In this document: positions 1-64,000 of the stretch, piece by piece
Numbering within the stretch: position 1 is the first letter of the stretch
Layout: the number at the start of each line of letters is the position of its first letter
From: an uncultured Acidobacteriota bacterium
GTDB taxonomy: Bacteria > Acidobacteriota > Terriglobia > Terriglobales > Acidobacteriaceae
Assembly: GCA_963787685.1 (NCBI GenBank)
Contig: CAWBED010000018.1
Location: forward strand, 33,556-97,555
Length of the DNA: 64,000 nt
Direction of reading: 5' to 3'
Made by a program: the position numbers and the translations under genes
Notes under the pieces: generated by a model
Told to the model about the DNA's origin: nothing
What the model saw: the letters and a program-made list of their open reading frames with translations, nothing else
The model's database searches: none

Positions 1-281
1 AGCGGCTCGTGAAACATGGCGTTGATGCCATATTTCGAAAAGCGCATCGCTTCTTGTGCGCTGCCGCCGACGGCGTAAATGACGCAGCGGCTGTTGGAGC
101 GGGAGCTGCGCGCGGCTTCCATTACTTCTTCGGCGCCGTTGGAAAGGCTCAGCACGCAGGCCTCGAATTTTTCCTTGTGCAGGCGCTCAGCGGCATTGGC
201 CGTGACGGACACGGTATCGATTCCGAATTGCCGGAAGCACTCGTTCAGAAGAGAGCGGTGCGGATCGTTAAAGCCCACCAA
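1..281 (-). CDS. Partial CDS running off the window start: degenerate CheY-like receiver-domain protein
   Basis: My reverse-strand translation from TTG 281 / GTG 278 gives LVGFNDPHRSLLNECFRQFGIDTVSVTANAAERLHKEKFEACVLSLSNGAEEVMEAARSS...AMFHEP. The pattern is receiver-like, but the usual acceptor Asp and the conserved Lys positions are substituted. It is absent from the ORF track because no stop lies inside the window. Confidence 0.35.
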   Translation of the reverse strand, partial: MVGFNDPHRSLLNECFRQFGIDTVSVTANAAERLHKEKFEACVLSLSNGAEEVMEAARSSRSNSRCVIYAVGGSAQEAMRFSKYGINAMFHEP

Positions 282-632
282 GCGCGGCGCGGGCTGTGTT
301 CTTGCGTGGGAGGGCCAACGGAGCGAGAACGGCGGCGACAGATTTTTCCATCGTGAAAGCTTTATCCATAGTGAGGGGAAAGACTCCACTTTCGAAATCC
401 ATTGTGGCCGCAAGATGGAGTCGTGACAACGACCCAAAGGACAAACATGAAAAGGCCGAACGGACATTACTGATTTAAGCGCGTGTGAGAAAGGACATTA
501 CGGCGGAAAGCCGCGTGGGATCAAGGGTTTGGGGGAGGCAGCGCCTAAAGGCGATTACGTTTTGCGGAACGAAACAACATGCCTGAAGGCATGGCCTGAT
601 ACGAGTCGTGAATCGGTGGACGATTCGCAGCG

Positions 633-1916
633 TTATTCGGTCCAGCGGCGGAAGAGCAACGCGCCGTTGGTGCCGCCGAAGCCGAAGGAGTTCGACATGG
701 CGTATTCGACCTCGGCTTTGCGGGCTTGGTTGGGAACGAGGTCCATCCCGGCGGTGTCGGGATCGGGATTTTCGAGATTGATCGTCGGCGGCAGAATCTG
801 ATCGCGCAGAGCGAGCACGGTGATGCCGGCTTCGAGTCCACCAGCGCCGCCGAGAAGATGGCCTGTCATCGATTTTGTGGAACTGACCGCGATTTTGTGA
901 TCGCCGAAGAAATTGCGAATCGCGTGGGCTTCAAGCGTGTCGCCAATAGGCGTCGAAGTGCCGTGGGCGTTTACGTAGTTGACGACTTGCGGCGTCACCC
1001 CGGCGTCGCGCACCGCGTTGCGCATGACACGGAAGCCGCCTTCGTGCTCAGGCGCAGGTTGTGTCATGTGATATGCGTCGCCCGACATGCCATACCCGGC
1101 CACCTCGGCGAGGATGGGAGCGCCGCGCTTCCGGGCGTGCTCCAACTCTTCGAGAATCATGATCCCCGAGCCTTCGCCGATCACGAAGCCATCGCGCCCC
1201 TGATCCCACGGACGGCTGGCCTTTTCGGGATCGTCGTTGCGCGTGGAGAGCGCACGCATCGCGGCGAATCCACCGACACCCATGGGAGTGATTGCCGCTT
1301 CAGAGCCGCCGGCGATCATTACGTCGGCGTCGTTGTGCTGAATGATGCGGAAGGAATCTCCGATGGAGTGCGCGCTGGTGGTGCAGGCCGTCGCCGTCGC
1401 TTCGTTTGGCCCCTTGGCGCCAAAACGCATGGAAACCTGGCCGGCGGCAAGGTTGATGATGGCCGCCGGAATGAAGAAGGGAGAAATCTTGCGTGGTCCG
1501 CCTTCGAGCAGAGCGCTGTGCTCACGCTCGATGATGTCGAATCCACCGATCCCGGAGCCGATGTGCACGCCTACGCGTTCGTCGTTCTCTGGGGTGATTT
1601 TCAGTTCCGACATCTTCATCGCTTCATCCGAGGCGGCAAGCGCCAGGTGAATAAAGCGCGCCATTTTTTTCATTTCCTTCTTTTCGACGTAGTTCAGAGG
1701 GTCGAAGTTTTTGACCTCGGCAGCGATCTGGCAGGCGAAAGCGCTGGCGTCGAAGCCGGTGATGCGTCCCACACCGCTCCGGCCTTCCAGCACGGCCTTC
1801 CACACGTCGCCGGTGGAATTGCCCACGCCGCAGATCAAGCCGAGGCCTGTAACTACGACCCTGCGTCCCAAACTATTTCCCCGCCTTTGCGTGCTTGCCG
1901 ATGTAGTCGACGGCAT
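633..1916 (-). CDS. fabF: Beta-ketoacyl-ACP synthase II
   Basis: 427 aa ORF with [10 protein letters not shown]-terminus, active-site region [21 protein letters not shown] and [15 protein letters not shown]. It lies directly downstream of acpP. The ATG at 1916 overlaps acpP by 44 nt, so a TTG at 1871 just after the acpP stop is the more likely start. Confidence 0.95.
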
Positions 1917-2118
1917 CCTGCACGGTGCGAATCTTCTCAGCGTCTTCGTCGGGAATTTCGATGTCGAAGGCTTCTTCGAACGCCATAACCAGTTCGACGG
2001 TGTCGAGCGAGTCGGCGCCCAGATCGTCTACGAACGATGCACTCGATGTGACTTCGCCTTCATCCACGCCCAACTGCTCCACGATAATCTGCTTTACCTT
2101 CTCGTCAACGGCTGCCAT
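1873..2118 (-). CDS. acpP: Acyl carrier protein
   Basis: 81 aa with the [17 protein letters not shown] phosphopantetheine-attachment motif. Sits upstream of fabF. Confidence 0.95.
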
Positions 2119-2539
2119 GTTTCTCCTCGCTTGCCTCGATTAGATTTGAATTCGGTACTTTTGGTCGCGCAATCGTCATCTTTGTCGTTCGTCGTTGGTC
2201 ATTCGCCGCGTCTGTCAGCGGCCGATAGTCGGCCAGTCACGACGGGTTTATCGGTTCGGGCCTCGGCCCTCCACCTCTTGCTACTGCTTACGCACTGCGG
2301 TACGAAAAAAGGCGAGTGTGTAGTGTAATTGTCTCGGTGAATTAGTGTAAAGGAAGGGCCATGCTGCTTCCGGCAAATCCTCTGTTAACTTGGGATTGCA
2401 CACTTGAATCCTAATGGTTGGCCGTTGCCGGGGTCAAACGTCGGGCCGGGCGGGTGCGGCCAAAATTCTTAACCACAAAGGGCAGGAAGTTTCACGAAAG
2501 AAACGCCTATGCTTAGGTCGATCGCGCTCGAGGAATGAT

Positions 2540-2989
2540 ATGCGTGCCGTCGTGCAGCGCGTGAGCCGCGCCAAAGTTACGGTGAACGAATGGATTGCCG
2601 GCGAGATCGGCATGGGATTGCTCGTGCTGTTGGGAGTAGGGCAGGCGGATACCGAGGCGGACGTGAGTTATCTGGCGGAGAAGATCGCGGGCCTGCGCAT
2701 TTTTGAAGATGATGACGGAAAGATGAATCGCAGCGTGCGTGAAGTTGGCGGCAGCGTGCTGGCGGTTTCGCAGTTCACGTTGTATGGGGATGTGAGGCGG
2801 GGCAAGCGTCCTTCGTTTGACGACGCGGCGCCACCGGATCACGCTCGCCGGTTGTATGAACTCTTCGTGGAGCGCATTCGCGCCGCCGGTCTGCGCTGCG
2901 AGACCGGGCGCTTTCAGGAGATGATGCAGGTGGAATTGGTGAACGAGGGGCCGGTGACGATTTTGCTGGATTCGGGGAAGGCGTTCTAG
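2540..2989 (+). CDS. dtd: D-aminoacyl-tRNA deacylase
   Basis: [15 protein letters not shown]...GLLVLLGV...[15 protein letters not shown]...[23 protein letters not shown]. The internal ATG at 2540 is chosen because the upstream 42 codons of ORF 2414..2989 are not conserved-looking. Confidence 0.9.
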
Positions 2990-3071
2990 AGTTCCTCATC
3001 GCCATCCTGAATCTCAAAGACGCGGCTTCGGTTATCATCAAGATTCATGAAGAATCATTCAGGAGAAATCT

Positions 3072-3533
3072 ATGTCCGCAACCGTTGGAGCTGCCGCACC
3101 CGATTTCACGCTCAAAGATCAGAACCAGCAGGATGTCGCGCTGAGCAGTTTCCGGGGCAAGAAACGCGTCGTCATCGTTTTCTATCCGCTCGACTGGAGC
3201 CCGGTCTGCACGAAAGAGCACGCCTGCTTCGTAAACGACATGAAGAGGTTCGACCAGTTGGACGCTCAGGTTCTCGGCCTCAGTGTCGACAGCGTGTGGT
3301 CGCATAAAGCGTACGCCGAAAAAATGGGCATCCACTATCCTCTGCTCGCGGACTTTCAGCCTCGGGGTGCGGTGGCGCAGAAATACGGTGTTTTTCTGGA
3401 AGAGAAGGGGATCACGGGACGCGCGATTTCCATCATCGATAAGGATGGAAAGCTGGCGTGGCACAAGAACTACGACATCCCCGTCGTACCCGGAGTGGAT
3501 GAAGTCGCGAAGGCTTTAGAAAGCGTGAAGTGA
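3072..3533 (+). CDS. Peroxiredoxin (AhpC/TSA family, AhpE/Bcp-like)
   Basis: APDFTLKDQ...VVIVFYPLDWSPVCTKE peroxidatic-Cys motif. 153 aa. AGGAGA ribosome-binding site upstream. Confidence 0.9.
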   Translation: MSATVGAAAPDFTLKDQNQQDVALSSFRGKKRVVIVFYPLDWSPVCTKEHACFVNDMKRFDQLDAQVLGLSVDSVWSHKAYAEKMGIHYPLLADFQPRGAVAQKYGVFLEEKGITGRAISIIDKDGKLAWHKNYDIPVVPGVDEVAKALESVK

Positions 3534-3538
3534 GCGCG

Positions 3539-4921
3539 TCAGAACAACACGGCTGACAGGTTCTGCTCGATGTATTTCTTGCTGTCAAATTTCTTGCCGG
3601 TGCTCGCGCCGGACATGTAACGAATCTGTCCAAAGATCGACCGCTCGAACCAGGGGCGGTCGAATTTTCCTACAATCGCCCAGGCGATTCCGGCATAGCC
3701 GTTCGGATCGCGGCCATCGAGTTCGTATTTGTCATTCAGATAAACGGCGATGCGGTGGGCTTCGGCCGGAGTGCGGCTCCACTCCAGAATCTTCTTCGCC
3801 CAATACATCCGCACATAGTTGTGCATCCATCCCGTGTTGACCATCTGCATTTGAGCAGCGTTCCATAGTGGATCGTGCGTTTCGGCGTGCTCCAGTTGGT
3901 TCTCGCTGTACAAAACGGGGCGTAGATCCTTCGCATGCTTGGCCAGCGTGCGGTGCGCCCAAGGCTCGGCGCACTCGAAGTTGTCGTAGTTCGGATTGAA
4001 GCGAACCAGGTTCACCGACAATTCCCGCCAAGTGATGATCTGATTCAGGAAGGCTTCTTTGTCGGCCTTGGGTGCGTCGGATTTTTCGACGGCCAGAGCG
4101 ACCGTGATCGGACTGATATGGCCGAAATGCAAATACGGTGAGAGCCGGCTGGTGTGGTCGACTTCGGGCTTGTTTCGCTGCGTGCCGTAGCCGCGCAGCT
4201 TGTGTTCGACAAAATCCCGTAGCAGGCGAAATGCTTCGAACGTTCCACCACGCCAGTTCGAGACCGGAGAAACAGAGCGATCGAGTTGCCAGCCTTCGGT
4301 GATGTCAGTCGCTGGATCGAGCGAAATGAGACCCGCGGGCTTTTTCCAGGCGAGATGCGCCTGGGGGTTCTCCGACGGGACCAGATACATTTTCAATTGG
4401 GCCTGCAACCGTGGACGAATCGTGTGCGCCGCATATTGCGCTTTTTCCAGCAGCTTTGACGGGACGATCACATCGGCGTCGACGGTCCACAGCGGCACTG
4501 TGAGTCTCTTGGCTGCCGTTTGCCGCCAGCCTTCGGGCTCGCGCATGGGATTTTCGTCGCCGACGACCAGTACAGCTTTCACTTCGTCGCAGAATTTCGC
4601 CAGGCTATGGTCAGGGTAGCGACGGAGAACAAATCCGACATTGCGTTTTTTCAACGCATCCGCGATATCGGCAATGCCTTCATTCAGAAACCGATAATGC
4701 CGCAGGTTGGCGTGGGGATAGAAAGGCACCGGGGCGAAGAACACAACCACCGGCTTGCCCAGAATATTAGCGGCTTCCACGGCGACATCGAGCGCAGGAT
4801 TATCGATGCCGCGCTGGGCGTGCTGCATCCAGTAGACGACGCACGCACCGTCGAGATCAGGAGGGCCAGCTCTCCGTACAGTGACTCTAGCGTCGGCCGA
4901 TAGCTTGATCAGAGAATCCAT
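3539..4921 (-). CDS. phr: Deoxyribodipyrimidine photolyase, class II type
   Basis: 460 aa. N-terminal VVYWMQHAQRGIDNPAL, SRLSPYLHFGHISP, and C-terminal MHNYVRMYWAKKILEW...DGRDPNGYAGIAWAIVG pattern typical of class II CPD photolyases. Confidence 0.85.
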   Translation of the reverse strand: MDSLIKLSADARVTVRRAGPPDLDGACVVYWMQHAQRGIDNPALDVAVEAANILGKPVVVFFAPVPFYPHANLRHYRFLNEGIADIADALKKRNVGFVLRRYPDHSLAKFCDEVKAVLVVGDENPMREPEGWRQTAAKRLTVPLWTVDADVIVPSKLLEKAQYAAHTIRPRLQAQLKMYLVPSENPQAHLAWKKPAGLISLDPATDITEGWQLDRSVSPVSNWRGGTFEAFRLLRDFVEHKLRGYGTQRNKPEVDHTSRLSPYLHFGHISPITVALAVEKSDAPKADKEAFLNQIITWRELSVNLVRFNPNYDNFECAEPWAHRTLAKHAKDLRPVLYSENQLEHAETHDPLWNAAQMQMVNTGWMHNYVRMYWAKKILEWSRTPAEAHRIAVYLNDKYELDGRDPNGYAGIAWAIVGKFDRPWFERSIFGQIRYMSGASTGKKFDSKKYIEQNLSAVLF

Positions 4922-5072
4922 AACGAGTGATCGGGAGACCTCTCCATCTCCCTACTAAAAATAGTGTGCGGCCCAAGGCAGCCCGCAGTGCTGTGGATTG
5001 GCAGATTAGGTCTTGCCGCCCTCTCGTAGCAGGAAAATAAGCGAGAATATTTTTCCTGAAATGAAAAGTTGG

Positions 5073-6005
5073 TCAGTACGCGCGCGAGATCGCGTCGGCA
5101 ACTCTGGCAGACTCGACCGCTGCTTTCACATCGTGCGTACGGATGATGTGGGCGCCTTTGAGAATCAGCGCCGTCTGAGCGGCAAGCGTGCCATAAAGGC
5201 GGCGCTCGGGAGGGACATCCTGCCCAGCCTGCGCAAGAGTTCGGCCGATGAAGGACTTGCGGGAAGCGCCCGCCAGAAGCGGAAATCCCGCGGATTGCAG
5301 CTCGCCGAAGCGGGCCATCAGAGGATAGTTCTCGTCGAAACTTTTCCCGAAGCCGAAGCCCGGGTCAAGCACAATGCGCTCACGGCGAACCCCTGCCAGC
5401 ACCGCTTTTTCGGCCCATTCCTTCAGCTCACGCTTCACCAACAAAACAACGTCTCCCGCCGGAGGGAGTGTCCGCCACTCTTCCGGACGCCCGCGCATGT
5501 GCATCAAAACGGCCCCGCATTTCAGATCTGCGACGGTGCGGGTCATCTGCGGGTCCCAACGAAACCCGCTAACGTCGTTGACGATCTCAGCGCCCGCGCC
5601 AACCGCGGCCCGGGCCACGGCTGCTTTGTAGGTATCAACTGAGATAAGCGCCGTGGGATGTTTCTTTTTTAACTCCGCAATCACCGGGATCACGCGCTTG
5701 AGTTCTTCGTCGGCCGTGACGGCGGGCGCGGCCTGCTTTGTGGACGGAGAGTGTTTTGCATCTGAACTCCGCGGCGCTCCGGTTTCAACGCGTGCTCCCG
5801 GTCGCGTGGATTCGCCGCCAACATCAATGATGTCGGCTCCCTCGTCGAGCAGACGCTCCGCCTGTTCGACAGCTTTGTCCCGGTCGAGAAACTGGCCGCC
5901 ATCGGAAAACGAATCCGGCGTGACGTTGACCACGCCCATGATTAGCGTGCGCTTGCCGAGTTCCAGCGAGCGCGAGCCGAGATTCCATTGGAAGACCGAC
6001 CTCAT
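5073..6005 (-). CDS. folP: Dihydropteroate synthase
   Basis: LIMGVVNVTPDSFSDGG, DIIDVGGESTRPG, ISVDTYK, IVNDVSG, DPGFGFGK and SRKSFIG motifs. Carries a short low-complexity insertion (ETGAPRSSDAKHSPSTKQAAPAV). Confidence 0.93.
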   Translation of the reverse strand: MRSVFQWNLGSRSLELGKRTLIMGVVNVTPDSFSDGGQFLDRDKAVEQAERLLDEGADIIDVGGESTRPGARVETGAPRSSDAKHSPSTKQAAPAVTADEELKRVIPVIAELKKKHPTALISVDTYKAAVARAAVGAGAEIVNDVSGFRWDPQMTRTVADLKCGAVLMHMRGRPEEWRTLPPAGDVVLLVKRELKEWAEKAVLAGVRRERIVLDPGFGFGKSFDENYPLMARFGELQSAGFPLLAGASRKSFIGRTLAQAGQDVPPERRLYGTLAAQTALILKGAHIIRTHDVKAAVESARVADAISRAY

Positions 6006-6027
6006 GCGGGCACGATTCTAAACGACA

Positions 6028-6490
6028 TTACGGTTTCTCGATGATCCACTTCGTCATGAGATAGCGGGGATGATCTTCGAATCCCGAGCGCCGGTAGAGT
6101 TCGAGCGCAGGGTTGCCGTGATTGACCTCGAGGTGAACAACGGTGGCTCCGAGTTCTTTCGCCTGGGCTGCGAAGAATTCAAGAACTCGCGTGCCTATGC
6201 CTTGTCCGCGATACGTGCGGCGAACGAAGAATTCGTCGATCCAGGCGCCCCGGCCGCGGTATTCAAGGCTGTAGTCGAAGGCCATGACGATGTAGCCGAT
6301 GCGTTTGTCCGTCGGCAGCAATGAACCACACTCGGCCGAGCGACGGATCGCGCAGCAACCGTTCCGTGACGTTCGCAGCTTCGGCTTCGTTGAACGGCAC
6401 GGACCAGGGATCGTCCTTCTGCAGTTCCTTCATCATTGAGAGGAGCTCAGACAGGTTTCCAGGAAGCGCGGTTTGAAATGTGATCGGCAT
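6028..6490 (-). pseudogene. GNAT family N-acetyltransferase interrupted by an apparent 1-nt frameshift near 6305-6312
   Basis: The N-terminal half (MPITFQTALPGNLSELLSMMKEL...GRVWFIAADGQ) is in one frame. The acetyl-CoA core (KRIGYIVMAFDYSLEYRGRGAWIDEFFVRRTYRGQGIGTRVLEF...LEVNHGNPALELYRRSGF) continues in the frame one base later. Confidence 0.7.
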
Positions 6491-6515
6491 GCAGGTGGGG
6501 CGGGAGCGCGGAACT

Positions 6516-6947
6516 CTATCTGCGCCGGATAGCCGTCTTCCGCGCGCGGGCTCCATATGCGGCGCCGGGACCGGTTCCCTTCGGAGGCTTGCGCACTCCG
6601 TCGAGCAATTCCTTCAAAACGGCGGCATTGTTGTGGGTTTCGTTCTTCGAGGCGAAAAGGAGGGTGAGCCGTTTCTTCTTACGCGCCAGTTCGTAGAGCT
6701 GCCGCAACGCATCTTCGTATTCAGGCTGCGCGAGCTCCTTCAGATATTTGCTGCGGAAGGTCTGCCAATGATCCAAGTGCTCGTGATACCAGCGACGGAG
6801 TTCATTGGAAGGAGCCAGATCCCGGAGCCATTGATCGACAGCGGCGCGCTCCTTGGAGAGTCCGCGAGGCCATAGGCGGTCGACAAGAATTCTTGCCCCG
6901 TCCGTCCGTGCGGGCGGTTCATAGACGCGTTTGATGGCGACGGTCAT
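6516..6947 (-). CDS. DUF488 (YeaO-like) family protein
   Basis: MTVAIKRVYEPPARTDGARILVDRLWPRGLSKERAAVDQWLRDLAPSNELRRWY...LTLLFASKNETHNNA. ATG at 6947 chosen. Confidence 0.8.
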   Translation of the reverse strand: MTVAIKRVYEPPARTDGARILVDRLWPRGLSKERAAVDQWLRDLAPSNELRRWYHEHLDHWQTFRSKYLKELAQPEYEDALRQLYELARKKKRLTLLFASKNETHNNAAVLKELLDGVRKPPKGTGPGAAYGARARKTAIRRR

Positions 6948-7021
6948 GGGGGAGCGTGCGCTTTGCTCTATCATTGTAAAGCGGCGCGCAGAGCCGCGCA
7001 TCCTTGAGAGGCAAGGACTCA

Positions 7022-7432
7022 ATGCAATCGAAAGAAAGCAAGTGGCCCAGGCAGCTGAATACGATAAACGGTGCCGGGATTGTTCTAATTGCGCTGGTGG
7101 CGCTGGTCACACTGGCCGCAACGTCTGCGTGCGACGTCGAGCGTCGGAAGTCGGATGCGGAACTCGGGCTGAATCCGCAGCAATCAGCCGGCAGGAAAAT
7201 TTACGATGCCGAATGCGACCGCTGCCACGAACCGTATTCTTCACGCGGCAAGAAGGGTCCGAGTCTTAAAGGCGTGTTCCAGCACAAATATCTATCGCTC
7301 AGCGGACTGCCGGCCAACGACGAGCGTGTGACCGATATCGTCCGGCTCGGGCGCAACGAAATGCCGGGGTATAGCCAGAAGCTTAGCTCTCAGGATATTG
7401 AAGATTTGCTGGCTTACCTCCATACGTTATAA
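7022..7432 (+). CDS. Class I c-type cytochrome, probable lipoprotein
   Basis: Single CxxCH haem motif (ECDRCHE), a downstream Met region (GRNEMPGY), and an N-terminal hydrophobic segment ending LAATSAC (lipobox-like). Confidence 0.8.
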   Translation: MQSKESKWPRQLNTINGAGIVLIALVALVTLAATSACDVERRKSDAELGLNPQQSAGRKIYDAECDRCHEPYSSRGKKGPSLKGVFQHKYLSLSGLPANDERVTDIVRLGRNEMPGYSQKLSSQDIEDLLAYLHTL

Positions 7433-7482
7433 GGGCGGCGAATCGAAGGTCCGGCGCGGTTTTCATGGGATAATCCCCGAAG

Positions 7483-8961
7483 ATGAAGAGCGTGGCCAAA
7501 TCGGAGCTTTTTCGCGAGTTGCCTTCGGTCGACGAGTTGATCCGAACGCCGGCCGCGACGAACCTCGTCGACGCCCACGGAGCGGCCGCGGTCACGGATG
7601 CGGCCCGCTCGGTTTTGTCGCGGCTGCGCCAGGAAATTTCCTCGGGATTACTTGATGAACAGGCACTGCGACTTGCGTTGGGAGGAGTCACAGGTGCGAT
7701 CGAGAGTCAGCTTCGCCAGTCGCTCCGCCATTCCTTGCGCACGGTCATCAACGCGACTGGAGTCATTCTGCATACGAACCTTGGCCGGGCTCCGCTGGCG
7801 GAAGCGGCGCTGCAACACGTGCGCGAGACTGCCGGTCGTTACAGCAATCTTGAATTCAATGTCGAGACGGGAGAGCGGGGCAAGCGCGACGTTCACGTCG
7901 ACCGGCTATTCCAGAAACTACTGTCTGATGGCTTCCAGCAACATGTGGCGACGGCCGCCTCGGCCGTCCCGCAAGAACGCAGTTCTGGGGAACCTCAATA
8001 CGTCTCGACCATTGTGGTCAATAACAACGCTGCTGCGGTGCTGCTGGCACTCAACACGGTAGCCGAAGGTGGCGAGGTCATTGTCTCGCGGGGCGAACTG
8101 GTGGAGATCGGCGGATCGTTCCGCATTCCCGACGTGATGGCGAAATCGGGCGCGACGCTGCGGGAGGTCGGCACCACCAACCGTACGCGTGTCGGCGACT
8201 ACGAAAAGGCGATGAACGAACGAACGCGATTGCTGCTTCGCGTGCATCGTTCAAACTTTGAGATCACTGGATTCACCGAGCAGCCAACCACTGCGGAATT
8301 GGCGAAGCTGGCGCGGGACCGGAATGTGCCGCTGATGGAGGACCTGGGGAGCGGCGCGCTCGTCGATCTGCAGAATTTCGGCATCCAGGGCGAGTCCAGC
8401 GTTCTCGACAGCTTGCGGGCCGGCGTCGACGTTGTCACCTATAGCGGCGACAAGCTGCTGGGCGGACCGCAAGCCGGACTTCTGAGCGGTCGCCCCGATC
8501 TGATCGCGCGGATGCGCGCTAATTCGCTGTTCCGCGCGCTGAGAGTGGACAAGCTCACTTACGCGTCGCTGGAAGCCACGCTGCTTCTGTACGTCAAGCG
8601 CGACTACGACTCGATCCCAACTCTGAAGATGATGAGTTTGACGAAGGAAGAGATCGGCAGGCGCACGGAGACGCTGGCGGCACAAGTCCGGTCGGAGAAA
8701 TTCAACGTCGAAATCATCGACGGTGAATCTGTCATTGGCGGTGGAGCGGCACCGTCATCAGCATTGCCGACCCGGCTGCTAGCCTTGAGTCGGGACGGCG
8801 TCAGCGCGGATGAACTTGCTGCACGCCTCCGCGCTTCTGATCCGCCGATCATTGCCCGCGTGGAAGAAGGACGAGTCTTGCTGGACCTGCGGACCGTTTT
8901 CCCAGACGAAGAACCGCTGATCGCGGCCGCCCTCCATGTATCGATAGCCCGTATCGGATAG
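7483..8961 (+). CDS. selA: L-seryl-tRNA(Sec) selenium transferase
   Basis: 492 aa with INATGVILHTNLGRAPL, VVNNNAAAVLLAL, GTTNRTRVGDYE and YSGDKLLGGPQAG (PLP lysine region). Has an extra segment of about 25 aa (GFQQHVATAASAVPQERSSGEPQYVS) before the VVNNNAAA motif. Confidence 0.9.
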   Translation: MKSVAKSELFRELPSVDELIRTPAATNLVDAHGAAAVTDAARSVLSRLRQEISSGLLDEQALRLALGGVTGAIESQLRQSLRHSLRTVINATGVILHTNLGRAPLAEAALQHVRETAGRYSNLEFNVETGERGKRDVHVDRLFQKLLSDGFQQHVATAASAVPQERSSGEPQYVSTIVVNNNAAAVLLALNTVAEGGEVIVSRGELVEIGGSFRIPDVMAKSGATLREVGTTNRTRVGDYEKAMNERTRLLLRVHRSNFEITGFTEQPTTAELAKLARDRNVPLMEDLGSGALVDLQNFGIQGESSVLDSLRAGVDVVTYSGDKLLGGPQAGLLSGRPDLIARMRANSLFRALRVDKLTYASLEATLLLYVKRDYDSIPTLKMMSLTKEEIGRRTETLAAQVRSEKFNVEIIDGESVIGGGAAPSSALPTRLLALSRDGVSADELAARLRASDPPIIARVEEGRVLLDLRTVFPDEEPLIAAALHVSIARIG

Positions 8962-8997
8962 CCCCGCATCGGATAGCACCCCTTTTGCATCGAAGTC

Positions 8998-9531
8998 GTG
9001 TTGGCCACTGTCTACACTATCGGGCATTCCACGCGCACATTGGATGAGTTGATCTCCGCGTTGCAGGCGCACCGGATCGAGACTCTCGTCGATATCCGCG
9101 CCTTTCCTATGTCGCGCCGCCTGCCTCAATTCAATCGCAGTTCTCTGGAAGAAACTCTGCCCGCGGCTGGAATTCGCTACGTCTGGATGAAGACGCTCGG
9201 TGGATATCGCAAGAAGACCCTTGATGAGTCGCCCAACATCGCTTTGCGCAACCAAAGTTTCCGGAACTACGCCGATTACATGTTCACGCCGGAGTTCGAG
9301 CAGGCCGCGTCGGAGCTTGTGGGGCTGGCCGAGCAATCTCGGACCGCGTATATGTGCGCGGAACGTTCGTTTTTCCAGTGCCATCGCCGGTTGGTTTCTG
9401 ACTGGCTCGTCGCTCATGGACATGAAGTGCTGCACATCGACGGCACCGGTCCGCTAAAGCCGCATGAGATGACGGCCGAGGCTCGCATGGTCGACGGGCG
9501 CTTGCTCTATCGCGGCGACCGCTTGCTGTAA
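8998..9531 (+). CDS. DUF488 family protein (second paralog)
   Basis: VYTIGHSTRTLDELISALQAHRIETLVDIRAFPMSRR.PQFN...AYMCAERSFFQCHRRLVSDWL. Confidence 0.8.
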   Translation: MLATVYTIGHSTRTLDELISALQAHRIETLVDIRAFPMSRRLPQFNRSSLEETLPAAGIRYVWMKTLGGYRKKTLDESPNIALRNQSFRNYADYMFTPEFEQAASELVGLAEQSRTAYMCAERSFFQCHRRLVSDWLVAHGHEVLHIDGTGPLKPHEMTAEARMVDGRLLYRGDRLL

Positions 9532-9551
9532 GATTCAGGGCCGAGGACGAA

Positions 9552-9929
9552 ATGATAGTAGGCACAGGTATCGATATCGCAGAGGTCCCCCGCATTCGCC
9601 AGTCAATCGAGCGCTTCGGGCAGCGCTTCCTCGATCGCATTTACACGCAAGGGGAAATGCGCTATTGCGACTCAAAGGCGAATCGCTACGAGCGCTATGC
9701 GGCGCGCTTCGCGGCGAAAGAGGCTGCGATGAAGGCGCTCGGCACGGGATGGAATCACGGTGTTCGCTGGCGGGACTGTGAGGTTACACGCATGCCTGGG
9801 GGACGTCCGACGATGACGTTTCACGGCAAAGCCGGAGAGTTCGCCGCCAAGTTGGGAGTTAAGAATGCCGCGCTGTCGATCACGCACACAGCGGAACAAG
9901 CGATTGCGCAGGTGATTCTCGAGAGTTAG
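9552..9929 (+). CDS. acpS: Holo-ACP synthase (4'-phosphopantetheinyl transferase)
   Basis: MIVGTGIDIAEVPRI...RFAAKEAAMKALGTG...SITHT. 125 aa. Confidence 0.9.
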   Translation: MIVGTGIDIAEVPRIRQSIERFGQRFLDRIYTQGEMRYCDSKANRYERYAARFAAKEAAMKALGTGWNHGVRWRDCEVTRMPGGRPTMTFHGKAGEFAAKLGVKNAALSITHTAEQAIAQVILES

Positions 9930-10074
9930 AGCGCTCTTCGCCATCTGGTGTCAAACTCTCACCACCAAGGTCACGAAGATTCACGAAGGAGAACCTTTCG
10001 CCATCCGGATTCTGATCGGCACGCCGCCCAATTCTTCGGCGGCCATCTGCTAGACTGTCGCCTTCGATCCCATT

Positions 10075-12468
10075 ATGGCTGCGATTGCTCCCACGCCTGT
10101 TGCTGCGCGCAGGGCGGAAATCCCAGAGTCCACGCTGTTGGCGGCGCTCGCGCTTACCAGCTTTTCGACATTGCTGCTGGAGCTTGCGCTGACGCGCCTG
10201 TTCTCGGTTGTTCTCTTCTATCACTTCGCATTTCTTGCTATTTCGATCGCTCTGCTGGGACTCGGGGCCGGCGGAGTGTTCGCCTACTTGCTCAAGAGCC
10301 AATTCGCGAATTCTGAGACTCGCGTGATCGCTAGCTGGCTGTGCATGGCGAATTCCGTAGTGATCTTCATTGTGCTGGAGACTGTGCTGCACGCGAGGGT
10401 GGCGCTTGACGTCTCGGCAATGAACTTCGTGCGGTTGACGGTAATTTATCTGGCCGCTGCCGTGCCGTTCTTCCTTACGGGACTTCTCTTTTCGATTGTG
10501 TTCGCGCGCGAAACCAGTCGCATTCCACGGCTCTATGGAGCCGATTTGTGCGGTGGAGCGCTGGCCTGCCTTGCGGTCGTCCCGTTGCTGAATTGGCTGG
10601 GCGGGCCGAATACGATCCTAGCCGCGGGAATTTCTTTAGCTCTTGCGGCCATCCTTTGGGCAGAGACCAGCACCATCCGCAAATTCGCAGGCTTCCTGGC
10701 GCTGGTTCTCGCTGGGCTGATCGCGGCGAACCATTCGGGACGCCTGATTGACATTGTTTATGCGAAGGGGATGTTCCGCAATCCGGAGTGGGTTGAGTTC
10801 GCGCGCTGGAATGCGTTGTCGCGGGTGGAAGTGGATCGACAAGGACAGGCGAAGGCGATTGTCATCGACGCCGATGCATCCACTTACATCATGAACGCCG
10901 ATCTTTCGCATTGGCAGGGCACGGTGTGGGAGCACAATCTGATGGCAGCGCCGCCAGCGCTGGCTAATGTTTTACGCCCACACGGAGATTTCGCGATCAT
11001 TGGGCCGGGTGGTGGCGTGGACGTGTTGCGAGCCGTGGCCAACGGCAGTCCGAGCGTCACCGGAATCGAAATCAACCCCATCATCGCCACCACGATCATG
11101 CGTGGTCGGTACGCGGATTACGCGCAGCATCTTTACGATCGTCCCGATGTTCACATTCACGTCACGGACGGCCGTTCGTTCCTGCGTTCGACTCCGCAGC
11201 ATTTCGATGTTGTACAGATGACGCTCGTGGACACGTGGGCTTCGACCGCGGCCGGCGCCTTCGCACTCAGCGAAAATAATTTGTATACGGTTGACGCCTT
11301 CCGCGAATATTTCGATCACCTCAAGCCGGAAGGCATGATCGCGATAACGCGCTGGGAGTTCCGCGAGCCGCGTGAAGCGTTGCGCGTTGTGGCCGTTGCG
11401 ATGGACGCACTGCATCGCCTCGGTGTCGCGAATCCTGCCCGCAACTTCATTGTGGCGTCACAGGGATCGCTCGATGAAGACGGTATCCCGGTGATCGTGC
11501 TGGCGAAGAAGACTGCGTTTACGGCCGAGGAAGAGGCGGCGGTGAACAAGCATTTCGATCGCTATTCGGAACTTGAGCCGATTTATCTGCCGTCACAGTC
11601 CGGGCACGATCCGTTCTCCGAACTGATTGCCAGCAATGATCCGTACGCCTTTGCCAGGGGCTACGCCTACAACGTCGCGCCGGTGAACGATAACGCGCCA
11701 TTCTTCTTCTTCACGCTCAAGGCCAGCCAGATTCTTGGAGAAAAAGGACTGCGCCAGGGGATCGACTGGAAAGTAAACCTTGGTGTACTGGTTCTGCTGC
11801 TGGTGCTCGTCATCTCGATCGTTGCGGTGCTCGTATTTCTGGTTCTGCCGCTGGCCTTGCGGAGCAACCAGTCTCGCAAATCCCCGCTTTGTCTGCTCTA
11901 TTTCGTTGCCGTGGGACTCGGCTACATCATGGTCGAGATCGCGTTTATCCAGCGCTTTGTGCTCTTTCTCGGACATCCGACATACGCCCTGACCGTGGTT
12001 ATTTTTCTACTGATGTTATCGAGTGGCGCCGGCAGCCTGCTTTCCCGGCTCTGGTTGCCACGGCCGGAGATGGGCTGGATCCCGCTGGCACTCGTTATTC
12101 TCACGCTGGCGGCGGATGTGTTCTTCCTTCCGAACCGGCTCGCCGCGCTCGTGGGTATGAGTTTCGACTATCGTCTGCTGGTTAGCGGAGTCCTGTTGAT
12201 CCCACTGGGATTTGTCATGGGAATGCCTTTCCCCACGGGCCTTCGTGCTCTGGCGGCTTCTCCCGCACCCGAGTTTCCGTCTGGTCAAGGAGCGTCGGAC
12301 AATGCCGTGGAGTGGGCCTGGGCGATGAATGCCGCGGCAAGTGTGATGGGATCGGTGCTGGCGATGGTGATTGCCATCCAGTTCGGATTGACCATTACCC
12401 TGGCGTGCGGAGCCGCCGCATACCTGTTAGCTCTGCTGACGATGCCTATGTTGCGTCCTCGTACGTAG
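10075..12468 (+). CDS. Polytopic membrane protein with a central spermidine-synthase-like (class I methyltransferase fold) domain
   Basis: 797 aa. About 7 N-terminal and about 6 C-terminal hydrophobic helices flank a soluble block with IIGPGGGVDVLRAV...DVVQMTLVD, the aminopropyltransferase-like nucleotide-binding pattern. Confidence 0.7.
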   Translation: MAAIAPTPVAARRAEIPESTLLAALALTSFSTLLLELALTRLFSVVLFYHFAFLAISIALLGLGAGGVFAYLLKSQFANSETRVIASWLCMANSVVIFIVLETVLHARVALDVSAMNFVRLTVIYLAAAVPFFLTGLLFSIVFARETSRIPRLYGADLCGGALACLAVVPLLNWLGGPNTILAAGISLALAAILWAETSTIRKFAGFLALVLAGLIAANHSGRLIDIVYAKGMFRNPEWVEFARWNALSRVEVDRQGQAKAIVIDADASTYIMNADLSHWQGTVWEHNLMAAPPALANVLRPHGDFAIIGPGGGVDVLRAVANGSPSVTGIEINPIIATTIMRGRYADYAQHLYDRPDVHIHVTDGRSFLRSTPQHFDVVQMTLVDTWASTAAGAFALSENNLYTVDAFREYFDHLKPEGMIAITRWEFREPREALRVVAVAMDALHRLGVANPARNFIVASQGSLDEDGIPVIVLAKKTAFTAEEEAAVNKHFDRYSELEPIYLPSQSGHDPFSELIASNDPYAFARGYAYNVAPVNDNAPFFFFTLKASQILGEKGLRQGIDWKVNLGVLVLLLVLVISIVAVLVFLVLPLALRSNQSRKSPLCLLYFVAVGLGYIMVEIAFIQRFVLFLGHPTYALTVVIFLLMLSSGAGSLLSRLWLPRPEMGWIPLALVILTLAADVFFLPNRLAALVGMSFDYRLLVSGVLLIPLGFVMGMPFPTGLRALAASPAPEFPSGQGASDNAVEWAWAMNAAASVMGSVLAMVIAIQFGLTITLACGAAAYLLALLTMPMLRPRT

Positions 12469-12586
12469 GCGTGGCCTTGATTTTGTTATTATGCAGCGAT
12501 GGGGCGCGCAGCAGAAAACCGGCAGCGATCTGAGCTGTTGTCGCGGCCGGCGCAACACATCCCAACTGGCGTCATGAGGAAATCAT

Positions 12587-13666
12587 TTGCCTAGCCAGAA
12601 GCAGCTCAAGTGGTCGCAACTGCGTGTTGGGATCACGGTGATCGTCGCCAGTCTGACGCTCGGATTTCTGCTGTTCCTCATGTCGGGCACGGCGGGGCTC
12701 TTCACTCCGCGTATCACGCTGAGATCCTATTTCGACAATGCCGAAGGGCTGCGAATCGGCGCTCCCGTGCGCCTGAGTGGGGTCGATATCGGCAATGTGA
12801 CTCATATCGGCATCGTCAACATGGCAGATAAGCGGCTGACGCCCGTCGAAGTCCAAATGAAAGTGAGCACGAAGTATGGTTATGCCCTGCGACGAGACTC
12901 GGTGACTTCCCTCGAGACGGCTGGAGTGCTCGGCGAGACCTATCTCGATATCGACAGCTCGCAGGCCGTGGCGGGAGATGTGCACGACGGCGACATTCTG
13001 CCGACACAGGTTCATCCCGACTTCAACCAGGTGGTCCGCGCCAGCCAAAGCACGCTGCAAAACATGGACGCGTTGTTGAAACGCGCCGACCGCATTCTGG
13101 CATTCGCCGAAAGCGGCAAGGGATCTCTGGGAAAACTGATCTACGACCCGACACTCTATAACCGCTTCTCGGCGACAGTTGCCGATTTCCAGAAGATCGT
13201 CTCAGAAGTGGGAAGCGGCCAGGGAAGTCTCGGCGCTCTCATCAGCCGCAACGACGCCTATGACAAGTTCCTTTCCACGCTCGACAAAATGAACAGCGTG
13301 ATCGACGACATGCAGCAAGGCAAGGGCACGGCCGGAAAATTCCTGAAAGACCCGTCGCTCTATAACAACGCCAACGATACGATCGCCAACCTGAAGAAGG
13401 TCACCGACGACATCAACGCGGGCAAGGGAACGCTGGGCAAGCTGGCGAAGGACGAGGAACTGGCGAAGAAGTTGGATACGACGATCACCAAGCTGTCAGA
13501 ACTCACCACAGAACTCGAAGCCGGCCAAGGCTCGGCGGGCAAGCTCTTCAAAGACGAAACCCTCTACAACAATGCCAGCGATATGTTGGTAGAGACGAAG
13601 GCGCTGGTCAAGGGGATCCGCGAGAATCCGAAGAAGTATCTGAGCATTAAACTGCACATATTCTGA
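12587..13666 (+). CDS. MlaD/MCE-domain protein with five C-terminal tandem repeats
   Basis: TTG start after GAGGAAA. N-terminal TM helix, MCE core (YFDNAEGLRIGAPVRLSGVDIGNV), then five repeats of about 34 aa each starting G(K/Q)G(S/T)xGK. Confidence 0.75.
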   Translation: MPSQKQLKWSQLRVGITVIVASLTLGFLLFLMSGTAGLFTPRITLRSYFDNAEGLRIGAPVRLSGVDIGNVTHIGIVNMADKRLTPVEVQMKVSTKYGYALRRDSVTSLETAGVLGETYLDIDSSQAVAGDVHDGDILPTQVHPDFNQVVRASQSTLQNMDALLKRADRILAFAESGKGSLGKLIYDPTLYNRFSATVADFQKIVSEVGSGQGSLGALISRNDAYDKFLSTLDKMNSVIDDMQQGKGTAGKFLKDPSLYNNANDTIANLKKVTDDINAGKGTLGKLAKDEELAKKLDTTITKLSELTTELEAGQGSAGKLFKDETLYNNASDMLVETKALVKGIRENPKKYLSIKLHIF

Positions 13667-13789
13667 TCACTTTTCGCGCCCTTTGCGGGTGCGATGCTTG
13701 CCGTACCTAAGGTGGATCGTCCTGCTCTTTCCTGAATTCAGGCGCCTGTCCGGATGTTATATTGTGCGAATTCCGGAGGCGCGGCGTTC

Positions 13790-15025
13790 ATGGCCCCCAT
13801 TCTTCTCTGGCTGATTCTGGTTCTCTGCCTGCTGATCTCTGTGGTGAAGTACGTCATGGGGATCATCATGCGGTTTTCTTTCCCTAGCGTAAGGGCCAGG
13901 AAGGATTACAGCTACGAGCCAACCGTCAGCGTGCTGATGCCCTGTTACAACGAGGGCAAGACGGTGTATGAAACGATCGAGAGCATCAGCAAGAGCAATT
14001 ATCCGAACTCCAAGTTTGAAGTGATCGCGCAAGACGACTGTTCCGCCGACGACAGCTACGAGTGGATGATCAAAGCTCAGCGGGACTTCACCAACATTCG
14101 GATCCGGACCGGGCGGAATGCAGTCAACAGCGGCAAGGCGCGCTCGGTTTGCAATGCCCTTCAACATTCCACGGCAGAGGTCATCATTTCGATTGATTCG
14201 GATTGCATCTTCCATCCCGACGCCATCCGCGAATTGACCGCCTGTTTCGCCGAACCGCGCATGGGTTCGGTAGGTGGCCGGGTTGGAGTCAGGAATCCGA
14301 ACGAGAGCGTCATCACTGCCATCCAGACGATAATTTATTACTCGGCGTTCCAGCTGTATAAGATTCCGGAGAACTGGACCCGCAGTGTGTGCTGCATTAG
14401 CGGTTGTCTCTTCGCGATCCGGCGCGAGTTGTTGCTCGAAATCGAGCCGGCAATCCGCGCCCGCAACTGGTTCGGCATTCCGGTAAATCAAGGCGAGGAC
14501 AGGTTTCTGACTCACCAGACCCTACTGCGCGGGTACGGAACGTACATCAACAACGACGCGCTTTGCTGGACTACGGTGCCCAACACGCTCTCTGTTCTCT
14601 TCAAGCAGCAACTGCGCTGGCGGCGGAGCATTGTGCGGGACTTCTTCTACACGCTCAAGACTTTGCCGCAGCATGTCTGGAAGCTGCACCCGAACACGGT
14701 GCTCACTCTGGTTTTGACCCCGGTCGGAGCTCTGGTTGGATTTCTAGTCTTGATGACCATGCTCACTCAGGATCCACTGGCTTGGACTGGACCCGTCCCG
14801 CTTTTGACGGCGCTTGGAATTGGGGCAGTTCTGAGTTGGGTGATCAAGCGATACAGCGCGAAAGAGGCGATCACCCATCCTCTGGCCTTTGCAGCATACG
14901 TAGCCTGGTCGTTCGTCAGCAGCTTGTTTCTGACGCCCCTCGCCCTGTGCACTATGGATTCCGCGGACTGGGGCACTCGAACTATCGAACAACAAGAGGT
15001 GCCTCTTGGCAACGCCATCCGCTGA
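13790..15025 (+). CDS. Processive family-2 glycosyltransferase, NodC / hyaluronan-synthase / chitin-synthase-like
   Basis: VSVLMPCYNEG, DDCSADDS, SIDSDCIF (DXD), GEDRFLT and QQLRWRRS (QxxRW) motifs. TM helices at the N-terminus and in the C-terminal third. The ATG at 13790 follows GGAGG; an alternative ATG lies at 13754. Confidence 0.85.
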   Translation: MAPILLWLILVLCLLISVVKYVMGIIMRFSFPSVRARKDYSYEPTVSVLMPCYNEGKTVYETIESISKSNYPNSKFEVIAQDDCSADDSYEWMIKAQRDFTNIRIRTGRNAVNSGKARSVCNALQHSTAEVIISIDSDCIFHPDAIRELTACFAEPRMGSVGGRVGVRNPNESVITAIQTIIYYSAFQLYKIPENWTRSVCCISGCLFAIRRELLLEIEPAIRARNWFGIPVNQGEDRFLTHQTLLRGYGTYINNDALCWTTVPNTLSVLFKQQLRWRRSIVRDFFYTLKTLPQHVWKLHPNTVLTLVLTPVGALVGFLVLMTMLTQDPLAWTGPVPLLTALGIGAVLSWVIKRYSAKEAITHPLAFAAYVAWSFVSSLFLTPLALCTMDSADWGTRTIEQQEVPLGNAIR

Positions 15026-15050
15026 CACGCTCCCGCCGGAACCAAAAACA

Positions 15051-16127
15051 ATGCCGCCTGACACTCAGACGAGGAAGGCGCCGCCCCCGCAGACCCTGCA
15101 ATCGTTGCACTACAAACTCATCCTTACGCTGTATCGAGTCTTTGCCATCGCGGTGCTGTATCTCGTGTTGATCGGCATTCTTGCCTACGCCTGGGTCATG
15201 GGATTCTACGCGGTGAACAGTTCCTGGGCCGCGCCGGTGATTCTCTCGGCTGCTGACGAGAAGAGCCTCGACTTCCGCGAAAAGCTGGTGACCAGCCAGC
15301 AGACCATCGAGGATCTAAAGGTCGACACCAACAAATTGAACAGTGGCGTGGCCGAGATGAAAAAACATCGCGCCGCTCTGCTCGCTCTCGAACCGCAACT
15401 GCAGACCGCGATCGCGCGCGAGCAGACCCACAACCTCACCGCCGGACCCGAGCTCGCGACCCTCGACCGTCAGAAGCTCGCCGACAACCAGAAAACGCAA
15501 ACGGTGCTGGCCCAGCTGAACCAGGTAGAGTCGAACATCAACAAGGATCTCGCCAGCGGATTGATCACGCAGGGTGATGCGGCTACGCAGCTCGCCGCCC
15601 TGAACCAGGCAAAAGGAGCCTACACCGATAGCAAAATTGCCGAAGTCTTGCTTACCGACAGCGTTCTCGATAAGACCACCACGGGCACCAGTTCGCTCAA
15701 CGTGCTGGTAAAGCAGGCGGAGTTGCGCTCCGAGGTCGCGCAGCTGGACGTTGCCATCAACGTGGCGGAGAAACAGCTGCAGGAAGAATCCCGCCAGATC
15801 GATCGCTTACGAGAGGCGATCGGCACCGCCAAGCAAAATCCGTATTACCTGAATGCCGCGGGCGGCCAGACACTTTACTTTGCATTCGTGCCCTACGACA
15901 ACCAGGCGCATGCGGTGGCCGGAAGTTCCGTCTACGACTGCTATCTGAACATGATTGCCTGCCGCAAGGTCGGTACGGTGAAGCAGATATTTCCGGGCGA
16001 AGAGCAAGCCATCCATCCCATCTTCAAGACGCAGATTCGCGGCTTCCTGATCCAGATGAATCTGGATCACGCCGATTCCGCGAAATCCAAGACCGTGTTC
16101 CTGGGCAGCAAGCCAGTGCTTTTTTGA
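15051..16127 (+). CDS. Inner-membrane-anchored coiled-coil protein (periplasmic adaptor / MFP-like architecture)
   Basis: One TM helix (ILTLYRVFAIAVLYLVLIGILAYAWV), about 200 aa of Q/L/A/E-rich helical sequence, and a beta-rich C-terminal domain. Same strand, 25 nt after the GT2 stop. The ORF track starts it at TTG 15006. Confidence 0.6.
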   Translation: MPPDTQTRKAPPPQTLQSLHYKLILTLYRVFAIAVLYLVLIGILAYAWVMGFYAVNSSWAAPVILSAADEKSLDFREKLVTSQQTIEDLKVDTNKLNSGVAEMKKHRAALLALEPQLQTAIAREQTHNLTAGPELATLDRQKLADNQKTQTVLAQLNQVESNINKDLASGLITQGDAATQLAALNQAKGAYTDSKIAEVLLTDSVLDKTTTGTSSLNVLVKQAELRSEVAQLDVAINVAEKQLQEESRQIDRLREAIGTAKQNPYYLNAAGGQTLYFAFVPYDNQAHAVAGSSVYDCYLNMIACRKVGTVKQIFPGEEQAIHPIFKTQIRGFLIQMNLDHADSAKSKTVFLGSKPVLF

Positions 16128-16156
16128 CCCATTTAGCCGCGCCGAAGGAGAAAAGA

Positions 16157-17218
16157 ATGTTTCCAAATCACTGGAAGTTGGTGATAGTGTCCGCCCTGTT
16201 CCTGGCAAGTACAGCGTGGGCAGGGGACCTGACTGATCAGTTGGCTTATTGCTCTTATGTGATGGAGCAGGCCGAGGCTCAGCGCGACCTGTTGCGAACT
16301 CCGATTGCCGCCGGCGGCTTCACGCAGCCCGAAACCGGTTTGCCGCTGCAATTGGTTGGCGGCGCATCGCTCGGTCTCTCCGACTTCCGGAAAGCCGGTC
16401 TGACCATGGCTGTGGCGCGCAAGAACTGCGAGCTCTACAAAGCTACGACTGCGGCTCAGCAGGATGTTCAATATGCGCTGTCCAGCTTGGAGAGAGAAGC
16501 GTTGAATCACCGGCTCACGCTGATCGAACAGGCCGCGAAATCGCTGGACGAACTGATGGCCACGACCTCGAAAATGGTGGAGGCCCAAACTGCGACGCGC
16601 CTCATGCTTTTTTCGCTGCAGACAACGAAGATCAAGCTGGAGGCCGACCGTGCCGATACCCAGTCGAAAATCGCCGCGATCTATGTCCCACCCCTCAGCG
16701 ATAAACCTCTGAAGGAGCTTGTCGCACAGAAACAGAACGGCGAAGCCAGCCAGCAAAAGGCGCTTGATAGGCTCAACCGCCAGAACAATTGGGACGTAGC
16801 TCTTTCCGTGGGCGTGCACCAGCAAGTGAATCCAGTCGCTTACGGCGCGCAGCCTTACGGAGCCGTCTCTGTCAACTACAACCTTGCCAGTCGCGCCATC
16901 GACAAGCACCTCGATCGCGCAGCGGATTCTTATAGTGAGTGGAAAAAATTGCAGGAGGGCGATGTGGTCCGCAACATGGAGGTCCTGCGCCAGCAATTGC
17001 TCGATAGTGCCACAGTTCAGGAAGCCAAGCTCAAATCACTTCAGGCTGAGAGCGGGCAAATCGATAAGAACCTGCAGTCGGTTACCAATCCTGACACCTC
17101 CGCAGCGCTCGACTTCCGCAATCAATTGAGCGCTGCCCAGCTTCTCCTGCAAGTCGAGACTGGAGATGCCAGCTTTCGGGCCGGCCGCCTGCGGGAATAC
17201 CTCGAAAAGAATTACTGA
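16157..17218 (+). CDS. Secreted helical protein, tentatively TolC/outer-membrane-factor-like
   Basis: AAGGAG at 16145-16150 then ATG at 16157. Signal peptide MFPNHWKLVIVSALFLASTAWA. Long helical stretches surround a short beta segment (NWDVALSVGVHQQV...YGAVSVNYNL). The similarity call rests on architecture only. Confidence 0.5.
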   Translation: MFPNHWKLVIVSALFLASTAWAGDLTDQLAYCSYVMEQAEAQRDLLRTPIAAGGFTQPETGLPLQLVGGASLGLSDFRKAGLTMAVARKNCELYKATTAAQQDVQYALSSLEREALNHRLTLIEQAAKSLDELMATTSKMVEAQTATRLMLFSLQTTKIKLEADRADTQSKIAAIYVPPLSDKPLKELVAQKQNGEASQQKALDRLNRQNNWDVALSVGVHQQVNPVAYGAQPYGAVSVNYNLASRAIDKHLDRAADSYSEWKKLQEGDVVRNMEVLRQQLLDSATVQEAKLKSLQAESGQIDKNLQSVTNPDTSAALDFRNQLSAAQLLLQVETGDASFRAGRLREYLEKNY

Positions 17219-17233
17219 ATGGTTGATCCGGAC

Positions 17234-17533
17234 TCAGTGCTCGCCGATTCCGAAGAGCGCTCCCAGCATCAGAATTACCAGCACGCCCAGAGAAATCCAT
17301 CCGTACTTCTTATCTTTCTCGCGAAAGAAAAGGAAGCAGGCGACGATCACGCGGACAACCGGAGTGGCTAGCATCAGGAGAACGCCAGCCCTCTCGATAT
17401 CGCCGGGGATGGGGCCGGGAAGAAACACTCCCGTCACCAGTCCCGCCAGCATGACAAAGAAACACGCGAAAGCGCCGGTACGGAGCACAAGGGCCACGAT
17501 GCGGTCGAAAGCGGGTTCTCTTAGCTGGCTCAC
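17234..17533 (-). CDS. DUF1634 small membrane protein
   Basis: 99 aa with 3 hydrophobic helices. The 4-nt overlap with the upstream TauE/SafE gene is the usual pairing. Confidence 0.7.
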   Translation of the reverse strand: MSQLREPAFDRIVALVLRTGAFACFFVMLAGLVTGVFLPGPIPGDIERAGVLLMLATPVVRVIVACFLFFREKDKKYGWISLGVLVILMLGALFGIGEH

Positions 17534-18327
17534 ATCGCTCCCTTCGCCAGATGAATGATCAAGTTTCCCGCGAGATACAGCATCACTCCGACGAGTAGAT
17601 AAACGACCACCTTGGTGTGAATTCGCGGTGCCAGGCGCGCACCGATCAACGATCCCACGAAGACACCTGCGGCGAGAGGTGCTGCGATCTCCGGAACTAT
17701 GTCGCCGCGCCGGTAATAGACGATCGCGCTCGCGGCAGCCGTTACGCCAATCATGAAATTTGAAGTCGCCGTCGCTACCATCAGCGGCACGTTCATGAAG
17801 ATGTACATCACCGGTACTTTGATCGGGCCGCCGCCGATGCCGAGTAAGCCGGACAGCATCCCTGCAACCAGCGATGCGCCGAGTCCTAGCGGATAGCGCT
17901 TCGGTTCGTACGGAGGAATCACGACCTCGCCATTGATTCCCGGCGATGAATTGTCCTCATCCTTAACCTTCCCGCGCTTACTCAGGATCGTGATCGCGCT
18001 GTAGAGAAGGAACGCCGCGAAAAGGCCTTCCAGCGCGTTTCGGTTGAAATAGCCGACGAGGTAAGCCATGACCGCGGCACCCAGGGCTGTCGCCAGTTCC
18101 AGCGTCATCCCCAAGCGGATGTCCGTAGTGTGACGTTGCAGGTGAACAGACGAACTGGCCGCTGAAGTGGTGATCACAGCGACCAGGCTCGTCCCGATGG
18201 CTTCGCGGATGGGGATGCCGAAGTGCAGCGCCAGAATCGGCGTGAGTATGACGCCTCCGCCGATCCCTGTGAGCGCGCCCAGCAAGCCGGCGAGAAATCC
18301 CAGGACCAGCAACAAGAAGGTCACCAT
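17530..18327 (-). CDS. TauE/SafE family sulfite/anion exporter
   Basis: 265 aa, 7-8 TM helices, duplicated G-rich motifs (LGALTGIGGGVILTPIL and LSGLLGIGGGPIKVPVM). Confidence 0.85.
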   Translation of the reverse strand: MVTFLLLVLGFLAGLLGALTGIGGGVILTPILALHFGIPIREAIGTSLVAVITTSAASSSVHLQRHTTDIRLGMTLELATALGAAVMAYLVGYFNRNALEGLFAAFLLYSAITILSKRGKVKDEDNSSPGINGEVVIPPYEPKRYPLGLGASLVAGMLSGLLGIGGGPIKVPVMYIFMNVPLMVATATSNFMIGVTAAASAIVYYRRGDIVPEIAAPLAAGVFVGSLIGARLAPRIHTKVVVYLLVGVMLYLAGNLIIHLAKGAM

Positions 18328-18432
18328 GGCCGAGGCGCCCTCACTTTGCCTAGTTGTTCGATGGAGGTACTAACGCCGAGAATCGTGTTCTTCGGAGGAG
18401 CAACGTGGGCGGGAAATCCCGTCCGCCGCAAA

Positions 18433-19419
18433 CTATGTCACCGCCCGTGGGTTGGCAGCGGCGTCGGCATGTTCGTGCGCGTGATAGCTGGACCGAACCA
18501 TTGGTCCTGACTCAACATGGCGGAAACCGAAGCGCAGCGCCTCATTCCGCAGATAGGTGAACTCCTGCGGTTCATAGAAGCGGGCGATCGGCAGATGATC
18601 CTTCGACGGCCGCAGGTACTGGCCGACGGTTAGAATGTCGACGCCGCGCGTGCCCAGATCGCGGAAAACTTCGATCAGCTCTTCGCTCGATTCGCCAAGC
18701 CCGACCATCACGCCACTCTTGGTCACCATGCCCGGAGAGAATTTCTTCGCATTCTCGAGGAGCGCAAGCGTGCGCTCGTAGCGGGCTCCGGAGCGGACCG
18801 CGCGATAAAGCCGCGGGACGGTCTCGGTGTTGTGGTTGAGCACGTCAGGGTGCGCGTCGAGCACAATGCGCAGAGATTCTTCGAGGCCCTGGAAGTCGGG
18901 GATGAGGACCTCGATGCGGCAGTCCGGGGTCAGTTCGCGGATGGCGTGAATCGTCTCGGCAAAAACGCGGGCGCTGCCGATATTGTCATCGTCGCGATTC
19001 ACGCTCGTGACCACCGCATGCTTCAGGCCCAAAGTCGCGACGGCTTCTGCGACCCGTTGCGGTTCGGCCCAATCGATCGGCTCGGGACGCCCCTTCGGCA
19101 CGGCACAGAATCCGCAGCGCCGAGTGCAGATATCGCCGAGCAGCATAAACGTCGCGGTCTTGTGATTCCAGCATTCGCCGATGTTCGGGCATTGCGCTGA
19201 TTCGCAGACGGTGTGCAGGCCCAGTCCACGGGCGAGTTTCTTCAGATTGTGGAAGTTCTCGCCCACCGGCGCTTTGGCCCGCAACCACTGCGGCTTGGGC
19301 ACGCGCACAGGCGGACCGAGCTCAATCTGAATCAGTTGGGAAACACCAGCCATCCTTTCAATATTACCAGTTTCGCGATTATTCTCGGCCTTGGACCGTT
19401 TTGGGTGAGCGAAGGCCAT
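18433..19419 (-). CDS. lipA: Lipoyl synthase
   Basis: CESAQCPNIGECW auxiliary cluster motif and the radical-SAM CTRRCGFCAV motif. The start may instead be the internal MAGVSQ. Confidence 0.93.
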   Translation of the reverse strand: MAFAHPKRSKAENNRETGNIERMAGVSQLIQIELGPPVRVPKPQWLRAKAPVGENFHNLKKLARGLGLHTVCESAQCPNIGECWNHKTATFMLLGDICTRRCGFCAVPKGRPEPIDWAEPQRVAEAVATLGLKHAVVTSVNRDDDNIGSARVFAETIHAIRELTPDCRIEVLIPDFQGLEESLRIVLDAHPDVLNHNTETVPRLYRAVRSGARYERTLALLENAKKFSPGMVTKSGVMVGLGESSEELIEVFRDLGTRGVDILTVGQYLRPSKDHLPIARFYEPQEFTYLRNEALRFGFRHVESGPMVRSSYHAHEHADAAANPRAVT

Positions 19420-19464
19420 TGTCCGAGTTGTCGCGGACGGGCTTTAGTGGAACACTTTGACTCA

Positions 19465-20037
19465 ATGGAACGATGGCTCAATGAGCATTGGGTCCCGATC
19501 GCGCTGTGCGCGGCGATCCTGCTCACGCTATTGATCCCGATTCTGGCGCTGCGATGGGATCTCGCATGGCTGCTCATCTACGCGATGCTGCCTGTCTACA
19601 TGTTCCATCAGGTTGAGGAGCACACCGGCGACCGCTTTCGCGAGTTCGTGAATCGAAAAGTTTTTGGCGGCGTTCAAGCGCTGACGCCCCTTGCCGTGCT
19701 ATGGATCAATCTGCCGGGAGTCTGGGGTGTTGGTTTGCTCTCGCTATATGCGGCGAGTTTTGTGGCTCCGGGATGGGGCCTGAGCATCGTGTATCTCACG
19801 CTGGTCAATGCGGTGGTGCACATCGCGGCGGCGTTAGGGTTCCGTGAATATAATCCGGGACTTTGGACAGCCATTTGCCTTTTTGTGCCGGTGGGCGCAC
19901 TGGCGCTCTTGAAGGTGAGCGCCCTCCCGGGAGTTGGACGCATTCATCACGCTGTGGGATTGGTGATCGGGCTTGGGATTCACGCCGCCATCATCGTGTA
20001 TACGCGCCATCGCGCAGCAAGAATCGCTTCAATTTAG
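19465..20037 (+). CDS. HXXEE-domain membrane protein
   Basis: MERWLNEHW..., 5-6 TM helices, and the HQVEEH motif. The upstream part of ORF 19213..20037 overlaps lipA and was discarded. Confidence 0.65.
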   Translation: MERWLNEHWVPIALCAAILLTLLIPILALRWDLAWLLIYAMLPVYMFHQVEEHTGDRFREFVNRKVFGGVQALTPLAVLWINLPGVWGVGLLSLYAASFVAPGWGLSIVYLTLVNAVVHIAAALGFREYNPGLWTAICLFVPVGALALLKVSALPGVGRIHHAVGLVIGLGIHAAIIVYTRHRAARIASI

Positions 20038-21671
20038 TAAGTGCCCACCCTCACGCGCACGACTTGCGGCACAGAGGCAAAATTCAATCCCCAGTCGGTT
20101 TGATCGCCATTCCATATGCGAATCGGTTTGAAAGTTCCGTTTTCGTAGCTGCCTTCTTCGACCCGGACGTATTCGCGTTGCTTTCGCGAAGACGAGTCTG
20201 CGACATGGAAATCGACACGGCAGAAAAACCCTGCGACGAGGAACTCATTGTCCGCGAGTTGTGCGACAAATGCGCGCCCGGTTGGTTCCGGGTTGCCCGG
20301 CGGATCACTGGCCCCAAACTGTCCAAGCCCGTAGGACACCGTGACTTTCCATTGCCCGAAATCCAGCGACCCGGTGGGTTTGCCCTTTTCCTCTACAACC
20401 GCTTTCAGCTTGCCGTCAAAATTCAGGCGCGCGATTTCTCGATCCATGGGAGCGACAAGCTTGTAGTTGAGAGCGAACGGTTCCAGCGATTTTTCGGTGA
20501 TCTGGGTTGCGCCGATCGGAGCGTTGTCATATTTCGTGTAATCGAGGCCAAAGGGTGAGAATCCGATGGCTTGGTGCCCCAGAGCAGCGAAAAAATATCG
20601 TGAATATGCGGGCGATTGGCCAGTCTCCGGAACAAACATCGCATTGTCCGGGCGATGATACAGATCAAGAATCTTCAGATATTCCGCGCTACCTTCCATA
20701 TAGATATCCGGTGCGACGAGATCAATTGACGGAGCCGCGGCTTTCCAGATGGGAATGACATTGTCGGTGGCCCCACCCGTCTCGTAGTTGTGTTCATGCG
20801 TTGTCTGAAATGGATTCCGCAGCGCCGCGTTCACATAGAGCGGTAACGGATAGATGGCTTTTCCCGCAGCGGCGATCTGCTCAATGTATCGAGCCACGAA
20901 CCACGCGTGGAAGAATTCTTCCGCGTCCTCGCCGAAGACTTGCTGCCAATTCTCAGAAGCAGAGGCCGTTTTGTCCAAGGACTTAAGCAGTTCGAGCGGC
21001 ACCGGCGCCTCAAACGCGTTTTGAGCCGCAGGGGAGTAATCGCGAACACTGCCCCAAGTGCCGGGCTCGTTCTCGACCTGAACCATCAGCACGGTACGTT
21101 CTTCATCGGATGCCTTGAGATGGCGCATCAGCGCGCTGAACGCTTTGACATCGGCCTGGAGCGTTGCGCTTGCAAAGGGAGACGGCGAGTCCACGGGCAG
21201 CCCCTTCGCGCCAATCATCTTCGGATAGCGCTCGGGCTGACTCTTCATCCATAGAGGAATGTAGTGAGAGCTGCCGTTCTTCCACGTACCGAACCAGAGC
21301 AGAACGAGATGGACGTGATGCTCGCGAGCCTGCGCGAGCAGAGTGTCGAGCAGGGAGTAGTCAAATCGTCCTTCTTCCGGCTCGAACTGCTCCCAATAGA
21401 TCGGCAACTCCACAGTATTCGCGTGGAGATACTCGATGGCAGGCCAGACCTTCGGCAACATCGCGGGCCATGCGCTGGAATTGTTGGCCTGGGCGCCCAG
21501 CATCAGGAACGGAGCGCCGTCCACGAGGAGAGCGTAACGGCCGTCTTTCTGCTCAATGCGAGGAATGGGGTGAGCGTTCGATTGTGCGAACGTCGCCTGC
21601 GAAAAAGAGCAGGCCAGCAGAACTAAACAAACGAATGCGTATGAAGCTCCCTGGGGCGGGTTCGTATTCAT
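20034..21671 (-). CDS. Secreted glycoside hydrolase, GH35/GH42-like beta-galactosidase fold (DUF5597-type)
   Basis: Signal peptide. TIM-barrel motifs ANTVELPIYWEQFEPEEGRFDYS, LLWFGTWKNG and VQVENEPG (acid/base Glu region). Confidence 0.8.
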   Translation of the reverse strand: MNTNPPQGASYAFVCLVLLACSFSQATFAQSNAHPIPRIEQKDGRYALLVDGAPFLMLGAQANNSSAWPAMLPKVWPAIEYLHANTVELPIYWEQFEPEEGRFDYSLLDTLLAQAREHHVHLVLLWFGTWKNGSSHYIPLWMKSQPERYPKMIGAKGLPVDSPSPFASATLQADVKAFSALMRHLKASDEERTVLMVQVENEPGTWGSVRDYSPAAQNAFEAPVPLELLKSLDKTASASENWQQVFGEDAEEFFHAWFVARYIEQIAAAGKAIYPLPLYVNAALRNPFQTTHEHNYETGGATDNVIPIWKAAAPSIDLVAPDIYMEGSAEYLKILDLYHRPDNAMFVPETGQSPAYSRYFFAALGHQAIGFSPFGLDYTKYDNAPIGATQITEKSLEPFALNYKLVAPMDREIARLNFDGKLKAVVEEKGKPTGSLDFGQWKVTVSYGLGQFGASDPPGNPEPTGRAFVAQLADNEFLVAGFFCRVDFHVADSSSRKQREYVRVEEGSYENGTFKPIRIWNGDQTDWGLNFASVPQVVRVRVGTY

Positions 21672-21707
21672 GAAATTGAGGAATCCTTTCCTCGTGGTGC
21701 GATGGCG

Positions 21708-23904
21708 CTACGCGACTTCGACCAGTCCGTAAGTATGCTGCCAGCGCGTTCGCATCTGCACTAAAGCCCGGCTGATTTCTTCGGCGGAGATCTCTGAGTT
21801 CGGGCCGGCGAGAACGGCTGCCGCTTCGTGTTTCGCGGCTTCGAGCAATTGTGCGTCGCGAATGATATTGGCCACGCGAAAACTCGGTAGTCCGGCCTGG
21901 CGCGTACCGAAAAATTCTCCCGGGCCACGAAGTTCCAGATCGAGTTGCGCGATTTCAAAGCCGTCGTTGGTTCGTGTCATGGCGTCGAGCCGCTTCTGGC
22001 CGTCCTCGGAAATCTTGCCGCCGGTCATCAATACACAGTACGACTTGGCTGCGCCGCGGCCGATGCGCCCGCGAAGTTGGTGCAGCTGCGCCAGTCCAAA
22101 ACGTTCGGCGTGCTCGATCACCATCATCGTTGCGTTGGGAACGTCGACGCCGACTTCGATCACGGTGGTGGCTACGAGAATCTGCAGCTCTCCCTTTTGA
22201 AACATGCGCATGACTTGGTCTTTCAAATCGGCATCGAGACGGCCGTGGAGCAGCCCCACTTTCAGGTCGGCGAAAATCTTGCCGCTCAGTTCGCGGTACA
22301 TCTTTATCGCAGCCTTCAACTCGCTTTCTTCATTCTCCGCGATCACGGGATAGACGACGTACGCTTGATGTCCGGCCTCCACTTGCTTGCGAACGAAGTC
22401 CCAGACTTTTGGCGACTGATCGTCTGCAACGCAGCGGGTGATGATGGGCGTGCGTCCGGGCGGCAATTCGTCGAGCACGCTCAGGTCGAGATCACCATAG
22501 AGCGTCAGCGCGAGAGTTCGAGGGATCGGCGTTGCCGTCATGACCAGAACGTCAGGCTCAGCGAGTGCTCCCATCGAGGTTTGCCTCGCTGGACGGCCGG
22601 TCGCCGCCGCCGACCCTTCGTCGCCTGATTTCTTCATCAGCTTCAGCCGCTGCATTACTCCGAAGCGATGCTGTTCGTCCACAATTACGAGCCCTGGCTT
22701 CGCGAACTCAACTTTTTCCTCCAGCAAGGCGTGCGTCCCGATTACAAGCTGGGCGCTGCCTTGGGCGATGTGACGGCGGATCTCGCGCTTACGGTCGGAC
22801 TCAAGCGATCCGGTAAGAAGGACGATCCGATATCCCGCATTCTCCAGAATTCTTCGTGCGGAAAAATAATGCTGCTGCGCGAGAATTTCGGTGGGCGCCA
22901 TCAAGGCCACCTGGCATCCGTTCTCGATGGCGATGATGGCGGCCTCAAAAGCCACGATGGTCTTGCCCGATCCGACATCGCCCTGTAACAGACGCCGCAT
23001 GGGATAAGGCTTTTCCATGTCTGCGGCGATCTCTTTTAGGACGCGTTTCTGCGCCGCCGTGGGATGAAATGGCAGGATCTTCTTGATCGCCGCCCGCACC
23101 CGGTCGTCCAGGCGGAATGCAATCCCGGTCTGCGCTTTTTGCTGGCGACGCTTCAGCTCCAGCCCCAACTCGACGAAAAATAGCTCGTCAAAAATCATCC
23201 GGATATGCGCTGGCGTGCGCGACGTTTGCAAGGCTTCGAAGCTTTCGCCCGGCTCGGGCCAATGCACATTCCAGAGCGACGCCCGCGGCGAGATCAGGCC
23301 CAAGTGCGCACGCACAGCTGCAGGGATGGCCTCTGGAAGATCCGGCGTCAGGTTATCCAGCGCGGTGCGGATGATTCGCCGGAACCATTTCGAAGTCAGC
23401 CTTCCCGTTGCTTCATAAATCGGGACGATGCGACCGATCTCCAGCGATTCAGCTGCTTTCTTTTCGGCGCCATTATTTCCACCGTCGCCGGGCTCGCCCA
23501 ATATTTCGAACTGCGGCTGGATGATCTGGAGCTCGCGGCTGCGCTGGTCCTCTTCGACCTTCCCGTAGAGCGCGATCATCTGCCCGGGGACGAACTTATC
23601 CTGAAGATAGGTCGCGTTGAACCAGAGGCAGCGCAACTTGGCGCGGCCTTGTCCTACAGTGAGCTGGAAAATCGGCATGCTGCGTGTGCGGAACAAGCCT
23701 GAATTGCGCACCTCTCCGACGATCGTAGCCATTTCTCCGGCCCGCAATTCGGCAGATGCCCCGCGGGTTCAGGCGGTCTTCGTAGCGAAAAGGAAGATAA
23801 TGGAGCAGGTCGCCGACGGTATGAATCCCCTTGCCAGCCAGCGCTTCGGCAATGCGCGGACCGACGCCCTTCACATACTGCACGGGCGTGGAGAGTTCAA
23901 GCAT
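21708..23904 (-). CDS. recG: ATP-dependent DNA helicase RecG, reading frame broken by an apparent extra base near 23754
   Basis: The body 21708..23747 has the wedge/OB region, GDVGSGKT (Walker A), DEQHRFG, TATPIPRT and QLHQLRGRIGRG. The N-terminus MLELSTPVQYVKGVGPRIAEAL...LPFRYEDRLNPRGI is in the frame one base earlier, starting at ATG 23904. Confidence 0.9.
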
Positions 23905-24080
23905 TCGTGAGGAGTCCGGGGAACCATCCCTTCGCAACCCAGAGAAAGGATGGAGCACCAAAGAATAGCAGGAGCCAGCCGGGCGCCGCTTGCAAGCCAT
24001 GATCGCAAATGCATCTCTGAGCCAGCTTTCCGTTCCAATTCGAAACCGGTGTTGCGGTCTCCGAGCCGGGAGGAACTCCT

Positions 24081-24287
24081 GTGGTGTCTAAACCATCAGT
24101 GCTCGCGAACTTTCTCCAGGCGCTGCTGGCCATTGTTCTGGGGAATGTCGTTTATTTCCTTCTGTTGCCTTCGCTTCCGCCGGTTGCACGACACCATCCC
24201 TTTCGGATCGACTTGGGTACGGCCTTAGATTTCTGGTTCTGCCTGGTCGCCTACGGGCTGATCCGGACCGCCCGAAAATGGCGTTAG
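24081..24287 (+). CDS. Small hypothetical membrane protein
   Basis: 68 aa with two hydrophobic helices. No recognisable motif. Confidence 0.35.
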   Translation: MVSKPSVLANFLQALLAIVLGNVVYFLLLPSLPPVARHHPFRIDLGTALDFWFCLVAYGLIRTARKWR

Positions 24288-24368
24288 CTGCAATCAACCT
24301 TTGTTTGTCGCGATCCAGTTACTTTCGGAACGTCAGTGGTTACCTTCGCGAGGGTAGAATCCGTTGGA

Positions 24369-25859
24369 ATGCCGAAAATGGCCGTTTTGTACGAGGCTGG
24401 CCAGGCTGTGCTCTCGACCTTTGATTCGGACGAGGTCCTGCAGCGGATTCTCGCCATCGCCCGTGATCATTTTCACTTGCCGAATGTGGCCATCTTGTTG
24501 ATCGACAAGGAGGCGCAGCAGCTGTTTGTCCGCTCGCAGATCGGCTGGGATACAGGCAAAGACAACATTCGACTCGGCATTCACGACGGGATTAGCGGCG
24601 CCGCAGTCTCTACTAAGAAACCCGTTCATGCTCCCGACACGAGTAAGGATTCGCGCTACATTTGCGCTGCGAAATCTACCTGCTCCGAGTTGGCGATCCC
24701 GCTGCTGGTGAGGGATGAGGTCATAGGAGTCCTCGATTGTCAGAGCGACCGACTGAACCGCTTCGACGACGAGACGATCGAGCTGTTGACGCTCTTCTCG
24801 ACCCAGGCTGCGCTGGCATTGCAGAATGCCCGCCTGTATTCACTGGAGCGCCAGCGCGCGCGACAACTCCAAGCCATCAATGCAATCGCGCAGCAGAGCA
24901 CGGCGGTGATGGAGCTTGAAGATCTGCTCGCTCGCGCGTGTTCCGTGATCCAGCAGGCATTCCAGGTTTCGCACGTTTCTCTCTGTTTGCGGGAAGACGA
25001 CCACCTGGTTATGCGCGCGCACCATGGCGCACTGACACCCAACTTTCCGGAAGGCGGGCGATTTCCAGCCAGCCAAAGGCCGTGGTCGGAGGTGATCGCG
25101 ACCGGTGGCACAATAATCGAGAGAGACTTGAGTCGAGAATCGGACTCGACCCGTCTCTTCAAAGAGTGCGAATCGCAGATGAGCATTCCCTTGATTTCCT
25201 TCGGGCAAACTCACGGCGTGCTCACGCTGCATAGCTCTCAACGGAATACCTTCCGCGAAAACGAACTCCAGCCGCTCGAATCTGTGGCCGACATTTGCGC
25301 GAACTCGATTCAGAATGCGCACTACGTCCAGCGGGTGAAGCAGCTGGCGTACCTCGATGGGCTCACCGGGATCTTCAACCGGAGGTTCTTCGAGCTGCGG
25401 ATCATGGAGGAAATCGAGCGCGCCCGGCGTTATGGAACCGGCATGGCCGTCATCATGGCCGACATCGATCAGTTCAAGCAGCTCAATGACGAGTTCGGAC
25501 ACCTGCTCGGCGACGAAGTTCTGCGCCAGGTTTCTTCCCTCTTTCACCAGCAACTGCGCAAGATCGATGTGGTTTGCCGCTACGGCGGAGAGGAATTCGC
25601 GATTCTGCTGACCCAGACCAACTGCCAGCAAGCGACGGCGATTGCCGAGAAATTACGGAAGATGGTCGCGGAGTGGCAGTTTCCGGGAGTGCCGCGGACG
25701 GTCACCATCAGCGCAGGCGTGGCCGCGTTCCCGACGCACGGCAAAACGCGGGATGAAATGATTCGCGCCGCCGACAGCGGACTCTATGCTGCAAAGCAGG
25801 CTGGACGCAACCGCGTCTGCCTGCCCAGCCTTACAAACGGGGCGTCGAACGGTCGTTAA
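24369..25859 (+). CDS. Diguanylate cyclase with two N-terminal GAF domains
   Basis: Two GAF-like blocks (…VLDCQSD…, …GVLTLHS…) followed by GGDEF-domain motifs DIDQFKQLNDEFGH and RYGGEEFAILL. The ORF track begins at GTG 24336. Confidence 0.9.
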   Translation: MPKMAVLYEAGQAVLSTFDSDEVLQRILAIARDHFHLPNVAILLIDKEAQQLFVRSQIGWDTGKDNIRLGIHDGISGAAVSTKKPVHAPDTSKDSRYICAAKSTCSELAIPLLVRDEVIGVLDCQSDRLNRFDDETIELLTLFSTQAALALQNARLYSLERQRARQLQAINAIAQQSTAVMELEDLLARACSVIQQAFQVSHVSLCLREDDHLVMRAHHGALTPNFPEGGRFPASQRPWSEVIATGGTIIERDLSRESDSTRLFKECESQMSIPLISFGQTHGVLTLHSSQRNTFRENELQPLESVADICANSIQNAHYVQRVKQLAYLDGLTGIFNRRFFELRIMEEIERARRYGTGMAVIMADIDQFKQLNDEFGHLLGDEVLRQVSSLFHQQLRKIDVVCRYGGEEFAILLTQTNCQQATAIAEKLRKMVAEWQFPGVPRTVTISAGVAAFPTHGKTRDEMIRAADSGLYAAKQAGRNRVCLPSLTNGASNGR

Positions 25860-25874
25860 GAGCTCCAGAGCGAG

Positions 25875-26978
25875 CTACAACCAGTCGCCCCTCATCTGAC
25901 GAAATCGCAGCCGCAGATTTTCCATGTCCTTGCGGATCTGCTCCCGCTGTTTTTCCGACTGATGCAGGAATTCCTTCTGCTCGCGGCGAAATTCTTCGCG
26001 AAGTTCAGCAGCCGCCTTGCGGGAGTTTTCGGCGGCTAATTCCATTTGTGGCCGCAGTTGCGCCAGTTCACCACCCAGCTTACTCAATTCCAGCGCGGAC
26101 TCGGCACTGATGGCCGGCTCAACGCCGAAGCTTTCCTCCTCCAGCAGATCGCCAGATTCCTTGCGCGCCGGCAGCGGCAGCGTCAGAGTTTGTTCCTTCT
26201 TCTCCCGCATTACGCCAACGCTGACTGAGTTGCCGCTGCGCGCGCGCACTGCGTGGGAAAAGTCGCTGGTATCGTGCACCGGCTGGTCGTTGATCTTGAC
26301 GATGACATCTCCGGCCCGGAAGCCTGCCTTCTCGGCACGGCTGCCTTTGTCGACCGCGCGAATGAGCACTCCGTTGCCATTCTTGACACCGAAAAATTCA
26401 CCGAGCTGTGGAGTGATGTTCTCAACCATGAGCCCGCTGCGCGCCGACTGCGTGACCACCACCATGTTGATGGAGGGCATGTCGATGTCTGGCATGTGAA
26501 TTTCCGGGATCTGCATGTGGAAGTCTCCGGGATTGGGCCCGACGAACGAAAATTGCTTGCGCTTATCCGCGAGCTGAGCCTTGACGGTAACGGGTTGGCC
26601 ATCGCGGCTCAGCCCGAACGAAACGATGCGGCCCGGAGGCGTCTCGTGGATCAAGCGCTCCAGCTGCGCTTTGCTTTCCACTGGCGTTCCATTCATCGTG
26701 AGAATGACGTCATGCTCCTTGATGCCCGCTTTTCCGGCTGGGGCATCCTGGTCCACCATCGTCACCTCAACGCCCTTTTCGTCTTTGAGTTTCAAGGCGC
26801 TGAGGCGCTCGGCGGTGATGTCGGCGATATCGACGCCCAGATAGGAAGTAGTCCCACCGTCTTCGCTGGAGAAGACCCACGGCTGCCCTGGCCCATTCGC
26901 CGACCAGTTCTGCGCCGCGTAGGATGAACATGGCAGCAACGGCAACAACGCGAAGATGGTCCAAACATGTTTGCGCAT
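25875..26978 (-). CDS. Secreted double-PDZ-domain protein with a C-terminal coiled coil
   Basis: Signal peptide. Two PDZ-like blocks (GVEVTMVDQDAPAGKAGIKEHDVILTMNG and GVLIRAVDKGSRAEKAGFRAGDVIVKIND). No protease domain. Confidence 0.8.
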   Translation of the reverse strand: MRKHVWTIFALLPLLPCSSYAAQNWSANGPGQPWVFSSEDGGTTSYLGVDIADITAERLSALKLKDEKGVEVTMVDQDAPAGKAGIKEHDVILTMNGTPVESKAQLERLIHETPPGRIVSFGLSRDGQPVTVKAQLADKRKQFSFVGPNPGDFHMQIPEIHMPDIDMPSINMVVVTQSARSGLMVENITPQLGEFFGVKNGNGVLIRAVDKGSRAEKAGFRAGDVIVKINDQPVHDTSDFSHAVRARSGNSVSVGVMREKKEQTLTLPLPARKESGDLLEEESFGVEPAISAESALELSKLGGELAQLRPQMELAAENSRKAAAELREEFRREQKEFLHQSEKQREQIRKDMENLRLRFRQMRGDWL

Positions 26979-26995
26979 TGTCAGTCCCTCATTTT

Positions 26996-27075
26996 GAGTG
27001 ACTAGTGGTTAGTGATCAGTGGCTAGGGGCTCAACTGTCCTTAGCTATCCACTGACCACTATCCACTGATCACTT
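26996..27075. repeat. Intergenic element of two complementary tandem-heptamer blocks (PDZ gene / DUF4097 gene)
   Basis: Left block GTGACTAGTGGTTAGTGATCAGTGGCTAG. The right block reverse-complemented is GTGATCAGTGGATAGTGGTCAGTGGATAGCT. Confidence 0.7.
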
Positions 27076-27084
27076 CTTCTTTTC

Positions 27085-28290
27085 TTACCGATTTGCTTTC
27101 CGAATGCAGATGTCGCCGCTCGACGTGTGCACCTTCACCGTCGGGCCTCCGCCATTCAGCGCGCCATCGGCAGTCAGCGTCTTGCTCCACTGATCGCCCT
27201 CGCTGCTGACGTGGATCTCCGGGAAATCCGACGTGATGCGATGTCCGCTGCCCATGTCGACGCTGGCACGAACATTAATCGCGACATCGGAGGCGATGTA
27301 TACCGTGATGTCACCCGCGCCCGTCTCGAGATCGGAATCGTGGCGCTCGCTACCCGTATTCACCAACTTCACGGTGATGCCACCCGCTCCGGTCTCTGCG
27401 TGGGCCGACGGCACTCCGTAAAGCTCTATGCCGCCGCCACCGGTCTCAGCGTGAACATGTCCCTTGGCCGAAGTCAGGTGGATCGTTCCGCCTCCGGTTT
27501 CAATTTCCGCAGGACCGCCGAGGTCGCTTAAATCAATGCTGCCTCCGCCTGTTGAAACTTTTATTTTCCCCCCACATTGCCGCACTTCGATGCTGCCGCC
27601 GCCGGTTTCGACGGTAGCCCCTCCCGCGCAGGATTCGATCCGAATACCGCCGCCGCCGGTTTCCGCCGATACCTTTCCGTTCGCGTGCCGGATCGCGATC
27701 GAGCCTCCGCCTGTGTGCAGGCCCATATCCCCACTGACGGTTCCGACATCGATTGATCCGCCGCCGGTCTCGGCGTTCACGCCGCCGCCGATGTCGTCGA
27801 GCTTCATGTTGCCGCCGCCGCTCTCGGCCTCGACTCGGCCGGCGATACCTTCCGTGTCTACGTTGCCGCCTTCGGTCTCGAGTTTCACCAGCGCCATCTC
27901 GCGCGGAACGTTGATGGAAAACTCTCCGGAAAAGTGGCGGGGCTGATGTCCTCCCTGCCAATCGCCGACGATCCAGGCGGTGTCGCCTTTCACGTAAGCG
28001 GTCACTTTGAACTGTTCGAATTGGTGGCGGGCTTCCTGCTCAGAAGAAGTTTTGAAGTTCGTATGAACGACGTAATTGATGCCCTGCTGCTGCCCACCCC
28101 GTACCCGAACGGAGCCCATGTCAACCTTGACCCTTAAGTTCTTGACCGTTGCCAGCGAACCGGTGATCTCCTGTCCCCAGGTTCCACCTTCGCGGGCCAT
28201 GTGTGTTTCCTGCGCCACGGCCAGCGGCGCAAGCAGGGCCAGCACACCGGCCAACCCGACGATTTGTAGCGCTCGTTTCAAAGTATCCAC
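27085..28290 (-). CDS. DUF4097 beta-helix repeat protein (putative adhesin-like)
   Basis: Signal peptide, then at least 10 repeats of the ETGGGSI / ETGGGGI unit. Confidence 0.8.
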   Translation of the reverse strand: MDTLKRALQIVGLAGVLALLAPLAVAQETHMAREGGTWGQEITGSLATVKNLRVKVDMGSVRVRGGQQQGINYVVHTNFKTSSEQEARHQFEQFKVTAYVKGDTAWIVGDWQGGHQPRHFSGEFSINVPREMALVKLETEGGNVDTEGIAGRVEAESGGGNMKLDDIGGGVNAETGGGSIDVGTVSGDMGLHTGGGSIAIRHANGKVSAETGGGGIRIESCAGGATVETGGGSIEVRQCGGKIKVSTGGGSIDLSDLGGPAEIETGGGTIHLTSAKGHVHAETGGGGIELYGVPSAHAETGAGGITVKLVNTGSERHDSDLETGAGDITVYIASDVAINVRASVDMGSGHRITSDFPEIHVSSEGDQWSKTLTADGALNGGGPTVKVHTSSGDICIRKANR

Positions 28291-28338
28291 CTCACTTCTC
28301 GCGATCTGTTCGCGAATGTCCTTGTAGATCTGTCTTGC

Positions 28339-29286
28339 CTAATCAATTTCCGGAAGCTGCGCCAGCATGGTGCGCGCCTGTGACTTGATGTACTGGCTCT
28401 GATCCTTCGCCGCCAGCGCCATCAGCACGCCGCGCACGCTGCCATCGGCTTTGACTGGCTCGATCAACCGCAGTGCTTCAATCCGTACCCCAGAGTTGTC
28501 ATCGTTCACCAGCGATCGCAGCACGGCATCGCGCACGTTCGTATCCGTCTTGACGTAGTTTCCGAGCGCGTCCAGAGATTTCAGCCGAACTCCAGGATTC
28601 GTGTCGTTTTGCAGCGCATAGATCAGGGCATCCCGAACCTGCTGATCGCTGCTGCGTTGCGCCAGCAATCCAACGGAATCCACGCGCACGCCCGAATTGT
28701 TATTGCGGGCTGCGTACAAGAGTAGTTGCTGGATCTGCTGATCGTTCAACGAACCCTGCGCCTGCTGCGTAGAAACCGTGTTGTATTTGATTGTGACTTG
28801 ATCTGTGCCGGCAACGGGAGTAATGGAGTCAACGCCAGCGATAGAGGATTCTGCAGGAGCACTGTTTGGATTGCTGGTGGTTACGGGAATGCCGGCAACG
28901 GTTGTCGGGTGCGATCCGTAAATCTTGTATGTGGTTCCGATGCCTGCCGCGAATCCAAGAATGAGAATGACCGAGGCCAGTGCGGGCGAGAAGCTTACTT
29001 GTCGCAGCCAGTTTGCCGGATCGAATGTCAGCCTGCTCCAGAACGAGCCTTGCTGCGCGGTCTCCAGCCCTTCCTGCAGGCGCATACGCGACGACGCCAG
29101 AAGATTCGGCGTCGGATCTTCCGCGCGATCCTGCGCGAGCAGCGCATGAAACTCTTGCTCCGCCTTCAGTTCGGCTGCGCAGTCCTCGCAGCGGGCCACG
29201 TGCTGCTCCAGTTCATGGCGGGCATCATCGGCCAGTTCGCCATAAACCTGAAGCACGATATTTTCTCGAACCCATTCACATTTCAT
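28339..29286 (-). CDS. Anti-sigma factor (zf-HC2) with TM helix and periplasmic HEAT-like repeats
   Basis: N-terminal H..x3..C..C pattern (HVARCEDC), one TM helix (ALASVILILGFAAGIG), and repeated NSGVR/NPGVR...L units. Confidence 0.8.
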   Translation of the reverse strand: MKCEWVRENIVLQVYGELADDARHELEQHVARCEDCAAELKAEQEFHALLAQDRAEDPTPNLLASSRMRLQEGLETAQQGSFWSRLTFDPANWLRQVSFSPALASVILILGFAAGIGTTYKIYGSHPTTVAGIPVTTSNPNSAPAESSIAGVDSITPVAGTDQVTIKYNTVSTQQAQGSLNDQQIQQLLLYAARNNNSGVRVDSVGLLAQRSSDQQVRDALIYALQNDTNPGVRLKSLDALGNYVKTDTNVRDAVLRSLVNDDNSGVRIEALRLIEPVKADGSVRGVLMALAAKDQSQYIKSQARTMLAQLPEID

Positions 29287-29298
29287 CGTTGCACCTTC

Positions 29299-29383
29299 GA
29301 GCTATGAGCCTTGAGCGATGAGCAGCGAGCAATCCGGGAATCTTCAAGTTGATCGCTCATAACTCACATCTCATAACTCATCG
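29299..29383. repeat. Same architecture (anti-sigma / sigma)
   Basis: Left GAGCTATGAGCCTTGAGCGATGAGCAGCGAGC. Right GATCGCTCATAACTCACATCTCATAACTCATCG. Units are xATGAGC versus GCTCATx, and several pairing registers are possible. Confidence 0.6.
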
Positions 29384-29977
29384 CTATCTCATATCCGCCA
29401 GAGCCCCGCGCAACTTCTGCGTGGCCCGGAAGAGCGTGTTCTTGGCGGTCTCTTCCGTCGTATGCAAAATTTCTCCCACGGTTCGCAACTTCAGTCCGTG
29501 ATAATGCTTCAACTCAAACACCATGCGTTCGCGCGGAGTCAGTTTCTCCAGCGCTCCGGCGATGCGCGATCCCAACTGCCGGCGCATCAAGTCCTTCTCC
29601 GGATTCGCTCCCGCCCGCGCATCGGGCACCTGATCGAGCAGGTCATACTCGCCGCCGTCGGGATCTTTCGCGACCGGCGCGTCTTCCTTGCGCACGGTCT
29701 TCTTGCGCAGATGATCGAGACACAAGTTGGTCACGATCCGGTAAATCCATGTGTAGAAGGAACACTCGAACCGGAAGCTGCCAATATTCTTGTAGGCTTT
29801 GAGGAAAGCGTCCTGATACACGTCCTGGGCGTCGTGTTCAGTTCCGGTGAGATGCAGCGCCAGGCGCAACACGGGCTGGTCGTAGTGGCGCACGAGTTCC
29901 TCGAAGGCGGCGCGGTTTCCCCGCTGCGCTTCGCGGATCAACATCGTGTCATCTATGCGGCGTGCTTGCCCAGCCAT
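29384..29977 (-). CDS. ECF-type RNA polymerase sigma-70 family factor
   Basis: Region 2 (AFEELVRHYDQPVLRLALHLTG...DVYQDAFLKAY) and region 4 (LTPRERMVFELKHYHGLKLRTVGEIL). ATG at 29977 chosen over the longer ORF start at 30133. Confidence 0.9.
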   Translation of the reverse strand: MAGQARRIDDTMLIREAQRGNRAAFEELVRHYDQPVLRLALHLTGTEHDAQDVYQDAFLKAYKNIGSFRFECSFYTWIYRIVTNLCLDHLRKKTVRKEDAPVAKDPDGGEYDLLDQVPDARAGANPEKDLMRRQLGSRIAGALEKLTPRERMVFELKHYHGLKLRTVGEILHTTEETAKNTLFRATQKLRGALADMR

Positions 29978-30398
29978 GCGGCCCCGCGCGGGGTCCTGGT
30001 TCTCTCGAATCTGGTCTTCCCGAGTTCCGTCGTCTCTAACGCCGGAACTGCTGACTCTCTCTGTTACCTCACCCTCTCTCGAGTGGGCCCGTCCGCCAAC
30101 CGCAAAAGGTATTGCCCATACTCCGGCCGGCATTTGTGCTATGTCCTCATACCTGCCCGGCTTTCAAGTCATCCGGGCTTGCACAGGAATAGACGGAGAA
30201 TCAGCGGATCCGTGAGCAGAAATTATAGGCCGTACGGGGATTTTTAGCAGCGTCTAGGTGATTCAGGGGAAAAGATTTAGAGAGAAACAGAACAATGGGG
30301 CACAACCGGGTATCGCAGTTTGGCAAGGCAAGTGCCCTGAATGTGGTGCGTTTTTGGATAGCGGCCCGAGCCAGCGCCCGGGCCGGTATTCGAAAGCC

Positions 30399-30854
30399 TT
30401 ACTCCGCGACCGCTTCCTTCTCGATGACTACCTTCAGATGCGCGGTCACGTCCTTGTGCAGCTTAACCGGGATCGTGAACTCGCCGACGGTCTTCAGAGG
30501 CTCGTGCAACTGGATCTTGCGGCGATCCACGTTGAAGCCCTTCTTGGTCAGTGCGTCGCCCAGATCACTCGAGGTAACCGATCCAAAGAGCTGATCGTTC
30601 TCCCCCGACTTTCGCGTGAACGTCACCGACACGCCCTCGAACTGCTTCGCCAATTCCTCAGCCTGCGTCTTTTCCTTGGCGGAGCGGCGCACGGAGGCGG
30701 CCTTCATCTGGACGATGACAGCCTTGTTGCCTTCGTTGGCCTGGATGGCCAGCTTGCGCGGCAACAGATAGTTCCGTCCGTATCCTTCCGCGACCTTGAC
30801 CACATCGCCGCGGGATCCTAACTTCGCTACGTCTTCTTTCAGAATGACTTCCAT
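30399..30854 (-). CDS. rplI: 50S ribosomal protein L9
   Basis: MEVILKEDVAKLGSRGDVVKVAEGYGRNYLLPRKLA. Confidence 0.95.
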   Translation of the reverse strand: MEVILKEDVAKLGSRGDVVKVAEGYGRNYLLPRKLAIQANEGNKAVIVQMKAASVRRSAKEKTQAEELAKQFEGVSVTFTRKSGENDQLFGSVTSSDLGDALTKKGFNVDRRKIQLHEPLKTVGEFTIPVKLHKDVTAHLKVVIEKEAVAE

Positions 30855-30858
30855 GAAT

Positions 30859-30948
30859 AGCTCCTGGCTTCTAGCCGCTAGCTCCCAGCCAACCAACACG
30901 CTCTGCCTCGTTTTAGCCAGAAGCTAGGAGCTAGGCGCTAGAAGCTGA
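30859..30948. repeat. Same architecture (rplI / rpsR)
   Basis: Left AGCTCCTGGCTTCTAGCCGCTAGCTCCCAGCC. Right TAGCCAGAAGCTAGGAGCTAGGCGCTAGAAGCT. CTTCTAGC pairs with GCTAGAAG and GCTAGCTCC with GGAGCTAGG about one centre. Confidence 0.7.
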
Positions 30949-30951
30949 TTT

Positions 30952-31323
30952 TTAGCTTGCTCGTCCGGCAAATGGCAGCAGTGCGATGTTGCGCGCCTGC
31001 TTGATCGCCGACGACAGCCGGTGTTGGTGCGGGGCGCACACGCCAGTCAAACGGCGCGGCACGATCTTGCCGCTCTCGGCCACGAACTGCCCCAGCAGCC
31101 GGTAATCCTTGTAGTTGATGTCTTCGATCTTCTCGGTGCAGAACTTGCAAACCTTCTTGCGCCGGAAAAATTTCCGACCGCCGCCGCCCTCGCGTGGAGG
31201 TCCGCCGGGACCGCGTCCGCCGCCGCCAAATCGCGGACGATCTCCGCCGGGCCGTGGCCCGTCCGAACGCGGCCTCTCGGCCGGTGCCGCTGCTTGCTGT
31301 GGTGCGCTTGTTTCGTCTGCCAT
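30952..31323 (-). CDS. rpsR: 30S ribosomal protein S18 with a Gly/Pro/Arg-rich N-terminal extension
   Basis: [62 protein letters not shown]. Confidence 0.93.
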
Positions 31324-31357
31324 AACTCTTGCTCTCCTTCAGAAATCTTCAGTAGGA

Positions 31358-31450
31358 CCCCAAAGGGGTCAGGGATCAGGGGTCAGTAAAATCTCGAACC
31401 TGCAACAGGCAGGGCGCTCAGTAACTGGCCCCTAGCCTCTGACCCCTTGG
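31358..31450. repeat. Same architecture (rpsR / rpsF)
   Basis: Left CCAAAGGGGTCAGGGATCAGGGGTCAGT. The right block reverse-complemented is CCAAGGGGTCAGAGGCTAGGGGCCAGT. Confidence 0.7.
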
Positions 31451-31452
31451 TT

Positions 31453-31866
31453 TTACGCCGTCGCTGGAGCTTCCGCCACCGGAGCCGCTGCCGGTTCCGC
31501 CGGCGCTGCTGCCGGCTGCGCGCTTACTTTCTTCTTCGAGTCGCGCAGCTTCTTGATCTTGTCCAGCCGCTTCTGCTCTTCATCCACGCGCACGGTGAGG
31601 AACTTGATCACCGGCTCAGTGACGCGCAGACGGCGCTCCAGTTCGTGCATGACCGGGCCTCCGCCCTCGATGACCATGAGGACGTAGATGCCGTCGTGAA
31701 AACGGCGCACAGTGTAGGCAAGACGCCGCTTGCCCATCTTGTCGACCCGCAGCACCGACCCGCCCGAAGGGGGCACGACCGATTGCAGCGTCGAAATCAG
31801 TTTGTCCAGATCCTCTTCCGTCATATCCGGACGGACGATAAACATCAACTCATATGTACGATTCAT
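31453..31866 (-). CDS. rpsF: 30S ribosomal protein S6
   Basis: MNRTYELMFIVRPDM...KRRLAYTV. Ala/Pro-rich C-terminal tail. Confidence 0.93.
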   Translation of the reverse strand: MNRTYELMFIVRPDMTEEDLDKLISTLQSVVPPSGGSVLRVDKMGKRRLAYTVRRFHDGIYVLMVIEGGGPVMHELERRLRVTEPVIKFLTVRVDEEQKRLDKIKKLRDSKKKVSAQPAAAPAEPAAAPVAEAPATA

Positions 31867-31886
31867 TCGTTTCTCCAAATCCTTAA

Positions 31887-31962
31887 GCCAGTGGCCAGTG
31901 AGTAGTGGCTAGTTCTCAGCAAAACCTCGGCGTCTCCCGAGCGACGACTGAACACTAGTCAC
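31887..31962. repeat. Same architecture, weaker (rpsF / pth)
   Basis: Left GCCAGTGGCCAGTGAGTAGTGGCTAGT. Right ACACTAGTCACTCCTCACTGC. A central small hairpin CTCGG-N6-CCGAG is present. Confidence 0.5.
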
Positions 31963-31965
31963 TCC

Positions 31966-32574
31966 TCACTGCTCTTCTTTCCGGTTATAGCGATTCATCG
32001 CTGCCGCCGGACCCTCTTTCAAAATCATCTTCACCGCGTCCTCGGCGGTGTCGAGAACCCCATCCACGATTGCCAGGTCCGCCTTGCGCATCGGAGCCAG
32101 CAGGTACTCTGCGCCGTCCCCTACTTTCCGTTCCGGCGCAACGCCGATCCGGATTCGCAAGAAATCCTGCGTGCCCAGCGCATCGATGATCGACTCGATG
32201 CCGTTATGCCCCGCCGAACTGCGCCGCGTATGAATCCGCAGCGTGCCCAGCGGAAAGTCCAACTCGTCCTGAATCACAATCAGGTCCGACTCCGGCGTCG
32301 CTTCGTACTCCCGGATCAGTTCCCGCACCGAGACGCCACTCAAATTCATGAACGTCTCCGGCTTGGCCAGCAGTACCATCTGATCGGCGATAACGGTTCG
32401 CGCCGTCTGCGCCCGGCACTGCCGGTTCCTCACTTCCACGCCCAGGTGTTCGGCGATGCGATCAATCGCCAGAAAACCCAGGTTATGCGGCGTGAGCTGA
32501 TATTCGGCTCCGGGATTGCCAAGACCCACAATCAGTTTCACGCAGACTTCGAACCTTTCGCCACGGATTTCCAC
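31966..32574 (-). CDS. pth: Peptidyl-tRNA hydrolase
   Basis: KLIVGLGNPGAEYQLTPHNLGF...GHNGIESII. The true start is probably GTG at 32541. Confidence 0.9.
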   Translation of the reverse strand: MEIRGERFEVCVKLIVGLGNPGAEYQLTPHNLGFLAIDRIAEHLGVEVRNRQCRAQTARTVIADQMVLLAKPETFMNLSGVSVRELIREYEATPESDLIVIQDELDFPLGTLRIHTRRSSAGHNGIESIIDALGTQDFLRIRIGVAPERKVGDGAEYLLAPMRKADLAIVDGVLDTAEDAVKMILKEGPAAAMNRYNRKEEQ

Positions 32575-32582
32575 GAAATCGT

Positions 32583-32637
32583 CACGGATAAAGCGAATCT
32601 TTGTCTCCGATCCGTGTGAATCCGTGCCAATCCGTGG
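32583..32637. repeat. Tandem AATCCGTG octamer array with an upstream complementary CACGGAT (pth / rplY)
   Basis: GATCCGTGTGAATCCGTGCCAATCCGTGGCC at 32605-32637. GTCACGGAT at about 32585. Confidence 0.65.
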
Positions 32638-32643
32638 CCGAGG

Positions 32644-33360
32644 TTATTTCTTCTCTTTCTTCTCTGCCTTCTCCGGAGCAGCCTCGGCACCCTCTTCGTC
32701 CGTCTCCTGTTTGCCCTTCTTGATGACTTCAGGCTCAGCCGGAGTAGCACCCGCTTCCGCCGCCACTGCTTCAGGAGTCGCCACAACCTCTTCCTTCACC
32801 GAGGTCACGTGCGCGACGGGCTGATTCGCATCGCTCAGGAACTTGATCTTCTCCATCTTGGGCAGGTCCGAAACGCGCAGCACCTTGCCGAATGTCAGTT
32901 GGCTGACGTCGGCGTCGATGTGGCTCGGGATGTCGGCCGGCAAGCACTCGATCTCGACTTCACGCAGCATCTGTTCCATAATGCCGCCTTCCTGCTTCAC
33001 GCCCGCCGACTCTCCCACCAGGAAGATGGGGACGCTGACGCGCAGCACTTTGTCGAGCGCAATGCGCTTGAGATCAATGTGCAGCAGACGGCCCTTGATC
33101 GGCTCATACTGCCAGTCGACGATCATGGCCTTCGTCTTTTCGCCGCTCAATGTCAGATCGAAAATCGTGTTGTGTCCGGTCTCCGAGTTCAGAATGCGCG
33201 TCACCACGCGGGGATCGACGCTGATCGAGAGCGAGTCTTTACCCGCTCCATAGACCACGGCCGGAATCTTGCCTTCCTTCCGCACACGCTTGGCATCGTT
33301 CTTGGTGCCGGCGTCTCTCGGTTGCGCTTCCAGTACGTTCGTTTCCAATGCAGTCGCCAT
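32644..33360 (-). CDS. rplY: 50S ribosomal protein L25 / general stress protein Ctc
   Basis: RKEGKIPAVVYGAGKDS...LLHIDLKRI. Acidic and Lys-rich C-terminal tail. Confidence 0.9.
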   Translation of the reverse strand: MATALETNVLEAQPRDAGTKNDAKRVRKEGKIPAVVYGAGKDSLSISVDPRVVTRILNSETGHNTIFDLTLSGEKTKAMIVDWQYEPIKGRLLHIDLKRIALDKVLRVSVPIFLVGESAGVKQEGGIMEQMLREVEIECLPADIPSHIDADVSQLTFGKVLRVSDLPKMEKIKFLSDANQPVAHVTSVKEEVVATPEAVAAEAGATPAEPEVIKKGKQETDEEGAEAAPEKAEKKEKK

Positions 33361-33387
33361 AAATGTCAATTCCTATCTAAGAAATCT

Positions 33388-33457
33388 GCGGTGAGCATCG
33401 AGCGACGAGCGCGGAGCAATCTCGTTTGCTCACGGCTCACCGCTCATGACTCACGGC
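33388..33457. repeat. Same architecture (rplY / prs)
   Basis: Left GCGGTGAGCATCGAGCGACGAGCGCGGAGCAA. The right block reverse-complemented is GCCGTGAGTCATGAGCGGTGAGCCGTGAGCAA. Confidence 0.7.
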
Positions 33458-33458
33458 T

Positions 33459-34514
33459 TCAAATGAACAGCTTACTAACCGAAGTCTCTTCGTGATTGGC
33501 CTGAATGGCCCGGCCAATCAACCCCGCAATCGAGAGGACCGAAATCTTTCCTCCCTTTTCCGTCCTCGCGGCGTCGGCCGCAGGCGTCAGCGGGATCGTG
33601 TTCGTTACCACTACTTCCTTAATCACCGAGTTCCGGATGTTCTCGACCGCCGGACCCGACAGCACCGCGTGCGATGCGCACGCGTAAACATCCACCGCGC
33701 CGTTCTCTTTCAGTGCCGCCGCCGTCTTCACCAGCGTGCCGGCCGTATCGATCAAATCGTCGATGATCAGGCAAGTTCGCCCGTGAACGTCACCGATCAC
33801 GTGCATGATCTCGGCCACATTCATCTCGACGCGCCGCTTGTCGACTATGGCCAGCGCCGCATCCACTTTCTTGGCGAAGAATCTCGCACGCTCCACGCCG
33901 CCCGCATCTGGCGAAACCACCGTCAAGTTCGGCAACTGCAACTTGCGGAAGTGATCCACCAGCACCGGCGACGCGAACAAATGATCCACCGGGATATTGA
34001 AAAATCCCTGCAGCTGCGGCGTATGCAAATCTACAATCAACGCCCTGTGGGCTCCTGCCGTCGTCAGCAAGTCCGCCACCAGCTTTGACGAGATCGGACT
34101 TCGCGGCTTATCTTTTCGATCCTGCCGCGCGTATCCGAAGTACGGAATCACCGCCGTGATGCGCCGTGCCGACGCGCGTTTCAGCGCATCAATCATCAAC
34201 AGCAGTTCCATCAAGTGCTCGTCTACCGGACGGCACGTTGGCTGCATCACGAAGACATCCGCGCCGCGCACGTTCTCCTGGATCTGAACGTAGCACTCAC
34301 CGTCGGCAAAGCGCGTTACTTGCGCCTGTCCGCGCTGCATCCCGAGAAAGTGGCAGACCTCGTCGGCCAGCGGCTCATTTGCCGTGGCGCTGAAGATCTT
34401 GAACTTCTCGTCCACTCGCGGACGCGGCTTCCGCTCGGCCTTGTCGTCGGTCACTGGCGGACTCTTTTTCTCAACCTTGTCACTCTTGTCGGTCGGCGTG
34501 ACTAAAGTAGCCAT
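33459..34514 (-). CDS. prs: Ribose-phosphate pyrophosphokinase
   Basis: IPYFGYARQDRK and DDLIDTAGTL motifs. About 35 aa of Lys-rich N-terminal extension. Confidence 0.93.
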   Translation of the reverse strand: MATLVTPTDKSDKVEKKSPPVTDDKAERKPRPRVDEKFKIFSATANEPLADEVCHFLGMQRGQAQVTRFADGECYVQIQENVRGADVFVMQPTCRPVDEHLMELLLMIDALKRASARRITAVIPYFGYARQDRKDKPRSPISSKLVADLLTTAGAHRALIVDLHTPQLQGFFNIPVDHLFASPVLVDHFRKLQLPNLTVVSPDAGGVERARFFAKKVDAALAIVDKRRVEMNVAEIMHVIGDVHGRTCLIIDDLIDTAGTLVKTAAALKENGAVDVYACASHAVLSGPAVENIRNSVIKEVVVTNTIPLTPAADAARTEKGGKISVLSIAGLIGRAIQANHEETSVSKLFI

Positions 34515-34516
34515 AG

Positions 34517-34601
34517 TGAGTTCTCAGTTCTCGGTTCCCAGTTCTCAGTCTTTGGGCTCGGCCAGTTCAACTGAGAACTGAGAACTGGCAACTGAGAACT
34601 G
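34517..34601. repeat. Same architecture (prs / tRNA-Gln)
   Basis: Left AGTTCTCAGTTCTCGGTTCCCAGTTCTCAGT. Right ACTGAGAACTGAGAACTGGCAACTGAGAACT. Units are AGTTCTC versus GAGAACT. Confidence 0.75.
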
Positions 34602-34607
34602 ATTCTC

Positions 34608-34681
34608 TGGCTGGGCCGCTAGGATTCGAACCTAGACAAAGTGCTCCAAAGGCACTTGACCTACCATTAGTCGACGGCCCA
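34608..34681 (-). tRNA. tRNA-Gln (anticodon TTG), CCA encoded
   Basis: Folded by hand from the reverse complement: acceptor TGGGCCG/CGGCCCA, D stem GACT/GGTC, anticodon stem AGTGC/GCACT with loop CTTTGGA, T arm CTAGG-TTCGAAT-CCTAG, discriminator G, CCA. 74 nt. Confidence 0.9.
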
Positions 34682-34690
34682 ATCACTTAA

Positions 34691-34773
34691 TTGTTGATGG
34701 TTGAAGTTTGGATTGTGAACCCCTTAGGAGTTCGGACCCTATTTTCATTCAACAATCGAAAATCAACAATCAA
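34691..34773. repeat. Same architecture (tRNA-Gln / ispE)
   Basis: Left TTGTTGATGGTTGAAGTTTGGATTGTGAA. Right TTCATTCAACAATCGAAAATCAACAATCAA. Confidence 0.65.
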
Positions 34774-34778
34774 AATTC

Positions 34779-35909
34779 TCAGGAACCCGGCATCAGCCGT
34801 CGCCAGTACACCTGCCGCGTCAGGGTCGAAGTCGCTTGCGCCGACCAACCCTGCTTCCGCAGCCTGCCGACTGCCCGAACCGCCGCTTCGCGAGAAGCGA
34901 ACAGCCCGTAGAGCGTCGACCCAGAACCCGACAACGACGCGTATTTCGCGCCCGCGCGCACCAGCGCACGCTTACCTTCACACAGCTCGGGATATTCAGG
35001 AAAGACGACTTCTTCGAAGTCGTTCTTGATCCCGGCCCGGACAAGCGCGAGAAGTGGATTCTCGGCCCGGCCCCTTCCAAAAGGAGCACCGGAGTGAAGC
35101 TTGCTCAGCCACGCCGACAACTCCCGGCCAAGCTCATTCATTCTATCGGAGGCACCAGATACCGTCAATTTCGGGTTGTCACTCGGAAAGGTTTTTGTGG
35201 GGACAGCCGCCCTCGGCTGTCCAGTCGAGCGAAGCTCGACTCGCTCTCGACTTAAATCCGAAGCGGATGCCTGGGCCGTGGAAGGGCGGCCCTTGAGGGC
35301 CGCGTCAGCATTCCCCAACGAAGAAAGCTTTAGCCCCTGCGTCCCCATTCTCCGATCCCATTCTGCAAACGCTTTCGGCGTCGATACTCCAATTTCCGGA
35401 GTCATCACAACACACGCCATCGCGGGAAAATCCTGCAGCGGATACACCTGCTCTCCGCGCCCCACGCCTAACACTGTCCCGCCGACTAAGAACAGAGGTA
35501 AATCCGATCCGACTTCGGCCGCGATTCGCAATCGTTCCGTCGCTGGAAGAATCTTGCGGAGCGCGCGCTCCAGCCCCAGCAGAGTCGCGACCGCATTCGC
35601 GGAAGCCCCGCCAAGTCCCCCCTGCACGGGCAGTCGCTTCTCAATCTCAATAACGACCCGGCCCTTCGCGCCAAGTGTCGGCATGGCGCGATCAACGATC
35701 CGGTAGCAGGTATTCGACTCATCCCGCGGGACGCGCGGATCCGCGCATCGAATTTCAATCCCGTTCCCGCGCCCGACACTCACGCGGATCACGTCGTGCA
35801 GGCCGATCGTCTGATACACGGTGAGCAGTTCGTGAAATCCATCAGCCCGCGCCGCGCCGATGCGCAGCCCAAGATTGATCTTCGCGAACGATCGCACAGT
35901 CACCGTCAT
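34779..35909 (-). CDS. ispE: 4-diphosphocytidyl-2-C-methyl-D-erythritol kinase with a large internal insertion
   Basis: FAKINLGLRI..R.DGFHEL, KRLPVQGGLGGASANAVA (GHMP motif), and SGSGSTLYGLF near the C-terminus. 376 aa, which is longer than the roughly 290 aa I recall as typical for IspE. Confidence 0.88.
   Translation of the reverse strand: MTVTVRSFAKINLGLRIGAARADGFHELLTVYQTIGLHDVIRVSVGRGNGIEIRCADPRVPRDESNTCYRIVDRAMPTLGAKGRVVIEIEKRLPVQGGLGGASANAVATLLGLERALRKILPATERLRIAAEVGSDLPLFLVGGTVLGVGRGEQVYPLQDFPAMACVVMTPEIGVSTPKAFAEWDRRMGTQGLKLSSLGNADAALKGRPSTAQASASDLSRERVELRSTGQPRAAVPTKTFPSDNPKLTVSGASDRMNELGRELSAWLSKLHSGAPFGRGRAENPLLALVRAGIKNDFEEVVFPEYPELCEGKRALVRAGAKYASLSGSGSTLYGLFASREAAVRAVGRLRKQGWSAQATSTLTRQVYWRRLMPGS
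35197..35241. repeat. Two-hairpin dispersed repeat, copy A (inside the ispE ORF)
   Basis: GTGGGGACAGCCGCCCTCGGCTGTCCAGTCGAGCGAAGCTCGACT. Hairpins are GGACAGCCG-CCCT-CGGCTGTCC and GTCGAGC-GAA-GCTCGAC. Confidence 0.8.
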
Positions 35910-36169
35910 GGATGGATGATTGTAAAGTCTCGCTGTCGCTCTAGTGCGAAAGTTACCAGTGAAAAAATGGAGTTCTCACGCCTAAACCGGTCTCTAAAAC
36001 GGCTTCCTCGCCGACACTCGCAGAGAAAATTTTCCTCACTAGGGTATTCCAGTAAACCTCTGCAAATGAATATCTTAGCGCCGACTCTCTGCCGCCGGTG
36101 AATCGTTTAACCCCATTTCAAGATGACCTCGGTAATCTCGACTGCTTACCTCCGTGAGCACATCCTTAA

Positions 36170-36185
36170 TGTGATCCTGATCACA
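36170..36185. promoter_or_regulatory. Perfect CRP/FNR-family-type palindrome TGTGA-N6-TCACA
   Basis: TGTGATCCTGATCACA read directly. It lies in the 480-bp divergent region between ispE (start 35909, minus) and the secreted-protein gene (start 36389, plus). Confidence 0.4.
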
Positions 36186-36388
36186 GGAATAGTGCCCAAC
36201 GCATCATTCCCGTTTGAAGGCTGTAAGAAAGTTTCAATACCGTAACGAGTGCTGCCCCGTTGGACCGGGCCCCTGTGCAGCACGTTCCCGCCGAATAAAG
36301 CAGAAGTTATTTCGACGAGAACAGCGATACGGCCGAATCTCAACTCAGCGGATGTTGTGCGGGCCGCCGAGACGTAAAGGGGACGGAT

Positions 36389-37201
36389 ATGCGTAGATTC
36401 AGCGTACTGGTTTTGTTCGCTACTTGTGTCTTGGCTGCCGCGACCGCAGCCTTCGCTCAAGGCGACTATAAGGTGATCACCGTCGTCGATGGCGGCACGA
36501 TTTCCGGCAGCGTCAAATGGGCCGGGCCCGTGCCACACAATCTCGATTTTCCGATCACTAAGGATCCACAAGTCTGCGATCCTGATTCCAAGAAGACTGC
36601 TGACCTCGAACGCCTTGTCATCGGACCCAATGGCGGCGTAGCCAATACCGTCGTCTATCTCAAGAACATCAGCAGCGGCAAGGCCATGGACCTGCCTGAG
36701 CAACGCCGCCACCTCGATCAGAAGAGGTGCCGCTATATTCCGCACATTCTTTTGGTGCCCAAGGACGGAACGCTCAGCATGATGAGCTCCGACTCTACGC
36801 TGCATACCATCCACATGGATGGCGCAGCCACTTATAACTTGCCGTTTCCTTTCCCGGATCGCGTCACGTCGCGCACCATGCAGACACCCGGCCTGGTGAG
36901 TTTGCGCTGCAACGGCGGCCACGTCTGGATGAATGCCGAGATGTTTGTCGCTCCTCATCCTTATTACGCCGTCACCGACGAGACCGGACGCTTCCAGTTC
37001 ACCGAAGTTCCGCCCGGGACCTATCAGATCGTCGCCTGGCATGAAGGCTGGACTCTCGCCGGAAAAGCCAACACCTATGACGTGCTAACCGAACGCAGCG
37101 TTCAGCGCCCGATCTTCACGCAACCGAAGACCTGGGAAAAATCCGTAGCCGTTAGCGGCAACGGATCGGCCACAGTAGATTTCGTTCTGTCGAATAAATA
37201 A
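36389..37201 (+). CDS. Secreted hypothetical protein (cupredoxin-like plus carboxypeptidase-regulatory-like beta domains, tentative)
   Basis: Signal peptide MRRFSVLVLFATCVLAAATAAFA. The C-terminal YYAVTDETGRFQFTEVPPGTYQIVAWHEG is typical of CarboxypepD_reg-like beta-sandwiches. Confidence 0.6.
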   Translation: MRRFSVLVLFATCVLAAATAAFAQGDYKVITVVDGGTISGSVKWAGPVPHNLDFPITKDPQVCDPDSKKTADLERLVIGPNGGVANTVVYLKNISSGKAMDLPEQRRHLDQKRCRYIPHILLVPKDGTLSMMSSDSTLHTIHMDGAATYNLPFPFPDRVTSRTMQTPGLVSLRCNGGHVWMNAEMFVAPHPYYAVTDETGRFQFTEVPPGTYQIVAWHEGWTLAGKANTYDVLTERSVQRPIFTQPKTWEKSVAVSGNGSATVDFVLSNK

Positions 37202-37230
37202 CCAGATGCAGGGCGGGCAGTCTTAATTTG

Positions 37231-37290
37231 ACGATGTCATCTTTAACGATGTCATCCTGAGGAGGGCGCTAGCCCTCCGAGGGACCCCAC
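37231..37290. repeat. Short direct repeat plus GC hairpin between convergent genes
   Basis: ACGATGTCATC occurs twice (37231 and 37246), followed by GGAGGGC-GCTA-GCCCTCC at 37261-37278. Confidence 0.45.
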
Positions 37291-37370
37291 GAAGCTTGCC
37301 TCCACGATGCAGTCGACCAGACACAATCGCGGGCCATGCCGTGAATGAATCTCGTCCACCTCTTTACATG

Positions 37371-38678
37371 TCATCCCTTTTTCATGAGGGCCGCGCGAAT
37401 TCTCTGGCCCACAATTGCATCTTCCCCGGGCTGCAACATCCAGACCCCAACCACGAGCGTGTTGGCATCCGCCGGGATGCCTTGGTTGGGCTTTTGGCCG
37501 GTGTTCGGATTTAGTTCAATCGAAGGCGTCCCGGTGCGCAAAGCGTCGACGATCTGGCCCGTGGTGATACCAGTGACGGCCGGGTCGAAACGTATGAGCA
37601 GATGGGGAACATGATTGGCGATCCTGGGAACTACCGTTTCCGTCCTGACCGAGGGGATGCCCTTCATCGCGTTGGCGATCAGATCGACCCGCTTCTGGTA
37701 ATCGCCCTGCATCGACTCTTCCGTGTGCGTGAGAACCCAATCGACCGCCGCAACCATGCCCACAATCTGTTCCTTCGCTACTTTCATGCCGCGGCCGATT
37801 CCGTCTCCCGGGTTATTGTTCGCGTGGGCGAGGTCCGTTAGGACCTTGCGGCCCAGTAGCAGGCCCGCATTTTGTGGACCGCGCATTCCCTTGCCCCCGG
37901 AAAAAGCTACGAGGTCGAAACCCATGCCCGTGTACTTCCATAGATTCGAAATCGGAGGCATGTCTGCGGCTGCATCAAGGTGGCACGGAATCTTGTACTC
38001 GTGCGCCACCTGCAGCCACTCTTCCCGGCCGATCTGTGCGCTGGCTGCGATTCCATCCTCGTCCTCCGCAGCGTTGAAAAAATTCGTCATCACCGCATTG
38101 CCTGCGCCGCACGCGCGCTTGTAGTCGTCGAGCGTGACCACCTCGGTTACCCGCGCCCCGCAGAGATACATGGCGCGATCGTACTCGTAGCGGTGCGCAC
38201 GCTGCACGATGACCTGGTTCTTCTTGCCGTCAATCGCCTGCGGCATGTCTACAATGTTGATGTTGTTAGCATGCTGCAGACAAGCCGCAGTCGCCAGGCT
38301 GATCGCTCCTGAAGCTCCCGAAGTTACGACCGCGCCTTCGCACTCGAGGCGACGCGCGATGTACTCGCCCGCCTTCTGCTGCAGTTCGTGCAAACGCACT
38401 GGATGGAGCGCAGCTTTCTGCACCGCCGCCAAAACCTCCGGAGGCATGCATGCTGCCGTCAGCGTTGTGTACGTGCCCGCGGCGTTGATGATCGGCGTGA
38501 CGCCGAGCTTTTCGTAGTAGTCCTCACCATCGGAAGATGCTGTGGGCGAAGAAGACGACAGAGTCTTGGCGGAGGAAAATAGAGGCGACGCGCCCAGAGA
38601 CACCGCCAGCGAACTGGTCCAGCGAAAGAAGCGGCGACGGGAAAGAAAGCCTGCTTGCGATTTAGTCGAGAATGACAT
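37371..38678 (-). CDS. Twin-arginine-signal SelA/DgaE-like PLP-dependent enzyme
   Basis: Tat-type N-terminus (SRRRFFRWTSSLAVSLGA). YYEKLGVTPIINAAGTYTTL, VVTSGASGAISLA and FSGGKGMRGPQNAGLLLG (Lys in the SelA-family position). ATG at 38678 chosen. Confidence 0.75.
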   Translation of the reverse strand: MSFSTKSQAGFLSRRRFFRWTSSLAVSLGASPLFSSAKTLSSSSPTASSDGEDYYEKLGVTPIINAAGTYTTLTAACMPPEVLAAVQKAALHPVRLHELQQKAGEYIARRLECEGAVVTSGASGAISLATAACLQHANNINIVDMPQAIDGKKNQVIVQRAHRYEYDRAMYLCGARVTEVVTLDDYKRACGAGNAVMTNFFNAAEDEDGIAASAQIGREEWLQVAHEYKIPCHLDAAADMPPISNLWKYTGMGFDLVAFSGGKGMRGPQNAGLLLGRKVLTDLAHANNNPGDGIGRGMKVAKEQIVGMVAAVDWVLTHTEESMQGDYQKRVDLIANAMKGIPSVRTETVVPRIANHVPHLLIRFDPAVTGITTGQIVDALRTGTPSIELNPNTGQKPNQGIPADANTLVVGVWMLQPGEDAIVGQRIRAALMKKG

Positions 38679-39055
38679 GGTGGTCGCTCCTTGTGTCCGG
38701 AACTTGCGTACGGAAATATGTATACCGCGCATGGCCGCGCCGCTCCAATAAGGGACTTGTGGCTGCGGGGAAATCAATGAGTCGCGGTTTTGCGTGCGCG
38801 ACCGAATCCTAAGGGATTACACGGGACTGGTCAAAAGCCGTCCACCTTGTCCGGACGTGCTAGGTGTCCGCAAGGTTGATTGGGAATTCCATCGTTTCGA
38901 ACTGAACGAAGAAGGGCAACGGCTTCGCGATAAAGGAAACATCGACCTCGTGAGGCAACTAGCAGGACACTAGCCTTTCCCGCGCAGTCGCGTAAGATTT
39001 TGAGGAACCCTTCGATCATCAATATCCAGCTTTAACCGTTCGAGGTTGAGAGAGC

Positions 39056-41761
39056 TTGGAGAAAAGACCCGACCAGCAAACTCGCGCCGAATCCAAAGCG
39101 CAGCTCGTTGAGCAGATCAACAGCTGTCTGCATTCGGGCGAGTACTCTCGCGCCCTGGATTTGTTGCGAGGCAAAGCTGCCGAATTCTCCAATGATGCCG
39201 AGCTGTCCGACCTGGAAAAGCGCGCTCAGGATGGCGTCAAGCGCAAAGCCGAAGCTGACCGTCTGATCACGGAAAGCCAGGAGCTTTTCGCTCAGCAAAA
39301 ATCTGCCGAAGCCATCCAGTTGTTGCGCAAAGCCTACGAACTGGATAAGCGCAATTCTCTCGCCCGCGCCATTCTGGCCAATGCGCTCGTGGAGCACGCG
39401 CAGTCCATTCTTGAAACCGACTGGCTGGGAGCCGAGACGCTTACCAATCAAGCGCTCGCTTTGAATCCAGCGCATCCCACGGCCAAAACAGTCCAGAGCC
39501 GGATTGTGGAACAGAAACAAAACAGTTCTGCGGAGGATTGGGTTGCACAAGCGCGCAAGCTGCAGTCCTCCGGCGATCTGTTCGCGGCGTTGGCGTGGGT
39601 TGCAGAGGGAATGGCCGTTCATCCCGACGATCCCAAGTTGCTTCAGATTCAGGATGCAATCCAGCGCGACCAGGGAGCTCGGCGGCGCCAAGCTCGCCGC
39701 GGCGACGTGGAAGACCTGCGGCGCATGGAGCTTGAAATCGATGGAGTCTCGGACGTTGCCGCGAAACAAGCCCTAGCTGCACGCATACAAGCACTAGCCG
39801 CTAAGCATTGGACGGATGGAGAAATCCTGTCCATCGCCAATGGCCTTCTGAACCGACTGGGGTTGGCTCCGCAAGAGGGTTCAACCAAATCACCGCAGGG
39901 CAAGGGCGCAACCGTGATTTTTCACGTCCCGCGCTCCACCGCTCCGAAGCCTGCAGCAGTCGATAGCAGCCCAGTCCCCGAGGCCTCGTCTTTGCCGAGC
40001 CCGACACCGCCGGTTCAGGCTTCGCCAATTCCGGCTCCGCCCCCAGCCGAGAAAGCGCCGGCTATCATTGTGCCGCCGAGCAGGGTCCCGACAAGCAAAG
40101 TGCCGCAGCCCAGCATTCTGCGGCCGCCGAAAGTCGCGGCAACTTCGGCAGAGGCACAACTTCCTCCGGCGCTGGTCGTCACAATGCCGCCCGCCGCACC
40201 TTCCGCAGCGGCGGCCAAAGTAGCATCGCCGTCATCCCAGCCCAGGCAGAGTAAGAGTTCGCACGCCTCAACGCTGATCCTCGTCGCGGTCGCCGCGATC
40301 ATCCTGGTTGCAGCGACCTTCTTCTTCACGCGAAGACATTACGCTTCGCCAGTCGCGAAGACGCCGTCCACTGCTCCCGCTGTTTCTGCCCCGGCAGTGT
40401 CAGGGCCTGCGGTCTCTGCTCCCAACGTTTCCACTCCGGCCGCCTCAGCGCCCCCGCAATCAACTCCAGAACCGTCTGCGCCTGCTATAGCTATTTCTTC
40501 CGATACCGCGGCCGGAAAAGTCACTGCCGGTGATCAGCCGCCCGCCGACTCCGGTCACGTAGAAGCCGGTCGCAATGCAGGCACTCTCCTTGTCGTTGCA
40601 GGTCAAGACGACGCCAAAGTTTTTCTCGACGGAAAACTTCAACCGCAGCTCACTCGAGGCGGCCAGTTGAGCTTGCCGAATCTCGAGCTCAAGGATTACG
40701 TTGTACAAGTCTCCAAGAACGGCTTTCAGGATCCTCCCCAACAAAAGATCACCGTCCGCAAGGGTGAACACGCCAAACTGATCTTCAGCCTGCAACCGCA
40801 ACCTCGCCCAAACTCCCAACCGCAGCCTCGCATGGCCACACTGACCATCCAGGGTGGCGCTCCCGGAACTGGGGTTCTTGTCGATCAAACTCCCGTCGGC
40901 ACAATTCAGCCCGATGGCACGTTGTCCGTCGCCACCCTCAATCCCGGAGACCATACGGTCGAACTGCGTAAAGATCGATTCAAGCCCAGGCAATTCACGA
41001 AACACTTCACCGCGGGCGGAACGGTATCTCTCGCGGCGGCGGATGCTGCGCTCGAAGCGGCTCCCGGCGAATTGAAAATTACCTTCACGCCGGCTGACGC
41101 CACAGTCGCACTCGTGAAAGGTGACCTTTTGAAAATGGTGAGCAGCGGCGTGCCGCTCAATCTTCCTTCCGGTACTTACACCCTGACAGCGCGAACCGCC
41201 GAAAGATTCACGCGCACGTCGACCTTCGAAGTCGTAGCCGGCCAATCCAAGACTTTGGATTTATCTCTCGCCCCGAGCGGTATGTCGAAGTGGGACGACC
41301 CGGGCGCCTGGAAGCATGAGGGAGATGCATTCATTCGTAAAGGCGGGGACTTCGTTTTATATGGGGCCGCTCCTACCTCGGGCACATTTGTTTTTTCCGC
41401 GATGCCCACTAAGGGTCACGTCTTGCAATGGGTGCTCAACTACAGCGACTCAAAAAACTACGTTCTCTTCCAAATGGACGATAACAACTTTTCCCGCGCG
41501 GTCGTTCGCAACGGGCAGAAAACGGATGAGATCAAAGTTCCCGATAAAAGCGACAAGAAAAGCTTTCGGATGCTTCAAATCCGCGTGAGCCCTGCGGAGA
41601 TCGTCCACCAGATCAAGCACGGGAACAATTGGACTGTCTTGGATCACTGGGCACAGCCCGGCGCCAATCTCAGCTCGGGCAAATTTGGTTTCTATCTGCC
41701 CGGCAACGACGAAGTAGCGATCTCCAGCTTCGCGCACTACGCCGACTTGAACATTCACTAG
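39056..41761 (+). CDS. Large multidomain protein: TPR-like N-terminus, Pro/Ala/Ser-rich linker, one TM helix, PEGA-like beta domains, C-terminal LamG/DUF1080-like domain
   Basis: 901 aa. TM helix at LILVAVAAIILVAATFFF. Repeated blocks such as LLVVAGQDDAKVFLDGKL and GDHTVELRKDRFKP resemble PEGA. The C-terminus has KFGFYLPGNDEVAISSF. Confidence 0.7.
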   Translation: MEKRPDQQTRAESKAQLVEQINSCLHSGEYSRALDLLRGKAAEFSNDAELSDLEKRAQDGVKRKAEADRLITESQELFAQQKSAEAIQLLRKAYELDKRNSLARAILANALVEHAQSILETDWLGAETLTNQALALNPAHPTAKTVQSRIVEQKQNSSAEDWVAQARKLQSSGDLFAALAWVAEGMAVHPDDPKLLQIQDAIQRDQGARRRQARRGDVEDLRRMELEIDGVSDVAAKQALAARIQALAAKHWTDGEILSIANGLLNRLGLAPQEGSTKSPQGKGATVIFHVPRSTAPKPAAVDSSPVPEASSLPSPTPPVQASPIPAPPPAEKAPAIIVPPSRVPTSKVPQPSILRPPKVAATSAEAQLPPALVVTMPPAAPSAAAAKVASPSSQPRQSKSSHASTLILVAVAAIILVAATFFFTRRHYASPVAKTPSTAPAVSAPAVSGPAVSAPNVSTPAASAPPQSTPEPSAPAIAISSDTAAGKVTAGDQPPADSGHVEAGRNAGTLLVVAGQDDAKVFLDGKLQPQLTRGGQLSLPNLELKDYVVQVSKNGFQDPPQQKITVRKGEHAKLIFSLQPQPRPNSQPQPRMATLTIQGGAPGTGVLVDQTPVGTIQPDGTLSVATLNPGDHTVELRKDRFKPRQFTKHFTAGGTVSLAAADAALEAAPGELKITFTPADATVALVKGDLLKMVSSGVPLNLPSGTYTLTARTAERFTRTSTFEVVAGQSKTLDLSLAPSGMSKWDDPGAWKHEGDAFIRKGGDFVLYGAAPTSGTFVFSAMPTKGHVLQWVLNYSDSKNYVLFQMDDNNFSRAVVRNGQKTDEIKVPDKSDKKSFRMLQIRVSPAEIVHQIKHGNNWTVLDHWAQPGANLSSGKFGFYLPGNDEVAISSFAHYADLNIH

Positions 41762-41961
41762 CAGCCTGGCGCAGGCCTTCCACGATCATCGCCGAATTGC
41801 GAACCACAAGCTTGGTTTCAGAGGTCGCGATATGCAGATTGTTTCATCTTGACCGACGATGTGGAAGGTCTAGACTCCCGAGCCATTGGAGTCGACGATG
41901 CCGCAGATGAGCAGGTTCCGCGAAGCACTCGAAGATGCCTGCAAAGCTGTAAGAGATCGTT

Positions 41962-42312
41962 TTGCTGAGGAAATACTATGATCCCGCCGGGCAAGCGCAG
42001 GATGAACCGCGATTGCGGGGAATGGGAAAGTGGAGGTTCATTCTTTTCAGAGGCATCGTTGGATTCAGCGTGCCGATGTTTCTATTTCTCGCATTGTCCG
42101 ATCTCTCAGAAAATATCCAAATGACTCACGCTTTCCACCACCCTATGGTGCGATATCTTCTCGGCCACTGGTTGGCGGGATTCTGCATGAGCGCGTCAGT
42201 TGGTTTCGTGGTTGGCCTGCTTGCATGGCGGCGAATTGTGTCGGACGTGTGGCCGGGTGCCCAACCCGACCCTGAGTCCTGTACCATCACCTTAGGGCTC
42301 AGTCGCCGATAA
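41962..42312 (+). CDS. Hypothetical small membrane protein
   Basis: Two or three hydrophobic helices. The start may be the internal MGKWRF. Confidence 0.4.
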   Translation: MLRKYYDPAGQAQDEPRLRGMGKWRFILFRGIVGFSVPMFLFLALSDLSENIQMTHAFHHPMVRYLLGHWLAGFCMSASVGFVVGLLAWRRIVSDVWPGAQPDPESCTITLGLSRR

Positions 42313-42534
42313 CAACGAGAGGGCTGCCCAGTCGGGGGCTAACTTCTTAGTTAGCAATATTTTACCGATAACTTGCTTATTTTCAATATTTTGCGAGCTT
42401 TTCCTCGTGCCTCGTCTTCCTAACTCGTTAAGAATCAATATTTTGCTTCGGATGGCCGAAAAATCATTTCGCCCCACGCTGCGTCGAATCGTAGCCCTCG
42501 GGCGTTCAACTGCGCCGCGGAAACTTGATCCTGC

Positions 42535-43299
42535 GTGGCTGTGTGTAGAATGACAACTGGCATGTCACAGGCAGCCCCAGCCATCACACGGAGCCCGGCG
42601 GAGGTCGTCCGGCTCACACCTGTTTCACAAGCGCCCAACGGAATCTGTTACGCCGTCGCGGGAGAAGTTGCCGTCAACTCGTTTGATCTGGAGCGGATGG
42701 TTGCCGCTGTTCCTACGCCGGTCGCCGCGGCGCTTGCTCGTAAAGCCTATTACTTCGTTCCTCTGACCGTCAGCCACGGCGACGAAACCGTCATTGCCGA
42801 TCGCTATGACGTCGCGCTCAGCGACAACGCGGTCTGCCACCGCAATCTCAACCTCGGTGATTCGCAATGCGTTTTCATCTCGACGCGCTTGATGGACGAC
42901 AAGTTTTCCGTGGCCTTTGAGTTCTATATCAATGTCGGGCATGCACTGGTAGAGCGTGCCGGCGTTTCGAGCGCGTTCAGCGAAATCGCATGGCGCCAAG
43001 TCGAGGCGGGAATCAAAGGCGAAACTTCGCTCGATGCGTGGGAGTCGCGCAAACTCGCTACCGCCAACGGGCCCGACGCCGAGCGCTATAAGACCGAATA
43101 CCTCGAAGCGACTTTTTCCGACACCATTTCGATCTATCTGCTTTCGCTTTATCTCGACGTCGACTATTACGATTTGCGCGAGCGCGATTACCCGCTGCTC
43201 GCTCCGTCTGCGCTCGCCGAGCGTTTGCGCAAGGTGGCGGAATTGTTTCCGCCCAACGCCGGATTCGAGTTCGCGATTCTCTACAAGCGCCGTGGCTGA
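42535..43299 (+). CDS. Hypothetical soluble protein, no motif recognised
   Basis: 254 aa ORF with protein-like composition. Preceded by a 220-bp AT-rich regulatory-looking region. Confidence 0.55.
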   Translation: MAVCRMTTGMSQAAPAITRSPAEVVRLTPVSQAPNGICYAVAGEVAVNSFDLERMVAAVPTPVAAALARKAYYFVPLTVSHGDETVIADRYDVALSDNAVCHRNLNLGDSQCVFISTRLMDDKFSVAFEFYINVGHALVERAGVSSAFSEIAWRQVEAGIKGETSLDAWESRKLATANGPDAERYKTEYLEATFSDTISIYLLSLYLDVDYYDLRERDYPLLAPSALAERLRKVAELFPPNAGFEFAILYKRRG

Positions 43300-43321
43300 A
43301 GCTTCAAGAAACGATCATCGT

Positions 43322-43618
43322 GTGACAGCGGTTCATTCCCGCTCTCCGCGCTGGTATAGCGTGCCCGCGCGAGTCTTCGTTCTCACCTTCATCGGCACGC
43401 TGTTGACGTTCTCCATTACGCTGTTCTTCGCGATCTTCGGCACCGTTATTCTCGCCGCGTTACACGGAGTGCATCCTGACATGCGCGTCGCGTATCGTCA
43501 CGTCGCGCTGCCGGTTGCGCTCGTCGCCGGCGGCATCATCTTTGTTCTTGTTGTGATCAATGAGATCCGTCACTACCGCCAGTCCAAAACTCTGACCGCG
43601 ATCGAGAGGATGAACTAG
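43322..43618 (+). CDS. Hypothetical small membrane protein
   Basis: GTG 43322, in frame with the tail of ORF 42956..43618. Two TM helices (VFVLTFIGTLLTFSITLFFAIFGTVILAAL and LPVALVAGGIIFVLVVI). Its stop overlaps the next gene's GTG start. Confidence 0.4.
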   Translation: MTAVHSRSPRWYSVPARVFVLTFIGTLLTFSITLFFAIFGTVILAALHGVHPDMRVAYRHVALPVALVAGGIIFVLVVINEIRHYRQSKTLTAIERMN

Positions 43619-44523
43619 TGGCGCCGCCTCGGATCGCGATCCCGATGCCGCACTCCACCGATCGCGAATATGGCGATCGCGCCATCCCGCAGTACGAACG
43701 CGCCGTTGCGATGGCTGGTGGCGAGCCAGTGCGCGTCGCGCTCGATCAGTCCGATGCCGCGGTGATGGAATTGATCGAGCGTTGCGATGGCGTGCTGTTG
43801 CCGGGAAGCAATGCCGACGTCGATCCCGCGCGCTTCCACCAATTTCGGTCGCCGCACACCGCCAAAGCCGATCCACGCCGTGATGAAGTCGACGACCTTT
43901 TGCTCGAAGATGCCTATGTGCGACGCAAACCCGTGCTCGGCATCTGTTACGGTTTGCAGAGCCTGAACGTGTTTCGCAAGGGATCGCTAATCCAGCACAT
44001 TCCGGATTTCTTGCCCGAGGCCACGCGCGCGAAAGTGAATCACGAAGCGGGAAAGAAAGTTGCGGTCGCGCACACAGTGACGATCGAGCCAGCGACGACT
44101 TTGGCGACGATCATATGTGGCGACGGCCGCCTCGGCCATCCAAGCGAAGGCGAAGCCGAGCGCCAGAAATCCGACTTAACTCGGGAAGGCAACGGCCTAG
44201 TCGTGCCGGTGAACTCGTCGCATCACCAATCTGCGGACGCGGTGGGCGAGGGGCTTCGCATCGTGGCCCGCTGCGCCGAAGACGGCATCATCGAAGCGCT
44301 GGAAGGAACTTCGCCCGATCATTTTGTGCTGGCGGTGCAGTGGCATCCGGAAAGATCGGTGGAAGACGACGCCGCATCGCGAGCGATCTTCAGCCGCTCT
44401 GATCGAGCAAGCGCGGACGCGCAGGTAAAGAATAGCCGAGCTTCGCTCGGCGGACAGCCGATGGCGGCTGTCCCCACACACTTCTTTAACTCTTCTATCT
44501 CTTCCTTTTTTGCTTTCGAGTAA
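43618..44523 (+). CDS. Class I glutamine amidotransferase, gamma-glutamyl-GABA hydrolase (PuuD / peptidase C26)-like
   Basis: GVLLPGSNADVDP, LGICYGLQSLNV (nucleophile Cys) and VQWHPE motifs. The last roughly 40 codons look like read-through into a repeat; see findings. Confidence 0.85.
   Translation: MAPPRIAIPMPHSTDREYGDRAIPQYERAVAMAGGEPVRVALDQSDAAVMELIERCDGVLLPGSNADVDPARFHQFRSPHTAKADPRRDEVDDLLLEDAYVRRKPVLGICYGLQSLNVFRKGSLIQHIPDFLPEATRAKVNHEAGKKVAVAHTVTIEPATTLATIICGDGRLGHPSEGEAERQKSDLTREGNGLVVPVNSSHHQSADAVGEGLRIVARCAEDGIIEALEGTSPDHFVLAVQWHPERSVEDDAASRAIFSRSDRASADAQVKNSRASLGGQPMAAVPTHFFNSSISSFFAFE
44434..44477. repeat. Two-hairpin dispersed repeat, copy B (inverted orientation, between the amidotransferase gene and ispF)
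   Basis: The reverse complement reads GTGGGGACAGCCGCCATCGGCTGTCCGCCGAGCGAAGCTCGGCT. Its second hairpin is GCCGAGC-GAA-GCTCGGC. Confidence 0.8.
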
Positions 44524-45001
44524 TTTTCTTCGCCGGTTTCACGGCTTCCAGCAGCACGACAACGTGCGCGATGGCGGCGTTATCCAGATTCAGGCCTTCA
44601 GGAGTCTTGGCCTTCAATCCGACGCAATCTGGGCGGATGTCGAGTAGCCCTGCTACGCGAGCGCGAATCTCCGCGGCATGGGGACCAATTTTCGGCGCGG
44701 CGAGAATCAAGCTGGCATCGATGTTGGCAACGGAGTATCCGCCTTCACGAACGCGCTTCAAAGCCTCGCGCAAGAAGACGGCCGAATCTGCACCCTTCCA
44801 CTTCGGATCAGACGGCGGGAATAAGGCACCGATATCCGGCGCGGCCATCGCTCCAAGGAGCGCGTCAGTGATGGCGTGCAGCAGCACATCGCCATCGGAA
44901 TGCCCCCCGAGCCCTTTGTTGTGGGCAAGCATGATCCCGCCGATTTTCAGCGGAATCCCAGTGTGGAATTCGTGAGAGTCAAAGCCGTAGCCGATTCTCA
45001 T
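44495..45001 (-). CDS. ispF: 2-C-methyl-D-erythritol 2,4-cyclodiphosphate synthase
   Basis: MRIGYGFDSHEF...GHSDGDVLLHAITDALLGA. Basic C-terminal tail KKITRKQKRKR. Confidence 0.93.
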   Translation of the reverse strand: MRIGYGFDSHEFHTGIPLKIGGIMLAHNKGLGGHSDGDVLLHAITDALLGAMAAPDIGALFPPSDPKWKGADSAVFLREALKRVREGGYSVANIDASLILAAPKIGPHAAEIRARVAGLLDIRPDCVGLKAKTPEGLNLDNAAIAHVVVLLEAVKPAKKITRKQKRKR

Positions 45002-45504
45002 ACGGAAACCTTGGCCACGGATTTACACGGATCCACACGGATCATTTTTCGATCGTTGTCGAAAATTAAGCGACGGAACTGTGGGCGCGTACCGAAGTTA
45101 AGCAGCAGGCCGACCTCAATCTTAGTTGCACGCAGATAGTGGAGCAGTTGGGCTTCGTGGGACGAATCAAGGCTTCGCGCGGATTTTAATTCAAGAAGAA
45201 TTTTGTCGTCAACGAGGATGTCGGCGAAGTACTGGCCCACTTTTACACCTCGGAACCATACTGGCACCGAGACTTCACGGACAGCAGTTAATCCGGACTG
45301 CTGCAGGGCTACGAGCGTTGCTTCGGCATAGGTGGACTCGAGAAATCCAAATCCAAGCTCGTTGTAGACGTTGTAAAAGACTGCAATAATGCGATCGGTC
45401 AACTCGGAGTGTTTCAGACTGGTAAGCGGCTTTTCGATCACAAGTGAGTTTACGCTGCTGGAACACGAGTTATCCGCGAGCATCGGTGAAAATCCGTGGC
45501 TCAT
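44998..45504 (-). CDS. GxxExxY family protein (PD-(D/E)XK nuclease-like fold)
   Basis: FYNVYNELGFGFLESTYAEA contains the G-x-x-E-x-x-Y signature. DILVDDKILLELK is the (D/E)xK-like block. There are ATGA overlaps with the ispD stop (45501-45504) and the ispF start (44998-45001). Confidence 0.85.
   Translation of the reverse strand: MSHGFSPMLADNSCSSSVNSLVIEKPLTSLKHSELTDRIIAVFYNVYNELGFGFLESTYAEATLVALQQSGLTAVREVSVPVWFRGVKVGQYFADILVDDKILLELKSARSLDSSHEAQLLHYLRATKIEVGLLLNFGTRPQFRRLIFDNDRKMIRVDPCKSVAKVSV
45014..45043. repeat. CACGGAT octamer array, near-identical inverted copy of 32605-32637. Its first 15 nt form the left inverted repeat of the GxxExxY cassette
   Basis: GCCACGGATTTACACGGATCCACACGGATC. 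Compare the reverse complement of 32605-32637, GGCCACGGATTGGCACGGATTCACACGGATC. Confidence 0.75.
45486..45500. repeat. Right inverted repeat of the GxxExxY cassette
   Basis: GTGAAAATCCGTGGC. Its reverse complement GCCACGGATTTTCAC matches 45014-45028 (GCCACGGATTTACAC) at 14 of 15 positions. Confidence 0.7.
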
Positions 45505-46238
45505 TTCCGTAAATAGAACTCCGCGAGTTCCATGTCGCCGGGGCTCGTGATCTTGATGTTTCGGGGCGAGCCCATGACTACTGCGACTTCATGGCCGGAA
45601 CGTTCTGCGAGCGAAGCTTCGTCGGTGCCCATGAATCCGTCGGCCGCAGCTTCGTCGAAGGCTTTCTTGATGACGTCGTAGCGAAATCCCTGTGGCGTCT
45701 GCGCCAGCACGACTCCCGCACGGGGAATCGTGGCTTTGATGATCGCGCCTTCGGATGTGCGCTCGACCTGCTTCACAGTATCGACGGCGGGAAGTCCGGC
45801 GATCGCGGCTCCGTATTTCTCGGCTGCTTCGATTACCTCGTGAATGATCTCGGTTGTAACCAGCGGCCTAACGGCGTCATGAACGAGGACGATGTCGTCG
45901 GGCGCGGCGGAAACAGCATTGAGTGCGTGCTCGACTGATTGCTGGCGATGTTCGCCGCCGGCGACCAGTTCGATCTTTTTCTTGAGCAGGTCCTTCGCTT
46001 CTTTCTGTAGCCGCTCGCGGAAGCCGTCGATTTCGTTTTCGCGCAGCGCAACCCAGATTTCGTTGATCTCGTCGACGGCCGCGAACCTGCGCAGCGTGTG
46101 GATCAAGATCGGCGTTCCCGCTAGCTCGGTGAATTGCTTGGAGGGATGTGGCTTTTTACTCTTCGAGTCCATCGCGCTGGGCACGGGAGCCATACGCGTC
46201 CCGAGTCCTGCGGCTGGAATAATGACGACAACCTTCAT
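45501..46238 (-). CDS. ispD: 2-C-methyl-D-erythritol 4-phosphate cytidylyltransferase
   Basis: MKVVVIIPAAGLGTRM, VLVHDAVRP and TPQGFRY motifs. Small insertion APVPSAMDSKSKKPHPSKQF. Confidence 0.9.
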   Translation of the reverse strand: MKVVVIIPAAGLGTRMAPVPSAMDSKSKKPHPSKQFTELAGTPILIHTLRRFAAVDEINEIWVALRENEIDGFRERLQKEAKDLLKKKIELVAGGEHRQQSVEHALNAVSAAPDDIVLVHDAVRPLVTTEIIHEVIEAAEKYGAAIAGLPAVDTVKQVERTSEGAIIKATIPRAGVVLAQTPQGFRYDVIKKAFDEAAADGFMGTDEASLAERSGHEVAVVMGSPRNIKITSPGDMELAEFYLRK

Positions 46239-46364
46239 GGCGGGTGGAAGTATACGAGCGCTTGCGCCCGAGTTCAAATACAGTGGATTCCCGCGGAGCA
46301 CGGGAAGAAACCTTGAAGTGAATCTTTCTCCGCGTCTCTAGCGTGCTCTGCCGCGATCCATCGT

Positions 46365-47471
46365 TTACGACGCGCCGTGCTTCGTGTCAACGACGGTCGG
46401 GCCGGGTACAGCGCTTGGTCCGGGCGCCGGGACTGCCACCGCGGAGGGCGCCACGGGCACAGGGGCTGGCGGACGAGAATACCCCGCACGCTCATCCCAC
46501 TTGCCGAAGATCATCTTTCCAGCGGTCGTCTGCAGAACCGAAGTGACTGACACGTCGATGGTCTTGCCAATCATCTTTCGCGCATTGTCGACGACCACCA
46601 TGGTGCCGTCATCGAGATAAGCGACGCCCTGGTTGTATTCCTTGCCTTCTTTAAGGATGAAGACGCGCATGGTCTCGCCCGGCAACACGATCGGCTTGAG
46701 CGAGTTGGCCAGTTCGTTGATGTTCAAGACCTCGACGCCCTGCAACTGGGCAACTTTGTTCAGGTTGAAGTCGTTGGTGATGATCTTGCCTTCGTAAACC
46801 TTGGCCAGTTCGATGAGCTTCAGATCCACTTCGCGGACGGCGGGGAAGTCATCTTCGACGATCTGAATTTGCAGGTTGGCGACCTTCTGGAGGCGCTGCA
46901 GAATGTCGAGGCCGCGGCGCCCACGATTGCGTTTGAGCGAGTCGGCGGAGTCGGCGACGAGTTGTAACTCTCGCAGAACGAATTGCGGAGTGACGATCAC
47001 GCCGTCGAGGAACCCGGTCTCGGCGATGTCGGCGATGCGCCCGTCGATGATGACGCTGGTATCGAGAATCTTGTAGCTCTTCTTGCCCTGCTTCTCGCCG
47101 CCAAAGATTCCGCCCAGTGCGGCCAGGTTCAGAAGATCGCCTTTATTAGCTCCGACGATCAGGCCGACGTAGGCCATCAGGAGCATGACGAGGATCTGGA
47201 GGAAGCTCTGGGTATGTCCTTCGGGCACACTACTGCGGATCACCAAAGCGAAGAGGTAAGCGCCGCAGATGCCGAGGATGCTGCCGACCGCCGCACCAAT
47301 CAAACGTTTGAGACTGACGGTACGGAGCTTCCATTCGAAGACAACGATGGCTGCTCCGATGAAAGCGCCCACGCCCGCATCCCGAATGGGTGAGAGTCCG
47401 AATGGGCCAATTTCGAAGCAGGTGACGGCTACAACGATAACAAAAAGAAGACGAACAAAAATGAGATCCAC
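46365..47471 (-). CDS. PIN/TRAM-domain membrane-anchored protein (YacL-like)
   Basis: GGAGG then GTG at 47471. 4 N-terminal TM helices, PIN block [12 protein letters not shown], and C-terminal TRAM-like [22 protein letters not shown]. Its position upstream of ispD-ispF matches the arrangement known from Firmicutes. Confidence 0.85.
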
Positions 47472-47841
47472 GGTAAACCTCCCCGCGGATGCAGCTTTCC
47501 CGTGCCGCTGGGTGATGCACCCGTGCCGAGTCCGCCGCCCCAGCGGAACCGGCCTATCGCATGCGGAGCGCAAGGATAAATGGGGGATGAAGCGCGCCCC
47601 GTTCCGGCCGATCTGGGGCCCGGCCGGAGGAACAGTAAGCTAACGCCAAGAGTATATACCTGCGGGTCACATCCGGGCGATGGCGGCGGCAGTGAGCGTC
47701 TACAGCCGATTCCGGCCCGCACATACCACAAACAACCGAGAACCACCGGGAGACGTTCGGACATCTGACCTGAGTTATTCGCGAACTGCCGCAGAGGCAG
47801 GTCGCCGGCCCGTAGTACATCAAATCTCTAACCGTTGGAGG

Positions 47842-48405
47842 ATGTCTATGCGAGCTTTCAGATTTTTGAATTTAGCGATTTTGTCGATCGTAGTGGCGGG
47901 TGCGTCCGCAGTTTACGCGCAAGATGAGCGGCCAGCTGACAAACCGGCGCATCCGGAAGAGCCTAAGGCACAGGAGGAAGCCAAGCCCCAACCGAAGCAG
48001 GATGAGATGAAGCCTCCGCGCCAGGACGAGGCCAAGCCGTCGAAGCAGGAGAAGCAGGATCAAAAGCAGGACGAGAAACAGTCGCGGGAACAGATGAAGG
48101 ATAACCGCCAGCCGGCAGCCCAGCAAGATACGCACGCGCGTCCCGCTGGTAAAGGCGGCCACATTCCGGACGAGAAATTCCATTCGAACTTTGGCCGGAG
48201 CCATACGTTTGTGGTGCAGCGTACGACCGTCGTGCAAGGTCAGTCGGGCTTCGCTTATGGCGGATACTCGTTTGTGTTCGTCGATCCGTGGCCAGCTGGC
48301 TGGGCTTACACTGACGACTGCTACGTCGACTACATCGACGGCGAGTATTTCCTGTTCGACCTGCTGCATCCGGGGGTCCGCATCGCTTTGTTTGTCGTAA
48401 TGTAG
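47842..48405 (+). CDS. Secreted low-complexity (K/Q/E/P-rich) protein with a conserved-looking C-terminal domain
   Basis: GGAGG then ATG at 47842. Signal peptide ending SAVYAQ. C-terminus GGYSFVFVDPWPAGWAYTDDCYVDYIDGEYFLF. Confidence 0.55.
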   Translation: MSMRAFRFLNLAILSIVVAGASAVYAQDERPADKPAHPEEPKAQEEAKPQPKQDEMKPPRQDEAKPSKQEKQDQKQDEKQSREQMKDNRQPAAQQDTHARPAGKGGHIPDEKFHSNFGRSHTFVVQRTTVVQGQSGFAYGGYSFVFVDPWPAGWAYTDDCYVDYIDGEYFLFDLLHPGVRIALFVVM

Positions 48406-48571
48406 ATCGAAGACTTTAAGACGCGAGACTTACTCTCGATCGCGATCGAGAGGCCTGCAGATTCGGGATCTGAATTGATTCCGGGTCTGTGGGCCGCTCG
48501 TTTTTTCTGACGGCCCGGCGCTGCCGAACAATCCCGCCTCGTGCCAGATCCATCCTGCTAGACTTTTCCCT

Positions 48572-49534
48572 ATGAAAGCCCTCGTTCTTTCCAGCCTGTC
48601 AGGAATCGATGCGCTCTCGGTTCAGAACATGCCCGACCCGACTGTCAAGGCGGGACAGACTCTGGTTCAAGTGCATGCGGGTGGTGTGAATTTCGCCGAC
48701 ATCATGACCATGAAGGGCGGCTATCCGGGAACGCCCGCTCCGCCGTTGATTGTCGGCCGGGAGTTCTCCGGCGTCGAAGAAGGCAGCAGCAGGCGCGTGA
48801 TGGGATACACGCAGTGGGCGGCGTTTGCCGAAAAGACGGCTGCGAATTCATCCATGCTGTGGCCGGTGCCTGAGGGATGGACCGAGGAACAGGCAGCGGC
48901 GTTCCCCGTAAACTTTTTCACAGCGTATCTCGGATACTGGCAAGCGGGTATGACAGAGCCGGCGCCGGCGGGCCGGAACTATCGTGTCCTTATTCATGCT
49001 GTGGCTGGAGGAGTCGGAACAGCGGCTGTACAAATAGGACACTTGCTGGGCGTTGAGATGTATGGCACGTCGTCGTCCGAGGAAAAGATCGCAAGAGTCA
49101 AGGAACTCGGACTGCAGCACGCAATCAACTACAAGCAGCACGACTACGAAGAGGTCGTGAAAAATCTTACGCGCGGCGAGGGCGTGGACGCGGTCTTCGA
49201 AATGCTTGGAGGCGACCACACGGCCAAGAGCCTGCGCTGCCTACGGGACTTCGGGCGCGTGATCCAGTACGGAACAGCGACGGGAAAATCTCCGAAGCTC
49301 GATTTGCGGGCGATGTATGCGAAGTCAGGCAGCGTCCAGGGATTGTGGCTGACGTATCTTTCGCAGAAGCGCGAAATCATGGAGCCGGCGTGGAAACAGC
49401 TGTCGGCATGGATCGCAGCAGGAAAACTGGCTCCTCAGATCGGGCAGGTGTTGCCACTGGAACGGGCGGTCGAGGCTTACAAGCTTCTGGAAGATGGGAA
49501 AAACTATGGGAAGGTTGTGTTGAAGATCGCGTAG
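48572..49534 (+). CDS. NADPH:quinone oxidoreductase / zeta-crystallin-like medium-chain dehydrogenase
   Basis: VNFADIM..G.YP, the AVAGGVGTAAVQI nucleotide-binding motif, and GKVVLKI at the end. Confidence 0.88.
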   Translation: MKALVLSSLSGIDALSVQNMPDPTVKAGQTLVQVHAGGVNFADIMTMKGGYPGTPAPPLIVGREFSGVEEGSSRRVMGYTQWAAFAEKTAANSSMLWPVPEGWTEEQAAAFPVNFFTAYLGYWQAGMTEPAPAGRNYRVLIHAVAGGVGTAAVQIGHLLGVEMYGTSSSEEKIARVKELGLQHAINYKQHDYEEVVKNLTRGEGVDAVFEMLGGDHTAKSLRCLRDFGRVIQYGTATGKSPKLDLRAMYAKSGSVQGLWLTYLSQKREIMEPAWKQLSAWIAAGKLAPQIGQVLPLERAVEAYKLLEDGKNYGKVVLKIA

Positions 49535-49645
49535 CATGCAGCGGCTGAAGCCGGATTTTGTCTCACGTGATAACGGCACGACCGAAGTCGCGCCCTCCCC
49601 GTTTCATGCCTCAGGATTCCTCGATTTGTATGAAGAACTCGATCA

Positions 49646-50113
49646 TCATCGTGCGAACACCCACTGTTCGCTGACTAAGAAGTTTGCCAGCGAGCAGAGC
49701 GTGATGGCGATGGCGTTGGCGACGAGGTAGTTCATGTGGCCTTCGCCGACCATAACTTTCATCAGCGCGAGATTGCCGAGGATCGAGACGGCTCCGTTCG
49801 TAAGGTTGAAGCGCAGCAAGCGAAGGAGGGAGCGGTGCCAGCGCGGCTCGACCGATTCAGACTTCGTTCCGTCCATTCTCGTTCGCTCTGGCTTCACTCG
49901 ATCGACCCAGGTGAATTGTTCGTGCCAGACGAAGTTGTGGACGACCGCAGCTTCGACGGCAATCGCGGTTGCAAAGAGATAGTCGAACTTGAGCAGGCTG
50001 CGCAAAATGAACAGCGCGCAGAATTGGACGACGATTCCCATTCCGCCGACGAGATTGAATTTCCACCATCGGATGAATGTCGAAGGGGAAGCGTCGCGGG
50101 TAGCCGCGCTCAT
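49646..50113 (-). CDS. GtrA-family membrane protein
   Basis: FIRWWKFNLVGGMGIVVQF...VHNFVWHEQFTW...RFNLTNGAVSILGN. The ATG at 50113 overlaps the upstream gene's stop (ATGA). Confidence 0.8.
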   Translation of the reverse strand: MSAATRDASPSTFIRWWKFNLVGGMGIVVQFCALFILRSLLKFDYLFATAIAVEAAVVHNFVWHEQFTWVDRVKPERTRMDGTKSESVEPRWHRSLLRLLRFNLTNGAVSILGNLALMKVMVGEGHMNYLVANAIAITLCSLANFLVSEQWVFAR

Positions 50114-50859
50114 TGCGGAATCCTCTCCTCGCGGTAGAGGCGGATTGTGTTCTGCAGGGTAAAGACGAGAACCATCAGTCCCATGCCCGCTAGGCCGATC
50201 GTGCCGCCCACGTCGAAGAGGCGGTAGCGTCCTCCGAACAGGTGCACGATCGGCTTCCACAACAGGGCGAGATTTCCAATGGCCAAGAGGATGCGGAGCT
50301 CCGTCGGGCCGAAGCGCCAGAAAGAAATGCGGAATTCTCCGAGCGCGTGAGTCGCGAGATAAGACTGGATCGAGAGCATGAGGAAGCCGATGAGGAGACC
50401 GATGGCGATCCAAGGATGCATGTAGCCGGAAAGCGCCAGGCCTCCCATGAGCGCAAGAGAGCCAAAGCTGTCGACCATGTGATCGACGTAGAAGCCATAG
50501 CGAGGGCGAAGACGTTGACGGACGCGGGCTAGTGTTCCGTCAAGGGAGTCGCCAAGCCAGTTGAGGGCGAGGCAGGCAATGACACCAAGGAGCGCGAGAC
50601 GATTCCAAAACGCGAGGGCATAGAAGACACCGGCTCCGATTTGAGCTGCCAGGCCCAGGATCGTGAGGTGGTCTGGGCCGATGCGATCAGGGGTGCGAGC
50701 GGCCAGCCACAATAGGGCCCGTTTCTCAGAGGAGGCGACCCAACTTTCCTGTACGCGCAACATGTCGGGAAAGGGGCGCTGGCGGCGCATCTCAAGTAGA
50801 ACTCGCGGGTTCACCTGCTCGCAAAATTCAGTCATGGTCTGGGAACCGGGAATCGCCAT
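50110..50859 (-). CDS. CDP-alcohol phosphatidyltransferase family protein
   Basis: The D-G-x2-A-R...D-x3-D signature is present: GDSLDGTLARVRQRLRPRYGFYVDHMVDSFG. 6 TM helices. Confidence 0.85.
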   Translation of the reverse strand: MAIPGSQTMTEFCEQVNPRVLLEMRRQRPFPDMLRVQESWVASSEKRALLWLAARTPDRIGPDHLTILGLAAQIGAGVFYALAFWNRLALLGVIACLALNWLGDSLDGTLARVRQRLRPRYGFYVDHMVDSFGSLALMGGLALSGYMHPWIAIGLLIGFLMLSIQSYLATHALGEFRISFWRFGPTELRILLAIGNLALLWKPIVHLFGGRYRLFDVGGTIGLAGMGLMVLVFTLQNTIRLYREERIPQ

Positions 50860-51072
50860 ACTACCTCCGAACGCTTGGCTTACCCTCAGGACTTGGTTTC
50901 GTGAATGAATGTCGCGCAGAGCTGGCCGGCAGACAATGCACTCGCGATCAAACGATGGTCAAGCTGTAAGCGATTGAAAGGAATGGCATAAATGGGCGGA
51001 GATCAACTTTGGGTGGGCGGCGAGTTAACCCTTCTGGCGCAGGGGAGCTACCGAATGATATGCCCGCCGACG

Positions 51073-52503
51073 CTATCTGGCCTCGCGGATAGCTGCGGAT
51101 AGCTGATCGATCGACCAGGTAATCTGCTCCGGCGTGATGATTGCCGGAGGGGCTAGAAGAAGGTGATCCCCGGAAACTCCGTCGACACTGCCTTGCATCG
51201 GATAGACGAGTAGGCCGCGCTTGAGGGCGGCGGCGCCAACTCGTGCGGCAAAGTTCTGCTCCGGCGGGAACGGCTTCTTGCTCTGTTTGTCGGCGACGAA
51301 TTCGACTGCCCAGAGCAGGCCGAGGCCACGTATATCCCCGACCGACTCTTCGTTGCGCAGACCTTCTAGAGATTGCTTAAACTTTGCGGCTGGCGAAGCC
51401 GAGCGGCCGGAGTCGGCGGCTTCGACCAGTTTGTTCGTCTTCAGATGTTGCAGAACTGCGCGTCCGGCGGCGAGAGAAACCGGGTGCGCGTTATAGGTGA
51501 AGCCGTGGAGGAAGGCGCCCGATCCTTGGTCGATTGCGTCGACCACTTTCTTGCTGGCGATCACGGCGCCGAGGGGAGCGTATCCGCTCGACAGTCCCTT
51601 AGCGGTGACCAGGATGTCAGGCTCGACGTTCCCTGGTTCGACATTCCAATGCTCGACCGCGAAATTGCGGCCAGTTCGACCCATGCCGGTCATGACTTCA
51701 TCGGCGATGAGGAGCACGCCATTGCGGCGGCAGATTTCTGCGATGGACTGAAGATATCCGGGCGGAGGAACGACGGCTCCGAGGGTCGCCCCACTCATAG
51801 GTTCGCAGATGAATGCTGCGGCGTCACCGTTAGAATCGTCGATGGCGCGCTGTAGTTCTGCCGCGTATTGCTGGCCGCAGTTGCGGCATCCGTCGGTGCA
51901 ATCGAAAGCGCAGCGATAGCAATAAGGGATTCCGATGTGAGGGAACTCGCGCACCATCGGCAGGTAGATTTCCCGGCGGCGTTTGTTGCCGGAGACCGAT
52001 AGTGCGCCGAGCGTGGAACCGTGATAACTCTGCTGGCGGCTGAGAATCTGGTAGCGGCGGGGTTGTCCGATCTCGACTTGGTATTGCCGCGCCATCTTCA
52101 AGGCGGTTTCGATCGATTCGGAGCCTCCGCTGGTGAAGTAGACGGCGCCGCCGCGAAAGTGGTCCCCTGCGAATGTAAGCAACTCTTGCGCGTATTCCTC
52201 GGCAACCGGCGTGGTGAACTGGCTGGTATGGACAAATTCAAGCTTTTTCGCCTGCGCAGCCATTGCGGCGGAGATTTCGGGCACACCGTGTCCGATGAGA
52301 TTGACGGCCGCCGATCCGGCCAAATCGAGGTAGCGGTTGCCTTCTGTGTCCGAGATGTAAACGCCTTCGCCACGAACGGCGGAAGGGAAATCCTTGCGGA
52401 ACGACCGCCGGAAGACGGAAGACCTGGCTTTAATTGGCGTGGAGAGAGCCACAAAAGGATTATCGCATCCTATTCCATAGGCTATAGCTTCAGAGCATCC
52501 CAA
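51073..52503 (-). CDS. Class III (omega) aminotransferase, PLP-dependent
   Basis: YFTSGGSESIETALKMAR, LIADEVMTGMGRTG and LVTAKGLSSGYAPLG (PLP Lys). The start may be GTG at 52452. Confidence 0.88.
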   Translation of the reverse strand: MGCSEAIAYGIGCDNPFVALSTPIKARSSVFRRSFRKDFPSAVRGEGVYISDTEGNRYLDLAGSAAVNLIGHGVPEISAAMAAQAKKLEFVHTSQFTTPVAEEYAQELLTFAGDHFRGGAVYFTSGGSESIETALKMARQYQVEIGQPRRYQILSRQQSYHGSTLGALSVSGNKRRREIYLPMVREFPHIGIPYCYRCAFDCTDGCRNCGQQYAAELQRAIDDSNGDAAAFICEPMSGATLGAVVPPPGYLQSIAEICRRNGVLLIADEVMTGMGRTGRNFAVEHWNVEPGNVEPDILVTAKGLSSGYAPLGAVIASKKVVDAIDQGSGAFLHGFTYNAHPVSLAAGRAVLQHLKTNKLVEAADSGRSASPAAKFKQSLEGLRNEESVGDIRGLGLLWAVEFVADKQSKKPFPPEQNFAARVGAAALKRGLLVYPMQGSVDGVSGDHLLLAPPAIITPEQITWSIDQLSAAIREAR

Positions 52504-52616
52504 AGATCAGCCGACCTTTTGCCGGTTTGGATCATCTAAACAAAATGGATTCTGCGTGTTATGGCGCGACCTCGGCCTTTTGAGGTTTCGATCGACCGCT
52601 TTGCAAGGAGAAAGTC

Positions 52617-53561
52617 ATGAACAACCTTCGTTTTTCAATCCCGGCGCTATTGGGAATGGTTTTATTGGTCGGAGCAAGTGGGATGCTGGCAGCGCAAGCG
52701 CCGCAGGGCCCCGGGACACCGGTGCAACTCGTGGTCACGGTCGAACCGAAACACGGGAACGAAGTTCCTGCGATTCGCCGCGACGATGTGATGGTTTATG
52801 AGGGGCGCGACCGCGACCAGATCGTCGATTGGATTCCGGCGCAGGGTGACCACGCCGCGCTGCAGCTTTTCATCCTCATCGACGACAGCTCGAGCTCAAG
52901 TCTCGGCTCGCAAATCGGCGATATAAAGCAATTCATCGCCTCGCAGCCGCCGACAACTCTGGTGGGCGTGGCGTATATGCAGGACGGCACAGCGCGGATC
53001 CTGCAGGATCCGACGAACGATCACGATAAGGCCGCGAAGGTAGTGCGGCTACCGATGGGTACGGCCGGTGCGAACGCGAGTCCGTATTTCTCTGTGAGCG
53101 ACCTGATCAAGCGCTGGCCCGCGACGACGGCGCGGCGCGAAATCTTGATGGTCACCGACGGCGCTGACCGGTACTACGGGAGTGGGAACCTCGACGATCC
53201 GTATGTCCAGGCAGCTATGGACGATGCTGGAAAAGCGGGAATTCAGATTTCATCGATCTACAATCCGGGTGCAGGGCACTTCGGGCACAGCCGTTTCCAG
53301 TCGTATTGGGGGCAGAATTATCTGGCTGAATTGTCTGAGGGCACCGGAGGCGAGGGATACTACTTCGGCATGACGGGCAGCGCGGTCTCATTTGCGCCCT
53401 TTCTCGATGACTTCGCGCGCCGGCTGCAGAACCAGTACATTTTGGCGTTTATTCCCAAGCCTCAGAAGAAATCTGGATGGCAGAAGGTGCGGGTCAGTTC
53501 GGAAGTTCAAGGTGTCGATCTGATTTCGGCAGGCAGAGTCTACGTTACTGTGCAGAAGTAA
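52617..53561 (+). CDS. Secreted VWA-like protein (VWFA-related acidobacterial-type domain)
   Basis: Signal peptide. LFILIDDSSSS resembles the degenerate MIDAS start. ILMVTDGADRY. The family assignment is from memory of TIGR-type acidobacterial VWFA-related proteins. Confidence 0.65.
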   Translation: MNNLRFSIPALLGMVLLVGASGMLAAQAPQGPGTPVQLVVTVEPKHGNEVPAIRRDDVMVYEGRDRDQIVDWIPAQGDHAALQLFILIDDSSSSSLGSQIGDIKQFIASQPPTTLVGVAYMQDGTARILQDPTNDHDKAAKVVRLPMGTAGANASPYFSVSDLIKRWPATTARREILMVTDGADRYYGSGNLDDPYVQAAMDDAGKAGIQISSIYNPGAGHFGHSRFQSYWGQNYLAELSEGTGGEGYYFGMTGSAVSFAPFLDDFARRLQNQYILAFIPKPQKKSGWQKVRVSSEVQGVDLISAGRVYVTVQK

Positions 53562-53657
53562 CGCTTCCTGTTTCGGAACGTGAGTAATGCGGGAGGCGAG
53601 ACGATCAACACTGGCGGTTTGAGATTCCGATAAGATTGAGAATCTGATCGGGTCTCG

Positions 53658-55283
53658 ATGACGAAACTGCTCCGTTTTTTCCGGCCATCGCACCAACACA
53701 CGGCGTTCTCGGCTACGCTGCTTTTGATCAGCGCGGTGATGATGTCGCGCGTGATCGGATATGCGCGCGATGCCTATATTGCCTGGGCGTATGGAGCGGG
53801 CGGGGCTACCGACGCCTACGTGGCGGCGTTTACTCTTCCGGACTTTCTAAACTACATCGTCGCGGGCGGTGCGGCGTCGATTACCTTCATCTCGATTTAC
53901 ACCCGCTTTTTGGCGGAGAAGCGGGATGAAGATGCCAAGAAAACGTTCTCGATCATCATCACCGTAATGACAGCGGTGATGATCGTGGGAACGATCCTCA
54001 CCGAGATATTCACGCCCCAGTTCGTGCGATGGTTTGTGAAGGGATTCACGCCTGACAAGATTGATTTGTGTGTGCATCTCACGCGGATCTTGCTGCCAGC
54101 GCAGATTTTCTTCTATGTCGGTGGCGTGGTCTCGGCTGTCTTGCTCTCCCACCGGCTGTTTTTGTTCCCTGCATTCGGACCGCTAATCTACAACCTGTTC
54201 ATAATTCTTGGCGGGGTTGTTGGCGGACGCCATTTCGGAATTGCCTCGCTGGCCTACGGGGCGTTGATCGGGAGCTTTGCCGGTCCATTTCTCGCAAGCG
54301 TGATTGGGGCGGCGAAGATTGGCACCGGATACAAGCCATCCTTCGATATAACGAATCCGGCGTTTCGCGAATGGGTGAAGCTGTCTGTTCCGTTGATGCT
54401 GGGCGTTTCGCTAGTGACGGCGGATGACTGGATTCTGCGCCACTACGCCTCCAGCGGCGTGGGTGATATTGCCCGGCTGAATTATGCGAAGCGATTGTTT
54501 GCTGTGCCCATCGCCGTGTTGGGGCAGGCGACGGGACAGGCTTCGCTGCCGTTCTTCGCGCGACTGTTTAATGAAAAGAAGCTGAAAGAATTCGCCGCAA
54601 CGGTGAACGATTCGGTATATCGCGTATCAGCGGCATCGTTTTTAGCGACGGGATGGATGATGGCTGCCGCCGTCCCGCTGATCGATCTGGTCTACCGCCG
54701 AGGAAGGTTTTCCTTCGCCGACACGCAGACCAGCGCGATCTACTTTTTCTGGTTCTCTTTATCGTTAGTGCTGTGGTCAGCCCAGGGTTTGTACGCGCGA
54801 GCGTTCTATGCCGCCGGCGATACATTTACGCCCATGGTCGCCGTCAGCGTGATCACACTCGCGTCGCTGCCGGTCTACTCATTCTTGTTTCATACGTTCG
54901 GCGTTGTCGGCCTGGCGTGGGCGTCGGACATAGGGATCGGGATTAATCTGATCGCACTTGCCGCGTTGTTGCATTACAAGAAGCTGGTTCGGATCGGTGA
55001 GTTGCGCTGGGGAGAATTGGGCAAGGCTTTTCTGACTGCGGTGGTCGCGGGCGGCATCAGTTTTGAAGTGGCGAAAGCGATTCCTCTGGCCGCAGGGCGC
55101 GTGAGCAGGATGGCGGACATCACGCAACTAGCGCTTGTCTCACTTACATGGGCGGCTGCGGTGGCGGCGGGATTATGGCTGTTGCGGTCGGAACTGCCGC
55201 AGGACTTACGCCGGCGCAAGGGAGCAGTGTATCCCGCAGTCGCGCAGGGTGAGAGCAAAGAGATTTTGGGGGCGGGGAGATAG
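53658..55283 (+). CDS. murJ: Lipid II flippase MurJ
   Basis: 541 aa, about 14 TM helices. N-terminal LLISAVMMSRVIGYARDAYIAW..G....DAYVAAFTLPDFL is typical of MurJ/MviN. Confidence 0.9.
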   Translation: MTKLLRFFRPSHQHTAFSATLLLISAVMMSRVIGYARDAYIAWAYGAGGATDAYVAAFTLPDFLNYIVAGGAASITFISIYTRFLAEKRDEDAKKTFSIIITVMTAVMIVGTILTEIFTPQFVRWFVKGFTPDKIDLCVHLTRILLPAQIFFYVGGVVSAVLLSHRLFLFPAFGPLIYNLFIILGGVVGGRHFGIASLAYGALIGSFAGPFLASVIGAAKIGTGYKPSFDITNPAFREWVKLSVPLMLGVSLVTADDWILRHYASSGVGDIARLNYAKRLFAVPIAVLGQATGQASLPFFARLFNEKKLKEFAATVNDSVYRVSAASFLATGWMMAAAVPLIDLVYRRGRFSFADTQTSAIYFFWFSLSLVLWSAQGLYARAFYAAGDTFTPMVAVSVITLASLPVYSFLFHTFGVVGLAWASDIGIGINLIALAALLHYKKLVRIGELRWGELGKAFLTAVVAGGISFEVAKAIPLAAGRVSRMADITQLALVSLTWAAAVAAGLWLLRSELPQDLRRRKGAVYPAVAQGESKEILGAGR

Positions 55284-55382
55284 ACGGAAAAGCCCCACTT
55301 CTGCCAAAATCCGGGAGAAATGGGGCACCCATCGACCGCGAAATAGGGGCCCGATGCGCGCTATACTCTATCCCCGGAGTAG

Positions 55383-55967
55383 ATGATGATTACAGCAGCA
55401 AAAACAGTTTCGATTCAGCGGCTCGTCGAAGAATTACGGCGGATGCCCGAGGCGATGTTCGATCAGACTGAGCCTCTCCGGCGCTTTCTGGCGCAGGCTC
55501 CGGTCGACGCGACTTCGCTCGACCTTTATCTCAATTGGAGCCGCCAGCATTACACCCGCAATCTGATTGACCGGACGAAGCTGTATGAACTAATGGCAAT
55601 CTGCTGGGAGGTAGGACAGGCGAGTTCGGTACACAATCATCGCGATCAGAATTGCTGGATGGCAGTTCCTATCGGCCGGCTGCAAGTTGAAAACTACCAC
55701 TTAGTTCATCAGGATCTGGAAGGCGGACAGTGCAAACTCGAGCCGCTCAACACAGTGGAGATGAACATTGCACATCCTTGCGCGGTTGATCCCGCCGATC
55801 CGGTGCACCGTGTCGTCAATCCGCGAGAGTTCAACCAGCGCGCAGTGAGCCTGCATGTTTACTCGCGGCCGTTTGACAGGTGCGTGGTGTACTCGCCCGA
55901 GCAGGGCACGTGCGGAGAGATTCAGCTTCACTTCAACACCATGTTCGGGAAAACGGCGGGGCAGTGA
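55383..55967 (+). CDS. Cysteine dioxygenase type I-like cupin
   Basis: The SSVHNHRDQNCWMAV.G cupin motif with His ligands, and SLHVYS.P at the second motif. Confidence 0.7.
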   Translation: MMITAAKTVSIQRLVEELRRMPEAMFDQTEPLRRFLAQAPVDATSLDLYLNWSRQHYTRNLIDRTKLYELMAICWEVGQASSVHNHRDQNCWMAVPIGRLQVENYHLVHQDLEGGQCKLEPLNTVEMNIAHPCAVDPADPVHRVVNPREFNQRAVSLHVYSRPFDRCVVYSPEQGTCGEIQLHFNTMFGKTAGQ

Positions 55968-56483
55968 GTGCTCATGCCGCAGAGTAACCGTCTGGTTATC
56001 GCGATTACGGTTCTCCTGTGTATGGGTGCAGGCTGTACGAAGAAAGATACTCCGCCCGCAGCCCAGGCTGTTCCGTTGGACCAAGTCGTGCCCTCGACAG
56101 CAGGGCCGACACAGCCGCAAGTGATTCTCGAGAAAACGTTCAGCCTGAAGACCTCGGCGACGTTCCCCTTTCAAATTCCTTCCCATGCAGCGCGACCTCA
56201 TCTTCACGGCATCTTCCAATCATTTGTCGGAAAGGCGGGTGGCGCGTCCGACGATGCCGCGAACATCGAATTTGTCATCTTGAATGAAGACCAGCAAGCC
56301 AACGTTGCCAGTGACCGTCCGAGCGAAGCTTTGTTTTCGGTGGAGGCGTCGCACAATCAAGCGGTCAACTTCGATCTGCCTCCCTCGATGAATCAACCCG
56401 TGAAGTACTATCTGGTGTTTCACAACGCGCAAGGCAGCAAGAGCAACAAAGTAGTGGAGGCAAATTTTCGCGTCGATTTTTAG
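55968..56483 (+). CDS. Hypothetical lipoprotein
   Basis: Lipobox LLCMGAGC. It starts immediately after the upstream stop codon. Confidence 0.5.
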   Translation: MLMPQSNRLVIAITVLLCMGAGCTKKDTPPAAQAVPLDQVVPSTAGPTQPQVILEKTFSLKTSATFPFQIPSHAARPHLHGIFQSFVGKAGGASDDAANIEFVILNEDQQANVASDRPSEALFSVEASHNQAVNFDLPPSMNQPVKYYLVFHNAQGSKSNKVVEANFRVDF

Positions 56484-56510
56484 CGCGAAGCTGCTGCTAC
56501 ACTAACCGAG

Positions 56511-59330
56511 TTGTCCCCTCGAAAAAAATCTTCGGAACCTTCTTCCGGCGCGGCTGAAGCAGGCACGCGGTCGCCCAAGCCGGCATCTTCTTCATCGGCA
56601 TCACACGGGCGCATCTACCTGATCGATACGATGTCGTTTATCTTCCGCGCGTACCACGCGATGGCGCGGCAGAGGCCCATGTCGACCAAGACCGGACTAC
56701 CCACCGCCGCGATCTACGTCTTCGTGAACATGCTGCGCAAGTTGCGGGACGATTTCTCTCCAGAGTATCTGGCAGCCGTGTTCGATGTAGCGGGGCCGAC
56801 CTTTCGCGACGAACAGGCGGAAGCCGTCACCACCATCCGTAAGTTCGATATCAAGACGCAGACGTTCACGGAGGTCGAATATAAGGGTTACAAAGCGAAC
56901 CGTGCTGCGATGCCCGAGGATCTGGCGCAGCAAGTTCCTTATATCCGGCGCGCGCTCGAGGCATATCGCATCCCGATGATTGGGGTGACGCGCTTCGAAG
57001 CCGACGACGTGATCGGTACCCTCGCGCGCAAAGCGGCGGATGCGTCGCATCCGGTTTACATCGTTTCGAGCGACAAGGACATGATGCAGCTCGTGAACGA
57101 CAAAGTGCAGATCCTGAATCCGCCGAAGGACAATCTGATTTGCGACCGGGTGAAGGTAGAAGAAATTCTCGGTGTGCCACCGGAACGCGTGATCGACGTA
57201 ATGGCGCTGCGCGGCGACTCGATCGACAATATCCCGGGAGCTCCCGGAATCGGCGACAAAGGTTCAGTTGAAATTATCAAACGCTTCGGCACGGTTGAGG
57301 AAGCTCTGGACCGGGCTGCCGAAGTCGAACGCAAAACCTATCGCGAATCGCTGCTGAACAATCGCGATACGATTTTATTCAGCAAAAGCATGGCGACCAT
57401 CGACACGGATGTTCCGGTCGAGCTTGACGTGGATTCCATGCGCGTGGGCGAGCCCGATATGGATGCTCTTCGCGCTCTGTTCACGGAACTCGAATTTACT
57501 TCGCTGCTCAAGGAGTTATTGCCCGTCGCCCAAGTGAGCGAGACGTCTTACGCGGAAGCGAAGTCCGCCACCGATGTTGAGCGCATTGTGAATGCGGTTG
57601 GAGCCGAAGGCGTCCTGAGTGTAGCTGTCGAACAAGAGCACGCCACCGCTTCCGTAGACGAAGAGAAAGAGGAAGAAGAGGAGCCGCAAGAAACGCAGCT
57701 CTCTTTCATGGGCGGTGCGATGACGGCGCCGCCGGTGCCCGAGCCTGCCGCGCGGCGCCTTGCCATTTCAAGCACGGCCGGAACCGCTACGATCGTGAAG
57801 CTCGATTCTGGCGAAGCTGGCGAAAAGTTGAAGAGTGTCCTCGCAGATGCCTCGGTTTCAAAAGCCATTCACGACTACAAGGCTGCGATTCACGCGCTCG
57901 CTCCTTTGGGAATTGTCGTCGAGGGCATACGACATGATCCGACGCTGTACTCATACCTGCTGAATCCAACGTACTCTTCGCATACTCTGCCGGAAACGGC
58001 GTTGCGGCGGTTCAATCTCAAGCTGGGCGGTGGAGTCGCCGAGTCCGCGGACATCACAGGCAGGCTGACGGCGGCCCTTCGCAGCGACGTTGAGCAGGCT
58101 GGGCTCGTCAAGCTTTACGAAGAGATGGACCTGCCACTTGTTCCAGTGCTGGCGAGGATGGAGCGGGCTGGTGTGAAGATCGATATTGCTGCGCTTTCGC
58201 AGATGTCGGCCGAACTCGAGCGCGAGATCGCGGTGAAAGCGAAAGAGATCTACGAAGCGGCGGGGATGGAATTCAATGTTGGCTCGCCAAAGCAGCTCGG
58301 AGATGTGCTGTTTAACCGAATGAACCTGCCGAAGCCCGTGAAGTACGGCAAAGGGCGAATGATCTCGACGGCGGTCGATGTGCTCGAAGAACTGGCGGAG
58401 AACCATCCGATCGCGCGCATGGTCCTGGACTACCGCCAGCTGACGAAGCTGAAATCGACTTACGTCGATGCGCTGCCTGTGCTCATCGCGCCCGCGACCG
58501 GACGGCTGCATACGACATTTGGACAGACGGGAACGGCGACTGGACGGCTGTCGTCCGCGAATCCAAATTTGCAGAATATTCCGATCCGGACGGAACTTGG
58601 GCGTGGCATTCGAGCTGCGTTCATCGCAGAACCTGGACACGTGCTGCTGACCGCCGATTATTCGCAGATCGAATTGCGGTTGCTGGCGCACTTCTCGCAC
58701 GATCCGCTCCTGGTTGAGGCTTACCGGCGCGGCGACGACATACACACTCTGACCGCTTCGCAAGTGTTCGGCGTTCCGCCGCTCATGGTCACTCCGGATC
58801 ACCGGCGGCAGGCAAAGGTCGTAAACTTCGGGATCGTCTATGGACTTTCGGCCTTCGGCTTATCGCAACAGCTCGGGATCGAGCCCGGAGAGGCCAAACA
58901 ATTCATCACCGCGTATTTCGAGAAATACAGCGGTGTGCGCGCATTCATCGACAGAACGCTGGAAGAAGCTCGCCGCGAATTGAAGGTGAAGACACTGTTT
59001 GGGCGAATCCGACCGATTCCGGACATCAACAGCAAGAACGCCAACCAGCGCGGATTTGCCGAGCGCACTGCGGTGAACACTCCGCTGCAAGGAACGGCGG
59101 CAGACCTGATCAAGATTGCGATGATTCGCATCGATGCGGCACTGCGCCGGCGCGACTTGAAATCGCGCATGACTCTGCAGGTGCACGACGAGTTGGTCTT
59201 TGAAGTTCCGGAAAATGAAGTGGAAACGATGCGATCGCTGGTGCGCGAGCACATGGAGCGTGTACACGAGTTGGCGGTCCCTCTCTTGGTGGAGATGGGT
59301 GTGGGACAAAACTGGAGAGACTTGGAGTAG
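56511..59330 (+). CDS. polA: DNA polymerase I
   Basis: 939 aa. 5'-nuclease (IYLIDTMSFIFRAYHA), a 3'-5' exo-like middle, and polymerase motifs A (LLTADYSQIELRLLAH), B (RRQAKVVNFGIVYG) and C (QVHDELVFEV). Confidence 0.95.
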   Translation: MSPRKKSSEPSSGAAEAGTRSPKPASSSSASHGRIYLIDTMSFIFRAYHAMARQRPMSTKTGLPTAAIYVFVNMLRKLRDDFSPEYLAAVFDVAGPTFRDEQAEAVTTIRKFDIKTQTFTEVEYKGYKANRAAMPEDLAQQVPYIRRALEAYRIPMIGVTRFEADDVIGTLARKAADASHPVYIVSSDKDMMQLVNDKVQILNPPKDNLICDRVKVEEILGVPPERVIDVMALRGDSIDNIPGAPGIGDKGSVEIIKRFGTVEEALDRAAEVERKTYRESLLNNRDTILFSKSMATIDTDVPVELDVDSMRVGEPDMDALRALFTELEFTSLLKELLPVAQVSETSYAEAKSATDVERIVNAVGAEGVLSVAVEQEHATASVDEEKEEEEEPQETQLSFMGGAMTAPPVPEPAARRLAISSTAGTATIVKLDSGEAGEKLKSVLADASVSKAIHDYKAAIHALAPLGIVVEGIRHDPTLYSYLLNPTYSSHTLPETALRRFNLKLGGGVAESADITGRLTAALRSDVEQAGLVKLYEEMDLPLVPVLARMERAGVKIDIAALSQMSAELEREIAVKAKEIYEAAGMEFNVGSPKQLGDVLFNRMNLPKPVKYGKGRMISTAVDVLEELAENHPIARMVLDYRQLTKLKSTYVDALPVLIAPATGRLHTTFGQTGTATGRLSSANPNLQNIPIRTELGRGIRAAFIAEPGHVLLTADYSQIELRLLAHFSHDPLLVEAYRRGDDIHTLTASQVFGVPPLMVTPDHRRQAKVVNFGIVYGLSAFGLSQQLGIEPGEAKQFITAYFEKYSGVRAFIDRTLEEARRELKVKTLFGRIRPIPDINSKNANQRGFAERTAVNTPLQGTAADLIKIAMIRIDAALRRRDLKSRMTLQVHDELVFEVPENEVETMRSLVREHMERVHELAVPLLVEMGVGQNWRDLE

Positions 59331-59452
59331 AGCAGCAAGCCGGCCGACACGGCTCGTACGGTCCCTGCGGTGGTGTAGAATTACGTGGAACCCCTCCGCT
59401 GAAAGGGCGGTGCCGCAGGGCATACGCGAAATCAGCGGATTTCCTTCCGAGT

Positions 59453-59529
59453 CGGGACGTGGCTCAGCCTGGTAGAGCACTCGCTTGGGGTGCGAGGGGT
59501 CGGCAGTTCAAATCTGCCCGTCCCGACCA
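59453..59529 (+). tRNA. tRNA-Pro (anticodon GGG), CCA encoded
   Basis: Hand fold: acceptor CGGGACG/CGTCCCG, D arm GCTC-AGCCTGGTA-GAGC, anticodon stem CTCGC/GCGAG with loop TTGGGGT, T arm GGCAG-TTCAAAT-CTGCC, discriminator A, CCA. 77 nt. Confidence 0.9.
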
Positions 59530-59632
59530 ATCATCCAAGTATCACAAGCTAGCTCGCGGTTCCGATCGTGTAGCTGAGCCTGTTTTGATCGCGCGGCCCC
59601 GTCTTGTCCGAAGCCGGGGGGCTGATTTCGGG

Positions 59633-59678
59633 TTGACACTTATCTCTATCGTTTTATAATCATTCTCATCCGATAATT
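59633..59678 (+). promoter_or_regulatory. Consensus sigma-70-type promoter (TTGACA-16 nt-TATAAT) overlapped by a Fur/PerR-box-like AT-rich element
   Basis: TTGACA at 59633-59638 and TATAAT at 59655-59660. TATAATCATTCTCATCCGATAATTAT follows, directly before the ATG at 59679. Confidence 0.5.
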
Positions 59679-60107
59679 ATGCGTCTGACCCATGAGCAGT
59701 TCCGTGAACTGGCTGCGAAGCACGGCTTGGCAGTTACGCACCAGCGGCAAGTGGTCTATGAAGCCGTCATCGCGTCCCATGGACACTATTCTCCAGAAGA
59801 CATTTACGCGGCGGTGCGGCGCCGCATTCCGTCTATCTCTCTCGCTACCGTCTACAACAACCTGCGGCTTTTCATCGAATGTGGGTTGCTGCGAGAGGTC
59901 ACTCCTCATGCATCCACCTTGCGTGTGGACGGCAATCTCGAACCTCATCATCACCTCGTCTGCTCCCGCTGCAAATCGGTGCAGGACATCGATATAGACT
60001 TCATCGATTTGAAGCGGCTATCCCGGCAACTGCCGGATGGCTTTGATCTGACGCAACCGCTGATCGAGGTCTTTGGCCTCTGTCGCCGGTGCCGTGCGAA
60101 ACAATAA
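59679..60107 (+). CDS. Fur-family transcriptional regulator (PerR/FurA-like, upstream of katG)
   Basis: Winged-helix ISLATVYNNL, the HHHLVC.RC motif, and C-terminal CRRC (structural Zn Cys4). Confidence 0.88.
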   Translation: MRLTHEQFRELAAKHGLAVTHQRQVVYEAVIASHGHYSPEDIYAAVRRRIPSISLATVYNNLRLFIECGLLREVTPHASTLRVDGNLEPHHHLVCSRCKSVQDIDIDFIDLKRLSRQLPDGFDLTQPLIEVFGLCRRCRAKQ

Positions 60108-60146
60108 TTTCTTTCACGCAGTACGCAATCAAGAATCGAAGGATGA

Positions 60147-62417
<2,271 letters not shown>

Positions 62418-62486
62418 GATCGGCGAGAGAGAACGCTGTCAACTTGGAGCCGACGGTATTGTTTGGATCGGCTGAATCAAAACTGG

Positions 62487-62526
62487 CGTCGTGGGGCACA
62501 TTCCGCACCCCATGACGCCTTTGTTC
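62487..62526 (+). terminator. Possible intrinsic terminator after katG
   Basis: CGTCGTGGGG-N11-CCCCATGACG (9 of 10 positions pair) followed by CCTTTGTTC. The T-tract is weak. Confidence 0.4.
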
Positions 62527-62647
62527 TAAGCGAGCCTTGTTTGATCGCTCTCGATTTGCGAGCCTAACCTTCACAGTATTCGAACGTCTCTGTCTTTGGC
62601 ATTAACGTCCGTCCGATTGAGAGGTTAGGAGGGCGACAGGGAAACTC

Positions 62648-64000
62648 ATGTCTAACCTTACGAGACGCTCCTTTATAAACCTAGCGGCTGCGATCGGAGC
62701 GGCGGCCGCATGGGGTAATGCGTTTGGATCGAAGTCGCGGATTGCATGGCAGGAACGCCGCGACCTTTTCCCGGAGGGTGTCGCGTCCGGAGATCCTGAC
62801 AGCACCAGCGTTTTGCTGTGGACACGACGACCCGCAAGTGGGGACGTTAAACCCCTGAAGTTGACGGTCGAGGTTGCCGAAGACGCGACCTTCACTCGCG
62901 TTGTGGCGGCAGCGTCAACTGAAGTTTTCGAGGCCTCTGACTGGACTTGCCGCGTGTTGGTTGGCGGACTTAAGTCTAGCCGCGAGTATTGGTATCGCTT
63001 TACCGATCCCCATGGTTTTGGCAGCCGCGTCGGCAGGACAATCACTGCCCCTGCAGTCGACGACGAGCGTCCCGTCCGTTTTGTTTTCGTAAGCTGCCAG
63101 AATGCAAATGATGGCGCTCAGAACGCCTACCGCAGAATGATTTATGAGGACGAGCGCGCTTCCGAAGCGGACCGCATCGGGTTTGTGCTGCATCTCGGCG
63201 ACTTCATCTACGAAATTGTCTGGTATCCGGAAGACCGTCCTCAGGGAATGTATGACCGCCGTATACGAGACATCGTGCGCTATCCGCATGGGGAGAAGAT
63301 CCGGGACTTTCACATTCCAACCACTGTGGAAGACTATCGCGCCGTTTATCGCGCGTACTTGAGTGATCCCGATCTGCAGGATGCGCGAGCCCGCTGGCCA
63401 TTCGTCAACATGTGGGACAACCACGAATTCAGCTGGCTCGGTTGGCAATCTTTGCAAAGATTCGGAGGGAAGAATTTGCCGGCGCAGACGCGCAAAGTGG
63501 CAGCCAACCAGGCTTTCTTCGAATACCAGCCGGCACGAATCACAAAACCGAGTGGTCCCTCGCTCGAACGCTTCGATCCACCGCAAGTCACCGATGCTCC
63601 GGTCACTCATTTTGACGATCACGGACTCGGCCAAGAGCCAAACAATCTCGCGGCCATTGGGAGTTTGAAAGGACTATCGAGCTTTGCGATGGGGTCGGAA
63701 CGTGGAGTTGATCGTTACGGACCAGCGCAGCTATCGTTCCGAAGAACCCACCGATCAGCCTGAATCAAGTCCACTTTTGAGCGACGATTTTCCGGAATTC
63801 ATGCCGGAAGAGGCGATGGAAGTTCTGGATGCGGGGCGTGCGTACAACGGCGGCCGTCCGCCAGCGTCCATCCATTTCGGTAATGTAGAGATCGAGAATT
63901 TCTGCAAGGACCGGCCGGCTCAGACCATTCTCGGCGCTGAACAGAAGGCATGGTTTCTTGCGCGCCTGCGCGACTCGAAAGCGACCTGGAAGATCTGGGG
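62648..64000 (+). CDS. phoD: Alkaline phosphatase D (Tat-exported), frame broken near 63668-63671, continues past the window end
   Basis: Tat signal RRSFINLAAAIGAAAAWG. The N-terminal domain VASGDPDSTSVLLWTR is in frame A up to ...AAIGSLK. The conserved DYRALRWGRNVELIVTDQRSYRS...ILGAEQKAWFLARLRDSKATWKIWG continues one base later (my translation from 63672). Confidence 0.85.

Follow-up and report, generated by a model that had tools for sequence, protein, structure and literature searches.

An uncultured soil acidobacterium carries three tightly linked genes, ORF1–ORF3, in a 64,000-nt window (the whole stretch of DNA analysed). We put a probability of about 60% on the reading that the trio forms a single envelope-spanning machine, with synthase, adaptor and outer-membrane exit, by which a polysaccharide is made and exported. 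ORF1 is probably a synthase of a sugar polymer, ORF2 a periplasmic adaptor and ORF3 a TolC-like outer-membrane channel in reduced form; together they would be a synthase-dependent secretion system for exopolysaccharide, in three parts and encoded by one operon.

Gene arrangement and conservation of the trio

ORF reading of the window placed the three genes at 13790–15025, 15051–16127 and 16157–17218, with alternative starts upstream of each:

13790–15025, plus strand (alternative start at ATG 13754): ORF1, 411 aa, GT2 synthase of the inner membrane, from the hyaluronan-synthase/NodC/chitin-synthase branch (Pfam, NCBIfam and PDB sequence matches)
15006–16127, plus strand (alternative start at 15051): ORF2, 373 aa (TTG 15006) or 358 aa (ATG 15051), protein resembling periplasmic adaptors, with a membrane anchor (AF2, Foldseek)
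16157–17218, plus strand (alternative start at 16124): ORF3, 353 aa, secreted compact protein resembling TolC/OMF outer-membrane channels (AF2, Foldseek)

An earlier note on this DNA had described three same-strand ORFs with characteristic motifs, and our ORF and motif reading confirmed them. It had also described packing with gaps of 25–30 nt. The tight linkage holds, but the 25-nt gap between ORF1 and ORF2 does not: ORF2 probably starts at TTG 15006, overlapping the ORF1 stop by 20 nt, because its homologues are ~370 aa long and their consensus N terminus (ATP..T...E.K..PP) agrees with the translation from that codon. An AAGGAG sequence is located 8 nt 5′ of the ORF3 start (ATG 16157).

Of 80 Terriglobia genome loci, 79 preserved the order of the trio, and the remaining one is cut by a contig end; median identities were 87% for ORF1, 81% for ORF2 and 73% for ORF3. 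The flanks differed, with no flanking gene common to more than 13 of the 79 trio loci. Because the identical order recurs in loci from different species, the three-gene arrangement is not due to chance. The MlaD-like gene upstream (12587–13666), which the earlier note thought might belong to the module, was found in just 8 of the 80 loci and was ruled out as a member.

The trio also recurred in eight of nine distant contigs examined. Carriers with a permuted gene order were Paraburkholderia, Hydromonas, Agitococcus and the metagenome contigs L082, L086, L087 and L088; in Paraburkholderia, identities to the window trio were 47% (GT2), 31% (ORF2) and 25% (ORF3). In a further contig, L089, ORF2-like and ORF3-like genes lie beside a 270-aa ORF truncated where the contig stops. 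The module is thus present in an acidobacterium, as had been proposed, but is not confined to Acidobacteriota.

ORF1 resembles polymer-forming hyaluronan synthases

ORF1 contains the following motifs, numbered from ATG 13790:

aa 82–88: DDCSADD (motif reading)
14189–14206, plus strand, aa 134–139: SIDSDC, DxD metal/UDP-binding motif, aligned with IDSD of the Chlorella-virus hyaluronan synthase
14492–14512, plus strand, aa 235–241: GEDRFLT, catalytic-base motif, aligned with hyaluronan-synthase GDDRHLT and GDDRRLT
14606–14629, plus strand, aa 273–280: QQLRWRRS, QxxRW acceptor-binding motif of processive GT2s, aligned with hyaluronan-synthase QQTRWTKS and QQTRWSKS
14966–14980, plus strand, aa 393–397: DWGTR, 3′ of the membrane helices, aligned with AWGTR of the Chlorella-virus hyaluronan synthase

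Pfam matched ORF1 to Glyco_tranf_2_3 (7e-30) and Chitin_synth_2 (1e-16), and its best PDB sequence matches were hyaluronan synthases (8smm and 7sp7, E ~1e-17). Hydropathy analysis revealed a hydrophobic segment at the N terminus and three to four more at the C terminus. The alignment with hyaluronan synthases spans the catalytic part and runs on through the membrane region up to DWGTR, AWGTR being the end of the matched region in the Chlorella-virus enzyme. This alignment and the processive-synthase signature bear out the earlier assignment of ORF1 to the processive branch of GT2. DWGTR is an additional motif, absent from the earlier list.

Among NCBIfam models, NodC scored best (150 bits, aligned end to end) and PgaC second (129 bits), both under their equivalog cut-offs. 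The NodC match, together with the size of ORF1 (411 aa), its membrane topology and the CE4 (NodB-like) domains found among relatives, would suit a NodC-like GT2 whose product is a short chito-oligosaccharide or a different small HexNAc oligomer, serving as a signal or osmolyte and exported by ORF2 and ORF3. We regard this as clearly unlikely: 150 bits is far under the NodC cut-off of 550 bits, and the likeness of ORF1 to polymer-forming hyaluronan synthases continues through the membrane region. Furthermore, NodC products, which are pentamers only, are released in the cytoplasm and require the NodIJ ABC exporter, not an adaptor and duct, whereas no inner-membrane transporter was found alongside the trio in the 79 Terriglobia loci. 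No nod genes were found near the trio. Polymer length is not readable from sequence, as NodC, of the same size and pentamer-making, is an equally good relative.

Weaker matches to Pfam Glyco_transf_21 (2.5e-7) and NCBIfam HpnI (46 bits) would fit a GT21/HpnI-like enzyme that glycosylates a lipid, which ORF2 and ORF3 would then take to the outer membrane in the manner of the DevBCA–TolC heterocyst glycolipid exporter. This seems scarcely credible, as polymer synthases match ORF1 far better, and QxxRW, WGTR and the hyaluronan-synthase-like membrane region are features of a chain-forming enzyme; what accompanies the module in relatives (CE4, GH16 and a UDP-GlcNAc dehydrogenase; see below) likewise suits a polysaccharide.

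ORF3 is predicted to adopt a compact outer-membrane factor fold

The ORF3 features, from sequence reading and the AF2 model, are:

16157–16222, plus strand: Sec signal peptide, MFPNHWKLVIVSALFLASTAWA cleaved before GD, without lipobox (sequence reading)
16304–16369, plus strand: first beta hairpin, aa 50–71 (model strands aa 50–57 and 65–71, low pLDDT)
16376–16582, plus strand: first long helix, aa 74–142, 69 residues (AF2 model, pLDDT 79–96)
16682–16711, plus strand: 10-residue linker YVPPLSDKPL at the place of the canonical OMF equatorial domain (AF2 model)
16790–16882, plus strand: second beta hairpin, aa 212–242, WDVALSVGVHQQ...YGAVSVNYN (model strands aa 214–223 and 232–242)
16883–17080, plus strand: second long helix, aa 243–308 (AF2 model)

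The signal peptide ends in AWA before GD, no further hydrophobic segment follows in ORF3, and a comparable signal peptide stands at the start of every full-length family member. The AF2 model (pLDDT 72, pTM 0.60) has the topology H-bb-long H-H / H-bb-long H-H, which as modelled is the two-repeat TolC/OMF arrangement. The first long helix would measure ~100 Å if ideal, a length comparable to that of the TolC long helices. The linker, in which P178 is invariant in the family, is the sole non-helical stretch between helices 148–174 and 185–210, and the chain terminates directly after the last helix. The beta strands were modelled at a pLDDT of 36–60; in sequence, LQLVGGASLGLS of the first hairpin alternates hydrophobic with small or polar residues, and the second hairpin shows clean dyad alternation, with W212 at least 90% conserved and G219 invariant. 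The signal peptide, amphipathic strands and conserved Gly and Trp of the strands fit a barrel.

In a Foldseek search, the 43 best PDB matches of ORF3 were all outer-membrane factors (E 2e-6 to 1e-2; probability 1.0 at ranks 1–39 and 0.98–0.99 at ranks 40–42), including OprN, SilC, TolC, CusC, OprM, MtrE, VceC and CmeC, and unrelated helical proteins appeared only at E > 1e-2. At the sequence level, ORF3 had no Pfam or NCBIfam match (searched to E 0.1) and no PDB match, either by its own sequence or with the family profile; the OEP model matched 2 of 64 relatives at E ~0.01. ORF3 belongs to a small separate family (320 clusters at 50% identity). The secreted TolC-like protein of the earlier note is thus upheld in its signal peptide and predicted fold but not in TolC family membership: as modelled, ORF3 is OMF-like but compact and lacks the equatorial domain.

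ORF2 is predicted to be a non-canonical adaptor-like protein

Three parts of ORF2 stand out:

15111–15227, plus strand: transmembrane anchor, aa 21–59, of unusually high conservation (hydropathy)
15546–15584, plus strand: conserved loop DLASGLITQGDAA, aa 166–178, candidate hairpin tip between model helices 134–168 and 174–202
15876–16064, plus strand: C-terminal beta domain, aa 276–338 (strands in AF2 model)

ORF2 has one long hydrophobic segment (aa 21–57), and the transmembrane helix is its best-conserved part across distant relatives: Y28, L36, Y46, W59 and P62 are invariant at just 25–34% overall identity. The AF2 model (pLDDT 66) consists of this helix, an anchor with N-in orientation, four long helices that include hairpins, and the C-terminal beta domain. 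The loop DLASGLITQGDAA may act as a docking tip; its T173 is invariant, and in a diverse alignment conservation reaches 90% or more at L167, A169, L171, I172 and A177. Cys297 and Cys304 are invariant family-wide, which would fit a periplasmic disulfide.

All four Foldseek matches at E < 1e-3 were periplasmic adaptors, namely EmrA (6e-5) and MacA only; Spr0693, ZneB and LipC ranked lower, and generic coiled coils came after adaptors. TM-scores of the model to adaptors were just 0.13–0.15, and there is space for a single small beta domain, not for a lipoyl and beta-barrel pair. Judged from the model, ORF2 is not a canonical adaptor, and its assignment as an adaptor is moderately supported. No sequence match was found in Pfam or NCBIfam (to E 0.1) or in PDB, by sequence or family profile; HlyD models matched 0 of 50 relatives, and hhalign comparisons with TolC and AcrA gave non-significant probabilities of ≤2%. 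The adaptor role suggested earlier therefore stands on predicted-fold matches to EmrA and MacA and not on HlyD homology.

The lack of sequence homology by any profile method and the moderate confidence of both AF2 models, built on shallow alignments, would also be expected if the fold matches were long-helix artefacts and ORF2 and ORF3 were neither adaptor nor channel, acting, for example, as a periplasmic coiled-coil scaffold. We consider this highly unlikely. For ORF3, 43 outer-membrane factors precede any generic helical protein, the four strands of the topology are rightly placed, and the barrel-like sequence features point the same way; for ORF2, generic coiled coils rank only behind adaptors. 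No unrelated family claimed either protein. All three of the checks that the earlier note had set against its own reading, on protein family, synteny and GT2 branch, thus turned out in favour of that reading.

Accessory genes and the path of the chain

In relatives, four ORF3-family representatives are fused at their C terminus to a CE4 polysaccharide deacetylase. In the two such contigs examined (L082 and L089) the fusion gene follows an ORF2-like gene, and L082 also has an intact GT2. Three proteobacterial loci have a TviB-like UDP-GlcNAc C6-dehydrogenase (393–421 bits) beside the module, and a fourth has a fragmented UDP-sugar dehydrogenase there; in Paraburkholderia, the neighbours also include an EAL protein and a GH16-like glycanase. 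Because of the CE4 fusion and the UDP-GlcNAc dehydrogenase neighbours, HexNAc chemistry is hinted at, and the polymer may be a chitin-like, hyaluronan-like or other HexNAc-containing chain.

By the model, the fused CE4 domain would sit in the periplasm, outside the helical barrel. Its bearing is ambiguous: it fits poorly with a fully sealed duct, yet its substrate could instead be peptidoglycan. A chain accessible in the periplasm would suit a polysaccharide made without a continuous adaptor–duct conduit, with ORF2 as a co-factor or co-polymerase (like BcsB, PgaD or Alg44) and ORF3 as an outer-membrane or periplasmic partner that receives the exposed chain. The conservation of the ORF2 transmembrane helix, as expected of a synthase's intramembrane partner, and the missing lipoyl and barrel pair agree with this. 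We hold it to be unlikely but worth keeping in view: the length of the ORF2 hairpins suffices to reach an OMF tip, as the adaptors that are its best structural matches do, the predicted fold of ORF3 is that of channels working only with adaptors, and the conserved ORF2 loop and ORF3 helix-turn residues (T147) lie at the would-be tip contact.

Proposed mechanism and related systems

We suggest that ORF1, in the inner membrane, polymerizes a UDP-activated N-acetyl-hexosamine-type sugar on the cytoplasmic side and, in the fashion of class I hyaluronan synthases, itself forms the channel by which the chain crosses the membrane. ORF2 would be anchored beside ORF1 through its transmembrane helix, its long helical hairpin and small beta domain reaching into the periplasm like a membrane fusion protein (MFP). 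ORF3, exported by Sec, would presumably trimerize into a 12-stranded barrel with a ~100 Å helical tunnel, a TolC-like exit across the outer membrane. We infer the contacts among the three proteins, their stoichiometry, tip-to-tip docking and the chain path, be it a sealed duct or exposed to the periplasm.

The trio looks like a variant of a scheme put forward for cellulose in cyanobacteria and for mixed-linkage glucan in rhizobia. These precedents, mentioned in the earlier note, do exist (XcsAB–TolC and BgsBA–TolC); in the literature, we found no description of a self-contained N-acetyl-sugar polysaccharide synthesis and export machine of such kind. Tripartite XcsA–XcsB–TolC cellulose secretion, proposed for Thermosynechococcus and other cyanobacteria (Maeda et al. 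2018; PMC12430437), similarly combines an inner-membrane processive GT2, an adjacent HlyD-like adaptor and a TolC-type exit, in a model without experimental validation according to a review (PMC12430437). In contrast to ORF1, which is of the hyaluronan-synthase/NodC type without PilZ, XcsA is BcsA-type with PilZ; XcsB is recognizable as HlyD by sequence, unlike ORF2, and TolC is encoded elsewhere, whereas the trio has a dedicated OMF-like gene inside the operon. In Sinorhizobium meliloti, the GT2 synthase and MFP of the BgsB–BgsA system are likewise encoded together, and the OMF is genetically required for the mixed-linkage beta-glucan (PMC13438883). The glucan synthase BgsA has a c-di-GMP-binding C terminus, whereas no c-di-GMP receptor domain was found in the window's trio, and the Bgs OMF is the housekeeping TolC, encoded elsewhere and shared with efflux pumps, in contrast to the separate ORF3 family.

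The closest solved relatives of ORF1 are class I hyaluronan synthases (HasA of streptococci, with hasB and hasC, and the HAS enzymes of Chlorella virus and of vertebrates; 7sp7, 8smm), which share the DxD, GDDRxLT/GEDRxLT, QQxRWxxS and WGTR motifs and, for ORF1 by alignment, a synthase doubling as membrane channel, although identity is low (E ~1e-17). The proteobacterial module adjoins a nucleotide-sugar dehydrogenase, as hasA adjoins hasB, but this is TviB-like (UDP-GlcNAc C6) rather than a UDP-glucose dehydrogenase. The known bacterial class I hyaluronan synthases come from Gram-positives and have no outer-membrane partners. Rhizobial NodC/NodB (chito-oligosaccharide synthase and CE4 deacetylase) is similar in that, among curated models, NodC gives ORF1 its highest score, and in that some relatives carry CE4 with the module. 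Synthase-dependent PgaABCD/IcaADBC, which makes poly-beta-1,6-GlcNAc, also combines a GT2 with a CE4 deacetylase in the periplasm and an outer-membrane exporter of its own; however, Pga exports through the TPR-porin PgaA, which the trio lacks, PgaC depends on PgaD, and ORF1 has GEDR and QQLRW instead of PgaC-type motifs. Last, Alg8–Alg44 resembles ORF1–ORF2 as a GT2 alginate polymerase working with a single-pass inner-membrane co-polymerase described as MFP-like, but Alg44 has a cytoplasmic PilZ domain and the chain is passed to AlgK/AlgE (a TPR protein and a beta-barrel) and not to an OMF, whereas the trio has the OMF-like ORF3.

A three-gene module with conserved order

Three adjacent genes encode a glycosyltransferase family 2 (GT2) synthase, an adaptor-like membrane-anchored protein and an exported protein resembling TolC and other outer-membrane factors (OMFs). 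We suggest, with a probability of roughly 60%, that their products would form a synthase–adaptor–channel machine that exports a polysaccharide. This interpretation had been proposed in an earlier note from the sequence alone, and the computational checks available to us (synteny, GT2 motifs and the ORF2 and ORF3 folds) supported it.

Genes of the module (alternative starts separated by a slash)
ORF1, 13754/13790–15025, + strand: GT2 synthase, 411 aa
ORF2, 15006/15051–16127, + strand: adaptor-like protein
ORF3, 16124/16157–17218, + strand: TolC/OMF-like protein

The three + strand reading frames stand as first described, whereas the 25-nt gap then placed between ORF1 and ORF2 is likely to be a 20-nt overlap. 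ORF2 homologues are ~370 aa long and their consensus N-terminus agrees with translation from TTG 15006; therefore, this is probably its start, and its first 20 nt would lie within ORF1. Over the trio region the base composition is uniform, a promoter and terminator scan of 12400–17700 gave nothing informative, and an Rfam search over the window detected no riboswitch; in particular, none of the c-di-GMP class precedes the trio.

A genome collection was scanned using one genome per species and patterns made of very conserved peptides, so that only close relatives were recovered; 114 ORF3 relatives were found and 80 loci were fetched, with distant loci fetched singly. The order GT2–ORF2–ORF3 is kept in 79 of the 80 Terriglobia loci, and the sole exception ends at a contig edge. 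Median identities are 87% for the GT2, 81% for ORF2 and 73% for ORF3. Clustering of the flanking ORFs in the 80 loci yielded no family present in more than 13 of them, and the families reaching that number are housekeeping genes. Because the order is fixed while the flanks differ, the trio is a self-contained module. On the same counts a conserved fourth gene in Terriglobia was rejected, as was the upstream MlaD-like gene, which the earlier note had considered a possible member: together with a gene for a 797-aa membrane protein, it lies upstream in only 8 of the 80 loci.

The trio also recurs in 8 of 9 distant contexts, a count that takes in one metagenome contig (L089) where the third ORF (270 aa, at the contig end) is not identified. 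In the same 8 of 9, and in the window and 79/80 Terriglobia loci, the GT2 gene adjoins the adaptor-like gene.

Distant loci and their genes
L081, Paraburkholderia sp. PGU19 megaplasmid: EAL protein, ORF2-like, ORF3-like, TviB-like dehydrogenase, GH16-like glycanase, GT2
L085, Hydromonas duriensis: dehydrogenase, GT2, ORF2-like, ORF3-like
L084, Agitococcus: ORF2-like, ORF3-like, GT2
L082, L086, L087 and L088, metagenome contigs: GT2, ORF2-like, ORF3-like
L089, metagenome contig: 270-aa ORF cut by the contig end (not identified), ORF2-like, ORF3-like
L083, Ralstonia sp.: degenerate, with a truncated ORF3-like gene and no GT2 within 15 kb

In the Paraburkholderia locus the ORF2-like protein is 31% identical to ORF2 (E 1e-58) and the GT2 is 47% identical to ORF1. 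The ORF2-like calls in L086–L089 were set by position between the GT2 and ORF3-like genes, size (344–359 aa) and the lack of a Pfam match, not by sequence. In the Ralstonia locus ORF3-like is cut to ~185 aa (8078–8635, with an uncalled stretch to 10751), ORF2-like is intact, and the 15-kb locus also encodes a dehydrogenase and a two-component system. Further relatives of ORF2 are found in Trinickia, Caballeronia, Cupriavidus and Janthinobacterium. Three contigs (L006, L034 and L059) carry a trio 72–78% identical to that of Terriglobia in metagenome-assembled genomes labelled Candidatus Binatus, Betaproteobacteria and Methylomirabilota; these labels probably reflect mis-binning, the alternative being recent transfer.

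ORF1 is a predicted processive synthase

The ORF1 motifs reported earlier were all present, IDSD, GEDRFLT and QQLRWRRS were in register with hyaluronan synthase (HAS), and the assignment to a processive branch held.

Motifs of ORF1 (numbering from ATG 13790)
aa 82–88: DDCSADD
aa 134–139: SIDSDC
aa 235–241: GEDRFLT
aa 273–280: QQLRWRRS
aa 393–397: DWGTR

Pfam matches (Glyco_tranf_2_3, 7e-30; Glycos_transf_2, 1e-25; Chitin_synth_2, 1e-16) identify a GT-A GT2 catalytic domain, and among solved structures the nearest in sequence are the HAS entries 8smm and 7sp7 (E ~1e-17). Residue alignment with these places IDSD on DxD, GEDRFLT on GDDRxLT and QQLRWRRS on QQTRWxKS, and continues along the membrane region until DWGTR pairs with AWGTR; with Chlorella-virus HAS it runs through aa 300–398. 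Hydropathy indicates one hydrophobic segment at the N-terminus and three to four at the C-terminus. Because both the motifs and the membrane region align with HAS, ORF1 falls in the chain-forming HAS/NodC/chitin-synthase branch, and on these sequence grounds we consider it very likely to be a processive synthase of that branch. A rival reading, in which the trio exports a glycolipid, has to be set against this chain-forming assignment.

A second rival, export of a NodC-like oligosaccharide, draws on the curated families: NodC (TIGR04242) is the best NCBIfam model and aligns end to end, at 150.5 bits against an equivalog cut-off of 550, a score on which ORF1 as NodC proper was rejected. PgaC/IcaA proper, the second-best model, was discarded likewise (TIGR03937, 128.7 bits where the cut-off is 422), as was a cellulose-synthase-type enzyme with a c-di-GMP module, the CelA models giving only 40 and 22 bits. 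Pfam and NCBIfam scans found no PilZ or other additional domain in the 411 residues.

ORF3 resembles a compact outer-membrane factor

Searches with the single ORF3 protein against Pfam (OEP, the TolC repeat, at E up to 1), NCBIfam and PDB sequences gave no match, and a profile of diverse homologues found none among PDB sequences. Among ORF3 relatives searched individually against Pfam at E up to 1, 2 of 64 gave marginal OEP matches (E ~0.01). Alignment of the ORF3 family by hhalign with E. coli TolC and a thin TolC alignment had a probability below 1%; the like pairs ORF3–TolC and ORF2–AcrA scored slightly above the cross pairs, all insignificantly. Started from TolC or AcrA over the 997 ORFs of the fetched loci, jackhmmer recruited none of the 80 ORF3 or ORF2 copies and found one OEP protein and two membrane fusion proteins (MFPs). 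ORF3 has more than 1,300 homologues. Its profile, run against 1.84 billion cluster representatives (50% identity clusters), retrieves no more than 320 clusters with E up to 1e-3, and for this reason we regard ORF3 as a small family in its own right that stays apart from canonical TolC. The best 120 of the more than 1,300 homologues of ORF2 and of ORF3 are in each case Terriglobia proteins (Sulfotelmatobacter, Acidoferrum and relatives) with an identity of 73% or more; they are annotated as 'hypothetical protein' or under a clearly erroneous automatic label such as HflD.

The predicted structure gave a different result. The AF2 model of ORF3 (pLDDT 72, pTM 0.60; helices 80–96, strands low) has the elements of a two-repeat OMF topology, with four strands, in the same order.

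Elements of the ORF3 model (H, helix; E, strand; aa)
Repeat 1: H25–46, E50–57, E65–71, H74–142 (69 residues), H148–174
Repeat 2: H185–210, E214–223, E232–242, H243–308 (66 residues), H315–352

In a Foldseek search of the PDB, ranks 1–43 were all OMFs (OprN, SilC, OprJ, TolC, CusC, OprM, MtrE, VceC and CmeC; E 2e-6 to 1e-2), with a probability of 1.0 for ranks 1–39 and a query-normalised TM-score of up to 0.49; the first unrelated helical proteins appeared at E >1e-2. Comparison of the two half-profiles aligned only the two beta hairpins, weakly (E 0.007). In sequence, hydrophobic/polar alternation is clean in three of the four strands, and among relatives 22–47% identical W212 and G69 are conserved in at least 90% and G219 is invariant. 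As the earlier note had stated, ORF3 starts with a cleavable signal peptide, which is of the Sec type, ends in AWA|GD and lacks a lipobox. Both the signal peptide and the amphipathic strands would be consistent with a trimer that forms a 12-stranded outer-membrane barrel.

Canonical OMFs have an equatorial domain, in place of which the ORF3 model has a 10-residue linker between the repeats (aa 176–185) and an end right after the last helix. Mature ORF3 has ~331 aa, against ~350–490 residues in the OMF chains matched by Foldseek; a typical OMF has well over 400. That ORF3 is an OMF-like channel is well supported by the model, and we hold it to be likely. The earlier description of ORF3 as TolC-like is thus borne out by the fold and the two-repeat topology, but not by an OEP sequence match or an equatorial domain.

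ORF2 and ORF3 each have exactly one invariant cysteine pair across very distant relatives, which fits periplasmic disulfides; in the ORF3 model such a bond would hold the first short and the first long helix together.

Invariant cysteines
ORF3 C32, 16247–16258, + strand: first short helix
ORF3 C91, 16421–16438, + strand: first long helix
ORF2 C297 and C304, 15939–15962, + strand: beta domain

ORF2 is a candidate periplasmic adaptor

ORF2 was equally without a match in single-protein searches of Pfam, NCBIfam and PDB sequences, none of 50 relatives matched HlyD, Biotin_lipoyl_2 or HlyD_D23 in Pfam at E up to 1, and a profile of diverse homologues found none among PDB sequences. ORF2 has more than 1,300 homologues at E up to 1e-3. 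Alignment of the family by hhalign with a thin AcrA alignment was insignificant, at a probability of 1.7%. The protein has a single hydrophobic segment (aa 21–57) preceded by basic residues, as an N-terminal membrane anchor that leaves the remainder in the periplasm. In its AF2 model (pLDDT 66) this membrane helix leads into a short strand and four long helices, and a beta domain forms the C-terminal part.

Elements of ORF2 (aa)
70–129, 134–168, 174–202 and 214–261: long helices, an alpha-helical hairpin as in adaptors
166–173: conserved loop DLAxGLIT between helices
276–338: beta domain of ~65 residues, after the helices

Conservation among relatives 25–34% identical peaks at the membrane helix, the W59–S66 junction, the DLAxGLIT loop and the beta domain. 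All four Foldseek matches with E <1e-3 are adaptors, namely EmrA (6e-5) and three entries of MacA (3–5e-4), and Spr0693, ZneB and LipC follow further down the list. TM-scores to the adaptors are low (0.13–0.15) and generic coiled coils come close behind. Known adaptors have a lipoyl domain split round the hairpin and a beta-barrel; in ORF2 there is nothing but the strand at aa 62–63 ahead of the helices, and a single beta domain after them. Two rivals take up these points: ORF2 would be a co-factor that forms no conduit, or the fold matches of ORF2 and ORF3 would be artefacts, as the sequence searches might suggest. The exclusive adaptor matches below 1e-3 and the run of OMFs for ORF3 speak for the structural reading, and we consider a periplasmic adaptor, moderately supported by the model, the better of the choices for ORF2. 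The adaptor role that the earlier note proposed has moderate support from the fold matches to EmrA and MacA, with low TM-scores and no HlyD sequence match.

Accessory enzymes point to hexosamine chemistry

In four ORF3-family representatives (567–612 aa) the C-terminus is a CE4 polysaccharide-deacetylase domain, attached almost without a linker at the place that the equatorial domain occupies in canonical OMFs. Both fusions with examined contigs (L082 and L089) follow an ORF2-like gene, and L082 also has an intact GT2. Dehydrogenases adjoin the module in three proteobacterial loci; their best model is TviB (393–421 bits), with UDP-glucose dehydrogenase models much lower. TviB is a UDP-GlcNAc C6-dehydrogenase.

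Accessory enzymes
CE4-fused ORF3-family proteins: L082 3159–4931; L089 1887–3656; also P0261 and P0280
TviB-like dehydrogenase: L081 10121–11422; L085 3389–4681; L083 5467–6837
TviB-like dehydrogenase, fragmented: L087 2325–3607

Directly following the last OMF-like helix, the CE4 domain would sit in the periplasm outside the helical barrel, a modelled position that argues against a fully sealed duct. It may act on the exposed chain or, possibly, on peptidoglycan, and given the latter the fusion is no proof of a GlcNAc polymer. The CE4 fusion and the TviB-like dehydrogenase together indicate N-acetyl-hexosamine chemistry, to which Proteobacteria would add uronic-acid derivatives. From these sequences we somewhat favour a HexNAc-based product, and the dehydrogenases suggest a HexNAc-uronic-acid-containing polymer in Proteobacteria. 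The Terriglobia trio has no TviB-like dehydrogenase neighbour.

Proposed role and relation to known systems

We propose that ORF1 would polymerise the chain and carry it across the inner membrane, that ORF2, anchored beside it, would span the periplasm, and that ORF3 would give the outer-membrane exit. Synthase-dependent export over the outer membrane is known from TPR-porin systems (cellulose BcsC, PNAG PgaA, alginate AlgK/E and Pel). The two precedents that the earlier note mentioned were both found in the literature. A GT2 with an HlyD-like adaptor and TolC (XcsAB–TolC) has been proposed for cyanobacterial cellulose, a model that a 2025 review describes as lacking validation, with TolC outside the operon (PMC12430437), and tolC is genetically required for rhizobial mixed-linkage glucan (BgsBA–TolC; PMC13438883). 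The module shares with them a GT2 gene adjoining an adaptor gene. In contrast, its synthase belongs to the HAS/NodC-type branch, not the cellulose-synthase type, and lacks a c-di-GMP receptor domain; a dedicated compact OMF-like protein is co-encoded, whereas their channel gene lies elsewhere; and its partner proteins are sequence orphans. No description of the trio was found in the literature searched, which lay mostly outside the subscription journals.

We see an even chance that the trio is the first operon-encoded, self-sufficient tripartite synthase–adaptor–duct machine for a polysaccharide, combining a HAS/NodC-type enzyme with two database-unrecognised families, one of them a minimal TolC-like channel whose equatorial domain was lost or never present. 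It would then be a distinct secretion class in many soil Terriglobia and several proteobacterial lineages, with HexNAc or HexNAc-uronic-acid polymers as products. As the synthase, adaptor-like and channel-like genes always occur together, the module offers a cleaner test case for TolC-type polysaccharide export, a route that so far has been no more than a proposal, made for cellulose in cyanobacteria and for mixed-linkage glucan in rhizobia. Homologues in culturable Paraburkholderia, Ralstonia and Hydromonas make genetics feasible. A function would be assigned to two widespread hypothetical families, a minimal design for TolC-like channels is indicated, and an uncharacterised HexNAc-based matrix polymer is suggested in Terriglobia. 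Peat and acidic soils, in which these bacteria abound, are settings where aggregation and carbon turnover are influenced by extracellular polysaccharides.

Neighbouring genes

A c-di-GMP link of the module is possible. An EAL protein is encoded directly upstream of the Paraburkholderia module (L081 6394–7713), and a diguanylate cyclase lies ~7 kb downstream of the trio in the window.

Other genes in the window
24336–25859, + strand: GAF-GAF-GGDEF diguanylate cyclase
20034–21671, − strand: secreted 545-aa protein, GH42-like beta-galactosidase N-terminal part, DUF5597 C-terminal domain
10075–12468, + strand: 797-aa polytopic membrane protein
12587–13666, + strand: MlaD/MCE-domain protein (Pfam MlaD, 8e-17)

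The 545-aa protein is unrelated to the trio by synteny. The 797-aa protein weakly resembles spermidine/spermine synthases in a central domain (Pfam 3e-3; NCBIfam polyamine aminopropyltransferase, 18–22 bits), and its gene travels with the MlaD-like gene, not with the trio, in the 8 loci noted. No DNA-level tandem repeat was detectable in the MlaD-like gene. The C-terminal half of its protein comprises five repeats with an exact 34-residue period, starting at aa 177, 211, 245, 279 and 313 with G(K/Q)G(S/T)(L/A)G(K/A)(L/F).

Follow-up and report, generated by a model that had tools for sequence, protein, structure and literature searches.

Imperfect hairpins with tandem-word arms occupy nine of eleven gaps in an acidobacterial housekeeping gene string and retain pairing while their sequence changes

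The DNA analysed here, a 64-kb stretch from an uncultured soil Acidobacteriota bacterium (hereafter the window), carries on its minus strand a gene string that runs ispE–tRNA-Gln–prs–rplY–pth–rpsF–rpsR–rplI and continues with sigma–anti-sigma–DUF4097–PDZ. Nine of the eleven gaps in this string contain imperfect hairpins. The flanking genes are core housekeeping genes, and their synteny is conserved in 80 genomes. The hairpins are 70–91 nt long, with ΔG values of −24 to −51 kcal/mol, and each arm consists of 3–4 tandem units, repeated with a period of 7 in eight of the nine elements and of 10 in the remaining one (the CACGGAT element). They are placed between a stop codon and the next ribosome-binding site (RBS), with an onset 0–13 nt past the stop. 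The individual features are as follows.

34687..34773, minus strand: element 1, ispE / tRNA-Gln gap; TTGATTG with CAATCAA, period 7; −24 kcal/mol, z −1.9, the weakest fold of the set
34608..34681, minus strand: tRNA-Gln(UUG), with elements 1 and 2 on its two sides
34519..34600, minus strand: element 2, tRNA-Gln / prs gap; AGTTCTC with GAGAACT, period 7; −48.3 kcal/mol, z −7.35
33388..33457, minus strand: element 3, prs / rplY gap; (NN)TGAGC with GCTCA(NN), period 7; −42.1 kcal/mol, z −4.66
32560..32638, minus strand: element 4, rplY / pth gap; CACGGAT(N3) with (N3)ATCCGTG, period 10; −45 kcal/mol (full gap), z −4.68
31899..31968, minus strand: element 5, pth / rpsF gap; CAGTG/CACTAG-type units, period 7; −35 kcal/mol, z −2.63
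31360..31450, minus strand: element 6, rpsF / rpsR gap; GGGGTCA with TGACCCC, period 7; −51.4 kcal/mol, z −3.0
30859..30946, minus strand: element 7, rpsR / rplI gap; (TT)CTAGC with GCTAG(AA), period 7; −49 kcal/mol, z −4.14
29300..29385, minus strand: element 8, ECF sigma / anti-sigma gap; (NN)TGAG(T/C) with its complement, period 7; −35.9 kcal/mol, z −2.4
26997..27074, minus strand: element 9, DUF4097 / PDZ gap; CAGTGRN with NYCACTG, period 7; −39.4 kcal/mol, z −5.45

An earlier note on this DNA had described paired tandem blocks in nine of the eleven gaps. All nine were recovered at the named gaps on the minus strand, the unit pairs it had listed were correct, and the sigma/rplI and DUF4097/anti-sigma gaps, both checked, were without a hairpin element, as it had stated. 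Its further claim that the unit differs at every locus did not hold, since the string contains about seven flavours (TTGATTG, AGTTCTC, NNTGAGC, CAGTGGN, GGGGTCA, CTAGCNN and CACGGATNNN), of which the TGAGC and CAGTG types are each used twice, and families are common to relatives. A detector combining autocorrelation with a reverse-complement arm within 100 nt gave 12 matches in the 64-kb window, where about two are expected by chance, and nine of these were the string gaps. Outside the string, the window has roughly 20 more gaps between co-directional genes, all without a hairpin element, and the clustering in the string (9/11 versus 0/~20 gaps) corresponds to a hypergeometric p≈3e-6, a value based on crude gene calls. 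Folding supported the proposal that the blocks pair into long imperfect hairpins in the sense transcript: against dinucleotide-shuffled controls, z-scores ranged from −1.9 to −7.4, with six elements unmatched in 200 shuffles and the other three equalled by 2, 3 and 6 shuffles.

The left arm of element 1, whose flavour is present at the ispE / tRNA-Gln gap in 55 relatives, is A+T-rich and nearly invariant, while its right arm contains a promoter-like match. The stem of element 5 starts at the pth stop codon, and the rplI Shine-Dalgarno sequence AGGAG lies inside the stem base of element 7. In the Rfam search, tRNAs alone reached the gathering threshold and no element was assigned to any family; at E≤1, element 2 gave sub-threshold matches to generic miRNA-precursor hairpin models only. 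It was also observed that the frame after the rplY stop stays open through element 4 into pth, producing a spurious ORF across the gap.

The string was compared with 80 syntenic relatives (Terriglobia, near Ca. Sulfotelmatobacter). Across 81 syntenic loci, the detector gave 366 matches versus about 29 expected by chance; 320 fall within the named gaps. A period of 7 was scored in 269 matches and one of 10 in 52. About ten flavours recur over different gaps and genomes, with loops and non-unit details in common, and the same flavours are found in unrelated metagenome contigs, so that the earlier statement that the elements differ at every locus and are therefore not copies of one REP or MITE is not supported. 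Close relatives, with proteins 94–100% identical, can carry different flavours in the same gap: element 5 is swapped for a CACGGAT-type element in L001 and L003, and element 6 for a CAGTGG-type element in L001. Such replacements comprise the entire gap from stop codon to RBS, and in metagenome contigs both flanks match and the gap does not. Comparison of close relatives revealed no consistent target-site duplication at the element borders and resolved no empty site; no transposase was seen, and no movement was observed. Occupancy is variable. A tandem-unit hairpin is present at the rpsR/rplI gap in 57 of 74 relatives, and a significant hairpin of some kind at rpsR/rplI in 68/74 and at pth/rpsF in 66/79. 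The prs/rplY, rpsF/rpsR and duf4097/pdz gaps are short or unstructured in 36/77, 26/76 and 21/38 relatives, respectively, and the ECF sigma / anti-sigma gap contains a GC-rich REP-like double hairpin instead in 21 relatives.

When the orthologous gaps were examined for covariation, complementarity was found to be kept while the unit changes. Across 42 tRNA-Gln/prs gaps aligned without fitting, pairing reached 92% of cells versus 79% in shuffles, double-change cells numbered 111 versus 41, and slid controls gave 20–44% pairing. The covariation score was 0.55 versus 0.28 in shuffles (0/500). Right arms fitted the left arm of their own element much more closely than one exchanged between genomes; in one example, the mismatches per 7 nt were 0.83 versus 2.66, and 0/500 permutations were as good. 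In addition, the sense RNA folds better in 230 elements and the antisense in 88 (p=8e-19), with 1217 sense versus 767 antisense G·U pairs. This strand bias is specific to the stems, because the unpaired parts are A-rich and not T-rich. RNA-derived (metatranscriptome) contigs cross elements 2 (34485–34628, 0 mismatches), 3 (33110–33473), 4 and 9 (26951–27137, 0 mismatches).

A gene-bearing copy of one flavour lies elsewhere in the window and is the sole long-range inverted array pair found there:

45013..45500, minus strand: cargo-bearing CACGGAT copy; arms at 45469–45500 (left) and 45013–45045 (right) around a GxxExxY / PDDEXK_3 gene

This cassette occupies exactly the interval from the ispD stop to the ispF start, with an ATGA overlap at either end. 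In a Pfam scan of four window ORFs, the enclosed gene matched PF13366 (E=1e-36; TIGR04256) with IspD/YgbB matches on the flanks, identifying it as PDDEXK_3 and not a RAYT. The GxxExxY ORF reads through both cassette arms. The arrangement ispD–GxxExxY–ispF is found in many relatives (168-aa ORF, 67–84% identity) and, judged from sequence, looks vertically inherited. Element 4 is a gene-less copy of the CACGGAT family, which occurs in three different gaps among relatives and on more than 120 metagenome contigs, and at three metagenome loci a GxxExxY ORF begins in a CACGGAT array. The arm–gene–arm cassette, with inverted tandem-word arms around a PF13366 / TIGR04256 gene, was recovered in the window and in L149, L150, L155, L203 and L204, for the CACGGAT flavour only. 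L203 has a cargo-deleted copy next to a full one, and L204, an AT-rich locus from another lineage, has a gene-less hairpin together with two GxxExxY genes, each bracketed by a decamer array of the same type. The nine elements of the string are gene-less, a PDDEXK_3 homologue was found in the string in 0 of 81 loci, and flavours other than CACGGAT yielded no cargo gene.

REP, BIME and REPIN elements are dispersed intergenic palindromes, often located in operons and transcribed into stem-loops, and are linked to RAYT transposases. The elements described here are likewise palindromic and intergenic, with a family consensus over gaps and genomes for several flavours. NTS repeats accompany the Ssn nuclease, a small dedicated gene situated between its own repeats (PMC11893778), and the CACGGAT cassette resembles both systems, in which a small gene, coding for a nuclease or a transposase, has its own repeats on either side. 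Unlike their single palindromic units, the arms here are arrays of tandem words, and the enclosed gene, a candidate nuclease, has a PD-(D/E)XK fold (GxxExxY) rather than the HUH Y1 or GIY-YIG type. Integron attC sites were considered and rejected, as the R''/R' cores (RYYYAAC … GTTRRRY) are absent from the sequences and the flanks are housekeeping genes in conserved synteny.

The architecture was not recognised in the earlier note as a described class; however, tandem heptamers or octamers whose arrays stand as inverted pairs have been recorded piecemeal in Xanthomonas, in Geobacter metallireducens and in the trnL intron of Nostoc. In Xanthomonas campestris and X. axonopodis, GGGAATC heptamers form inverted array pairs (Rehm et al., 2015; PMC4692102) that are, as here, convergent on opposite strands, intergenic and stem-loop-capable, and whose length and sequence differ among close relatives while the single or paired type is kept. 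The word of that system is single and G-rich and was examined for its ability to form G-quadruplexes, whereas at least ten words, none of them G4-prone, occur here; the present elements also differ in being clustered in an operon, in showing covariation and sense-strand bias, and in having one flavour tied to a gene cassette. The paired ‘global regulator binding sites’ of classes 2 and 3 in G. metallireducens (Aklujkar et al., 2009; PMC2700814) are paired runs of 3–5 tandem words, 7–9 nt in length, that lie on opposite strands with variable spacing, also inside operons (proB/proA), and the words TCTCCGTS(Y) and MTYCTGA are similar to the present ATCCGTG and TTCTCAG. The sites were read as IHF/HU-type DNA sites and listed in supplements only, without RNA-level or comparative analysis. 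According to PMC4476775 and the work cited there, the P6b stem-loop in the tRNA-Leu(UAA) intron of Nostoc is a hairpin of degenerate heptanucleotide repeats, in which two classes (TDNGATT, NNTGAGT) interchange at one site with the structure kept; these words are very similar to the TTGATTG and NNTGAGC flavours. P6b is a single locus in a cyanobacterial group I intron, unlike the series of intercistronic gaps found here. Furthermore, heptanucleotide simple-sequence repeats such as the cyanobacterial STRR and the Beggiatoaceae TAACTGA are described, in MacGregor (2015; PMC4679880) and in Mrazek (2007) as cited there, as intergenic period-7 arrays that are enriched within ribosomal-protein operons and immediately ahead of start codons, with polymerase slippage as their proposed origin. 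Head-to-tail 7-nt arrays in non-coding DNA, the LSSR / STRR criterion, were found in 8/9 window elements and in 269/366 matches in relatives. Those repeats are mostly direct arrays without predicted structure, whereas complementary pairs that fold are found here. None of the window units is identical to the described families CCCCAGT, TTGGTCA, CAACAGT, TAACTGA and GGGAATC. GAACTGA is one base off TAACTGA, a resemblance only.

Taken jointly, the data are best read, at a probability of about 55%, as REP/MITE-like fold-back repeats with tandem-word arms in many flavours, transcribed as intercistronic stem-loops and mainly passengers. The arm word is usually 7 nt long, and 8 or 10 nt in some families. 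Units may be gained and lost in situ through slippage-type events, with concerted change of the two arms, a mechanism suggested by the pairing seen with changing units; whole elements, as the observed replacements indicate, would also be copied or allelically replaced between gaps and strains. The CACGGAT flavour, at least, is probably a gene-less derivative of a GxxExxY (PD-(D/E)XK-fold) cassette, CACGGAT arrays and GxxExxY genes co-occurring in the window and in other lineages, and the GxxExxY protein may have a role in repeat spread. In the operon RNA, each element would form an imperfect stem-loop of 25–35 bp filling the space from stop codon to next RBS, and selection would preserve the fold in the sense direction. 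A stable intercistronic hairpin could stop 3'-exonucleases, serve RNase III as a substrate or keep untranslated RNA structured. As their occupancy is facultative among relatives, the elements are, in our opinion, for the most part passengers that the host tolerates and not regulatory parts that it requires. Nevertheless, within the window the gene-less elements are confined to an 8-kb housekeeping string, which is not obviously expected of a randomly inserting selfish element and thus hints at a function or at a targeting or transcription-linked mechanism.

That clustering in the ribosomal-protein/pth/prs string, with none in the rest of the window, also speaks for a possible, if on balance doubtful, explanation by host selection, according to which a stem-loop of any flavour is needed after each cistron in highly expressed translation operons, to stop 3'-exonucleases once the RNA has been processed, to offer RNase III a site or to shield untranslated RNA from Rho, tandem heptamers being the easiest way to build and repair stems. 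The hairpins retained at rpsR/rplI and pth/rpsF though their type changes, and the stem-specific sense bias, also fit selection at the host level; covariation, G·U bias, the stop-to-RBS position and the enrichment of published TAACTGA repeats within ribosomal-protein operons add to it. It is opposed by the many relatives without structure in the same gaps (prs/rplY, rpsF/rpsR and duf4097/pdz, as counted above) and by the same families in unrelated contexts and around a nuclease-like gene, and its transcript evidence consists of assembled contigs only. A bolder combination would make tandem-word hairpins and small nuclease-fold genes (GxxExxY) one cross-phylum system, in which the protein recognises its own array and propagates or exchanges cassettes while gene-less copies have been taken up by highly expressed operons as modules that stabilise or process the RNA between cistrons; we consider it improbable.

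Two further explanations place the signal in the DNA or at transcript ends. Iterated both-strand sites for a nucleoid-associated protein or global regulator would account for words repeated at a fixed period, the 10-bp period of CACGGAT equalling one helical turn, and Aklujkar et al. read the similar G. metallireducens pairs in this way. This is nonetheless very unlikely for the present elements: at least ten unrelated words would require as many proteins, period 7 is out of phase with the DNA helix, and the G·U strand asymmetry and arm-to-arm covariation belong to a folded single strand, not to duplex sites. Attenuators or terminators that split the genes into independent units would suit stable GC-containing stems right after stop codons, but a U-tract follows 0/9 elements, which argues that they are not terminators; a terminator scan gave no match at these positions, and RNA contigs continue through the elements into the next gene. 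The lineage does use classical terminators, since L001 has a canonical stem with a U-run after rplI, and this explanation can almost be dismissed.

Heptamer repeats in bacteria have, to our knowledge, been on record for 35 years and have stayed unexplained. The locus provides a compact comparative test case, with one operon in 80 genomes in which sequence changes, pairing is conserved and the transcript strand is favoured, and with a gene-bearing relative of one flavour only a few kilobases from the string. On the practical side, such hairpin elements break short-read assemblies and create spurious open frames across gaps. If the REP/MITE-like repeats are selfish, they would represent a repeat class of unusual architecture with a candidate nuclease partner; should they influence the stability or processing of mRNA, the hairpins would constitute a widespread, overlooked layer of operon design in soil Acidobacteria.

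The nine elements of the gene string are fold-back repeats with arms of tandem words, at once REP/MITE-like intergenic palindromes and heptamer repeats. On the minus strand, the string runs ispE, tRNA-Gln(UUG), prs, rplY, pth, rpsF, rpsR, rplI, a promoter-sized gap of 268 nt, ECF sigma, anti-sigma, DUF4097 and PDZ. Elements 1–4 occupy the ispE/tRNA-Gln, tRNA-Gln/prs, prs/rplY and rplY/pth gaps, elements 5–7 those of pth/rpsF, rpsF/rpsR and rpsR/rplI, and elements 8 and 9 those of sigma/anti-sigma and DUF4097/PDZ. RNA folding gave a long imperfect hairpin in every gap for which the earlier note had proposed one (−24, −48.3, −42.1, −45, −35, −51.4, −49, −35.9 and −39.4 kcal/mol for elements 1 to 9, the value for element 4 being that of the complete rplY/pth gap). 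The Z-scores were −1.9 to −7.4 against dinucleotide shuffles, a conservative control where the sequence is self-complementary. Each arm holds 3–4 tandem units, as described, at period 7 in eight of the nine elements and at period 10 in the CACGGAT element, and neither of the two gaps said to be free of elements contains one.

A strict k-mer detector recovered a single element, the units being too degenerate for it, and was replaced by one combining autocorrelation periodicity with a reverse-complement arm within 100 nt. In the 64 kb window this detector returned 12 matches versus about 2 in Markov shuffles, nine of the 12 being exactly the nine gaps, and gene-less elements of the tandem-unit kind are absent from the window's other intergenic regions. 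By crude gene calls, 9 of 11 gaps are occupied in the string versus 0 of about 20 other co-directional gaps (hypergeometric p≈3e-6). Rfam searches gave no family for the elements, and an attC reading was ruled out by sequence and synteny.

Relatives were gathered by a Pth-based scan with one genome per species, which yielded 80 syntenic loci (L001–L080), all Acidobacteriota/Terriglobia MAGs, many of them named Candidatus Sulfotelmatobacter, with the gene order of the string conserved. Across the 81 loci (939 kb), the detector made 366 matches against about 29 expected, at period 7 in 269 and period 10 in 52; 320 lie in the named gaps, and the other 46 are mostly weak period-6 matches within coding sequence. 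The claim that the unit is unique to each locus was refuted by this comparison, as identical flavours (types of unit word) turn up in different gaps of relatives: the CACGGAT type at rplY/pth, pth/rpsF and rpsR/rplI, the NNTGAGC and CAGTGG types in six and three gaps respectively, and the TTGATTG type chiefly upstream of tRNA-Gln but also at rpsR/rplI and DUF4097/PDZ. With the TGAGC and CAGTG types each present twice, the window itself carries about seven flavours. Copies also agree beyond the unit, those of the CACGGAT type in a second unit GATCCGCG and a right arm starting TTTATCCGTG, those of the TTGATTG type in a GC-rich mini-hairpin in the loop; they are therefore homologous copies and not convergent ones. 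For eight flavours (5'-arm words CAGTG, TGAGC, GATTG, CGGAT, CAGTT, GGGTC, GTTTC and TTAGC), the 5' arm has the G/T-rich word and the 3' arm the complement by 193:0 in the window and L001–L080; since an inverted pair is alike on both strands, this polarity is no strand bias.

The supposition that no such class had been described also needs correction, since the paired-array architecture had already been noticed piecemeal. GGGAATC arrays occur as inverted pairs in Xanthomonas (PMC4692102), paired TCTCCGTS(Y) or MTYCTGA arrays in Geobacter metallireducens were interpreted as IHF/HU sites (PMC2700814), and the Nostoc trnL intron has a heptamer-built P6b hairpin with class replacement (PMC4476775). 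TAACTGA direct repeats are enriched inside ribosomal-protein operons (PMC4679880), and a general heptamer-repeat excess in prokaryotes has been put down to polymerase slippage. No account of such repeats in Acidobacteria was found in the literature.

Whole-element replacement separates the window from genomes with 94–100% identical proteins. At pth/rpsF, the CAGTG type is found in the window and L002, the CACGGAT type in L001 and L003; rpsF/rpsR carries GGGGTCA in the window versus CAGTGG in L001, and rpsR/rplI carries TTGATTG in L002 and CACGGAT in L003. In metagenome and metatranscriptome contigs from soils holding the organism, both flanking genes match and the gap differs at several of the nine gaps. 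The replaced stretch reaches from the stop codon to just short of the RBS; no target-site duplications or empty sites were resolved at the replaced gaps. Such replacement may come from recent mobility or from recombination among old polymorphic versions. Relatives carry an element in only part of the gaps, and at prs/rplY, rpsF/rpsR and DUF4097/PDZ many of them have a short or unstructured spacer.

Occupancy of four gaps in the syntenic loci
rpsR/rplI: tandem-unit hairpin in 57 of 74; another significant hairpin in 11
pth/rpsF: tandem-unit hairpin in 44 of 79; another significant hairpin in 22
rplY/pth: tandem-unit hairpin in 10 of 79; GC-rich REP-like double hairpin in 32
sigma/anti-sigma: tandem-unit hairpin in 18 of 58; REP-like hairpin in 21

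A REP-like repeat of two GC-rich hairpins (GCCGAGCTTCGCTCGGC … GGACAGCCGAGGGCGGCTGTCCCCACA) lies in the window inside the ispE ORF (35197–35241) and downstream of ispF (44434–44477), and in relatives a like repeat stands in for the tandem-unit hairpin at rplY/pth (32 genomes) and sigma/anti-sigma (21).

While the word changes, pairing is kept. In every gap, the right-arm unit fits its own left arm far better than arms swapped between genomes (0.83 versus 2.66 mismatches per 7 nt for ispE–prs, 0.88 versus 2.15 for rpsR/rplI), and 0 of 500 arm permutations did as well in four of seven gaps. At tRNA-Gln/prs, the words are graded, from CAGTTCT through CAGCTNT, TAGCTCT and TGGCTCT to TGAGC, with flanks in common. 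In some genomes this gap has no element and carries the conserved 5' leader GAACGGTAAGAACTGAAGGCCAGGAGCCC, of which the window's element retains recognisable traces in its loop; the sequences suggest that this element may have grown in place from a small CAGTT/AACTG hairpin. In a MAFFT alignment of 42 tRNA-Gln/prs gaps, fitted to no structure, RNAalifold found a stem of 14 pairs, 11 of them with double changes. Paired cells made up 92.2% versus 78.6% in shuffles, double-change cells numbered 111 versus 41, and the covariation score was 0.554 versus 0.278 (0 of 500 shuffles), all numbers that relatedness inflates. Sliding the partner by 1–3 columns lowered pairing to 20–44%.

Some copies of the CACGGAT family carry a gene. 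The AATCCGTG array near 45 kb belongs to a gene-bearing unit of this type, which is the window's only long-range inverted array pair and has IspD and YgbB/IspF as neighbours:

45469–45500, minus strand: CACGGAT-type left arm, directly past the ispD stop
45013–45045, minus strand: complementary right arm, between the cassette gene and the ispF start
44998–45504, minus strand: GxxExxY/PDDEXK_3 ORF, which fills the interval between the ispD stop and the ispF start precisely and overlaps each of these genes by ATGA

The gene matches PF13366 PDDEXK_3 (E=1e-36) and TIGR04256 'GxxExxY protein', on which almost no literature was found, its function being listed as unknown; Ssn/NTS is a precedent for a small nuclease that has dispersed repeats of its own on either side (PMC11893778). 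Both arms are translated in frame as the protein's termini (N-terminal MSHGFS…, C-terminal …IRVDPCKSVAKVSV). Relatives keep the ORF at 168 aa and 67–84% identity, and for this reason the cassette looks old and vertically inherited here; the conserved ends, MSHGFSRIFTDQ… and …IRENPCESVAK, are merely translated arrays. An IspF look-up revealed no empty ispD–ispF site, the cassette being present on both contigs found. In one relative, a full copy stands beside one that has lost its cargo and consists of the arms and a remnant of the C-terminal coding sequence, and a clearly different, AT-rich lineage has a hairpin without a gene as well as two GxxExxY genes, each lying between decamer arrays of this kind. 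Furthermore, a metagenome scan for three CACGGAT units at period 10 found at least 120 contigs; among the 90 matches in 80 retained loci, 26 had a complementary array within 130 nt, and three contained the start of a GxxExxY ORF. Together, these cases identify the rplY/pth element as a version, lacking the gene, of an arm–gene–arm unit with a wide distribution. No cargo gene was found for other flavours, no PDDEXK_3 homologue within the string in any of the 81 loci, and no GxxExxY relatives in a scan of viral contigs.

In many relatives, rpsF stands between two same-flavour hairpins, at pth/rpsF and rpsF/rpsR (about 6570–7240; L004, L005, L019, L023, L028, L048, L060, L069, L070 and others), the inner arms forming a long-range inverted repeat round the gene with the geometry of the GxxExxY cassette.

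Further observations concern the flanks. In the stretch 32538–32646 (minus strand), the listed pth start, GTG 32574, falls inside the hairpin, the conserved Pth N-terminus VKLIVGLGNPG begins at a GTG near 32541, and the frame past the rplY stop is open across the whole of element 4 into pth. At ispE/tRNA-Gln (34687–34773), about 60 genomes share an almost unchanged left arm, AATTTTTGATTGTTGATTTTTGATTGTTGATTGACAAT, and the right arm is variable (L001–L080). With a promoter-like TTCACA-18-AACAAT in its right arm (34719–34690), this element may also serve as the promoter of tRNA-Gln or overlap with it. The region's best promoter-like match, TTGACG-17-TAGAAT, is at 35140–35168 (minus), within a lineage-specific insertion of the long ispE ORF. 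Upstream of the ECF sigma gene (30134–30200, minus), the window has a conserved hairpin in the leader, TGTGCAAGCCCGGATGAC…AAAGCCGGGCAGGTA, and CCTATAAT, a TATAAT-like box, both of which most relatives have too.

With respect to RNA behaviour, attenuation is given little weight and a terminator reading was rejected: no U-run follows any of the nine elements, a consensus scan places no terminator there, and RNA-derived contigs cross elements 2, 3, 4 and 9 into neighbouring genes, DNA carry-over in the libraries being possible. These findings, along with the sense-strand stability given below, indicate that the elements lie within transcription units and have the behaviour of structured RNA. After rplI, L001 ends the ribosomal-protein string with a textbook stem-plus-U intrinsic terminator AAAAAAAGCCCCGCAGTTCTTGCGCGGGGCTTTTTTCTC (about 8160–8230), and the window has a GC hairpin without a U-run in the same place. 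The stems begin 0–13 nt past the stop codon, which means that their base has to be opened by a terminating ribosome. In six of eight protein-gene gaps the stem stops just short of the RBS, and in only two (tRNA/prs and rpsR/rplI) does RBS-like sequence lie within it; on this ground, Shine-Dalgarno sequestration and translational coupling were rejected. Stop codons in all three frames, an idea based on periods 7 and 10 being ≡ 1 mod 3, were likewise dismissed as a driver, the excess (68% of elements versus 46% of shuffles, both strands alike) being modest and unconvincing.

DNA-binding arrays, the interpretation given to the Geobacter pairs, also have little probability. When 320 distinct elements were folded both ways, the sense RNA was the more stable of the two in 230 cases and the antisense in 88 (mean sense minus antisense −3.5 kcal/mol; Wilcoxon p=8e-19), with 1217 versus 767 G·U pairs. 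The unpaired parts are A-rich, not T-rich (TA skew −0.22), and a simple coding-strand C-to-T bias therefore fails to explain the G·U excess. Host-selected stabiliser or processing hairpins are a possible but rather unlikely explanation. Altogether, each element becomes an intercistronic stem-loop on transcription, with its pairing constrained in the sense RNA, and the elements are somewhat more probably than otherwise (about 0.55) mainly tolerated, copy-and-slip repeats.
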